A stretch of 43,171 bases of DNA from Patescibacteria group bacterium. Its GTDB lineage: Bacteria > Patescibacteriota > Minisyncoccia > Phycocordibacterales > JBBUBG01. Below, in pieces: positions 1 through 43,171 of the stretch (position 1 is its first letter; every line of letters begins with the position of its first letter). The stretch covers positions 1 through 43,171 of the forward strand of contig JAZKIQ010000010.1 in the NCBI GenBank assembly GCA_040384765.1, in the 5' to 3' direction. Position numbers and translations under genes: made by a program. The notes beneath the pieces were generated by a model. It was not told the origin of the DNA and made no database searches. It was given only the letters and a program-made list of their open reading frames with translations.

Positions 1-1
1 T

Positions 2-3000
2 GAGCTGGAGGAATGAACCGAAGCGGCCATCAAAGCCGTTGGCGAGGATGCCACCCACTGAGGTCGATGTAGCGGAAGCCGTGATGGTGAGGGTACCAAT
101 AGCGGCAGTGTTGGTGACGGTGAGTGCGGTGCCGGCTGCAGAAAAAGTATTCGTACCTGCGAATGCCTGACCCGCACGGTTGAGCAATGCAACATTTGAG
201 CTGAGGGCTGCATCTGCAATAGTCCCCGCTGACTGACCCACACAACCGAGAGCTGATTGGAAGCAACCCGCTGTTATGGAAAATCCGTTGATTGAGGAGG
301 TAGTTGCACCTGAGGTGATAAGGAATGCACCCCCTGTGAGCGTGATGCCATTTGAAGCGGCAATGCCCGTAGCCGACACAGAGGAAAGCGTATTGGTGGC
401 TGTGTTTGATTGGGTGATGATGCCGCCAGAGATCGTGATGCCGTTCGAAGAGGAAATGCCGGCTCCGGCAACCCCACCTGCAAACGTCGAAGTCGCACCA
501 TTTCCAAAGATTGTCGTAGATGAAGTACCGCCAATGACAATACGGTCGAGTGCGGTAACGGCAGTGGTGGAGGCACCGGCGCTGAATGTTTTAAGTGCAG
601 AGAAAGTTTGAGCGGTGTTAAGCAAAGCAACATTTGCAGAAAGGGCACCATCGAGAACCGTTCCTCCAGCCTGGCCGATGCAACCGAGGGTGGTGGCAAA
701 GCAGCCGGCGGAGAGGGAGATGCCGTTGGCGAAAGTGGAGGTGGCGGCGGAGGTGATGGTGATGGCACCCGAGGAGAGGATGGAGCCGCCAGTGAGGGTG
801 AGGCCATTTGAACTCGAGAGCCCCGCTCCTGCCACCCCGCCCGAGAACGTTGTAGTGGCTCCATTGCTTGTGATCGACGAGGTCGCACTTCCCGTCCCGA
901 GCAAGATCTGCTGGAGAGTCGCAAACTTGCCGTCGTATCCTGCTGCAGTGATGAAGCCGCCAACTGAAGTAGAGGTAGCGGAGCCGGTAATCGTGAGGGT
1001 GCCGATAGCAGCGGTGTTCGTAACGGTGAGTGCCGTGCCAGCGGAGGTGAATGAGTTGGTGCTGGTGAAAGTTTGTGATGAGCGGTTGAGGAGGGCGACA
1101 TTTGCGGAAAGGGCGGCGTCAGAGTTTGAGCAGACGCCGTTGATCGCGAAGCAGCCGGCGGAGAGGTTGATACCGTTGGCGAAGGTGGAGGTGGCGGCAG
1201 AGGTGGAGAGGATATTGCCACCAGTAAGCGTAATTCCGTTTGAGGCTGCGAGGCCGGCAGCACTAATAGATGAGAGCGTGTTGGTGGCGGTGTTTGACTG
1301 GTTGATGGTACCGCCAGAGATTGAGATGCCGTTCGAGGAAGAGACACCGGAAGCTGCTACGCCACCTGAGAAAGTGCTCGTTGCCCCACCAGTGATTGAA
1401 GAAGTTGCGCTCCCCGTCCCAAGCAAGATCTGCTGCGTTGTTAGGAATTTCGAGTCGAACCCTGCTGCGGTGATAAATCCTCCGACGGCTGTTGATGTTG
1501 CTGAACCCGTAATGGTGAGTGTACCAATGGCGGCAGTGTTCGTGACTGTGAGGGCCGTGCCAGCTGCGCTGAAGGTGTTCGTGCCAGTGAAGATTTGTCC
1601 ACTTCGGTTGAGCAAGGCAACGTTTGAAGAAAGTGCAGCATCCGCGATCGTGCCTGCGTCTTGTCCTACACAACCCAGTGCTGATCTGAAACAGCCAGAG
1701 GTGATGTTAAATCCGTTGTTCGAAGTTGTCGTTGCGCTTGAAGTAATCAACAACGCACCGCCGGTGAGGGTAATTCCGTTTGAAGCAGCGAGGCCTGCTG
1801 CGGAGATGGAGGAGAGCGTGTTAGTTGCCGTATTTGTCTGGAGAATGATTCCTCCTGTGACCGTCACCCCGTTTGACGATGAGACACCCGCTCCAGCGAT
1901 GCCGCCAGAAAATGTAGTTGTGGCTCCACCAGTAATTGATGATGTTGCCGAGCCAGTGCCAAGGAGAATCTGCTGTGTGGTGAGGAACTTTGAGTCGAAG
2001 CCCGCTGCGGTAATGAATCCACCGACAAAAGTAGATGTTGCGGAACCTGTGACTGTAAGCGTCCCGATTGCCGCTGTGTTGGTGACAGTGAGAGCAGTGC
2101 CAGCAGCGCTAAATGTATTGGCAGCGCTGAAAATCTGACCCGCACGATTGAGAAGCGCAACATTAGATGTCAGCGCAGCATCTGCAATTGTGCCTGCTGC
2201 CTGACCCACACAACCGAGCGAAGTGGCGAAGCAACCAGAAGTTGCGAGGAAACCGTTGTTTGATGTGGTGGTTGCGCCCGAGGTAATCAAGAATGCACCG
2301 CCAGTGAGGGTGATCCCGTTCGAGGCTGCGAGACCAGCAGCACTGACCGACGAGAGAGTGTTTGTTGCGGTGTTTGTTTGGAGAATCGTTCCGCCAGTCA
2401 CTGTCACACCGTTCGAGGAAGAAACACCGGATGCCGCTACCCCACCACTGAATGTACTGGTAGCCCCACCTGTGATCGATGAGGTTGCACTCCCCGTTCC
2501 GAGGAGAATCTGCTGAGTAGTAAGGAATTTAGAATCAAAACCTGCCGCTGAGAGAAGGCCACCCACAGCAGTTGATGTTGCCGAACCCGTGATGGTGAGC
2601 GTGCCGATGGCCGCTGTGTTTGTGACAGTGAGGGCAGTGCCGGCAGAGGAGAAGGTGTTGGTGCCGGTGAAGATCTGGCCAGTGCGATTGAGCAGAGCAA
2701 CGTTAGGTGAAAGTGCTGCATCAGAGTTCGAGCAGACACCATTGATAGCGAAGCAGCCGGCAGTGGTGTTGATACCGTTTGCGAAGGTGGAGGTGGCGAC
2801 GGAGGTGATGGTGAGAGCACCCGAGGAGAGGATGGAGCCGCCGGTGAGGGTGAGACCATTGGAAGAAGATACCCCCGCTGCTCCAACTCCACCAGCCAAC
2901 GTCGAGCTCGAAGTGTTTGTAACTGAAAGATTTGTTGCTGTCGTTGAGCCGAGTATCGCGCCGATATTTGTAGCGTTGATTGAGCCCGCGGTGACCGTCA

Positions 3001-5842
3001 CTCCGTTCGAGGACGAAAGGCCCGCTCCAGCTACCCCACCCGCAAAAGTTGAAGTTGCGCCATCTCCGAGGATAGTGGTGGTGGAGGTGTTGCCGATTGC
3101 GAACTTTGCGTTTGAACCAACAGCAGTGAGAGCTGTGGTGGAAGCTCCAGCAGTGAAAGTAGCCAGTGCGGAGAAGAAGTTGGTGCCGGTGAAGATCTGG
3201 CCAGAGCGGTTGAGCAATGCAACGTTTGGTGAAAGTGCACCATCCGAGTTTGAGCAGACACCAGCGATAGCGAAGCAACCTGTGGTGATATTGAAACCAT
3301 TATTGGACGTCGATGTTGCACTCGATGATATCAAGAGTGCACCGCCGGTGAGGGTCAAACCATTCGACGCCGCAATCCCGGCAGCCGAGATTGAGGAAAG
3401 CGTGTTGGTTGCGGTGTTCGACTGATTGATCGTACCGCCTGAGATCGAGATGCCGTTTGAGGAGGAAACTCCAGCTGCAGCAAACCCACCAGTTGTTGTC
3501 GTCGTTGCTCCGTTTGAAGTGAGCGTGGTGGTAGCTGAACCGTTGCCCAGATTGAGCTGGAGGAATGAACCGAAGCGGCCATCAAAGCCGTTGGCGAGGA
3601 TGCCACCGACTGCTGTTGAGGTGGCCGATCCGGTGATCGTGAGGGTGCCAATCGCTGCAGTGTTGGTGACAGTGAGGGCAGTGCCGGCAGCATTGAAGGT
3701 GTTGTCACCCGTGAAGATCTGGCCGGTGCGGTTGAGGAGGGCGACATTGGAGGTGAGCTGGTTGTCCGCCACGAGGGAACCGCTTCCTGTAACACACACG
3801 TTGTTTACTGCAAAACAGCCCGAGGTAATGTTGAAGCCGCCCGCCAAGGTTGAGGTGGCGTTTGAAGTTGAAAGTATGTTTCCACCGGTGAGGGTGAGAC
3901 CCTGTGAAGTCGAGAGACCCGCAGTTGAAACTCCACCTGCGAACGTCGAGCTCGAGGTGTTGGTGACCGAAAGATTTGTTGCTGTTGTAGAGCCAACGGT
4001 TGCGCCGATGTTCGTGGCGTTGATTGAGCCAGCAGTGATGGTGAGGCCGTTTGATGAGGAGACTCCCGCTCCTGCTACCCCGCCCGCGAAGGTGGAGGTT
4101 GCTCCATCTCCAAGGATGGTGGTGGTGGAGGTGTTGCCAATCGTAATGCCCGAAAGAGCGGTGAAGCGTGTCGATGAGGCATTGGTGATCGTGAGAAGAT
4201 CTGCCGCTCCATCGAAAAGGAAAGTTCCGTCTGAGTTGAGAGAGCTTACACCATCCCAGAAAGAAACACGGCCAGCCACTCCTGTGCCAGTGAGAGTACC
4301 CGCTCCTCCTCCGCCAATGCAAACACCGTTTATTGAAAAGCAGCCTGCACTGAGGTTGAGGCCGTTTGCAAAGGTGGAGCTAGCTGCGCCGGTAATGTTG
4401 AGTCCTGCTGCCTGGAGACTGCCGGCGAATGTCGAAGTGGCAAGTCCGCGAGCGGTGATCGTGGAGGTAGAGATAAGCGCGCCAACGGTTGTCGTACCAG
4501 CGATAACCGCATCGCCGTTGATACCAAGACGCGTACCTGGTGTTGTTGATCCAACACCCAGCCGGAAATTAGTATTATCCCAAATAAACTCACTACTTCC
4601 TCCGATTGAGCTTGCGCCATTCCAAAAGGTCAGCTGGCCTGCGGCACCACTGCCGGTAATAGTGCCTCCACCTCCACCTGCAATAACGCACGTGCCATTT
4701 ACGGCAAAACAACCAGAGCTGAGGTTGATACCAGAAGTAAAGGTTGTCGTCGCGCTACCGGACACCTCGAGAATGTCTGTTGAGAGAGCTCCTGCAAACG
4801 AGGAGGTACCTGAGCCAGAGTGAGAAAAAGAGGAGTCAGCGTAGAGAAGTGCCGAGGGCAGCATGGCGCTCGTGATACCAGTGATTGTGCCGCTAAGCGA
4901 AACATTCTGCAGTGTTGAGTCTGAGATTCTCACCCCTGCGAGCGTATCAATGCGATTTGAAAGTGCTACCGGCGAGAAATTGGGTGCATTGTGAACGAAC
5001 ACGGGACCGCCACCCGAGATACCGCTGGACAAAATCGAGTCCTGCGCACGGAGGATCTGGGTGGTGAGACGGTTCTCGAGCTGTTCAAGCTTCTGGTCGA
5101 AAGAGGTTGCATCCTTAGTCGAGACTGCTGCGCGCTCATAGATGATTCGCTCCCCAGGAAGGATTCTCTCAACGATAGTTGGGCGAATCGAGGACGTGAC
5201 ACTAACACCGGCTGTTCTGAGTAGAGCAATCTCCTCACGAAGGATAGCCACATCATCATCCCCTGAGGCGATAGTTCCTGGCTTGTCCTCCGCGAGGAGC
5301 GTAGGCTTTGCAAGCCATGGTGCAAAAATGAACTCTACAAAGCGTTTTGTATTCGTTGGAATCCCCTTGATATTTTTAACCACCGTATCGGCCAAAGTTG
5401 CACCCTCGGTAGCAGCCTTTTTTGTAGATCCAAACATGGCGGCAACTGGCGCGGAGTTTTCGATAACCTCTGCTACTCGCGCGATACCGTTTGCGAAGCT
5501 TGGATTTGAAAAAGCAAAGGCGACAATGAAAACCGCACAGCCAGCAAAAAGCTTTGGGAAAGAGAGAGTGAAAGTTTCATCTCGCTTACCATCTCTGATA
5601 ACCGAGATCTCCTTAATTTTTCTCGATTTTTCGAGGTTTGCCTCTGCCTGAAGACGCTGCTGATCCTGTCGATATGCAACGAGAGATTCTTCTTCGACAT
5701 ACCACGTGCGAGCGATGAGCTGTGAGCTAATTTTCCCACCGCGACAGAGCTGTCCGATGTAGTCGTTTGTATATCCATAACGCTCCGCCGCAAGGCGTGA
5801 TGGAATGTACTTTTTTCCTCCTAAATAGAGCTCCGACTTCAT
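2..5842 (-). CDS. Giant surface repeat protein (>=1947 aa, 3' end beyond window): N-terminal HTH, hydrophobic helix, Gly/Ser/Thr/Ala-rich repeats
   Basis: Hand translation from the ATG at 5842 gives MKSELYLGGKKYIPSRLAAERYGYTNDYIGQLCRGGKISSQLIARTWYVEEESL..., then LFAGCAVFIVAFAF. The same frame gives repeats such as ALLNRTGQIFTG, LTVTNTAAIGTLTITGSATST and GCFAINGVC, and is open at position 2. No stops in the segments I checked. It is absent from the ORF track because its stop is outside the window. Confidence 0.9.
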   Translation of the reverse strand, partial: MKSELYLGGKKYIPSRLAAERYGYTNDYIGQLCRGGKISSQLIARTWYVEEESLVAYRQDQQRLQAEANLEKSRKIKEISVIRDGKRDETFTLSFPKLFAGCAVFIVAFAFSNPSFANGIARVAEVIENSAPVAAMFGSTKKAATEGATLADTVVKNIKGIPTNTKRFVEFIFAPWLAKPTLLAEDKPGTIASGDDDVAILREEIALLRTAGVSVTSSIRPTIVERILPGERIIYERAAVSTKDATSFDQKLEQLENRLTTQILRAQDSILSSGISGGGPVFVHNAPNFSPVALSNRIDTLAGVRISDSTLQNVSLSGTITGITSAMLPSALLYADSSFSHSGSGTSSFAGALSTDILEVSGSATTTFTSGINLSSGCFAVNGTCVIAGGGGGTITGSGAAGQLTFWNGASSIGGSSEFIWDNTNFRLGVGSTTPGTRLGINGDAVIAGTTTVGALISTSTITARGLATSTFAGSLQAAGLNITGAASSTFANGLNLSAGCFSINGVCIGGGGAGTLTGTGVAGRVSFWDGVSSLNSDGTFLFDGAADLLTITNASSTRFTALSGITIGNTSTTTILGDGATSTFAGGVAGAGVSSSNGLTITAGSINATNIGATVGSTTATNLSVTNTSSSTFAGGVSTAGLSTSQGLTLTGGNILSTSNATSTLAGGFNITSGCFAVNNVCVTGSGSLVADNQLTSNVALLNRTGQIFTGDNTFNAAGTALTVTNTAAIGTLTITGSATSTAVGGILANGFDGRFGSFLQLNLGNGSATTTLTSNGATTTTTGGFAAAGVSSSNGISISGGTINQSNTATNTLSSISAAGIAASNGLTLTGGALLISSSATSTSNNGFNITTGCFAIAGVCSNSDGALSPNVALLNRSGQIFTGTNFFSALATFTAGASTTALTAVGSNAKFAIGNTSTTTILGDGATSTFAGGVAGAGLSSSNGVTVTAGSINATNIGAILGSTTATNLSVTNTSSSTLAGGVGAAGVSSSNGLTLTGGSILSSGALTITSVATSTFANGINTTAGCFAINGVCSNSDAALSPNVALLNRTGQIFTGTNTFSSAGTALTVTNTAAIGTLTITGSATSTAVGGLLSAAGFDSKFLTTQQILLGTGSATSSITGGATSTFSGGVAASGVSSSNGVTVTGGTILQTNTATNTLSSVSAAGLAASNGITLTGGAFLITSGATTTSNNGFLATSGCFATSLGCVGQAAGTIADAALTSNVALLNRAGQIFSAANTFSAAGTALTVTNTAAIGTLTVTGSATSTFVGGFITAAGFDSKFLTTQQILLGTGSATSSITGGATTTFSGGIAGAGVSSSNGVTVTGGIILQTNTATNTLSSISAAGLAASNGITLTGGALLITSSATTTSNNGFNITSGCFRSALGCVGQDAGTIADAALSSNVALLNRSGQIFTGTNTFSAAGTALTVTNTAAIGTLTITGSATSTAVGGFITAAGFDSKFLTTQQILLGTGSATSSITGGATSTFSGGVAASGVSSSNGISISGGTINQSNTATNTLSSISAAGLAASNGITLTGGNILSTSAATSTFANGINLSAGCFAINGVCSNSDAALSANVALLNRSSQTFTSTNSFTSAGTALTVTNTAAIGTLTITGSATSTSVGGFITAAGYDGKFATLQQILLGTGSATSSITSNGATTTFSGGVAGAGLSSSNGLTLTGGSILSSGAITITSAATSTFANGISLSAGCFATTLGCIGQAGGTVLDGALSANVALLNTAQTFSALKTFSAGASTTAVTALDRIVIGGTSSTTIFGNGATSTFAGGVAGAGISSSNGITISGGIITQSNTATNTLSSVSATGIAASNGITLTGGAFLITSGATTSSINGFSITAGCFQSALGCVGQSAGTIADAALSSNVALLNRAGQAFAGTNTFSAAGTALTVTNTAAIGTLTITASATSTSVGGILANGFDGRFGSFLQL
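176..3740 (-). repeat. Eight copies of an intragenic 146-180 aa repeat anchored on ALLN(R/T)
   Basis: The Asn codon of the anchor lies at 179, 617, 1085, 1607, 2147, 2687, 3209 and 3731. Spacings are 438, 468, 522, 540, 540, 522 and 522 bp. Confidence 0.9.
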
Positions 5843-5850
5843 GCCCTACA

Positions 5851-5906
5851 ATTGTAGCCTTTTGAATAGCCGAAATAGCCCTAAAACAAGCCATTTATGT
5901 GGATAA
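5851..5906 (-). promoter_or_regulatory. -10 box (TACAAT, 5851-5856) and a perfect DnaA box (5898-5906) upstream of the giant gene
   Basis: TACAAT lies 8 nt before the ATG. TGTGGATAA is the reverse complement of the consensus TTATCCACA. Confidence 0.6.
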
Positions 5907-6071
5907 ATAATAATTAAAAAAATAGCCAAAATATATTCATCAAAAATAGGAAATTTCTATCGTTTAAAAATAGACTTTCTAGGTGACCTTTTGTAAAAGA
6001 TGGCTCAGGATTTTAGTGAATTTCTAGCAAAAATGGGATACACCCTTCCGACAGGGTGTCCGCTATCCACG

Positions 6072-6109
6072 AAATAAGGTGATCTCGGCTAGCCGAGATC
6101 ACCTTATTT
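6072..6109. terminator. Perfect 38 bp palindrome, probable intrinsic terminator
   Basis: aaataaggtgatctcggct|agccgagatcaccttattt, no loop, downstream of the 6138..6749 gene. Confidence 0.7.
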
Positions 6110-6137
6110 TTCAACGTATTTTAGGACTCATTTTTTA

Positions 6138-6749
6138 TTACTCCCCTGACATGCCAAGCTTGTCGAGAATCTTCTCGTGCGGATAGTCGAGTACGTCCCG
6201 AATAAACTTGTCATACACCCCGAAGCGGTACTTAAAGTCGTCAGTCTCAAAAACACCGTAGGTTAGCTCCCGACCGATCTCTGCCTCCATAAGATGAATT
6301 GCATGCTCAAGTGCGTTTTTCTTGATGTCATCACCCACCAACAGAAGGTCCGCTCTACTTGTCTCTTCTTGGATAAAGATGCCTGACATTACAACAAGCT
6401 TGAGTTTTCCGACCCTACGGAGTCGCCGTACGATCTCCTCTTTGGTAAACGGAACCGTGTTCACGAGAAGGAGCTTGAGAGCATAGATGAATGGAAATGT
6501 GGGGTCGAGCTGCCAGCCCTTTGCGGCATTTTTTTGCCCCTTATCTACCCCCTCTGCGCTGGCCTTTGCGCGAGCTCGAACAAGCTTGATTTCGGCGAGC
6601 ATAGCAAGCTCGCGCTTTACCTCCTTTGGAATAACTTTGCTCCTTCGAATGACCGCTTCTGAACTAAAGATCTTTTCGGGGTTAAGCAAAAAAAGGCGGA
6701 GTATTTTCACGCGGGCCTGGCTTCCAAAAAGTTTTCCGAGCATGGGCAT
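6138..6749 (-). CDS. Winged-HTH protein with C-terminal degenerate nucleotidyltransferase-like domain
   Basis: N-terminal LFGSQARVKILRLFLLNPE...RELAMLAEIKLV looks like a wHTH. C-terminal VVMSGIFIQEETSRADLLLVGD...IGRELTYGVF looks MNT-like. The start may be 6743. Confidence 0.75.
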   Translation of the reverse strand: MPMLGKLFGSQARVKILRLFLLNPEKIFSSEAVIRRSKVIPKEVKRELAMLAEIKLVRARAKASAEGVDKGQKNAAKGWQLDPTFPFIYALKLLLVNTVPFTKEEIVRRLRRVGKLKLVVMSGIFIQEETSRADLLLVGDDIKKNALEHAIHLMEAEIGRELTYGVFETDDFKYRFGVYDKFIRDVLDYPHEKILDKLGMSGE

Positions 6750-6887
6750 TGAGTGAGGTTGTGATCGAATCGAGGCCTCATATTACCTCAAAGAGCGAGG
6801 GAGCGGAAGGAGGCCTCACGACAGTGATTCCAGTAGTTTCAGGACAGAAGAACGGAAGGGTTGGGCGTGCTTCTGGGCTTCTGTCCT

Positions 6888-6956
6888 AGAGCTCAAATAA
6901 GAAAAGAAAAATCCCCACGATCATCGTGGGGATTTTTCTTTTCTTATTTGAGCTCT
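6888..6956. terminator. Perfect 69 bp palindrome (34 bp arms, 1 nt centre) downstream of rplL
   Basis: agagctcaaataagaaaagaaaaatccccacgat-c-atcgtggggatttttcttttcttatttgagctct. Confidence 0.75.
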
Positions 6957-7036
6957 GCTTGTCACACATAAATTTCTGCTGAAATTTTGCGCGACCCCGC
7001 CTCGCCTGCCTTCGCAGGCTCCGGCCGAAGGCTGAG

Positions 7037-7417
7037 CTATTTAAGCTCTGCCTTGCCACCTGCTGCTTCGATGTCTGCCTTCATCTTCTCTGCTTCCTCT
7101 TTCTTCATCCCCTCCTTAAGCATTGTTGGCGCTTTGTCTACGAGGTCCTTTGCCTCCTTGAGACCAAGCCCGAGCACCTCCTTTACGATCTTAATGATCT
7201 GAATTTTCTGATCACCAGTTGCGGTAAGATGTACTGCAAACTCAGTCTTCTCTGATGCCGCCTCTGGGGCTGCACCTGGGGCTGCACCTGGGGCCATCAT
7301 CATGCCCGCTGACGCTGATACACCAAACTTTTCCTCGAGCACCTTTACGAGCTCAGAAAGATCGATGACACTCATTGTCTCGATCTTCTCTACGATTTCT
7401 TTGAATTTATCGTTCAT
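7037..7417 (-). CDS. rplL: 50S ribosomal protein L7/L12
   Basis: LSELVKVLEEKFGVSA, Ala-rich hinge, GLGLKEAKDLVD...AAGGKAELK. Confidence 0.98.
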   Translation of the reverse strand: MNDKFKEIVEKIETMSVIDLSELVKVLEEKFGVSASAGMMMAPGAAPGAAPEAASEKTEFAVHLTATGDQKIQIIKIVKEVLGLGLKEAKDLVDKAPTMLKEGMKKEEAEKMKADIEAAGGKAELK

Positions 7418-7510
7418 ACTAATTAGTAGTTTCAGGGCGGAAGTACCGAAGATCAGAAGTCAGATTTTTGCTTCTGACCTGAAACTTCTTCTGTACTTCT
7501 GGCCTTATTG

Positions 7511-8014
7511 TTAAGCTGCTACCTCTACTGCCTTCTTCTTCGCGATGGCATCAAGCACCGTCGCGAAGCTGCGAATCGGTCCATTGAGTACTCCAAGGAA
7601 CTGGGCATAGAGCACCTCACGTGAAGGGATCTTGCCGAGAGCAAGCACCTCTCCCGCTGCGATATAGCGCCCCTCAAAGATTCCTCCCAGCACTACAAAG
7701 CTCTCTTTGTGAGACTTTGCAAAGGTGGAAACCTCTCGTGATGGAGCAAGAATATCTGTTCCAAACGCGAATGCGACCTCTCCTTCGAGAGCGGGCCGAT
7801 CGCCTGTAATGCCTGCCTCGTCGAGAGCGCGAGCAAGAAGCGTTTTCTTGGTCACAGTATAACCCGAACCACTCTTGCGGAGAGTCCCGCGAAGAGCGGT
7901 CTGCTCGGAAACAGGGAGCTTGTGAAATTTCACAAACACCACCGAGCCGGCAGTGCCGATCTTCTGCTTGAGATCTTTTGCGATCTCTACTTTCTTTTCT
8001 TTTGTTATTGCCAT
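7511..8014 (-). CDS. rplJ: 50S ribosomal protein L10
   Basis: MAITKEKK..., VTKKTLLARAL, LGGIFEG, IPSREVLYAQFLGVLNGPI; lies directly upstream of rplL. Confidence 0.97.
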   Translation of the reverse strand: MAITKEKKVEIAKDLKQKIGTAGSVVFVKFHKLPVSEQTALRGTLRKSGSGYTVTKKTLLARALDEAGITGDRPALEGEVAFAFGTDILAPSREVSTFAKSHKESFVVLGGIFEGRYIAAGEVLALGKIPSREVLYAQFLGVLNGPIRSFATVLDAIAKKKAVEVAA

Positions 8015-8044
8015 TGGTTTCTTATGAAGCTGTGCCTCATAAAA

Positions 8045-8120
8045 TAAAAAACACGGCTAATAACCGTTGATCGACCCCTCGGCAGGACTTGCGCCTTATT
8101 GGCTGCCTGCTGTCTACGGT
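8045..8120 (-). promoter_or_regulatory. L10 leader (ribosomal protein autoregulatory RNA)
   Basis: The minus strand reads ACCGTAGACAGCAGG...CCTGCCGAGG just 5' of rplJ, matching the L10-leader pattern as I recall it. Confidence 0.8.
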
Positions 8121-10783
8121 TAGTGTGATAAATCTATAACAGAATCGGTGATGTTGTCAACAAAGGTAAGATTCGTTGCTCGAAGGATACCGTCAGCCTC
8201 CCCGGCAATGGCCACACCGTTGTGGATGAACAGGACCGAATCAAGATCTACTGGCGAACCATGATATCTAATCGCTGGGTCAAAGTTTGAAAGCCGAGCA
8301 TGGGAGATATCGGTATGTGCTGCGGTTCGAAGGAGAAGCCCCTGTGCACCGACAAGATTTTCAGGAAACTTTTGGCCATCACCAAAAAAGTCATTGCCAT
8401 CGCTATCGTCACTTATTGCAGAGATGCGCACCGGCGCTTCTTCTATACCGCGCACTGAAAGCGAGCCGTCGAGTATAAGCCGGCTCCCATCGATTTTCCA
8501 TACTACTCCGGGCTCGATGAGAAGATGTGAGTCCGTTTCAAAAATCGCAGCACTTCGAAAAGTGGCGTATGGAACCTCGTTTCGCTTAAGTACCCCCTGC
8601 TCCCCCGCACGTAAAGCAGTGCCAACAATCGCGATCCCATTCGCCTCTGTACCCGTTGCATTGTTGCCCTCAAAAATTGCACCCACCCCATCTGCTGAGA
8701 TGTATGCTGCTACGCCACCTCTAACCATATTGTGAGAAAATATACCGTGCGAGAAAACCGTTGAGATGCCCGTCTGGTACCCTTCGACCGTTACCCTCTC
8801 GACACGTGAGGTATCACTCTCCGCATATATCCCGGCCATAGTCACATCTCCCGGTGGTGCGGCAGACACAATATGCGTATCACGTATCTCTGAAGAGCCT
8901 CCCTGGAGATAGAGCCCGTACATACCATTTCCTTCAAGCGTGCAGCTCTGCACCCTGATACTGCTTCCCTCAACAAAAATACCTGAAGCAAGGTAGGATA
9001 TCCCGAGCGGCGAAAACTGTCCGCCAAAACGGATGAGGGAAGACTCCAAGGAGGAGTTCGTACTTCCCGGTTCAAAATAGAGATGTCTCCACGAGCCGCG
9101 TGTTGGGCAGGTCGCCTCCAGATCACGGCCACACACTCCGTCGCCATTTGAATCTCCTCCGTAGGTATCGTCAAAAATCGATGAGAAAACAACGGGAAAG
9201 CTCGGGGTACCACTCGCAACAAGAGTACCTGCCACCCGAAGCCCAGCGTCCGGAGCAAACTTTAGCACTGTGCCCGCGCCAAGCACAACTTTTGCATTGC
9301 TCGGGACAAGCAGATATGCGCGCACGATATAGGGACTATGTGCACGAGAGAGTACGGTTGTGGTGCCCTCGGCAAAAAAGGTGATCTCATTGGGACCATC
9401 TGAGGAGGCCTCGTCGTCGGGACCCCGAGCCGGGCTTGCTTCGGTGCTTGTGCTCATATCGACCTCTTCTTCACCGCTGCTTTCGTCCAAAGGGGAAGAA
9501 GGTGTTCCTTCTGACAAAGCCATCGATGCTACCCCTGATTCACGAGCCAAGTCAAAAACCTGTCGCAAAGGATCTCCTGTTTCAGTATCGTAGAGGTGGA
9601 TAGACGGCGCCCCAGGCAGCGGGCGAACCCGAGCAGCAAATGACTCTGACATCTCCCCGAGGACAACCTTCTCTTCCTTAACAACAAGAGGAAAGGTATC
9701 AGCTACCGAAAAAGGCTGAATTTCTGCCAAGATCGTGCGTTCATCTTGTGTCTCGACGAGTCGCTGCGGAGCTTCACCAACCTCCTCAAAAAAGAGACGA
9801 ACTACACCCGCGCTCGAACGCACCGCATATTCGGAAAGAACCTGCCAATACTGCTCCATGAGGGAGTTGTCATCAACCGTCAAAAAATATTTTCGCACTA
9901 GTTTCCCGCTCTCAAACTGGTACTGCCTCCCCACTCGCGCCACGGCGCTTGCGCCATATTCAGGGATAGACCTCATGGCAAAGAGTGCCTCATCGCCAGA
10001 TGCCGTTCTTTTGGCAGAAAAGTATTCAATGACGGGGCTTGTAAATGCAGGGTCCTCAATCGTATCTTTGGAAAAGAAGTGCCGATTTGAAAAAGACGCA
10101 GTCGAGTCAAAACCCTCCTCAATCGAAGAGAACACGAGGGGTACAACTCCCTTCTCCCCTAGCTGCTTTCCAACGCCTATCTCGCTAGGGCCAAACGACT
10201 TTGCGAACCTCTCAAAAGGCGAGCCGAATTCAAGGAGTGGCGGATGGGGATCGCCCCGGGTATGGTCTGGGACGGTCGCATCCTCGATGAGGTGGAGGAT
10301 ATGCCCGAGAACCTCCATCGCCTTCTCCCGCTCCCCGCTTTTGTATAAGCGAACTGCTTCCGGCCAAGTATGATCGATATTTTCCGGGTCGCCCCCAATC
10401 GCCCATTCCTTCGATGAGCTCCAGGGTCTGCCGAAATTGAGCTCTGAAAGATACGTAAGACCGGAGTTGTGAATTGGGTCGTAAAAATGCCGCATGAAGC
10501 GGTAGTCGAAATCTTCCTCGAAGGCACCCTTTACGAGGGCCTCTTCGTCCGAAGTAGAAAGAGCTGCATCCGAGTATGAGCTTCTATATAAACGAACCGC
10601 ATCGCGGGTAAGGCCGCGATGCGTGGTGTCGTCACTGTAGGCAAACGCTGGCGAAGCTGAAAAAAGGAATGCACAAAAAAAGATAACCAGAATACGCTTA
10701 AAATCGCTAGATCCGCGAAGTCGAGGAGAGAAAAGCTGAGCTGTACAGAGGTACAGTGAAGTTTTTGTCGACGAAGACGACAA
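8120..10783 (-). CDS. Secreted zinc-dependent phospholipase C/S1-P1-like protein with C-terminal beta-helix repeats
   Basis: Signal peptide KRILVIFFCAFLFSASPAFA. Motifs YSDDTTH, RHFYDP, LGHILHLIEDATVPDH and SPFE. An acidic linker is followed by two beta-helix modules (PVVFSSIFDDTYGGDSNGDG, PVRISAISDDSDGNDFFGDG). The start codon is uncertain. Confidence 0.7.
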   Translation of the reverse strand: MSSSSTKTSLYLCTAQLFSPRLRGSSDFKRILVIFFCAFLFSASPAFAYSDDTTHRGLTRDAVRLYRSSYSDAALSTSDEEALVKGAFEEDFDYRFMRHFYDPIHNSGLTYLSELNFGRPWSSSKEWAIGGDPENIDHTWPEAVRLYKSGEREKAMEVLGHILHLIEDATVPDHTRGDPHPPLLEFGSPFERFAKSFGPSEIGVGKQLGEKGVVPLVFSSIEEGFDSTASFSNRHFFSKDTIEDPAFTSPVIEYFSAKRTASGDEALFAMRSIPEYGASAVARVGRQYQFESGKLVRKYFLTVDDNSLMEQYWQVLSEYAVRSSAGVVRLFFEEVGEAPQRLVETQDERTILAEIQPFSVADTFPLVVKEEKVVLGEMSESFAARVRPLPGAPSIHLYDTETGDPLRQVFDLARESGVASMALSEGTPSSPLDESSGEEEVDMSTSTEASPARGPDDEASSDGPNEITFFAEGTTTVLSRAHSPYIVRAYLLVPSNAKVVLGAGTVLKFAPDAGLRVAGTLVASGTPSFPVVFSSIFDDTYGGDSNGDGVCGRDLEATCPTRGSWRHLYFEPGSTNSSLESSLIRFGGQFSPLGISYLASGIFVEGSSIRVQSCTLEGNGMYGLYLQGGSSEIRDTHIVSAAPPGDVTMAGIYAESDTSRVERVTVEGYQTGISTVFSHGIFSHNMVRGGVAAYISADGVGAIFEGNNATGTEANGIAIVGTALRAGEQGVLKRNEVPYATFRSAAIFETDSHLLIEPGVVWKIDGSRLILDGSLSVRGIEEAPVRISAISDDSDGNDFFGDGQKFPENLVGAQGLLLRTAAHTDISHARLSNFDPAIRYHGSPVDLDSVLFIHNGVAIAGEADGILRATNLTFVDNITDSVIDLSH

Positions 10784-10810
10784 AGGAGCTAGTGATTTTA
10801 AGCGTATTCT
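10689..10810. repeat. 122 bp palindromic (MITE/RPE-like) element
   Basis: Arms agaatacgcttaaaatcgctag (10689-10710) and ctagtgattttaagcgtattct (10789-10810) are 21/22 complementary. The central hairpin is ctgtac-agag-gtacag. Confidence 0.8.
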
Positions 10811-11279
10811 AGAGTTCTTCGACTTTCCATATATTAGTCGCTGGATTCTTTACCAGATCTATCAAAAACGGAATCCCATCATCTGCGACCTTAATACTGA
10901 ACTGATAGGTGCCTGAAAATGGCTCGCTCCCCGATTTTGGCCCGCGAAGGAGTGAGACAAACCCATCAATCGTGTTATGCGTCTTTCCCTCTTCGAAGCG
11001 CGATTTCATCACCATCTGCTTGTCGGGCATAAAATATTTCGAGGCTAGATCAAGATCCCCTTTTTCGAGAGCTGTGGCGAGAAGATCAATAGTACTATCA
11101 GGCGTCGCTCCACCGTACCTGTCCGTCGAATATTCCGCTGCCCATCGATCGATTCCCGCCTCTCGTGGATCTTTCTTTTGTGCAAAAGTACCTGTATAGA
11201 TCACGAGCACAAGCACCGCTACGATAATGCTCGCAAATATGCCGCTCTGCTTCCAAAAGGTTGAATCGAAATAGATCAT
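10809..11279 (-). CDS. Small single-pass membrane protein, unknown function
   Basis: N-terminal TM (IFASIIVAVLVLVIY), then DRYGGATPDSTIDLLATALEKGDLDLASKYF...WKVEEL. Tightly packed in the cassette. Confidence 0.8.
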   Translation of the reverse strand: MIYFDSTFWKQSGIFASIIVAVLVLVIYTGTFAQKKDPREAGIDRWAAEYSTDRYGGATPDSTIDLLATALEKGDLDLASKYFMPDKQMVMKSRFEEGKTHNTIDGFVSLLRGPKSGSEPFSGTYQFSIKVADDGIPFLIDLVKNPATNIWKVEEL

Positions 11280-11290
11280 CTATGACAAGT

Positions 11291-12547
11291 TTATTTTCTA
11301 AGCGTCAAAATCTCCCGACGAAGGGTAGCGAGCGCTTCCGCAAGAGCTGCTACGCGATCGAGTAGTGACTGGATATTGAAAGCTGATTCGAGGGAAGGAG
11401 CTGCTGACCCGCCACCTTCGCCACCGATGACAATCGAGGCATCCGGTGAGCGAAGTACTGCGGTAGTGCTTGCTGAAAGTGATAGCCGTGTAATTGAGCG
11501 CGGAAGCGTGACCATCGAGCGAGGGAGGACGATGGTATCTTGAGGAAAAACAAACGACTGGGTTGGTAGCTCGATCGTCCAGTTGCCAAGATTGACTTCG
11601 TACGGTGAGGTGTTTGCAAGCTCTATCCGCGAATCTCTCGGATCTGTAAAAATCGATACCGCAAGGGGCGCCACCTTTACCGCCGCACGGGCAACTGCGG
11701 AAGTATCACCAGCCACCGCATTGAGCACTACTGCATATTCACCAGGGAATCCGTATATTTTCGTCACCTTCTTTCCCAAAGAAGAGCTGCCATCGCCAAA
11801 GGACCACCGATACTCGATCGTAGAGGGGATAGTCCCCCGAGTACGAGCTTCGAAGGTAACGGGGGTACCGCGGGTTACCAGGCGGTCGCGACCGGCGGAG
11901 ACCGTAAAATCGTACTCGGGCACCTCATCGCTAAGTGTTATTGAGCTCGAGTGAGAAGAGGGAGCCGCACTCGCTCCAGCTGCTGCGGTAGTCGAGGCGA
12001 CAGCCGACACCACAGGAGGGAGTGTTTGTGGCTCTGCATTTTTTGCTTTTGGAGTGCTCGTAGCGGTGATCCAGCCGCTTCCGTTTTTTTGCATGGTCTC
12101 CTTCGTGGCGTTGTCTCCCGCTGGCCAGCCGCCCTTTGCATCAATAGTATCGAGCACCGCTCCGGTCCTATCTTTGAGCACGAGATACTCCCCGCTATTC
12201 GAGAGCCCGCCGCCGCCCCACGCACCCGATTCATCTGAAATGCCAGGCACCGGGTCCGGAGATGAGGCTGTAGTACGCTCGAGCAAGAGATATCCGCCAG
12301 GTGTAATTTTCTTGGATAGCACAAAAACGGAAACGGCGCCTCCCTCTTCAAAAAGGGAGGCGCCGCTGAGATCTACTTCTGCATCGCCCGAGTTGTACAA
12401 CTCTATCCACTCGGCAAACTGGCTCTCCTTGCTTCCCATCCAGGCAATCTCATTAAAAAGCACGGCAGCACTGACGGAGTGCGGCACAACCAAAAGAAGC
12501 ACCAAGAGAAAAAGGGAGCTTTTTGTGAGGATGCTGGATCGAATCAT
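11291..12547 (-). CDS. Secreted lamin-tail-domain / PKD-domain protein
   Basis: Signal peptide; LTD motifs FNEIAWMGS, EWIELYN and LSNSGEYLVL; PKD motif YRWSFGDGSS; second LTD-like segment IELAN...VNLGNWTI; C-terminal coiled coil. Confidence 0.85.
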   Translation of the reverse strand: MIRSSILTKSSLFLLVLLLVVPHSVSAAVLFNEIAWMGSKESQFAEWIELYNSGDAEVDLSGASLFEEGGAVSVFVLSKKITPGGYLLLERTTASSPDPVPGISDESGAWGGGGLSNSGEYLVLKDRTGAVLDTIDAKGGWPAGDNATKETMQKNGSGWITATSTPKAKNAEPQTLPPVVSAVASTTAAAGASAAPSSHSSSITLSDEVPEYDFTVSAGRDRLVTRGTPVTFEARTRGTIPSTIEYRWSFGDGSSSLGKKVTKIYGFPGEYAVVLNAVAGDTSAVARAAVKVAPLAVSIFTDPRDSRIELANTSPYEVNLGNWTIELPTQSFVFPQDTIVLPRSMVTLPRSITRLSLSASTTAVLRSPDASIVIGGEGGGSAAPSLESAFNIQSLLDRVAALAEALATLRREILTLRK

Positions 12548-13221
12548 TGCTTGGCAAGCGCGGCTAGCTCCTTATCTCCTGGATTATTCTTCAATCCCAG
12601 ATCAGCTACAGCACGTGCCTTTGTCATGTCTTTGAGTACATTCTTGTAGAAGTCGTATGCCTGGAAGTAGATATAGCCCGCTTTGGGATCGGCAGCGATA
12701 GCTGCCTTGAAGCTAGCCTCTGCTTTTATGTTGTCGCGAAGCGTGTAGGCGTAGAGATCGGCAAGGTTTCCGTACGGAACCACGAACGAAGGAGAAAGTT
12801 TTGATGCATACTCCCATGCTGCAATAGTGCCCGGGTAGTCTCCAAGGGTCTTCCGAAAAGTGCCCAGAGTCACCCACTCCTCGATATTGCTTGGATCTCT
12901 CGTGAGAGACACCTGGAGAGAACGCACCTTATCAGTAACAATCTTCCACGCCTCGGCTGTCATAGAGGTATCCTTAATAAGAACTTTTGGCGTTTTTGTG
13001 AGGTCCGGAATGGGCTGAGGCAAAGAACCTTCCCCTGACGGCACCACCTCGATAGTACCCACTTTTTTCCCATCAACAATATAATCTTGCACTCCCGAAA
13101 CCGGAACATGTATGTTTTCGCCCAGTGGCGTCGTATCGAGATCCTTGTAGGCAAAAAATCCAACCAGAGCAAGAACCAGTACAACAGTTACGGCAAGAAG
13201 AGGCCTTTTGTATTCGGTCAT
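12544..13221 (-). CDS. Membrane-anchored TPR protein
   Basis: N-terminal TM; TPR-like WVTLG...GDYPGTIAAWEYASKLSP...YGNLADLY...AEASFKAAIAADP. Overlaps the next gene by ATGA. Confidence 0.85.
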   Translation of the reverse strand: MTEYKRPLLAVTVVLVLALVGFFAYKDLDTTPLGENIHVPVSGVQDYIVDGKKVGTIEVVPSGEGSLPQPIPDLTKTPKVLIKDTSMTAEAWKIVTDKVRSLQVSLTRDPSNIEEWVTLGTFRKTLGDYPGTIAAWEYASKLSPSFVVPYGNLADLYAYTLRDNIKAEASFKAAIAADPKAGYIYFQAYDFYKNVLKDMTKARAVADLGLKNNPGDKELAALAKQ

Positions 13222-13318
13222 AAGAATAGTCTACCAAAATGAGTAAAGGGAAACCAGGCACGATCGTGCCCTGTCTCTCTTTTGACCGAAAGGAGGGCAA
13301 AATGTGACCAGGTATGCG

Positions 13319-13389
13319 TTTTGTTTTTGGAACCAAGGCTGCCCCTTGGTTCCAAAAACAAAAAGACCACTCAAAAGAGTGGTCTTTTT
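13319..13389. terminator. Tandem hairpins (20 bp and 13 bp perfect arms) downstream of the S-layer-like gene
   Basis: ttttgtttttggaaccaagg-ctgcc-ccttggttccaaaaacaaaa overlaps aaaaagaccactc-aaaa-gagtggtcttttt. Confidence 0.75.
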
Positions 13390-13442
13390 GCTAGCTTTCA
13401 GACCGCTACCCTTTCGGGCTTAGGTACTGAACACAAGCGCTA

Positions 13443-16400
13443 TTAGTTGTTTCGTGTCTGGATGAGACCGTTCTGTGGGAAGCCTGGAAGACCAAACCCG
13501 TTGGTGTAGTCGTTATCCGTGGCGTTTCCGTTGAGGGTCGTCGTCGAGAACGGTGACCAGATCAAGTTGTCGTTTGTATCCAACTCAACAACTGTGGTCG
13601 AAGCCATGAAGATGGCTGTCGTGCCGTTGTTGCCGAGTGAAGGATATGCAGAGTCACCCTTGAGAGTCGTTGTAACCGAGTACGAAGTTGCACCACCTAC
13701 GATGCCAACTGTACCGCGAACCTCAAAGTAGATCGAGCCACCAGCTGGAACCTGTACGAGTGTTACCCCGGCAGCGCTGGTCTGAGCAAGAATCTCAACC
13801 TGACCTGTACTGTCTGGAGCAACGTTCGATGCCATCATCTGGCCACCTGTCGAGACTGTCGACACACCTTGTGAGTATGCTGAGTCCTGATAAGCGAAGA
13901 TGTTGACACTCGTTACTGTAGCCGAGCTTGTAGCAAAGCCAACAGTAAACTTCTGGATACCGAGCGGTCCGTTGGCATTTGCCGTTACCTTAAAGCGCAT
14001 CAAACGTCCGTCTGAAACACCATTCTGAGGAAGGGTTTCAAGAGCGAATGTTGGGAACGACTTGAAGAGACGGATACCAGCGAATGTCGTTGAACCAGAT
14101 GAACCTGATGTTGCAAGGTTGATCTTCGTTCCTGACTCAACACCAGTACCTTCGGTACCAGTCGTGTCAGTGCTGTTGAGATCTACCTTGATCAAGTGAC
14201 CTGACGTACCGGTCTGTGAAGTACCGACCTGTGCGAGATCAAGCTTGATCGTGAGAACCTTGTCTGAATCCTTCGGAAGAAGGAGCGTCGAAGCGAACGT
14301 TGATGTTGCCACCAAGTTCGTACCTGTGAAGGTAGCCTCACCAACCTTTGTTAGACCATCCCAGAGCGATACCTTTACGAGGTCTGACGAAGATGACGAA
14401 GCGATTGTGTCGTTCGTAAGCTTGAGTCCTACCTTCTCGAGGTTGATAGCCTGGTTTGATGCTCGGAACTTAAGAACACCTGCGGTGATGCCAGTGGCGC
14501 CACCTGCTGCAACCGTGTAGGAAGGAGCAGAAGCGTCAGCAGATACCGTGAGTGAACCGCCGCCGATCGTCATCGTAGGACCAGTACCGTTCGAAAGACT
14601 ACCGGTCGTTGATACAGACGAGCCTGACGTTACGCCAGTTGCTGTAATCGAAGTGCCAGTGATCTTCCAAACAAAGGTGCCTGATGCTGAAGACGAAAGG
14701 TTGCACTTAAGTGCAAGCGTCTTGATGGAACCCTTTGGAACAACGTAGGAGTTGTCGAGAGTAAGCGTGTACGTAGCTGTACCTGCTACTCCGTTTACAA
14801 CGTTCGAGCCAGTGTTGAGGGCTGTTGTGCCGTCAAATGCCTGACACGAAGATACCTGCGCTTCCATGTTGGATGTACCAACAGTGAGGGTGAGCGGAAG
14901 TGTCGAGAAGCGTACATCCTCACCAGACTGCGTTCCATCAAACTGGAAGTTCACAAGGAGGCGAGATACGCCACCTGCAACAATCGTCTGGCTTGTTGGA
15001 TCCGTTGAAGCGCGCACATCAAGTGCTGCGGCCTTCACCGTCATGGTGTTCATAACAACCTGCGTCGAGAGAGCAGAAAGGCTAATTGTGTTGCCTGAGA
15101 TCTGACCCTGAACGGTTGACCACTGTGATGACGGAGTTGTCTTCGCAATGTAGGTCTCGCCGTTTGCAGCGTTTGTTGGAACCTTACCCTTGAGGGTGTA
15201 TACGTGGCGGCCAATTGGGTAGGTAATCGTGTCCGTGAAGGTCAAAGTCTGATTACCGTCACCACTCGTGCCGTCCGTTGCGTCTACTGGACCTGCAACA
15301 ACGCGGCCGCTCTCATCGAGAATTGTTACGTTCGTGAGGAGAGAAGCACCACCGTTACCTGTTGTCGTTGAAACCGTGAAGATCGTCGAGGCAACTGAAA
15401 TCGCCTCTCCCTTAAGATCTACAACGTATCCACCGATAACCTGGTTTGGTACGTTAACTGCAATGTTCTGAGCAGGAACTTCGGCTGCTTTTGAAACAGT
15501 CGTTACAGAGCCTGCTGAGATGGTGATCGTTGACGAATCGAAGAACGGAGTGCTTGGAGTACCCGAGCTTGTACCATCCGAAGTCAAGAACTCAGAACCT
15601 GTCGTTGCCGACGAAGCGATGTTTCCTGATGCTGTCGGAGTGATTCCGTATCCGAAGTTGTCACCCACGAGGTAGAAGTCCGTGTTCTTGTAGATATCGA
15701 ACTTAACCGTGCGGTTTGCGGCGCCAGTTCCCGTGATGTCACCTTTTACAGTGATATCCTTCGAGAAACCTTTGTCGATCAAGATGCCACCCGATCCAAA
15801 GAGGGTCGTGTAGTACTTGCCGTCTGAAGATACCACTGTTGGGTATCCTACGCCGTCAACATACGTCTGGATGTTCGAAAGATCGTTCTTCGAAGCTGAA
15901 CCTGACTGGTTCCAGCGGATCGAAAGAAGGCGAACTTTCTCAGCCGATCCTGCCGTGAGGCGGATGCCAGCGAAGTTGTATGCCGTCGTGCCGATCTCCT
16001 TGGTGTTTGCAGTGTTTGGATCTTGCGAAGCAAGAAGAAGCGTTGCAGTACCGAGTGAGAGCGATGCGTTGATCGTGTTCTGTGCACCAGTGATTGGGAG
16101 AGAACCCGATACGCTTGCTGACGTGTTAATGCCTACGAGTGCAAGTACTGCAACCTGACCAGCCTTTGTAGCAAGGCTTGATGCCATGTTACCAGCGATG
16201 GTGTAGGTCTTCGTTGTTCCCTTTGGAACAGTGAAGGTGCCTCCAATCGTCGCGCGGTGGTCTGAGTTGAAGGTCTTTGCAACGTCAAGCTGGATGCCAT
16301 CCTGATCGAGGAGGACAACGCCAGCGAAGACTGCGTCGTCTGCAAGGCCCATGCGCTCTACTACTACGCCGTTTACTACGATATCGCCATCGTTAGATGC

Positions 16401-17036
16401 CGTAAGAGTAAAGCGTGTAAATGGAACGCGAGCTGCTGCTGTAGGAGCGAGGTTGTTTGCTGGCTGCGATCCTGCTGCTACCGAGAGGCCTGAGCCTGTC
16501 GATGGAGTTGGAGTCGGAGTTGTACCAGTTGAACCTGTGCTGCCAGTCGAACCCGTTGCTCCTGTGCCACTCATGGCCTGGAGCTTTGCGCGAGTCGCTG
16601 CACCTACAACACCCGTGCCGGAGGTAAGTCCGAGCGGAGTGAGGATTTCAGCCTTGTAAAGATTCTGGAATTTGATAACTGCTGCTTTCGTAGCAGGACC
16701 AAAGTACGAGGTCTCCGATCCTGGAGCACCTGCACCTGATACTGATACCTGGGTTGCGGCGTTTGAGTTGAGAACCTTTTGGAGGTTCATAACATCTGTG
16801 CCGGTGTCACCCATCTTAAGGTTTCTCGTAAACGTAAAACCTGCTGTTGCACCTGTTGAAGTGCTACCTGACAACGACTGAAGCTGAGCAAGCAAAGCGT
16901 TAATCTGTGCCTGGAGCTCTTCGATAGTTGCGGCTGAAGCTGGAAGCGCTGTGCTTCCGAGCATCATCACAGCAGTCATGACGCTTACGAAGACTGAAGT
17001 TGCTTTCGCAACCTTAGAATTCTTGAATGTACTCAT
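13443..17036 (-). CDS. S-layer-like surface protein with peptidoglycan-binding domain (1197 aa)
   Basis: Start MSTFKNSK at 17036. Signal peptide ends ALPASA, then coiled coil IEELQAQINALLAQL and PG_binding_1-like FTRNLKMGDTGTDVMNLQKVLN...YFGPATKAAVIKFQ. The body is T/S/G-rich and beta-like. Confidence 0.88.
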   Translation of the reverse strand: MSTFKNSKVAKATSVFVSVMTAVMMLGSTALPASAATIEELQAQINALLAQLQSLSGSTSTGATAGFTFTRNLKMGDTGTDVMNLQKVLNSNAATQVSVSGAGAPGSETSYFGPATKAAVIKFQNLYKAEILTPLGLTSGTGVVGAATRAKLQAMSGTGATGSTGSTGSTGTTPTPTPSTGSGLSVAAGSQPANNLAPTAAARVPFTRFTLTASNDGDIVVNGVVVERMGLADDAVFAGVVLLDQDGIQLDVAKTFNSDHRATIGGTFTVPKGTTKTYTIAGNMASSLATKAGQVAVLALVGINTSASVSGSLPITGAQNTINASLSLGTATLLLASQDPNTANTKEIGTTAYNFAGIRLTAGSAEKVRLLSIRWNQSGSASKNDLSNIQTYVDGVGYPTVVSSDGKYYTTLFGSGGILIDKGFSKDITVKGDITGTGAANRTVKFDIYKNTDFYLVGDNFGYGITPTASGNIASSATTGSEFLTSDGTSSGTPSTPFFDSSTITISAGSVTTVSKAAEVPAQNIAVNVPNQVIGGYVVDLKGEAISVASTIFTVSTTTGNGGASLLTNVTILDESGRVVAGPVDATDGTSGDGNQTLTFTDTITYPIGRHVYTLKGKVPTNAANGETYIAKTTPSSQWSTVQGQISGNTISLSALSTQVVMNTMTVKAAALDVRASTDPTSQTIVAGGVSRLLVNFQFDGTQSGEDVRFSTLPLTLTVGTSNMEAQVSSCQAFDGTTALNTGSNVVNGVAGTATYTLTLDNSYVVPKGSIKTLALKCNLSSSASGTFVWKITGTSITATGVTSGSSVSTTGSLSNGTGPTMTIGGGSLTVSADASAPSYTVAAGGATGITAGVLKFRASNQAINLEKVGLKLTNDTIASSSSSDLVKVSLWDGLTKVGEATFTGTNLVATSTFASTLLLPKDSDKVLTIKLDLAQVGTSQTGTSGHLIKVDLNSTDTTGTEGTGVESGTKINLATSGSSGSTTFAGIRLFKSFPTFALETLPQNGVSDGRLMRFKVTANANGPLGIQKFTVGFATSSATVTSVNIFAYQDSAYSQGVSTVSTGGQMMASNVAPDSTGQVEILAQTSAAGVTLVQVPAGGSIYFEVRGTVGIVGGATSYSVTTTLKGDSAYPSLGNNGTTAIFMASTTVVELDTNDNLIWSPFSTTTLNGNATDNDYTNGFGLPGFPQNGLIQTRNN

Positions 17037-17465
17037 GATTGCTTGGTTTGATAAGTGAAACTGAAATGAACGAGCGCGCTCTTCGACAAGACGCACCTCG
17101 TGCATAATCTCTTTTCGGCATGCGCATCTCCATGTGTCCAATATGGAGCGCGAGCACAAGTAAAGAGAGGGAAACTAAATGGTTCTAAACCAGAGTGTGT
17201 CTCTGGCTTTTGTATACCTCTATTTTGATGTCAATGAGCGAGCCGTCCGGAAATGTGTTGCTTTGTGTATTGAAACGGTGCAACTTCTTACAGTGTGCGT
17301 GAGTACCAGTATAGTACCCCCAATCTCAACCTTCAAAGCGGGTAATGTGGATATCAAGCCGTAAAGCTCTTATTTTTAGCCATACTTTTGGCCAAAAACT
17401 ATCCCATTTCAGGCTGTATAAAGCCTACCCTCCAGGGTCAGTAAAGTCAAGCAAATACAGGGTAT

Positions 17466-18158
17466 TCAGGGCCTTCGGTAGGTACTCCACCGACGCTCCC
17501 CTTTTTTAACAAGAACCCCCGTAGCAACAAGCCGAGAAAGCTCTCGCTGGATCGTCTTTTCACTGACCCCTGGAACGGCTCCAACGATATCCCGAATTGA
17601 ATATTCGACCCCATTCGAAAGGGCGGACAGTATCTGGTCCTGACGAAGTGGAGCCGAACCTTTACCCCTGTCCGGTGAGACGTGGCTCGCACCAGAAAAT
17701 GACCCTTCTTTTGCTCTCGGGGCACGAGGAGGCTCCGCCACCCTAGGAGTCGGAGCAGGCAAAAGTGCTCGCGCAAAAGAAACCGAGAAGCGAGCCTCGA
17801 GCGCCACAAGCTCTTCCTTAAAAGCGTCCCGCGCAGAAGAAGAGAGAAAGCCCGCGGATACAGCAAGCGAAAGCAATGGTTCCAGTTTGTCCTTTTGAAT
17901 CGTGAAGCCGTGCGCAAGCTTTTGGAGTGCTTCTGGAGAGAAGGGCTCCTTCCTTTGAGCTATCAAAGCGCAGTCGATTGCCACCTGTCTTATAGATTTT
18001 TTAAGAGGCTCCTGGTCGCTCCACTCTTTTGATATATAGTAGATAACGAGCGAAACCTTCTCGAGCCTCTCTTTCATAAACTCAAAGTCAGAGTCCGATA
18101 GATAGAGACTGTCCTGTCCTTTAACTTCTCTATTTTCCTTTATGTCCTTTTTCATCAT
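17466..18158 (-). CDS. Protein with helical N-domain and C-terminal DeoR-like winged HTH
   Basis: C-terminal RQDQILSAL...SIRDIVGAVPGVSEKTIQRELSRLVATGVLVKKGERRWSTY. Start taken at ATG ATG 18158, below a TATACT box. Confidence 0.8.
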   Translation of the reverse strand: MMKKDIKENREVKGQDSLYLSDSDFEFMKERLEKVSLVIYYISKEWSDQEPLKKSIRQVAIDCALIAQRKEPFSPEALQKLAHGFTIQKDKLEPLLSLAVSAGFLSSSARDAFKEELVALEARFSVSFARALLPAPTPRVAEPPRAPRAKEGSFSGASHVSPDRGKGSAPLRQDQILSALSNGVEYSIRDIVGAVPGVSEKTIQRELSRLVATGVLVKKGERRWSTYRRP

Positions 18159-18275
18159 TTTCTGTCCTTTTTTCGTGAGAGACACGCATTGTTTAGGACA
18201 GTATATAGGCCGAGGGCAAAGATGCAACGCCTCTTTTCGCGCCAGTGCTCCTAATCTGTTACCATACAAAGGTAT

Positions 18276-18443
18276 TGAGATCCTGTTCAGTATCTCGTGG
18301 CACCCTCCCAGAAAAAGCAGGTTTTTAGGCGAGAAACGAGTCGGAGAATTTGATGTACAACAAGTACATAAAATTCGAGACGAAGTTTTGCAGCCAAAAA
18401 CAGAGCTCTTTCTGGAAGGGGGAAGATGCTGAAAAGGATCTCA
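18276..18443. repeat. 168 bp imperfect palindromic element just upstream of ftsK
   Basis: tgagatcctgttcagtatct pairs with agatgctgaaaaggatctca, and ccctcccagaaa with tttctggaaggg. The apical hairpin is atgtac-aacaa-gtacat. Confidence 0.8.
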
Positions 18444-18454
18444 GAACCTATCTC

Positions 18455-20671
18455 ATGGCAAAAAAGAGCGAACAACGCGAAAAGAGGGAGCGGAAGAATA
18501 GTGAGGGAGAGGTCGCCCCAATACCTGCACGCCTCTCAGAGCCTGCACGTCAGGCAATAGGCGCCGTAGGGAGCTTTGTGGTGGCACTCTTTCTCCTCCT
18601 CGCATCGTATGGAAAGGCTGGACTTGCAGGAGGCATAACCTATGAATACCTTGGGCTCCTCTTTGGCGCGGGGTATTTTATTCTTCCTCTCGTTGCACTC
18701 CTCTTTGGCGGCTCATATCTCCAAAAGAACACGGAGCACCTCTTTGGAAACGCCCTTCTGGGAAGTGCGCTTGCCTTTATAGGAGGGCTTGGCGTGGTAG
18801 AGATACTCTTTATCGGAAAAGGGGGAGTGGTGGGTGCCTTTATCGCAGGGGTATTGGTAAAGCTTCTGGGAATTCAAGTGGGCCTCACTCTCTCTTCAGC
18901 GCTCATTGTTGTTGCAATACTTATTATGTTTGAGAGCAAGCTTTCACTTGAGTGGTCGCTCTTTGGCAAAAAAATAGGAGTGGCGAACGATGCGGGTGAC
19001 TCTCTGCAGGACGAGCTTCCTCTTACCTCAAGCGACGATGACATGGCATTCCTTGCTCGTGCACGCGAAGAGAAGCGCGCAAAAGAAGAGGCTGAGCGGG
19101 GAGGCATCGAAGCACGCGCAAAAAAGCAGCCGCTCAACATAAAGACAGGAGAAGTGATCGAGGAGGGCAGCGAGGCGGGTATTTCGCTCGGCACAAAATC
19201 GGGAGGTGCCTACACACCTCCTCCACTCTCCCTTCTTGAAAAAGATTCTGGAAAAGCGCAGGTCGGCGACATTAAGGCAAACGCAAACATCATCAAGCGC
19301 ACCCTCGCAAACTTCGGCATTGATGTAGAGATGGATGAAATTTCGATCGGCCCTTCGGTGACACGCTACGCCCTCAAGCCAGCAGAAGGGGTAAAGCTTT
19401 CGCGCATCTCAGCACTGCAGGACAACCTGGCACTCGCGCTCGCCGCCCCATCGCTGCGCATCGAAGCGCCAATCCCTGGAAAGTCGCTTGTGGGCATTGA
19501 GGTCCCAAACCACACCAAAACCACCGTAGGCCTGGGCACACTCCTCTCTTCGCGAGAGTTTCAAGACTCCCCTCACCCACTTTTTATCGCACTCGGAAAG
19601 GGACTTTCGGGATCTGCTCACTTTGCGAACCTTGCAAAGGCACCCCACATGCTGATCGCTGGAGCAACTGGCTCTGGAAAGTCAGTAACAATCCAGTCGA
19701 TCATCGTGTCGCTCATCTACCGGAACTCCCCTGACGCGCTTCGCTTTATCATGGTCGACCCAAAGCGTGTAGAGCTTACTCTCTACAACGGCATCCCCCA
19801 TCTCCTCACCCCGGTCATTACTGATGCAAAAAAAGCTATCCTTGCCCTTAAATGGGCAGCAAAAGAGATGGAACGCCGCTACGGAATCCTCGAGGCATGC
19901 GCTGTCCGCGATATTCAGTCGTATCACAAAAATGTGAATGCTGAGCCGATGCCGTATATTGTTGTCGTGATCGATGAGCTCGCCGATATCATGTCTAGCT
20001 ACCCTCGCGAGCTTGAAGCGGGCATCGTGCGCCTCGCTCAGATGTCTCGCGCCGTGGGTATTCACCTTATCCTTTCAACCCAACGACCTTCCGTAGAGGT
20101 GATCACGGGTCTCATCAAGGCAAACATTCCATCACGTATCGCGCTCCAGGTGCCTTCGCAGATCGACTCACGCACCATTATTGATATGCCGGGAGCCGAG
20201 AAGCTGCTCGGACAGGGCGATATGCTCTACCTTGGAGGCGACATGGCAAAGCCAGGGCGTATTCAGTCGACCTACATATCAGAGAACGAAGTAAAAGGCG
20301 TCGCCAAGTTTATTAGGGAACACTCGTACGAGATTCCACCTTCAGAGATTAATCTCACGGGAGAAAACGGAAAGACCGATGCGCTCTTCTCTGCAACAAT
20401 CGATGGTACTGCGATGGACGACGAGCCAGATGACGATCTGTACGAAGAAGCGCGCGAACTCGTGGTAGCATCGGGAAAAGCTTCCACCTCATACCTGCAG
20501 CGCCGTCTCAAAGTGGGCTATGCCCGCGCAGCGCGCCTCATCGACATTCTTGAAGAAAAAGGAGTTGTAGGCCCAGGTGACGGCGCAAAACCTCGCGATG
20601 TATACGGAGCAAAAGAACCTGCCGCATTTGGCGACGCGAATGAATCAAATCTCCCAGACGACACCCTCTAA
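18455..20671 (+). CDS. ftsK: DNA translocase FtsK/SpoIIIE
   Basis: N-terminal TMs, PHMLIAGATGSGKS, VVVIDELADIM, and gamma domain STSYLQRRLKVGYARAARLID. Start taken at MAKKSEQ. Confidence 0.97.
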   Translation: MAKKSEQREKRERKNSEGEVAPIPARLSEPARQAIGAVGSFVVALFLLLASYGKAGLAGGITYEYLGLLFGAGYFILPLVALLFGGSYLQKNTEHLFGNALLGSALAFIGGLGVVEILFIGKGGVVGAFIAGVLVKLLGIQVGLTLSSALIVVAILIMFESKLSLEWSLFGKKIGVANDAGDSLQDELPLTSSDDDMAFLARAREEKRAKEEAERGGIEARAKKQPLNIKTGEVIEEGSEAGISLGTKSGGAYTPPPLSLLEKDSGKAQVGDIKANANIIKRTLANFGIDVEMDEISIGPSVTRYALKPAEGVKLSRISALQDNLALALAAPSLRIEAPIPGKSLVGIEVPNHTKTTVGLGTLLSSREFQDSPHPLFIALGKGLSGSAHFANLAKAPHMLIAGATGSGKSVTIQSIIVSLIYRNSPDALRFIMVDPKRVELTLYNGIPHLLTPVITDAKKAILALKWAAKEMERRYGILEACAVRDIQSYHKNVNAEPMPYIVVVIDELADIMSSYPRELEAGIVRLAQMSRAVGIHLILSTQRPSVEVITGLIKANIPSRIALQVPSQIDSRTIIDMPGAEKLLGQGDMLYLGGDMAKPGRIQSTYISENEVKGVAKFIREHSYEIPPSEINLTGENGKTDALFSATIDGTAMDDEPDDDLYEEARELVVASGKASTSYLQRRLKVGYARAARLIDILEEKGVVGPGDGAKPRDVYGAKEPAAFGDANESNLPDDTL

Positions 20672-21032
20672 AGGCCCTCTTCGCTCAATAGAAAAAGACC
20701 GGGGTCGTTTTACGCGCATCATAGTACTCCTTGTAGCGATTGGGATCGCTATTTTTGGTGCCACACGCATTGCAACCCTCGTGCAGGGGCCTGAAATCAG
20801 CATCGAATACCCGACCGATGGCACTCGGATACACGACCAGACCCTCAAAGTGCTTGGCAGAGCACAGAACATCTCGAGCCTTTATATGAACGGCCACCCT
20901 GTCTACACCGACTCATACGGCTACTTTGACGAAACGTTGCTCGTGCCACCGGGCTACTCTATACTGGAAGTCACCGCGAAGGATCGTTTCGGCCGCACCG
21001 TGACGAAACAGATCCGAGTGATCTACAAATAA
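20640..21032 (+). CDS. Small membrane-anchored Ig-like (glucodextranase B-like) protein
   Basis: [17 protein letters not shown], then GPEISIEYP...LYMNG...[15 protein letters not shown]. Start uncertain. Confidence 0.75.
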
Positions 21033-21042
21033 CTCTCACGCA

Positions 21043-22101
21043 ATGGCCAAAAAGACCGCTCCACCGAAAGAAAAGACAAGCGAGATCGACAGCACTATCC
21101 GGGCTCTGCAAGCAAAATTTGGCGAAGGCGCCATCATGAAGCTCGGTGACAAGCCGAAAGTGGGCATCAACGCAATCCCTTCAGGCTCCATCGGCCTTGA
21201 TATTGCACTCGGCGTCTCCGGCTTCCCTCGAGGTCGCATTATCGAAATCTACGGACCAGAATCATCAGGCAAGACAACGCTTGCCTTGCACGCTATTGCT
21301 GAAGCACAGAAAAAGGGCGGCGTGTGTGCATATATTGATGCAGAGCACGCAATGGACCCAGACTACGCCCGCAAACTCGGGGTGAAGATCTAGGATCTCC
21401 TCATCTCGCAGCCAGACTATGGTGAACAGGCTCTTGAGATCTCCGAATCTCTCGTACGATCAGGCGAGATAGATATTGTCGTGATCGACTCTGTGGCCGC
21501 TCTCACGCCGAAAGACGAGATCGAAGGCGATGTTGGCGCATATCATGTAGGCAAGCAGGCCCGCCTCATGTCCCAAGCACTCCGCAAGATGACCGCAATC
21601 GTAGCCAAGTCGAAAACCGTCGTCATTTTCATCAACCAGATCCGCATGCAGATCGGCGTGATGTTCGGAAACCCAGAAACAACGCCAGGAGGAAAGGCGC
21701 TCAAGTTCTACGCATCAGTCCGTCTCGATATTCGTAAAATAGCTCAGATCAAAAAAGGCGAGGAGGTGGTGGGCAGCCGCACGCGCGTGAAGGTAGTAAA
21801 GAACAAGGTTGCCGCACCATTTCGTATTGCAGAGTTCGACATCATCTACAACGAAGGGATCTCTCCAGAAGGTGAGCTGATAGCACTTGGTGAAAAGCAG
21901 GGTCTTATCTCGAAATCGGGTGGAGCAATCTATGAGTATGGCAAAGAGAAGCTTGGCCGTGGGTACGACGCAACGCGTACCTATCTCAAAGAGCATCCGG
22001 ACCTTAAAGCTGAGCTGACACTCAAAATTAAAGAGAGTCTGGTAACAAGCCCTGTGGTGGGAAAGCCGGAAACAGAGGACGAGGGTAAACCCGAAGAGTA
22101 G
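21043..22101 (+). pseudogene. recA: recA interrupted by one in-frame TAG at codon 117 (nonsense allele, read-through or sequence error)
   Basis: Continuous frame: GPESSGKTT...YIDAEHA...[20 protein letters not shown]...VIDSVAAL...FINQIR...GGKALKFY. The TAG is at 21391-21393. Identity as recA is very secure; pseudogene status is not. Confidence 0.8.
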
Positions 22102-22110
22102 AAGGGGCTC

Positions 22111-22280
22111 GTTGGAGCTTAGCTTTTAAAACGGCTTCGGAAGCCTAAAAAAGAATAGTCGGGCTGACTTCTCGAAAATGGTCGTGGTTCCCGCACGCAC
22201 TTCGTGTCGTGCGACCACTATTTTCAGAAGCCAGCCCTTCTTTCTTTTAAAAGTTTCCTGCAGATGTTTTAAAAGCCAAC
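22111..22280. repeat. ~170 bp rod-like imperfect palindrome downstream of recA
   Basis: Nested pairs gcttttaaaac/gttttaaaagc, gggctg/cagccc, gaaaatgg/ctattttc, gtggt/accac and cgcacg/cgtgcg. Confidence 0.75.
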
Positions 22281-22308
22281 CACGCAACTCGCTTAGATCG
22301 GAAAAAGA

Positions 22309-22339
22309 AAAAGCCTGGCATTAAGATCGCCAGGCTTTT
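22309..22339. terminator. Intrinsic terminator hairpin
   Basis: aaaagcctggc-9nt-gccaggctttt between convergent genes. Confidence 0.7.
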
Positions 22340-22356
22340 CGCTACCACATGCTCGA

Positions 22357-22620
22357 CTACATGGCATCCATTGCCATATCGAACAGTTTTTTATTGTTGT
22401 AGTAAAGGAGCGGCCAGAACGCTCCACCGAGGACCACAATGAGGAGCCCAAAGAACAACACCCGAAAAATATGTGATCCGGGCTTTCCGTGCTCGGTGTA
22501 GGCGACGATGCACGCAAAGAGACTGGCGATGAACATCCAACTGAGCAAGCCACACGTCTCGACCGCCTTGTACAGATACAAGAACACCAAGACTCCAAAG
22601 AACCACTTAGTGACGAGCAT
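22357..22620 (-). CDS. Small hydrophobic membrane protein (about 3 TM)
   Basis: 87 aa, hydrophobic; GGAGGAG SD upstream. Confidence 0.6.
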   Translation of the reverse strand: MLVTKWFFGVLVFLYLYKAVETCGLLSWMFIASLFACIVAYTEHGKPGSHIFRVLFFGLLIVVLGGAFWPLLYYNNKKLFDMAMDAM

Positions 22621-22670
22621 GGACGATCTCTCCTCCGTGGAAATACGCTACCACCCTTCGCCCAAGCGTT

Positions 22671-22925
22671 TTACTTAACTGGCCCGCTCGAGCCTCGTGA
22701 GTTACCTCGATCTTTCAGAGCATCACAGAAACCGAGGAGCATCATCGGCCACAAAAGAGCCAAGAATGCCGATATCAGGAGTCCAAGCAAGCACCACCCT
22801 CCCACTCCCCATTCCTGACGATCTTCACATGAGAAGAGGCACAGGGTCAGGAACAGCCAGGCACAAAGATAGAAAACGAAAATCGACTTGCCCACAAAAA
22901 GGTAGAACTCAAAAATCCAATCCAA
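22671..22925 (-). CDS. Small hydrophobic membrane protein (2 TM)
   Basis: 84 aa with two hydrophobic stretches; AAGGGGGTG upstream of a TTG start. Confidence 0.55.
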   Translation of the reverse strand: MDWIFEFYLFVGKSIFVFYLCAWLFLTLCLFSCEDRQEWGVGGWCLLGLLISAFLALLWPMMLLGFCDALKDRGNSRGSSGPVK

Positions 22926-22992
22926 GATGCACCCCCTTGTTTAGTCTTGGCAGAGCATACATGTAATAGAATCGTCTTACAAACAAAAATGG

Positions 22993-23466
22993 CTACCTCA
23001 CATCGCTCCTAGCGCGCGCAAGGGCATCTGCGGCGTACCATGCAACGCTGGGACGGGTTGTGATACCGGCCAGCTCTGACTCAAGAAACCACCGCATGGA
23101 TGTGTGTTCATCGCTCTTCACTGGTTCATGGTCAGCAAGAACTCGGAAGTAGTACACGAAGGCCACATGCTGGTGTTCGTTTGCCTGATGGATATCGACA
23201 AACTCAGGACGCATCAAAAGCCTTGTTTCAGTGTCGACCATAGGCCGACTGCGTGAGCCATCAACAAAAGAGAGCTCCTCTTTTTTATAACCGCACTCTT
23301 CAAGGATTTCGCGATATACCGCCATATCTGTATCTTCGCCGGGGTCGATATGCCCGCCCGGAGCAAGCCAGAGTGAATATTTAGGATGCTCAACCAAAAG
23401 CACCTTGTCGTCTCTCACCAAAAAGGCAGCAATCGTCAAACAGAGCTGTTCGTGAGTATGGGCCAT
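22993..23466 (-). CDS. Nudix hydrolase
   Basis: Nudix box GGHIDPGEDTDMAVYREILEECG. Confidence 0.93.
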   Translation of the reverse strand: MAHTHEQLCLTIAAFLVRDDKVLLVEHPKYSLWLAPGGHIDPGEDTDMAVYREILEECGYKKEELSFVDGSRSRPMVDTETRLLMRPEFVDIHQANEHQHVAFVYYFRVLADHEPVKSDEHTSMRWFLESELAGITTRPSVAWYAADALARARSDVR

Positions 23467-23492
23467 CTCGCAATAGTATCAGACGAAGCAAA

Positions 23493-23834
23493 CTAAGCGC
23501 GGACGGGACCCATGCCGAAGAAAAGCACCGCATACGCTCGAATAATATCTCGAGCGAGCCAAAGACTGAGGGCAACGACAGAAAGAGCGAGGACCTGAAC
23601 CACCGACTGGGTGTGCAGAAATGCATACTGGAAAAAGCCAAATGCTGCGGCAGGGTCAGCAAGCGAAGGAGCGTTGGCGATTACGTTTCTGAGCGAAACA
23701 TACTCTTTAAGGCGCCAAAGGAGAGCGGCGGCGATAAAAGCCTTCAGGGCGGCCGGGCTCGCAACTTTGCGCACAAACCAAACCGCGTAAATACGGCGCA
23801 TGACGCTTTTTTGAAGTTGAGAAATTGATTGCAT
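23493..23834 (-). CDS. Membrane protein, candidate anti-sigma factor
   Basis: Directly downstream of the ECF sigma; LQKSVMRRIY N-terminal helix and two hydrophobic segments. Confidence 0.65.
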   Translation of the reverse strand: MQSISQLQKSVMRRIYAVWFVRKVASPAALKAFIAAALLWRLKEYVSLRNVIANAPSLADPAAAFGFFQYAFLHTQSVVQVLALSVVALSLWLARDIIRAYAVLFFGMGPVRA

Positions 23835-23843
23835 GATATTTTT

Positions 23844-23887
23844 GAGAGTTTAGTCTGACTGAAAACTGGACTCTGATCTCTAGACTC
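23844..23887. repeat. Short member of the AGAGTT/AACTCT heptamer-hairpin family
   Basis: Contains agagtttagtctgactga, identical to the core of the 24540 copy. Confidence 0.7.
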
Positions 23888-24467
23888 GATTCAGAGAACT
23901 GATGATCTTCCTGAAAAGTTGCTTGGCCCGATATACCCGGGTTTTTACGGCAGGTACGGAAAGGCTTTCCATTCGGGCAATCTCCTGGTGTGGACGCCCC
24001 TCGAGGAAGTGAAGCTCCAGCACCCGAGAGAGCTCGCGAGGCATTTTTGAAAAAACGGAGACCAAGAGATTGCGATCGAGCTCCTGCTCGCTCCACTCGA
24101 GCTGGGCGAGATCGGGTATGATATCGAACAGCTCAGGATCAAGCTTCGCGGAAAAAGGCGCGTCTTTCTTCTTTTTTTGATAAAAAGTGAAAGCCGTATT
24201 TACCAGAATCTTATAGCCCCACGATTTGAAAGAGGCCCCCGGCACAGGCTTAAAGCGCCGCGCGTTGAGATATATTTTGGTGAAGGTATCTTGCACCACA
24301 TCGTACGCCTCATCTCTCGAACCCAGAATCCGCTCTGCTTTGCGCAAAAAGGGTTCTTCGTATCTTGAGACGATATGGGCAAAATGGGCTGGGTTCTGAA
24401 TCGAAAGAGTAAGAAGCTCTTCGTCTCGAAGAGCTTCTGCCGATGGGAGTGGGTCGAACAATGCCAT
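23880..24467 (-). CDS. ECF RNA polymerase sigma factor
   Basis: Region 2 EAYDVVQDTFTKIY...FKSWGYKILVN; region 4 HQEIARMESLSVPAVKTRVYRAK. Confidence 0.95.
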   Translation of the reverse strand: MALFDPLPSAEALRDEELLTLSIQNPAHFAHIVSRYEEPFLRKAERILGSRDEAYDVVQDTFTKIYLNARRFKPVPGASFKSWGYKILVNTAFTFYQKKKKDAPFSAKLDPELFDIIPDLAQLEWSEQELDRNLLVSVFSKMPRELSRVLELHFLEGRPHQEIARMESLSVPAVKTRVYRAKQLFRKIISSLNRV

Positions 24468-24539
24468 GTTTCTGTTATATCCTATAACAGCTGGATTGCG
24501 CAAAGAGTGACAAAACGGTAGGATAATTACTCAAGCAAG

Positions 24540-24610
24540 GAGGTCAGAGCTTAGAGTTCAGAGTTTAGTCTGACTGAGCTCTAAGCTCTGATAACTGAAC
24601 TCTAAACTCT
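24540..24610. repeat. Heptamer-hairpin element immediately 5' of efp
   Basis: gaggtcagagcttagagttcagagtttagtctgactgagctctaagctctgataactgaactctaaactct-c-ATG. Confidence 0.85.
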
Positions 24611-24611
24611 C

Positions 24612-25178
24612 ATGCTCGCCTACAACGATATCACGGTCCGAAAGTTTATCGTCTTCGAAGACGAGCCTTATGAAGTGCTCGAATCGCATGTATTCCGCAA
24701 GCAGCAACGCAAGCCGGTCAATGCAACAAAGCTCAAGAACCTCATTACCGGCAAGGTAAAAGAGCACTCTTTTCATGTGAGCGACAAAGCCGAAGAGGCA
24801 GAGCTTGTAAAACGCGACGTAAAATATCTGTACGAAAACCGTGGTGAGTTTTGGTTTTGCGAGGTAAAAGACCCTTCACAGAGGTTCAAGCTCAGCGCAG
24901 ATCAGATCGGCCCAGCATCGCGATTTCTCCGACCCAACGGCCTCGTTTCGATCCAGATGTTCGGAGAGGTAATGCTTGGCGTATCGCTCCCGATCAAGAT
25001 GGAGCTCAAGGTAAAAGAAGCACCTCCGGGGATCAAGGGCGACAGCTCACGCGGAGGGATGAAACAGATCGTGCTCGAGACTGGTGCGGTAATCAACGCT
25101 CCCCTTTTCGTAAACGAAAACGACACCGTAGTCGTGAATACAGAGACTGGAGACTACGTAGAGAGGAAGTCGGCGTAG
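24612..25178 (+). CDS. efp: Elongation factor P (non-canonical loop)
   Basis: TKLKNLITG, PPGIKGD, LETGAVINAPLFVNE, VNTETGDYVER. Confidence 0.96.
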   Translation: MLAYNDITVRKFIVFEDEPYEVLESHVFRKQQRKPVNATKLKNLITGKVKEHSFHVSDKAEEAELVKRDVKYLYENRGEFWFCEVKDPSQRFKLSADQIGPASRFLRPNGLVSIQMFGEVMLGVSLPIKMELKVKEAPPGIKGDSSRGGMKQIVLETGAVINAPLFVNENDTVVVNTETGDYVERKSA

Positions 25179-25216
25179 AACGCAGGTTCAAGGTGTTAGG
25201 TTCTAGGTTCAGGGAA

Positions 25217-25253
25217 AAAACAAAAACCCGCCATTATGGCGGGTTTTTGTTTT
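25217..25253. terminator. Bidirectional terminator, 18 bp perfect arms
   Basis: aaaacaaaaacccgccat-t-atggcgggtttttgtttt between convergent genes. Confidence 0.85.
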
Positions 25254-25578
25254 AGGCTGCTTTTTTGAGCTCCTCTACCCCTCCTTCCCCATCCTCCCTT
25301 GCCTTGAATACGATCTCACCTCGAGCAGCTGCTTCCCTCTTCTTGGCCTCTACCTCTTCTTCGTGCTCGCCTACAACAGACCGTGCATGCTGCGCAAGCT
25401 CCGCATATCTCCCCGGCTCGGGCTTTTCGAAGTGGCCTCCGGCTACTGCCTGGTCAAGATCGACAACCGCCCCCGTTTTAAGGAGTTCTGTTATATCTGG
25501 ATTGAGAGGATCGATGCTATTCTCATCATCCGAGCTTGGATTAGCCTCCAACCGGTGTGGCATATTTTCTTTTGGCAT
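25252..25578 (-). CDS. Hypothetical acidic protein
   Basis: 108 aa ORF; TATACT 6 nt before the ATG at 25578; flanked by terminators. Confidence 0.7.
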   Translation of the reverse strand: MPKENMPHRLEANPSSDDENSIDPLNPDITELLKTGAVVDLDQAVAGGHFEKPEPGRYAELAQHARSVVGEHEEEVEAKKREAAARGEIVFKAREDGEGGVEELKKAA

Positions 25579-25603
25579 ACGAAAAGTATAGCCCGCATTT
25601 GAA

Positions 25604-25635
25604 AACAAAACACCGCCCATGGGCGGTGTTTTGTT
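25604..25635. terminator. Perfect 32 bp palindrome terminating rpsF-ssb-rpsR
   Basis: aacaaaacaccgccca|tgggcggtgttttgtt. Confidence 0.85.
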
Positions 25636-25640
25636 AAAGG

Positions 25641-25841
25641 CTATCGTGCAATATAGGGGAGCAGTGCGAGGAAGCGAGCGCGCTTGATAGCAAGGGCAAG
25701 CTTTCTCTGATGTCGGGCGCAGATGCCAGTGCGGCTATGGGCCATAATGCGAGCATGTGGGTTCAAAAACCGCTTGAGCATCTCAACATTCTTATGATCA
25801 ACGTAACTTATGGTGTTCGTACAAAAATAGCACTGTTTCAT
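25641..25841 (-). CDS. rpsR: 30S ribosomal protein S18
   Basis: CYFC...TGICARHQRKLALAIKRARFLALLPY. Confidence 0.97.
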   Translation of the reverse strand: MKQCYFCTNTISYVDHKNVEMLKRFLNPHARIMAHSRTGICARHQRKLALAIKRARFLALLPYIAR

Positions 25842-25906
25842 GGGGTTGTAACCTTTAGAGGTAGGTTGGACCGTTTATATTTTAATTCACTCCTCGACGA
25901 TCTCTC

Positions 25907-26380
25907 CTAGAAAGGTATATCTTCTGGATTGATCGTTTCGTCGGGATACTCTATCACGTCGCCTCCGGAAGCGCTAGGTGCGCCTCGAAACTCCTGTTCT
26001 GCCCCCTCCTTACCCGGCGCAGAACCAAATCCTCCCCCGACAGCTGCACCTGGGCGTGGCCCAAGCTGGATACGCTCGGCTACGATCTCGGTGCGGTACT
26101 TCTTGGTCCCGTCGGCCTTGTCGTCCCAGCTTCGGGTCTGAATACGCCCTTCCACCATAAGCATGCTTCCCTTCTTGGCATATTTTGAAACCACGTCTGC
26201 CTGCTTGCCGAACACTACGATGTTATGAAACTGGGTATCCTCTTTCTTCACTCCGCTCGGGTCGCGCCACACTCTGTTGGTAGCAAGTCCAAAGGATGCC
26301 ACCGGAATCCCTGATGGGAGGTTGCGCATTTCAGGGTCTCGAGTGACGTTACCGATAAGGAGAGCCTTGTTGTAGTTCAT
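25907..26380 (-). CDS. ssb: Single-stranded DNA-binding protein
   Basis: NKALLIGNVTRDPEMR, VEGRIQTRSW, C-terminal EDIPF. Confidence 0.98.
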   Translation of the reverse strand: MNYNKALLIGNVTRDPEMRNLPSGIPVASFGLATNRVWRDPSGVKKEDTQFHNIVVFGKQADVVSKYAKKGSMLMVEGRIQTRSWDDKADGTKKYRTEIVAERIQLGPRPGAAVGGGFGSAPGKEGAEQEFRGAPSASGGDVIEYPDETINPEDIPF

Positions 26381-26429
26381 GCCATAATTATACCTCTATC
26401 GGGCTTGGCCCGAAACTCGAACCTCGATA

Positions 26430-26894
26430 CTAGAGTGCCACCTCTTCTGGTGCCGCTTCGGTAACCCCCTCCTCTGCCTCTGCAGCGCTCTTTGCCTCAG
26501 TTGCCTCGCGGTGAGCAAGCTTTGCTTCTGCAGCTTTTGCATCTGCAATAAGAGCCTTTTCATCTACTGAGATGAGGAGGTGGCGGAGCATGCTACCGTG
26601 CACTTCACGGCGAACGAGAATATCCTTCACTTCTGATATTTTTGATGGATTCAAACGAAAACGCATCCAGCCAAAATATCCATCCTGAAAATTAAACTTC
26701 TTGTCGCTGATCCGGCGAGGCATAGGAAAACCGAGGGGGATCATCTTAGGCGAACCCTCTTCGGTCATCTCCGCACCAAGCTTTTCAACGCCATTTTTTA
26801 CCTGAGCAGCCTCTTCTAGGGCGTTTTCAGGAGTAAGAAGCGGCATGAGAACATAGCCGATTTCGTACAGAGTTGTTTCGTTCGGTTCTTTCAT
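26430..26894 (-). CDS. rpsF: 30S ribosomal protein S6
   Basis: YEIGYVL...GYFGWMRF...MLRHLLI; rpsF-ssb-rpsR synteny. Confidence 0.9.
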   Translation of the reverse strand: MKEPNETTLYEIGYVLMPLLTPENALEEAAQVKNGVEKLGAEMTEEGSPKMIPLGFPMPRRISDKKFNFQDGYFGWMRFRLNPSKISEVKDILVRREVHGSMLRHLLISVDEKALIADAKAAEAKLAHREATEAKSAAEAEEGVTEAAPEEVAL

Positions 26895-26957
26895 TGTCGC
26901 ACTATACTACCAGATTGGAAAAAAAGCCGCAAGAATGGAGGTTTTGGGCGCCTTACT

Positions 26958-27746
26958 CTACCCTTTTAGCCCAAATACCCTGATCGCGTTTTCAACCATA
27001 GCCCTGCCGACAGCCTCTACATCCTCCCCCCGTATCTCCGCGATCTTCTTTACCACCTCCTCCACATAGAGAGGCTCATTTCTTTTGCCTCGGTAAGGGG
27101 CAGGGGCAACGTACGGGCAGTCAGTCTCGGAAAGGATCATCTCGAGTGGAGCGTTTTTAACCACCTCGTCATACTCTCGAGCAAAGGTAAGGACACCCGT
27201 GAGTGAAAGGGTGAAGCCCCGCTTGAGATACTCTTCGGCCACCTTCGGGTCCCCTGCAAAAAAGTGAATGTTTCCTTTCGCTTTCGGAAACTGGTCAAGC
27301 AATAGAAGAGCATCCCAATAGGCGTCGGCCCGAGATCCCTTGGAGGGTCGGATATGGATCATCAGCGGCTTCCCGACATCTTCGGCCAGATGAATCTGTG
27401 TTTCAAAAAGGTCTTTTTGTGCTTCCCGCTTTTCGGGATCAGTGATATGGAAGTAGTCGAGTCCTGTCTCGCCGATAGCAACCACCTTAGGATGTTCTGC
27501 GAGGCGGCGCAGGGTATCGCCGTCATAGGGAAGAACGGAACCTTCTACTGGATGTAGCCCAACGGTAGCCCAAAGAAAATCGTGCGCTTCTGCAAGCGCC
27601 ACAGCACCTTCATTCATCTCTGGGTCACACCCCGCAACAATGGAACCGATCCCTTTCTCTTTCATGCGCAAAATCACCTCCGCACGATCAGTGTCGAATG
27701 CTTTGTCCTGAATATGGGAATGGACGTCAAAAAAAGAAAACTCCAT
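26958..27746 (-). CDS. tatD: TatD family deoxyribonuclease
   Basis: DVHSH, VGLHP, AIGETGLDY, IH, ETDCPYVAP...RGKRNEP. The start at 27746 is 1 nt after the metG stop. Confidence 0.95.
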   Translation of the reverse strand: MEFSFFDVHSHIQDKAFDTDRAEVILRMKEKGIGSIVAGCDPEMNEGAVALAEAHDFLWATVGLHPVEGSVLPYDGDTLRRLAEHPKVVAIGETGLDYFHITDPEKREAQKDLFETQIHLAEDVGKPLMIHIRPSKGSRADAYWDALLLLDQFPKAKGNIHFFAGDPKVAEEYLKRGFTLSLTGVLTFAREYDEVVKNAPLEMILSETDCPYVAPAPYRGKRNEPLYVEEVVKKIAEIRGEDVEAVGRAMVENAIRVFGLKG

Positions 27747-27747
27747 G

Positions 27748-29169
27748 CTATTTTCGCGCAAAAAGTGCTGCCGGCATGGAATGCGTTCCGATTGCAGTGC
27801 GAATTTTCCCAGCAGCTTGCGGCATAATTGGCTCGAGCATCGGGACGATTTTTGAGAGGCCAACTACGAGGCCGCGAACAATATCACGCGCCTTCTCAGG
27901 ATCAGTTTTGTACAGCTTAAACGGCTCGGTCTCCTGAATCTCCTTATCAAGCTCACCGATAGCTTCCCAGGCGATATTTGCCGCCTCATGTATGCGGTAT
28001 TCAACCATCGCTTTTTCGTAGTCGCCAAACCGGTAGTGCAGATCGCCTTTTACCTCAATCGGCGCGTCGATATAGGTGATCGCCATTTTCATGATACGGG
28101 AAGTGAGGTTGCCGAGGCCGTTGGCCAGATTTGCGTTATACGCCTCCTTAAACTTCTCGCGGGTTAGGTCACCATCTTCAAACGGCGATATTTCACGAGC
28201 AAAATAGTAGCGAAGCGCCTCCACTCCATACTCTTCGATAAGCTCTTTTGGATCAATCACATTCCCTATCGTTTTCGACATCTTCTTGCCCCCAGAAGTG
28301 ATGAAGCCGTGACAGAGAATCTCCTTTTGCACCGGAAGCCCTGCAGAGAGAAGCATTGCAGGCCAGATGGCTGCATGAAATCTCAAAATATCTTTGCCAA
28401 GGATCTGAAGCTCTGCAGGCCACCACTCGCTCATCTTTTGAGTATCAGGATAGCCGACCGCTGAAATATAGTTCACGAGTGCGTCGCACCAAACATACAT
28501 GGTCTGAGAAGGGTCGCCCGGCACAGGCACACCCCACGACACTTTCTCCTTTGGGCGAGAGAAGCTCACATCCGAGAGACCCTCTCCGATGAGTGAGAGA
28601 ATCTCATTTTTTCGCGACCGAGGAGTAATACGGAGCTCGTCGGACTCGATAAGCGATCGCACCTGCTCCTCATAGCGAGACAGTTTAAAAAAGTAGTTCT
28701 CCTCTTTGAGCTGCTCGGGCGCCAGATTGTGAAGCGGGCACTTTCCATCTACAAGATCTTTCTCGGTCTTTGCCTCTTCGCAGCCAACGCAGTAGAGCGA
28801 CTCGTACACTGCTTTATAGATATCGCCTGCACTTACAAGCTTTTCCCACATAGCGACTGCTCCCGGCCAGTGGCGCACGCGATCGCTCGTACGAATAAAA
28901 TCATCATTGGAAATAACGAGAAGAGAAAAAAGCTCTTTGAAAGAGTCAGCTTTCTCGTCGACAAACTGTTGAGGCTCTACGCCTGCTGCGAGTGCTGTTT
29001 TTGCTATTTTGTCCCCGTGTTCATCACTACCCGCAAGAAATCGGGTTCGCTCCCCTCGCGCTCGAGCGACCCGAGCAATAATATCCGCGAGAACAGCGGT
29101 ATATGCGTGCCCCATATGAAGGCTCGAGTTCGCATAGAAGATAGGGATGGTGAGGTAGAATTTTGACAT
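27748..29169 (-). CDS. metG: Methionine--tRNA ligase (short form)
   Basis: HMGH, GSDEHG, YVWCDALVNY, GKDILRFH, KMSKT. Confidence 0.98.
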   Translation of the reverse strand: MSKFYLTIPIFYANSSLHMGHAYTAVLADIIARVARARGERTRFLAGSDEHGDKIAKTALAAGVEPQQFVDEKADSFKELFSLLVISNDDFIRTSDRVRHWPGAVAMWEKLVSAGDIYKAVYESLYCVGCEEAKTEKDLVDGKCPLHNLAPEQLKEENYFFKLSRYEEQVRSLIESDELRITPRSRKNEILSLIGEGLSDVSFSRPKEKVSWGVPVPGDPSQTMYVWCDALVNYISAVGYPDTQKMSEWWPAELQILGKDILRFHAAIWPAMLLSAGLPVQKEILCHGFITSGGKKMSKTIGNVIDPKELIEEYGVEALRYYFAREISPFEDGDLTREKFKEAYNANLANGLGNLTSRIMKMAITYIDAPIEVKGDLHYRFGDYEKAMVEYRIHEAANIAWEAIGELDKEIQETEPFKLYKTDPEKARDIVRGLVVGLSKIVPMLEPIMPQAAGKIRTAIGTHSMPAALFARK

Positions 29170-29171
29170 AC

Positions 29172-29235
29172 AGAGTTTAGTTGTCAGAGTTCAGAGCTCA
29201 GTCAGACTAAACTCTGAACTCTAAGCTCTGACCTC
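29172..29235. repeat. Heptamer-hairpin element immediately 5' of metG
   Basis: Its reverse complement matches the first ~43 nt of the efp copy exactly and ends aaactct-gt-ATG. Confidence 0.85.
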
Positions 29236-29240
29236 TTCTG

Positions 29241-30302
29241 TTAGGAAAGCGTCGGCATCCTCCGCTTGCGCTTCTCGAGGTCATCCATGAACTCAAGCAG
29301 AATAGTTGAAAGCGGCACAGCGAGCAAGACTCCCAAGAGGCCTGCCAAGCGCCACCCCACAAGAAGAGAGATGATCGCTACGATCGGCGGCACTCCTACA
29401 ATTTTTCGCACCACGAGCGGATAGATCACATTCGACTCAAGCTGTTGTATCGCAAAATAGAAGATCGCTACAACAATGCCCGTCGTTACTGAACCCGTCA
29501 TTGCAACGGCAACAGCCGGAACAGCAGCAATGACCGGGCCAAATACCGGAATGAGCTCAAAGAGCGCTGCCATGATCGCAAGAAGGAGCGCATATTTCAC
29601 CCCAACGATCGTAAGACCCAGAAAAACGAACACGCCCATCAGGAGGCCCAGGATAAGCTGGCCCTGCATCCACAGCCCGATCTTCCGTTGAGAGCGTCGC
29701 CAGAGGTCGATCAGGTATGACTCGTACTTTTCGGTCGAGATCGAGCGAATGAAGTTTTCGACACCATGGTCCTGCACCGAGAGGTAAAACGAGAGCACAA
29801 TGATAAGGAGGAGATCGAAGAAGCCTCCAAACAGAAATCCTGCACTCTGCACAAACCCTCCGCCGATAAGAGAGAAGAGCTCCGTCAGCGATGAGAGCCC
29901 GTTGCCCGAGATCGAGAGGAGCCTCTCGCGCAGATCAAACGAGGCAAAAGAGAACTCATCCGCAACACTCTGCAGCGAGTCGATATAGGTCGGAAGCTGG
30001 TTTAAGAGATTTGCCGTCTGCTTGATAAGGGTCGGCAAAACGAAGTAGGTAAAGAGAGCGAGCAACGCCAGAATCAGCCCATACATGATAATCGCCGCAA
30101 TAATGCGGGGAATCCCCTTCTTGATGAACCACCGAGTGCCAGGCTCGATCGAAGAGGCGAGCACCACTACCGAAAGGAGCACCACTACGAGATCACGCAG
30201 ATAGTAGAGAAGGTACGCGAGGCCCAGAACAAGCACGGCGCGAATAATCGTTCCGCTTGTAATCTGTATCACATGCTGTTCTTTCTGGTCGTCGTCCCTC
30301 AA
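29241..30302 (-). CDS. AI-2E family (PerM/UPF0118) transporter
   Basis: WMQGQLIL, FELIPVFGP, IQQLESNVIYP, GVLLAVPL. Confidence 0.93.
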   Translation of the reverse strand: MRDDDQKEQHVIQITSGTIIRAVLVLGLAYLLYYLRDLVVVLLSVVVLASSIEPGTRWFIKKGIPRIIAAIIMYGLILALLALFTYFVLPTLIKQTANLLNQLPTYIDSLQSVADEFSFASFDLRERLLSISGNGLSSLTELFSLIGGGFVQSAGFLFGGFFDLLLIIVLSFYLSVQDHGVENFIRSISTEKYESYLIDLWRRSQRKIGLWMQGQLILGLLMGVFVFLGLTIVGVKYALLLAIMAALFELIPVFGPVIAAVPAVAVAMTGSVTTGIVVAIFYFAIQQLESNVIYPLVVRKIVGVPPIVAIISLLVGWRLAGLLGVLLAVPLSTILLEFMDDLEKRKRRMPTLS

Positions 30303-30314
30303 TGTACCCTCACT

Positions 30315-31586
30315 TTAGGACAAACTGAGCAGCTTTACAAACCGATCCTTCTCTTTGAACGGACCGATGAGGGCTAGGTTGAGGTGTTCAGTGACAAAAA
30401 TCTCATTCGCGACACGTCGCACATCTGCTGCCGTTACCGCCTGCACACGGCTCGCCATCTCCTCGGGTGTGAGCGTCTCGCGCTTGAGGATCTCTTGGCC
30501 GCCATAAAAGTTCGCGATCTCGTCTGACTTTTCAAGGCCAAGGTAGAGATCTCCGACGAAAGACTGCTTCACCTTTTCAAGCTCGCGCTCTCCCACGTCC
30601 TCCGTCTTCAGTTTTTTCATCTCGCCGAGAATAGCCTCGATCACCGCGTCGAGCTTTCGATGATCCACGCCAGCAGCTACGCCAAAGGCACCATGGTCGG
30701 TATATGCGTCGTTGCCGGCTCGTACATAGTACGCAGCGCCCATCTCCTCACGCACCTTTTCAAAAAGCCGAGAGCTCATACCACCACCAAGGATCCCTGC
30801 AAGCACCTCGAGAACAAAGGTATCTTTGTGCGCAAGAGGGCGCGAGCGTACACCGAGTGCGAGATGCGACTGATCAGACTCTTTGTGCTTGATCACAATC
30901 TCCGGAGCCTTTTGAGTGTCGGTTACCGCAAGCTTGCCACCTTTTTCAGAGCGCACAATGCCCGCAAACTCTTTTTCAATCTGCAGGAGCACGGCTTTTT
31001 CATCAAATTTTCCAGCAACCACCACAAGCGTGGAGTCAGCAAGGTAGTGCGCAGCACGATACGCAACAAAGTCGTCTCGAGTAAACGTGCGAACAATATC
31101 CGGAGTGCCGGCAATAGGCCAGCCCGCTGGCTGCTCACCGTACATACACTCAAGCAGAAGCTCTCCTGCGCGGCGGTGCGGCATATCCTCATACATATTG
31201 ATCTCTTCCACGATCACCCCTTTCTCCTTCTCGATCTCTTTTGCGTCAAAGGTTGGGTTTTGGTAAAGGTCAGCCACAATCTCGAGGGCCTTTGACACAT
31301 GGAGCGGCTGCACCTTTGCATAGTAGCCGGTATATTCCTGGCTCGTGAAAGCGTTGTACTGGGCACCGAGCGAATCGAGCTCTGAGGAGATGTCGATCGA
31401 TCGCGGACGCTTGGTCGTCCCCTTGAAACACATATGCTCGAGGAAGTGCGAGATGCCGTTGATGCGCTTTGATTCGTATTTTGAGCCTGTCTCCACGAGC
31501 ACGAGTACCGTAGCGGCCATGGCATCGGCTTCGGGAACAAGGATTACACGGAGGCCGTTTGGTAGAGTTTGTTTTGAAAATGTCAT
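30315..31586 (-). CDS. M16 family zinc peptidase
   Basis: HFLEHMCFKGT, NAFTS, GGGMSSRLF. Confidence 0.95.
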   Translation of the reverse strand: MTFSKQTLPNGLRVILVPEADAMAATVLVLVETGSKYESKRINGISHFLEHMCFKGTTKRPRSIDISSELDSLGAQYNAFTSQEYTGYYAKVQPLHVSKALEIVADLYQNPTFDAKEIEKEKGVIVEEINMYEDMPHRRAGELLLECMYGEQPAGWPIAGTPDIVRTFTRDDFVAYRAAHYLADSTLVVVAGKFDEKAVLLQIEKEFAGIVRSEKGGKLAVTDTQKAPEIVIKHKESDQSHLALGVRSRPLAHKDTFVLEVLAGILGGGMSSRLFEKVREEMGAAYYVRAGNDAYTDHGAFGVAAGVDHRKLDAVIEAILGEMKKLKTEDVGERELEKVKQSFVGDLYLGLEKSDEIANFYGGQEILKRETLTPEEMASRVQAVTAADVRRVANEIFVTEHLNLALIGPFKEKDRFVKLLSLS

Positions 31587-31589
31587 GGG

Positions 31590-31682
31590 ATTAGAGTTCA
31601 GAGGTAAGAGATTAGAGTTCAGTCGAGCGACGCCCCTGCGGGGCGTCGCTCCCGTTTGGCTGAGCTCTAAGCTCTGATCTCT
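31590..31682. repeat. Heptamer-hairpin element with an inserted GC-rich hairpin, 5' of the M16 gene
   Basis: ttagagttcag...ctgagctctaagctctga arms; internal gagcgacgcccc-tgc-ggggcgtcgctc (31625-31651). Confidence 0.8.
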
Positions 31683-31687
31683 TGTAA

Positions 31688-33001
31688 TTATTTTAGACGT
31701 TCGATGAGGTCTGCTATTGCTACCCGCTCCTGCTTACCCGAGTCACGATCGCGCAGGGTTACCGTATCCAGAAGCTCCGGCTTTTCGCCAAGGGTATCGA
31801 AGTCGACAGTGACACACCACGGAGTACCGATCTCGTCCTGGCGGCGGTAGCGCTTGCCGATATTGCCGTTGTCATCGAACTCAACACGGTCGAGCTTATC
31901 TGCAAGCATCTGGTACACCTCTTTTGCCTTCTCTACAAGCTCTGGTTTATTGCGCAAAAGAGGGAAAACGGCCGCCTTCACCGGCGCAACGGCATAGGGA
32001 AGCCGCAGGTAGAGGCGCTTCTCCCCGCCTAGTTCATCTTCGGTATAGGCTGAAGCAAGCACCGCAAGCACTGTACGGTCGACGCCAAACGAAGGCTCGA
32101 TCACATGCGGCACGAGGGCTGGCTCCCCCTCCTTGTCCGTTATGGTGAGATTCTGACCAGAACCTTTGGCGTGAGCCATGAGGTCAAAATCAGTACGGTA
32201 TGCGAGGCCATAGAGCTCTTTGCGACCAAATGGAAAATCAAACTCAAAATCAATGGTGCGCTTTGAGTAGTGCGCACGGTCGCCATCTGCCACTTCGAGC
32301 TCGTGTACATTCTCTGCCTTGATGCCTACCGCCTGTACAAACTCATGCACAGAAACACGCCACTTCTCGAATGCATCCTGCCACTCATCTGGACGAACAA
32401 AATATTCGATCTCCATCTGCTCAAGCTCACGAAGGCGGAAAATAAAGTCGCGCGGAGCAATCTCGTTGCGAAACGCCTTCCCAATCTGCGCAATGCCGAA
32501 AGGTAGCTTTGGGTGCACCGAGTCGACCACATTTTTGAAGTTTACAAAGATGCCTCCTGCCGTTTCTGGCCGAAGATAAGAGACCGATGAAGCATCTTCC
32601 GATGCTCCGATCTGGGTCTTAAACATCATGTTGAATTGGCGAGCTTCGCCAAGCGCACCGCCACAGTCAGGGCACACCTTCCCTTCGACATGATCGGCTC
32701 GGAAACGGTGATGACATTTGACACACTCCGCAAGTGGATCAGAAAAACCAGAAACATGACCGCTTGATTCCCACACTTTAGGGTTCATCAAAATAGCGGC
32801 ATCAACGCCGTACATGTCAGTTCGGCGCTTCACAAACATGCGCCACCACAACTGCTTTATGTTGTTTTTGAGCTCTACGCCATACGGCCCATAATCGTAA
32901 GTCCCCGCAAGGCCCCCATAAATCTCAGACCCCTGAAAAATAAAACCGCGACGCTTAGCCAGAGATACAATCTCCTCCATTCTGTTAGTTTCTTTTTCCA
33001 T
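31688..33001 (-). CDS. glyQS: Glycine--tRNA ligase, homodimeric (archaeal/eukaryotic) type
   Basis: KRRGFIFQGSEIYGG, YLRPETA, GKAFRNEI, IEPSFGVDR, IGKRYRRQDEIGTP. Confidence 0.97.
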   Translation of the reverse strand: MEKETNRMEEIVSLAKRRGFIFQGSEIYGGLAGTYDYGPYGVELKNNIKQLWWRMFVKRRTDMYGVDAAILMNPKVWESSGHVSGFSDPLAECVKCHHRFRADHVEGKVCPDCGGALGEARQFNMMFKTQIGASEDASSVSYLRPETAGGIFVNFKNVVDSVHPKLPFGIAQIGKAFRNEIAPRDFIFRLRELEQMEIEYFVRPDEWQDAFEKWRVSVHEFVQAVGIKAENVHELEVADGDRAHYSKRTIDFEFDFPFGRKELYGLAYRTDFDLMAHAKGSGQNLTITDKEGEPALVPHVIEPSFGVDRTVLAVLASAYTEDELGGEKRLYLRLPYAVAPVKAAVFPLLRNKPELVEKAKEVYQMLADKLDRVEFDDNGNIGKRYRRQDEIGTPWCVTVDFDTLGEKPELLDTVTLRDRDSGKQERVAIADLIERLK

Positions 33002-33005
33002 GAGG

Positions 33006-34931
33006 TTACTTCACAAAGCTCTGTCCTGATACAAACTTAGGGTCGGTATCAATCCGCGTAGTTAATTCCCTTTTTATACTCTCGAGCGGGCGTTTTGTAA
33101 AATCGTCGGTTGCGGAAGCCGTAGATGACTGAAGGAGCACCGGCTCGGTACCCTTCTGGGAAAGCGAGGGCGTAAGAGCCACCTGGAAGGCCGCCTCACG
33201 AGCGGGAGAGCCATACCCGAGCCGTATAGGAAGCGTGCCGGCCTTCCAGAGCACTTCACGGGTATCAGGGTTGTACACAATATTTTCGGAAGCAGGGCTT
33301 TTCACCCCAAGCCAGTCTACGTTTGGCGGAAGCTGGGCTTTGACAGTGGCACCCGACGCACTATTGGCGCTATTCGTGAGCGACCAGATAACGGTGTAGG
33401 TAGTTTTTGTATCAACCTTGGGCGGAATGGGGCCCGTATTTGGAAACGGCCCGGCGAAGTAAACCGCTCTTGCTCCAAGACCAAAGAGTGTTCCTATCTT
33501 TACGCTTTTCGTCACTGACTCCTGTATCTCCTCTCTCCCTACCCCTTCGACAATGCGCGTCCCCTCCACTACAGCACGGAGAGTGATGGTGCGATTTGGA
33601 TCAAGCACACCACTCCCCGAGGCGGTCGTGTCGAACCCAAACCCAAGCTCAACTGTCTCGTCGGGAGCAAGTGACCCAAGTGAGTCGGACGTCGAGCTAT
33701 CCCATACGATTCTTTTTGATGCCGACTGATAGAAACCTTTATTCGCAACAACTGTTTCCGTGCGTACCGTCTTGCCATCGATCGAGAGCTCAGCGTGAAA
33801 ATTCTCAAGCTTTTCGGCAAGGTTACTACTTATCGAAAGAACACCCGAAAGCTCGGCGCCATCTCCAATCCAGGGAGACTCTCCTCCACCAGGAAGCGTA
33901 AGCGATACGCCAAGGAACGGTCGCCGCACCGCAATTGCCCGTGAAGAGGCCGCATACGGCACAGAGAGCTCTCGGCCGAGCGAGTCTTTTGCAGAGCCCA
34001 CAGTAAAGCGAAACAGCTTGTCATCACCCTCCTGGCCCTCCAGGATGCCACTTATGGCAAAGCGCTTTTCAACACCAGGAGCAAGGTCTCCGAGTGCCCA
34101 GATGCGCGGAGCCACCACTGGCTCGAGCGTAGAACCCTTGTAGTCGAAGCCGGGAGGATAGAGCGCTTCGACAAGAACGTTGCGCAAAAGCTCATTTGAA
34201 TTTGAAGCCACACGCACCTCTATTGTTACCTCATGATTTGAATTAACTTCACGGGGCAGCGTGAGCGAAAGAGCAACAGGCGAAGAAGAGATCGAAAAAG
34301 CAAACTTTTTTTCACGCCTAAAAATAGAAGCCGAGCCTTTTGGGCGATAGTCGTATCTGATAGTCACCTCTTTCTGCTCATTCTCATCGCCATACACCAC
34401 CGCTGAAAGATTTTTTGTAACAGACTCACCAGCAAGGAGTGGCCCTACCGTCTCATCGTGGCGCGGCATAAGCTTCGAAGGATCTACTGCATCGCGCGTG
34501 CCATCGGGATAGTCAACGGTAATATCAGAATACTCAAAATCGGTACGACTATTATTTTTGAAAGTGACCTGGAATGAAAGAACGCCTCCGCCCCGCACCG
34601 ACACCGGAGCGCTGACAGAGATATCTACCGAGTCCGAAGTTGTCTTAGGCACCGTTCCAAGCACCAAAAGAAGCGCGAGCACGATGGCTATCGCAAAGAA
34701 GATACCCGATCCGATGAGGAGCTTTTTCATAAGTGACATCGACTCTTTCTCTTCGACCGCGAGCGCCTGGTCGTGGCCCGTGGCGCCCCTCGCTGGCTCT
34801 TTGCGCCCTGGTCGCGCCGCTCGGGTGTGCGAAAGGCGCGAGCGAAACGCCTCGAAATCTACCGCCTGATCGCGGCGATACAACTTTTTTTCAAGCTCAT
34901 CGAGCGAGTCCTTGTTCGAGGGGTCGTCCAT
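33006..34931 (-). CDS. Membrane-anchored protein with multiple Ig-like (DUF11-like) domains
   Basis: Single TM near residues 70-92, then a beta-rich region (IWALGDLAPG, GPIPPKVDTKTTYTVIW, VLWKAGTL). Confidence 0.8.
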   Translation of the reverse strand: MDDPSNKDSLDELEKKLYRRDQAVDFEAFRSRLSHTRAARPGRKEPARGATGHDQALAVEEKESMSLMKKLLIGSGIFFAIAIVLALLLVLGTVPKTTSDSVDISVSAPVSVRGGGVLSFQVTFKNNSRTDFEYSDITVDYPDGTRDAVDPSKLMPRHDETVGPLLAGESVTKNLSAVVYGDENEQKEVTIRYDYRPKGSASIFRREKKFAFSISSSPVALSLTLPREVNSNHEVTIEVRVASNSNELLRNVLVEALYPPGFDYKGSTLEPVVAPRIWALGDLAPGVEKRFAISGILEGQEGDDKLFRFTVGSAKDSLGRELSVPYAASSRAIAVRRPFLGVSLTLPGGGESPWIGDGAELSGVLSISSNLAEKLENFHAELSIDGKTVRTETVVANKGFYQSASKRIVWDSSTSDSLGSLAPDETVELGFGFDTTASGSGVLDPNRTITLRAVVEGTRIVEGVGREEIQESVTKSVKIGTLFGLGARAVYFAGPFPNTGPIPPKVDTKTTYTVIWSLTNSANSASGATVKAQLPPNVDWLGVKSPASENIVYNPDTREVLWKAGTLPIRLGYGSPAREAAFQVALTPSLSQKGTEPVLLQSSTASATDDFTKRPLESIKRELTTRIDTDPKFVSGQSFVK

Positions 34932-34947
34932 ATCGGCTCATTATACT

Positions 34948-35053
34948 AAATTTCAAGCACCAAATCCCAAACTCCAGACAAATCTCAAGATCCAATATCA
35001 AAAAATTGGGATTTTAGATTTTGATATTATCTGGAATTTGGTGCTTGGGATTT
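34948..35053. repeat. Heptamer-built hairpin of the AAATCCC/GGGATTT type
   Basis: aaatttcaagcaccaaat pairs with atttggtgcttgggattt; ~7 nt periodicity in both arms. Confidence 0.75.
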
Positions 35054-35061
35054 GGTCTTTC

Positions 35062-35646
35062 CTATAAGTGGCTTGCCGAAAGTGCACGCTCAACTTGCGT
35101 CGAAAGCGCCTGCCTGTGCGTACGCACATACGAAAGAAGCTCCCGAGCGGTAGCAGGTGCACCGCCAAGGAACTCAGCTTCCGGCGTGCCGCCTAAATAC
35201 CCCAGATGGTGAAGTATTCGGACAGTACCCAAAAGCTCGATCTCTCGAGAGTACTCTTTGACAAAACCGCCTTCTACAACCGTTCGAAGAAATACAATCT
35301 CATCAAAAAGCTCTTGGTCACGCTCTTCACCCTGCACAAACCGAGCGAGCAAAGCAAAAAAACCGGCCATCAGGGAAAGCTCTGTGCTCTCGTCGAGAAA
35401 CGCCGATCGTTCGATTTCGGCTGCGCCTGTAATGCGCCACACTTCTCGCCCACGAACGAGAGTCGTCCGCACATATCCGTATGGATAGAGCGAATAGCGC
35501 AATTTTGATTTGAGAAAGCGCACCCCTTGGGCAACGCCGCGCACGAGCCCAAAGTCGCGCGTAAAAAGCTCGATCATACGAGATGACTCGCCCGAATCGC
35601 GCGAAGCCACCACAAACGCATCGGTGGAGTACAGCCGGTGTGACAT
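35062..35646 (-). CDS. recO: DNA repair protein RecO (short form)
   Basis: SRDSGESSRMIELFTRDFGLVRGVAQGVRFLKSKLRYSL (RecO N-terminal OB fold). Confidence 0.9.
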   Translation of the reverse strand: MSHRLYSTDAFVVASRDSGESSRMIELFTRDFGLVRGVAQGVRFLKSKLRYSLYPYGYVRTTLVRGREVWRITGAAEIERSAFLDESTELSLMAGFFALLARFVQGEERDQELFDEIVFLRTVVEGGFVKEYSREIELLGTVRILHHLGYLGGTPEAEFLGGAPATARELLSYVRTHRQALSTQVERALSASHL

Positions 35647-35649
35647 TCC

Positions 35650-38600
35650 TTATATTTTTTCGAGGTCGAGCTCATTCCCCTGTCGAATCTCGTCGGCAGA
35701 TACTGCGCGCAAAAGGTCGTCCCGGTATCGAGCAACAATCGCACCAAGAGCTTCGGGGATCGTGAGAATGATCCGATCGGTTGGCACCAGGCCCCGCTCT
35801 TTGCGAAGGTCTTGGATAGAACGGAGAAGCTCGCGATACTCCCCTTCGAGGCGAAGCTCTTCGGTAAGCTCGAGATCAAGCGCGAGCTTCTCGCCAAGAA
35901 CCACCTCTTTCACATTCACCTCATCAGCTACAAGCAGAGGATAAAACGCTTCGATTGGGTCAGAAACAAAGAGGGTACCAAGAGGCTGGCGTACTTTTAT
36001 ATTAGCCTCGGACCGCAGAGCGAGCGCCGCGGCCACTATCTCGCGGGTCTTTTTCATCTTTGAAAGCACCTCTTCATGTACATCACCTGCGACTGGCCAC
36101 GGCGACAGATGAACACTCTCACCCGCATCCAATCCGCGCACAGCCTTGTAGATGTGCTCTGCAAGAAATGGCGTAAACGGAGCCATCACTTTCGCGAGCG
36201 TTTCAAGCACGACGCGCGTCACCTCAGGTGAAAAGTTTTTACGAGACCTGCGAATATACCAGACCGAAAGATCTTCAATAAAATCAGCTATCGGCCACGC
36301 GGCTCGGTCGATCTCATATTTTTCAAGACGAGTTGTCACTTCGCGCACAAGCTCAGCCAATCGTGAGAGAATCCAGTCGTCGAGATCACGCGAAACATTT
36401 CCAGCTTCGCTCTGATTCTGTTCGAAAAACGCGAGAACGTTTGTAAGCCTGCCGATTACCTTCGTAGAAACTTCGGCAACGCCACGCTCAGAAAAGTTGA
36501 GGTCCTCTGCGTGCACGGCCGGAGACGACATCAGATAGTAGCGGAGGGCATCTGCTCCATACTGGTCAATAATCTCAAGCGGGTCAGGATAGTTCTTAAG
36601 CCGCTTCGACATCTTTTGTCCATCGGCAGCAAGCACTGTTCCATTTACCACCACATGGCGAAATGGTGCAGCTTCAAAAAGACCCGTTGAGAGTGCGAGC
36701 AGGTTGTAGAACCAACAACGCGTCTGGTCAACTCCTTCACCGATAAAGTCTGCCGGAAAGGTACGCTCAAATTCTTCTTTATTTTCAAATGGGTAGTGCT
36801 GCTCAGCATACGGCATCGACCCGGACTCAAACCAACAATCAAACACCTCTGGGATACGCAGCATTTTTGCGCCACATGCACAGTCAAACTTCACCTCATC
36901 TATGTATGGTCTATGCAGATCAAGTTCATATGCACCGTTGCGCGGCAGGTGGCGATACTCCACCTCTTTCACCGTAGCGAGATCAAGAAAGTCATCATGC
37001 AAAGAGAGCGTGAGCGCCTGGTTTGCACTAAAACCTTGTGCATCTGCAGCAAGCATCCATAGCGGCGTCTCATGCGCCACGAACAGCACCTTTTTCCCCA
37101 CGATCTTATCCATCGCTTCGCGGAGCGCCGCGCCCACACGCGTACGAATGTCAGTGAGGTTTTCTCCATTTGGCGGGCGCTTGGTAAACCGCTCAGAGAG
37201 GTTGTTGAAATAGGAGCGATACATACTGATCGGCTTCCCATCGAAGTCGCCAAAGTCGATCTCGCGCAAACGCTCATCGTACCGAATTTCTGATACAGGA
37301 ATACCCAAAACCTCTGCCGTAATCTCTGCAGTCTCTCGTGCGCGCGTAATATCTGAAGCAATAATCACCTCGATCCCCTTGTCTTTGAGCTTTTCGGCTG
37401 ATGCACGCGCCTGCTCGCGCCCACGCTCGGTGAGATGAAGCTCAGTCTTTCTGCCACTATCAGCGACTGAATTCACATAATGCGGAGCTTCGCCGTGGCG
37501 CATGAGCCAGATTGGCGTAGATTTCTGGTGAGCAAGCTCAGAGATTGCACCCACCACTTTGGTCTCGCCGCACTCTTTGCACCGCCACACTGGCATAGGA
37601 GCACCCCAAAAGCGCGACCGTGAGATCGCCCAGTCGCGTGCACCTTCGAGCCACTTACCAAAACGACCATCGCGAATATGCTCTGGAGTCCAGCTCGTTT
37701 TCTTATTATTCTCGACCATCTCGTCACGCATCGCAGTAACTTTCACAAACCATGAAGATGCTGCGAAGTTGAGGAGCGGCGTATCGCAGCGCCAGCAATG
37801 CGGGTATGAGTGTACGATCTTCTTCTTTGCAAAGAGAGCGCCCGCTTTTGCAAGATAGCGAATCACCTCCACATCTGTTGATTCGTGCTTCTCTTTAGGC
37901 TTCGCAAAGAGACCCGCAAAGTCGAGCGCCTCTGGCTTCATGATGCCGTTGGTACCCACGTGCTGAATGAACGGCAAACCGTTCTCCTTGGCGAGATTAA
38001 GGTCATCCTCGCCATACGAAGGAGCGATATGCACGATACCCGTACCATCTTCTGCAGTAACAAACGAACCACCGTACACCCGCCACGCCTTCGAAAGATC
38101 CGCGCTCTTGCCGTCGAAGTCTTTAAGGTCGGCCTTCGTGTAATAGCTAAAAAGCGGCGTATATTTTTTACCAACAAGATCCGAACCTTTGATTTCGCCC
38201 ACAACCTCATGCTCTGCCTCAATTGCGGAAAGGCGCTCTTTGGCCACGATGATCACCTCTCCCGTTTCCTTTATTTTTAGTTTTGCATATACAAACTCGG
38301 GATTCACTGCGAGTGCAGCGTTGCCTGGGAGTGACCATGCAGTCGTTGTCCATGCGAGGAGATATGTGTTTGCTTCATCGGAAAGCGCGAACTTCACATA
38401 CACCGAAATATCGGCTATGTCCTTGTATCCTTGATTGACTTCGAAGTTCGCAAGCGTCGTCTCACATCGCGGACACAGGTGCATCGCCTTCCTGCCTTCC
38501 GTAATAAATCCATCATCGTAAAGCTTTTTGAACGCCCACCAGATCGACTCCGTATACGACGAGTCCATCGTCTTGTAGTCATTCGCCATATCAACAAAGC

Positions 38601-39033
38601 GCCCGGTGCGCGGAATGATCCGGCGCCAGTCGTCGGTATACTGAAGCACCATCTTGCGGGCCACATCGTTGAACTTCTCAATACCAAAATCCTCAATATC
38701 TTTTTTTGTTTTGAGGCCAAGCTCTTTTTCTACGAGGTTTTCGATCGGCAACCCATGACAATCCCACCCCCAGCGACGGGGCACGCGATACCCCTGCATT
38801 GTTTTGAAACGAGGAATGACGTCCTTTATCGTACCCGCAAGAAGGTGGCCATAGTGCGGAAGACCTGTGGCAAACGGCGGGCCATCATAGAACACAAATT
38901 CGCCCTTTGGCTTGCCACCGGCCGGTGCCTCGAGCGATTTTTCAAAAATAGCGTTGTCGCGCCAAAACGCCTGCGTCGCCTCTTCGCGCTTGGCAACATC
39001 GCTCTTAGTCGTATCTGAAGTTCGATCAGTCAT
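35650..39033 (-). CDS. ileS: Isoleucine--tRNA ligase (IleRS2 type) with inserted histidine phosphatase domain
   Basis: DGPPFATGLPHYGH, GWDCHGLP, DWAISRSRFWG, EGVDQTR, KMSKR. The insert has RHG at residues 512-514. Confidence 0.97.
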   Translation of the reverse strand: MTDRTSDTTKSDVAKREEATQAFWRDNAIFEKSLEAPAGGKPKGEFVFYDGPPFATGLPHYGHLLAGTIKDVIPRFKTMQGYRVPRRWGWDCHGLPIENLVEKELGLKTKKDIEDFGIEKFNDVARKMVLQYTDDWRRIIPRTGRFVDMANDYKTMDSSYTESIWWAFKKLYDDGFITEGRKAMHLCPRCETTLANFEVNQGYKDIADISVYVKFALSDEANTYLLAWTTTAWSLPGNAALAVNPEFVYAKLKIKETGEVIIVAKERLSAIEAEHEVVGEIKGSDLVGKKYTPLFSYYTKADLKDFDGKSADLSKAWRVYGGSFVTAEDGTGIVHIAPSYGEDDLNLAKENGLPFIQHVGTNGIMKPEALDFAGLFAKPKEKHESTDVEVIRYLAKAGALFAKKKIVHSYPHCWRCDTPLLNFAASSWFVKVTAMRDEMVENNKKTSWTPEHIRDGRFGKWLEGARDWAISRSRFWGAPMPVWRCKECGETKVVGAISELAHQKSTPIWLMRHGEAPHYVNSVADSGRKTELHLTERGREQARASAEKLKDKGIEVIIASDITRARETAEITAEVLGIPVSEIRYDERLREIDFGDFDGKPISMYRSYFNNLSERFTKRPPNGENLTDIRTRVGAALREAMDKIVGKKVLFVAHETPLWMLAADAQGFSANQALTLSLHDDFLDLATVKEVEYRHLPRNGAYELDLHRPYIDEVKFDCACGAKMLRIPEVFDCWFESGSMPYAEQHYPFENKEEFERTFPADFIGEGVDQTRCWFYNLLALSTGLFEAAPFRHVVVNGTVLAADGQKMSKRLKNYPDPLEIIDQYGADALRYYLMSSPAVHAEDLNFSERGVAEVSTKVIGRLTNVLAFFEQNQSEAGNVSRDLDDWILSRLAELVREVTTRLEKYEIDRAAWPIADFIEDLSVWYIRRSRKNFSPEVTRVVLETLAKVMAPFTPFLAEHIYKAVRGLDAGESVHLSPWPVAGDVHEEVLSKMKKTREIVAAALALRSEANIKVRQPLGTLFVSDPIEAFYPLLVADEVNVKEVVLGEKLALDLELTEELRLEGEYRELLRSIQDLRKERGLVPTDRIILTIPEALGAIVARYRDDLLRAVSADEIRQGNELDLEKI

Positions 39034-39068
39034 CCTCTCACTCTAACGAAAAAGCCATAAAAAAGAAA

Positions 39069-39094
39069 ACCGGTCGTCCTGACGGACGACCGGT
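39069..39094. terminator. Terminator of the GC-rich islet
   Basis: accggtcgtcc-tgac-ggacgaccggt followed by a T-tract on the minus strand. Confidence 0.75.
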
Positions 39095-39103
39095 CACAGC
39101 ATC

Positions 39104-39505
39104 TCAGCCCCTTCTGGAAGCAGGGTACGCTTCCTCGAGCTTGGGCATGAGGTCGATCAGCTCGACTCGCATGTCCACGACCTTGCAGGTACGCGCGAGC
39201 GTGCCCGCCTCCTCGAACCCCTTGTAGGCGCTCGATTCTCGAATCTCGGAGAGGAAACTCCCCATCGCGAGGCCGAGCTGCTTGTCGCGGATCTCGCGGA
39301 ACTGCTCGACAGACCCCCCAGCGCTTTCCAGGATAACCCTGAGGTCACGCAAGTTGATCTCGGAAAGAACCTCGTGCATCTCCTTCGCAAGAGCGACTCG
39401 AGCGGCAGGGTCGGGATCCAGCGTAGCCCGCGTGATCATGCCCCGGACCATGCCTGTAACCTGCTCAAATCCGAGCACGCGACCGAACAGATGAAACTCC
39501 AGCAT
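39104..39505 (-). CDS. Hypothetical helical protein
   Basis: ATG at 39505 preceded by GGAGGAGGTGA. Confidence 0.7.
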   Translation of the reverse strand: MLEFHLFGRVLGFEQVTGMVRGMITRATLDPDPAARVALAKEMHEVLSEINLRDLRVILESAGGSVEQFREIRDKQLGLAMGSFLSEIRESSAYKGFEEAGTLARTCKVVDMRVELIDLMPKLEEAYPASRRG

Positions 39506-39650
39506 ATTCTTCACCTCCTCCAAAGAACTTGTCTGATCGCAAAGTCGTTTGCTTTGCGATCACAGTAAGTTGCTCGTGATATAGGTCCACGAGCGCGACC
39601 ACCTCCTTTTAGTGGATCACTTTTGGTGATCTTGTTGAGAACCAACATTC

Positions 39651-40055
39651 CTACGAGCCGATCTTCTCGGCGGCGGCGAAGAGCTTCTTCGCATCGTCGC
39701 CAGAGAGCGAGTTGAGCTCGTCCATGAACGAGCGGGCTTTCTTCCACTCGCCGCACTCCCACACGAGCGAGCGCGGCGGCGGCAGCCCCGTTTCCTGCGT
39801 GGTCTTGATGACCATCGCGTCGAACCGGGCAGTCTTCGGAACCGCGAACTGCTTCGCCTCGCGCTTGGAGGTCTTCGGGCTCCTGACGTACAGGTACCCT
39901 TCCGGGAGCGGCGGACCATCGTGTTCGGTGCCCGCCGCGTCGATGTGGCCCACCACCTCGAGCTCCGAGGGGCAGGCGACGTTGAGCTTGAGCGCCGCAT
40001 CGTTCTGGTCGAGCGCTTCGAACCGAACTCCCCACACCAGTCTCTGCTTTTCCAT
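39651..40055 (-). CDS. Hypothetical protein
   Basis: ATG at 40055 preceded by GAAAGGAAAGGTG; strong G/C third-position bias. Confidence 0.7.
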   Translation of the reverse strand: MEKQRLVWGVRFEALDQNDAALKLNVACPSELEVVGHIDAAGTEHDGPPLPEGYLYVRSPKTSKREAKQFAVPKTARFDAMVIKTTQETGLPPPRSLVWECGEWKKARSFMDELNSLSGDDAKKLFAAAEKIGS

Positions 40056-40097
40056 GAACAGCACCTTTCCTTTCCCGCCGAGGCGAGCTCAGAACTG

Positions 40098-40781
40098 TTA
40101 GCGAATCGCGCTGGCCACGATGTACGGCGCGATCCGGAAGCTGCGCATTCGCATGATGAAGTTCCAGTCGACGTTCACGAGCCTCTTGCCGCGCCGGTCG
40201 GCGTAGCAGGAATCCTTGTAGACGCCGTTGCCATCCGGAGACACTTCCACCCCGAGAGCATCGAGCCAGAGCACCTGCTCGCCGAGCGCCCGGTGATGCG
40301 TGTAGAGGTACGACAGCATGATGACCGGGTCGATCGGGTAGTTGTGCGCGTCCTCGATCTTCTCGAGCGCATCGTCAGGAGCGAGCCCCTGAATGTCGAA
40401 GCGCACTGGCACCGCCATAAAGTCACCCGGGAAGAGCGACTCAATGTAGGTGTAGAAGCTGTGGCAGCTGGGCCTCGACTTCACGTACTTCTCGACGTGT
40501 CCGCGGTCGAGGCCGAAGCCGGGAAGGTTGTCCTCGAGAGGAAACCCTTCCTCTCTGAGCATGTCTCCCATCGCTCCATACGCCGTCGCCGCACCGCACT
40601 TCTCGAGGCTGCTCCACTTCGGAGCGACCAGCGTCCCGTGAGGGACCTTGGGGTCGAACACGTTGTTGAAACGCATCTCGGCACCGAAATCCCACTTTCC
40701 CTTGCCACCGATCACCGTGAGCGCGCACAGCCTGTGCAGCTGCTCGTCGGGCGGCTGGGTAGTCGAGATAGGCTCGTACAT
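40098..40781 (-). CDS. Hypothetical protein
   Basis: ATG at 40781 preceded by AAGGGAAGGTG; TGCTATAAT extended -10 near 40900. Confidence 0.72.
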   Translation of the reverse strand: MYEPISTTQPPDEQLHRLCALTVIGGKGKWDFGAEMRFNNVFDPKVPHGTLVAPKWSSLEKCGAATAYGAMGDMLREEGFPLEDNLPGFGLDRGHVEKYVKSRPSCHSFYTYIESLFPGDFMAVPVRFDIQGLAPDDALEKIEDAHNYPIDPVIMLSYLYTHHRALGEQVLWLDALGVEVSPDGNGVYKDSCYADRRGKRLVNVDWNFIMRMRSFRIAPYIVASAIR

Positions 40782-40927
40782 CGAAGATGCACCTTCCCTT
40801 TCGGACCGAAGTCCCTGTTTAGTATCAGTAAATGTGCTTTGGCCCCTACCTTTGCGAGCCAAATCTCGTACTAGAAACCTAATGTGAGACAGTATAAATT
40901 ATAGCACTTTTTTGTATAAAAGTCAAT

Positions 40928-40961
40928 GCAAAAAGAGCCTTATGGATAAGGCTCTTTTTGC
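40928..40961. terminator. Terminator downstream of tmk, 16 bp perfect arms
   Basis: gcaaaaagagccttat-gg-ataaggctctttttgc. Confidence 0.85.
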
Positions 40962-40982
40962 TGTTTTAAACTACTCTTTCTT

Positions 40983-41726
40983 CTACAAAATCCGGCCCAC
41001 TTTCTCAAAAATCATCTCCGCGATGCGCTCGCGCGGAAGGATATCATTCCCTTCTGAGCAGTCGATCTTCACCCAGTTGTTTTTCTCCTTCACGATCGCA
41101 AGAGCTCCTTGCTGGGACTGAAAGAGATACCGTGTATTGCGCTCCGCATCATCTGGAAATCCACCCGCTTCTTGAGCACGCTTCGCGATAAGAGCAAGCG
41201 ATACCTCGAGCGGAAGGTGCAGGTACAAAATAAGGTCGGGCCGCGGGAGCTTCAGTGCGCCGTGCTCAAGCTGGTCGAGCCAACCGAGAAATTCACGGCG
41301 CTCCTTTTCGTCGGCGATCTTTCCACCCTGATGCATCTGGTTCGCGCTTGTGTACCGATCGGCTATCACATGATAGCCACTCTCGAGCCACTCTCGTATC
41401 TCATCGGACGATTCGTACCGATCAGCAGCATAGAGCACAGAAGCGATACGAGGAGACATCGAGACAAAATCTCCATGCTTGCCATCAAGGCACTCGCGGA
41501 TAAGCCGACCAACTATGTTGTCTTTGTATCGCGGGAAGTCGATCGTCTTTACCGGTATCCCCTCTTTCTTGAGCCGCTCCACAAGCAGCTTTACCTGCGT
41601 TGCCTTTCCCGAGCCATCAGTGCCATCGATTACGATCAATTTCCCAGGTCGCGCTTTTCCCGCGACCTTCCTCTTCCCAATCGCTCCCTTCTTCTTTGCC
41701 GCGACCACTCGAGTTTTCTTTTTCAT
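40983..41726 (-). CDS. tmk: Thymidylate kinase
   Basis: IVIDGTDGSGKATQ, LYAADR, ADRY, PRPDLILYL. Confidence 0.9.
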   Translation of the reverse strand: MKKKTRVVAAKKKGAIGKRKVAGKARPGKLIVIDGTDGSGKATQVKLLVERLKKEGIPVKTIDFPRYKDNIVGRLIRECLDGKHGDFVSMSPRIASVLYAADRYESSDEIREWLESGYHVIADRYTSANQMHQGGKIADEKERREFLGWLDQLEHGALKLPRPDLILYLHLPLEVSLALIAKRAQEAGGFPDDAERNTRYLFQSQQGALAIVKEKNNWVKIDCSEGNDILPRERIAEMIFEKVGRIL

Positions 41727-41735
41727 AAAGGTTAG

Positions 41736-41854
41736 AGAACGGCCGCTACGGATGTTACTTTCGGGAAACTAGATGAGGCGACTGGCCCAATCTCGAGGAA
41801 TTTTCTACCAAGAAAATATCCGTGTTTCCGAAAGCAACGTCCGTAGCGGCTTCT
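41736..41854. repeat. ~120 bp palindromic element between glyA and tmk
   Basis: gccgctacggatgttactttcgg pairs with ccgaaagcaacgtccgtagcggc. Confidence 0.8.
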
Positions 41855-41857
41855 GCG

Positions 41858-43027
41858 TTATTTTCTGAGAGCAAGATCAATCTTCTCGGCAATCTTTTTA
41901 AAATCTTTCTCTTTTTTGCCGCGCGTTGTTTCCGCCGCCGCCCCCACGCGAATACCGCTTGGGTCTACCGGCGAACGCATATCGCCAGGGATCGTATTTT
42001 TGTTCACAATAATCCCCGCGCTTTCAAGCCGCTCCGACGCCTCTTTGCCGCCAATCCCCTTACCGCCCTGCCAAGTATCAACTAGCAAGAGGTGTGTATC
42101 GGTACCACCTGACACGATGCGCCAACCGCGCTCTTCGAGCTCTTTGCCAAGCGCCTGGGCGTTCTTGATAACCTGTTTTGCATAGGCACGAAACGCGACA
42201 CTCTTTGCCTCGGCAAGAGCAACAGCTACTCCTGCAATCTGGTTGAGATGTGGGCCACCCTGAAGGCCAGGGAAAACCGCTTTGTCGATCGAGTCGGCAA
42301 GCTTGTTTGCACTCTTTGAAAAGATCATCGCACTTCGAGGGCCACGCAATGTTTTGTGCGTGGTGGTGGTCACCACATCTGCATACGGAAAAGGCGACGG
42401 ATACGCCTTGCCCGCAATGAGCCCAGCAATATGAGACATGTCGACCATCAAATATGCACCGCACGCATCAGCAACGGCTCGCATGCGCGCCCAGTCGATA
42501 ATACGCGGATACGCAGTGTACCCTGCAACGATGAGCTTTGGCTTTTCGGCCTTTGCCATTTTGAAAAGCGCATCGTAGTCGAGCTGCTCAGTCGCAGAGT
42601 CTACGCCATACGGAATCTGTTTCCAGATCTTCCCGGAAGCAGATACTTTGTGGCCGTGCGTGAGATGCCCACCATCTGAAAGGTTCATCCCCATAATCTT
42701 CTCTCCCTGTGGTACAAGCGCGAGGTACACAGCGAGGTTTGCAGGCGAGCCCGAGAGCGGCTGCACATTCACACTCCAGACAGATGGATCAAGCTCAAAA
42801 AGTGCAAGCGCACGCTTCTCCGCAAGCTTTTCTATCTCATCAACAATCTCATTGCCCCCGTAGTAGCGCCGGCCAGGATACCCCTCTGCATATTTATTGG
42901 TGAGCTCGGAGCCGAGAGCTGCAAGCACATCTTTTGAAACATAGTTTTCAGAAGCGATCAGGTTGATCACGCTTCCCTGTCGCTTCTTTTCGGCACCAAT
43001 CAACTTTTCGATCTGTTTGTCTTTCAT
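41858..43027 (-). CDS. glyA: Serine hydroxymethyltransferase
   Basis: LIASEN, NKYAEGYPGRRYYGG, GGHLTHG, TTTTHKTLRGPR. Confidence 0.99.
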   Translation of the reverse strand: MKDKQIEKLIGAEKKRQGSVINLIASENYVSKDVLAALGSELTNKYAEGYPGRRYYGGNEIVDEIEKLAEKRALALFELDPSVWSVNVQPLSGSPANLAVYLALVPQGEKIMGMNLSDGGHLTHGHKVSASGKIWKQIPYGVDSATEQLDYDALFKMAKAEKPKLIVAGYTAYPRIIDWARMRAVADACGAYLMVDMSHIAGLIAGKAYPSPFPYADVVTTTTHKTLRGPRSAMIFSKSANKLADSIDKAVFPGLQGGPHLNQIAGVAVALAEAKSVAFRAYAKQVIKNAQALGKELEERGWRIVSGGTDTHLLLVDTWQGGKGIGGKEASERLESAGIIVNKNTIPGDMRSPVDPSGIRVGAAAETTRGKKEKDFKKIAEKIDLALRK

Positions 43028-43127
43028 CCCGTTAGAAATTTTAACGATTAAGGAGTTTCGGAAATGAACCCGCTAGTTTCTTTTCGTCCATTTACCGCAA
43101 AAGGCGGCTTATGAATTTCTAACGGGA
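43027..43127. mobile_element. ~100 bp MITE-like element with terminal inverted repeats and an apparent target-site duplication
   Basis: TIRs tcccgttagaaatt / aatttctaacggga; ttca(t) is present on both flanks (43023-43027 and 43128-43132). Confidence 0.65.
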
Positions 43128-43171
43128 TTCATGGATACAGAAGCGAAAAGGTTAGATCATAGTTTTAAAAA

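Follow-up and report, generated by a model that had tools for sequence, protein, structure and literature searches.

A giant, predicted tail-fibre-like surface protein of a Patescibacteria-type bacterium bears an N-terminal winged helix of the HTH_17 type and a putative membrane anchor

At the edge of a contig from a Patescibacteria/CPR-type bacterium, a helix-turn-helix (HTH) domain appears to be joined in one reading frame to a hydrophobic segment and a very long repetitive sequence, which raises the question of whether such a protein exists and, if so, what an HTH would do at the foot of a giant fibre. Inspection of the window (i.e., the whole stretch of 43,171 nucleotides that was analysed) revealed an open frame of 1947 codons on the minus strand, from an ATG at 5842 to an open 3' end at base 2. 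The sequence-only reading of this DNA had placed an open frame of at least 1947 codons at 2-5842; the frame proved real but its strand had to be corrected to minus, the plus-strand reading of the same interval being full of stops. The peptide quoted in that reading corresponds to residues 12-54 of the encoded protein, P0001. Because the frame runs off the start of the 93,296-base contig, the C-terminus of P0001 is missing from the assembly, and no matching C-terminal part was found on the other contigs of the genome. Positions of the features are given in Table 1.

Table 1. Features of the giant gene and of the DNA preceding it (residue numbers refer to P0001)
Feature	Position	Strand	Basis or remark
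Whole frame, protein P0001, at least 1947 codons	2..5842	-	3' end cut by contig edge
Residues 1-63, excisionase/BldC-type winged HTH (HTH_17 clan), inferred cytoplasmic	5654..5842	-	Pfam, family HMM, AF2, structural Z
Residues 64-94, charged linker; third domain helix reaches about residue 76	5561..5653	-	sequence, AF2
Residues 95-117, only hydrophobic segment, core L98-F111, then S-N-P-S-F-A	5492..5560	-	Kyte-Doolittle peak 1.97
Residues 118-330, juxtamembrane neck with short coiled-coil-like stretch	4853..5491	-	also in homologous fibres with plain signal peptides
Residues 331-1947, T/G/A/S-rich fibre, ten G-C-F-x5-C Cys loops and incomplete eleventh unit at contig edge	2..4852	-	
Four GGCTA[TC][TA]-type direct repeats, candidate operator	5853..5927	-	between promoter-like site and ATG
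Promoter-like TAGAAA-18-TATATT	5930..5959	-	2 sites vs 1.3 +/- 1.2 in shuffles, not significant
Perfect 26-nt palindrome, then TTATTT	6078..6103	-	3' of preceding gene (6138-6749), which it parts from the giant gene

The beginning and continuity of the frame were established from several observations. A TAG stop lies two codons 5' of the P0001 ATG and the initial Met aligned with the first residue of homologues, so that no start 3' of the HTH is required. A 1070-base Logan contig of a public run, with 0 differences, bridges positions 4899-5968 without indels, a span that takes in upstream DNA, the ATG, the HTH, the hydrophobic segment and the neck, although this bridge does not count as independent support because the public run may be the source sample. 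Thus, neither a start downstream of the HTH nor a stop or frameshift between the HTH and the repeats, which the earlier reading had named as faults to be looked for, was found in the intact frame and its bridged junction. Neighbouring genes encode ribosomal proteins L10 and L7/L12, FtsK, RecA and envelope proteins, and are not phage genes. As judged by comparison of sequences, a chance origin of the architecture is excluded, since it is shared by an in-genome paralog and dozens of relatives. These findings indicate that a real chromosomal gene of a Patescibacteria/CPR-type bacterium has its 5' part at 5842 to 2.

The N-terminal domain of P0001 scored 12.2 bits (whole protein) or 18.1 bits (residues 1-103) against Pfam HTH_17 (PF12728), below the gathering score of 27 bits. 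That cut-off was passed by the giant paralog (28.9 and 34.1 bits) and by 14/14 relatives tested. A family HMM built from 168 domain copies of relatives matched P0001 with 87.6 bits (E 1.6e-25), and the only two frames that it matched in the whole genome were P0001 and the giant paralog. By transitive homology, the domain is a divergent member of HTH_17. This was the only match of Pfam searches at E<=1, in which no OmpR/PhoB-type winged helix (Trans_reg_C) appeared; the domain is likewise not of XRE type, HTH_31 reaching only 14 bits, in the paralog. NCBIfam returned only a sub-threshold excisionase match, again in the paralog, and neither P0001 nor the domain profile matched a solved chain when run against PDB sequences.

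The AF2 model of the domain had pLDDT values of 96-98 for residues 11-70 and 90 for residues 1-10, and the element order beta-beta-alpha-alpha-beta-beta-alpha (E5-7, E10-14, H15-22, H26-35, E40-43, E46-50 and H51-76), i.e., strands, a helix-turn-helix, a beta-hairpin wing and a C-terminal helix. Its best structural matches were excisionases, BldC, terminase small subunits, MerR N-domains, TraN and RacA (Z 7.9-4.2). Among these, the domain has the same fold and size as the winged helices of Pukovnik Xis (VIA Z 6.9, rmsd 2.1 A over 53/54 residues), BldC (VIA Z 6.4) and TraN (Z 4.6), and several excisionases and MerR N-domains followed with Z values of 5-5.8. Xis, BldC and TraN are soluble proteins of about 55-120 aa, whereas the P0001 domain begins a membrane protein at least 1947 aa long. 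Foldseek TM-scores normalised to the target were 0.72 for Xis and 0.71 for BldC, and for this model Foldseek found nothing in the PDB at E<=1e-3. Since all Z values were below 8, the HTH fold by itself is no more than suggestive, and it is in line with the sequence evidence. The excisionase/MerR-like HTH_17 fold first proposed from the letters was thus borne out by the family HMM, the AF2 model and the matches to Xis and BldC, and the AlphaFold check suggested along with it gave a winged-HTH fold rather than none.

Basic residues of the domain are conserved at the start of helix 1, at the end of helix 2 (R34, 24/24 rows) and in the wing. Net charge was +3 for P0001, with a family median of +1 and positive values in 51% of the 168 copies. 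The presumed recognition helix, D-Y-I-G-Q-L-x-R-x-G-K, hardly varies in a family of thousands of proteins; sequence-specific regulators do not usually show such near-constancy, which a conserved protein partner could also explain.

The domain is followed by a stretch rich in E, R, K and Q (residues 55-95) and by the sole Kyte-Doolittle peak of the whole of P0001, at about 91-117, of which residues 115-117 are S-F-A; the single hydrophobic helix (98-111) that had been noted between a charged linker and S-F-A was therefore located correctly. K or R stands directly N-terminal to the segment in P0001 and in most of 33 giant relatives, and the Cys pairs of P0001 are confined to the ectodomain. From the positive-inside rule, we infer an N-in/C-out topology, with which P0001 would have the order of ToxR/CadC-like regulators, namely a cytoplasmic HTH, a single transmembrane (TM) segment and an outer domain. 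The segment may be either a signal-anchor or the core of a cleavable signal peptide. Examined as the latter, it has a core of 15 residues with S-F-A following and an n-region of 97 residues. Signal peptidase I was sought in this assembly and not found, probably owing to an assembly gap because 30/30 relatives carry the enzyme; for the same reason, the idea of an organism without signal peptidase I was dropped. The S24 match in this genome is LexA-like.

Beyond the neck, residues 330-1947 consist to 62% of T, G, A and S and form at least 10 repeat units of 123-180 aa, each closed by G-C-F-x5-C, the first loop ending a 55-residue lead-in. The sequence-only reading had likewise described more than 1500 aa of G/S/T/A-rich sequence, mostly repeats. 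At the DNA level the units are 68-84% identical, and Tandem Repeats Finder reported no DNA repeats. For a monomer of two units, the AF2 model had a pLDDT of only 35.9 and carried no information. Three copies of the unit at residues 1212-1391 were modelled as an intertwined homotrimer with ipSAE values of 0.79, 0.80 and 0.78 (median 0.79; best control 0.00), pLDDT of at least 82 and at least 92% of contacts common between runs. In calibration, the mark was reached by 20/30 proteins solved as homo-pairs and by 1/23 solved as single chains, counts that hold only roughly here because our own 11-row alignment, made of paralogous repeats, was used and the model rests on it. The ectodomain is accordingly described here as tail-fibre-like and predicted to be a homotrimeric, intertwined shaft.

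Relatives supplied the end that P0001 lacks. Peptidase_S74 was detected in the C-terminal piece of the paralog (78.5 bits; paralog read across a 10-N assembly gap), in a complete 2430-aa HTH relative (L024, 53.5 bits) and in 18/61 neck relatives, two of which (P0198 and P0206) also carry the HTH. By these sequence matches, uninterrupted relatives with the same N-terminus were shown to end in a Peptidase_S74 trimerisation chaperone. The C-terminal piece of the paralog also matched PHROG tail-fibre families, PHROGs giving no match for P0001 or P0002, and some relatives are named in public records as 'tail fiber domain-containing protein', 'hemagglutinin family' or 'fibronectin-binding autotransporter adhesin'. 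Among the 61 neck relatives, 12 carried the HTH and 27 had a hydrophobic segment whose start lay no further than residue 45; on homologous fibres, the HTH-linker-TM cassette thus appears interchangeable with an ordinary signal peptide.

The likeness to phage tail fibres, tailspikes and endosialidases with Peptidase_S74 lies in the long T/G/S/A-rich sequence, the predicted intertwined homotrimer and the S74 domain, the last known from the paralog and relatives since the C-terminus of P0001 itself lies past the contig end. Unlike those proteins, P0001 is encoded by a cellular, chromosomal gene among housekeeping genes and begins with an HTH and a membrane helix rather than a virion-attachment domain. 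A tblastn search of 50,697 phage records with the N-terminus and the fibre found nothing, although the low-complexity filter may hide the fibre. With housekeeping and envelope genes as neighbours and no match in phage records, P0001 does not appear to be a phage- or prophage-encoded virion part.

The similar architectures in CPR genomes to which the earlier reading had pointed were confirmed by sampling. The domain was matched in 50/401 sampled genomes of the Patescibacteria-type phylum, and 19 distinct domain-bearing frames of at least 900 aa, counted from the match table, were noted in 18 of the sampled genomes. All 17 giant frames that were fetched had the domain in the first 127 residues (first copy within 120) and a hydrophobic segment at 130-540 followed by T/G/S/A-rich sequence. 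A word-indexed homologue search with residues 1-135 returned only P0001 itself, whereas exhaustive HMMER found the cassette family, with 5302 representative proteins at E<=1e-3 and 1601 at E<=1e-10. Proteins of 200-450 aa that have hardly any ectodomain bear the cassette too, most small members having about 49 residues after the segment. This distribution suggests that the HTH-linker-TM cassette is a portable module of the phylum.

The idea that small proteins carry tandem HTHs while giants gain valency as trimers was rejected, one copy being present in 7/7 small proteins and two copies in 2/17 giants; the excess of tandem copies in the HMMER listing reflected ranking bias, and the one-copy count was taken from the phylum sample. 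Neighbourhoods of 8 related small HTH-TM genes were of housekeeping type (RNR, L20/IF3, SecA-Obg-GatB and FtsW), and no informative or conserved partner gene was noted beside them. No description of an HTH-TM-fibre protein was found in a search of literature full texts, supplementary family tables lying outside that search, nor was one present in passages of PMC10633639, PMC11665869 and PMC12102498.

The DNA preceding the gene contains the only cluster of GGCTA[TC][TA] repeats in the genome, a motif picked after it had been seen. Upstream of 20 homologous genes, the paralog included, GGCTA repeats were not enriched (0-2 per up to 200 nt), and a conserved operator was dropped since no conserved upstream motif emerged. 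In a scan of 5700-6300, sigma-70-type sites did not exceed those of shuffled sequence and no terminator was called, the palindrome included.

The explanation that we prefer, and that we consider about as likely to be right as wrong when taken as a whole, is that P0001 is a giant tail-fibre-like surface fibre, anchored in the membrane, whose cytoplasmic HTH contacts DNA. With the N-in/C-out topology, a long trimeric fibre would stand on three membrane helices and present three HTH domains on the cytoplasmic face. Given that the cassette seems portable and replaceable by a signal peptide, the fibre would be the part for adhesion or host contact, and the cassette would add permanent membrane anchoring and cytoplasmic contact. 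That contact would be with DNA, either as a nucleoid-to-envelope tether or as a ToxR-style local regulator; contact of the HTH with DNA at the membrane is our best guess. The sequence-only reading had offered a host-contact sensor, a chromosome-to-attachment-site tether or an HTH freed by proteolysis, all three of which stay candidate functions here. Facts that speak against a DNA ligand are the score of P0001 below the HTH_17 cut-off, the near-neutral charge of the family and the lack of a shared upstream motif.

The last two of these facts, together with a recognition helix whose near-invariance suggests one common ligand, would equally suit an HTH-like domain that, with the same anatomy, serves as a protein-binding handle and connects the base of the fibre with a partner in the cytoskeleton, in secretion or in assembly. 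The cytoplasmic HTH of RodZ grips MreB, and this genome has two MreB genes (443 and 437 bits). We regard this reading as rather unlikely, since most of the top structural relatives listed (Xis, BldC, MerR, TraN, RacA and terminase small subunits) bind DNA, the basic residues at helix 1, helix 2 and the wing are kept, no partner gene is conserved beside related genes and the P0001 HTH is not of the XRE type of RodZ. More doubtful is the reading in which the segment is the core of an extra-long signal peptide, such that signal peptidase I cuts at 117|118, the fibre is freed and the remnant is cleared, or released by a site-2 protease; each exported fibre would then deliver one HTH to the cytoplasm as an export-coupled signal, which corresponds to the release by proteolysis raised in the sequence-only reading. 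At 15 residues the uncharged run is more signal-peptide-like than the family median, so that the fibre could be cut free; position -4 is Pro, small residues occupy -3 and -1, and an S-F-(A/G)-(N/Q)-G motif is common to P0001 and the paralog. Site-2 proteases cleave remnant signal peptides, and this genome encodes such an enzyme (Peptidase_M50, 196 bits); the use of ordinary signal peptides by 27/61 homologous fibres and the signal peptidase I of all 30 relatives also favour cleavage. The family segment, however, is of transmembrane length, with a median uncharged run of 18 residues in 33 giants and 20 in 139 small members, the residues just past it look conserved by eye between small and giant members, and cleavage makes little sense in small proteins that mostly end about 49 residues further on. 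The failure to find signal peptidase I in this assembly also weighs against cleavage, even if a gap is the probable cause.

A one-component sensor of host contact in the style of ToxR or CadC, in which fibre load or ligand would alter occupancy by the HTH of an operator such as its own GGCTAT repeats, seems to us highly doubtful. The order of cytoplasmic HTH, one TM segment and ectodomain is that of ToxR-like regulators, and a genome-unique cluster of four repeats lies just 5' of the ATG. The motif was nevertheless chosen post hoc and is absent upstream of the paralog and 19 other homologous genes, passage of a signal through a single helix from a fibre of more than 1800 residues is hard to envisage, the cassette also occurs on proteins with almost no ectodomain, and homologous fibres work without it. 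An artefact, whether through chimeric assembly, decay into a pseudogene or the chance fusion of a prophage tail-fibre gene to an excisionase gene, can hardly be credited. A repeat-rich gene at a contig edge, from a run whose Logan contigs were fragmented across repeats, invites the suspicion, as does the fact that both halves are domain types common in phages. However, the paralog shows the same fusion, as do 12 database proteins and 17 giant frames drawn from as many other genomes; a contig with no differences spans the HTH-TM-neck junction, and neither the neighbouring genes nor the phage records point to a prophage.

Returning to the preferred reading of an anchored fibre with DNA-contacting HTH domains, its parts can be set against known systems. 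RacA and Noc are chromosome-to-membrane or chromosome-to-pole tethers and provide a precedent for fixing DNA to the envelope. The MerR-like DNA-binding domain of RacA is a weak structural match to the P0001 HTH (Z 4.2), but RacA reaches the membrane via DivIVA rather than a helix of its own and has no extracellular part. RodZ resembles P0001 in that a cytoplasmic HTH, which need not bind DNA, is carried on one helix; it differs in its XRE-type HTH, its small outer domain and the absence of a fibre. Trimeric autotransporters and giant fibrillar adhesins are, like P0001 as predicted, giant, repetitive trimeric surface fibres, but no YadA-type barrel anchor was found in the paralog and the anchor of P0001 would be N-terminal, in the cytoplasmic membrane. 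ToxR, CadC, TcpP and VtrA share with P0001 an N-terminal cytoplasmic winged HTH, one TM helix and an extracytoplasmic domain, in this order; those regulators have an OmpR-type domain and small outer sensor domains, whereas P0001 lacks the OmpR type and carries a giant fibre.

An Xis/BldC-type winged helix tethered to the membrane by one helix thus emerges as a recurrent module with thousands of representatives, of which we found no description, and a subset of the family has it as the inner foot of giant surface fibres similar to those of phage tails. Both halves of P0001 are of phage-like types redeployed by the cell. The module offers pieces suited to experiment, namely a 63-residue domain, a 180-residue predicted trimerising unit and a candidate operator. 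A further proposal, which we hold to be distinctly improbable, is that the cassette is a phylum-wide means of coupling surface organelles to the chromosome: either as a physical bridge across the membrane, each host-contact fibre gripping DNA at its base through three Xis/BldC-like domains, or as an extra-long signal peptide cut by signal peptidase and then by site-2 protease, with one DNA-binding domain freed per exported fibre so that the cell could count or sense export or engagement. For giant adhesins, neither mechanism, if true, would have a described precedent in bacteria. Patescibacteria live on other cells, and little is known of how they attach to these hosts or sense them. If the HTH of P0001 binds DNA, it would be one of the rare proteins that directly connect an adhesive organelle outside the cell with the nucleoid or with gene expression, and this in bacteria that possess very few regulators and, in the present case, a very small genome.

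The giant gene occupies the minus strand as a frame of 1947 codons that starts with ATG and is still open at base 2. The sequence-only reading had claimed an ORF of at least 1947 codons at 2-5842; its existence and length stood, and the strand was corrected to minus, the plus-strand reading of this interval containing many stops. The window forms the opening 43,171 bases of a 93,296-base contig from a genome (G000) of 822,710 bases in 12 contigs (99.8% complete, GC 0.52). Since the contig starts at window base 1, the gene runs past the contig edge and the C-terminus of its product is missing; no matching C-terminal part was found on other contigs of the genome. A TAG lies two codons upstream of the ATG, and in alignments the initial methionine coincides with residue 1 of homologues. 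A Logan contig from a public run, possibly that of the source sample, spanned 4899-5968 with 0 differences and 0 indels, which indicates that upstream DNA, HTH, hydrophobic segment and neck (residues 118-330) are contiguous. The gene is strongly supported as real, and an artefact is very nearly eliminated as an explanation. Residue ranges proposed earlier were off by a few residues at most, the quoted peptide corresponding to residues 12-54, the sole hydropathy peak to approximately 91-117 (core 98-111) and S-F-A to 115-117, while T, G, A and S make up 62% of residues 330-1947. Two long antisense frames are most likely shadows of the stop-poor repeats rather than genes. Elsewhere in the window, recA was listed as two ORF pieces (116 and 206 aa) owing to an in-frame TAG, which may reflect a sequencing error, a pseudogene or recoding.

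Coordinates of features in the window (first ten entries) and in other contigs and genomes
Feature	Location	Strand	Remark
Giant gene	5842..2	minus	1947 codons
Antisense open frame	615-2138	plus	507 aa
Antisense open frame	3426-4823	plus	465 aa
Four direct repeats GGCTA[TC][TA]	5853-5927	minus	just upstream of giant gene's ATG
Row of other large envelope-type genes	8120-17159	minus	upstream of giant gene
887-aa right-handed beta-helix protein	within 8120-17159	minus	
418-aa lamin-tail + PKD protein	within 8120-17159	minus	
TPR protein	within 8120-17159	minus	
1238-aa protein with peptidoglycan-binding domain	within 8120-17159	minus	
recA	21043-22101	plus	single frame broken by one TAG at 21391-21393
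Paralog (L008)	G000:C1:64000-74000, 8187..1626	minus	HTH passes Pfam HTH_17 (34.1 bits)
Site-2 protease gene	G000:C5:15741-16784		flanked by two MreB genes (G000:C5:13141-19897)
S24-type match	G000:C5:32492-33169		LexA-like
Fic-domain protein	L044:6134-7069	plus	weak HTH copy at C-terminus (29.6 bits)
Largest HTH member seen (L023)	G321:C2 ~70,000-90,700		6895-codon frame

The nature of the N-terminal domain was judged from fold and sequence evidence taken together. The N-terminus of the giant protein matched Pfam HTH_17 at 18.1 bits, under the cut-off of 27. The N-termini of this protein and its paralog, used as queries in an exhaustive HMMER search, matched 5302 representative proteins at E<=1e-3, 1601 of them at E<=1e-10, and all 14 matches tested passed the HTH_17 cut-off. 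A family HMM made from 168 domain copies among these matches scored the giant protein at 87.6 bits (E 1.6e-25) and, over the whole genome, detected one further carrier only, the giant paralog on contig C1 (61.3 bits). An AlphaFold2 model from a 24-row alignment, in which R34 and W47 are invariant, placed residues 11-70 at pLDDT 96-98 (first ten residues, 90) in the order strand-strand-helix-helix-hairpin-helix. The top structural neighbour named was a 72-residue chain of PDB 6hn7 (helper-phage packaging, Z 7.9), accompanied by Pukovnik Xis (Z 6.9, 53/54 residues, 2.1 A) and BldC (Z 6.4), all Z values being below 8 so that the fold search is insufficient by itself. Further neighbours included other excisionases, MerR N-domains, TraN, RacA and a chain, presumed to be a terminase small subunit, from work on a viral DNA-packaging motor; Foldseek agreed on the fold but with weak E-values. 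An excisionase/BldC-type winged helix is thus well supported, and the weak copy on a Fic-domain protein indicates that this domain is not limited to membrane proteins.

A single membrane segment is strongly supported, the giant protein having one hydrophobic segment with K and R immediately N-terminal. The uncharged run had a median of 18 residues in 33 giant relatives and 20 (interquartile range 18-22) in 139 small relatives, with a basic residue ahead of it in most giant relatives printed. By the established positive-inside rule, the HTH would be cytoplasmic and the remainder outside (i.e., N-in/C-out), and the confinement of paired cysteines to the ectodomain fits this topology. The run spans just 15 residues in the giant protein, with S-N-P-S-F-A after it, so that signal peptidase may cleave there. 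Signal peptidase I (PF10502, TIGR02227) was not found in the whole G000 assembly; because 30 of 30 relatives searched gave a strong match, an assembly gap probably hides the gene. The one S24-type match is LexA-like, and no rhomboid was found in this genome.

Beyond the neck, ten units of 123-180 aa, each closing with G-C-F-x5-C, are followed by an incomplete eleventh. Two units modelled as a monomer gave an unusable result (pLDDT 35.9). When one unit was modelled in three copies, ipSAE values were 0.79, 0.80 and 0.78, the best control of three scoring 0.00, with more than 1100 contacts along nearly the whole unit, pLDDT of at least 82 and at least 92% of contacts common between runs. In calibration, this ipSAE mark was attained by 20 of 30 homo-pairs and, among 23 single chains, by 1; these counts apply only approximately, since a custom alignment was used. 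These models support, rather than prove, an intertwined trimer, and a tail-fibre-like, predicted trimeric fibre is strongly supported. In the paralog, HTH, hydrophobic segment, six Cys-loop units and a glycine-rich region precede a 10-N scaffold gap, after which come two Peptidase_S74 stretches (78.5 bits), a bacterial Ig-like domain and a Pro/Glu-rich tail; the whole is probably a single gene with over 2180 codons, and its C-terminal piece matches PHROG tail-fibre families. Endosialidases and tail fibres use S74 domains as self-cleaving trimerisation chaperones. HTH and S74 also occur together in three uninterrupted proteins, L024 (2430 aa), P0198 and P0206.

The HTH was present at E<=1e-5 in 50 of 401 sampled genomes of the phylum, and by our own count 18 of these 401 genomes held 19 distinct frames of at least 900 aa (up to 6895 aa). 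In all 17 giant frames retrieved from 17 other genomes, 13 of them cut by contig ends, the domain lay within the first 127 residues (first copy within 120) and was followed by a hydrophobic segment at residues 130-540 and then by T/G/S/A-rich sequence. The longest frame, of which the first 5000 residues were scanned, opens with two tandem HTH copies. Among small carriers, 143 of the best 149 non-self matches had a hydrophobic segment, the first starting at median residue 246 with a median of 49 residues after it; small members in an unbiased phylum sample had a single HTH in 7 of 7 cases. In a genome of the same order (G143, contig C3, L046 / L032), a giant HTH-TM-fibre gene has a small HTH-TM gene (263 aa) as its immediate upstream neighbour, both being preceded by SecA-Obg-GatB, and in G337 pilin-like (N_methyl) genes come after a small HTH-TM gene. 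Of 61 giant proteins sharing the neck and first repeats, 12 carried the HTH, 27 showed a hydrophobic segment whose start fell in the first 45 residues (i.e., an ordinary signal peptide or anchor), 21 had neither, many of these being partial, and one had a later hydrophobic segment. Thus, the fibre can do without the HTH, and the cassette of HTH, charged linker and membrane segment is an add-on whose portability is strongly supported.

Each half of the giant protein is of a known kind, an HTH_17 winged helix and an S74-type trimeric fibre. ToxR-like proteins and RodZ have the same HTH-TM-ectodomain order but a different type of HTH, and we know of no member of either family with a giant fibre. 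No description of the HTH-TM-fibre architecture was found by full-text searches of the literature, Patescibacteria papers included and supplements aside. Related proteins in public databases are mostly unnamed or 'hypothetical protein', with a few generic names (e.g., 'tail fiber domain-containing protein'), and, where taxa are given, come from Patescibacteria, Kaiseribacteriota, Minisyncoccota and similar groups.

Contact of the HTH with DNA has to be weighed against other roles. Counting against it are the near-neutral charge of the domain (+3 in the giant protein, family median +1, 51% of copies positive) and the lack of a conserved upstream motif among homologous genes. The direct repeats upstream of the giant gene form the only cluster in the genome of at least three GGCTA[TC][TA] within 60 nt (308 copies in total), a motif picked after being seen, and were absent upstream of the paralog and 19 other homologous genes. 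Near-invariance of the presumed recognition helix is a further point against DNA contact and would suit a protein partner as well, as would apply if the HTH were a protein-binding handle like that of RodZ; MreB is present in the genome. The N-terminus might instead be a long signal peptide that is cleaved, its remnant being released by the site-2 protease that G000 encodes, or part of a ToxR-style contact sensor. The statement as a whole, DNA contact included, we judge about as probable as its negation: three HTH domains would stand at the foot of each fibre and would contact DNA at the membrane, either tethering it or regulating locally.
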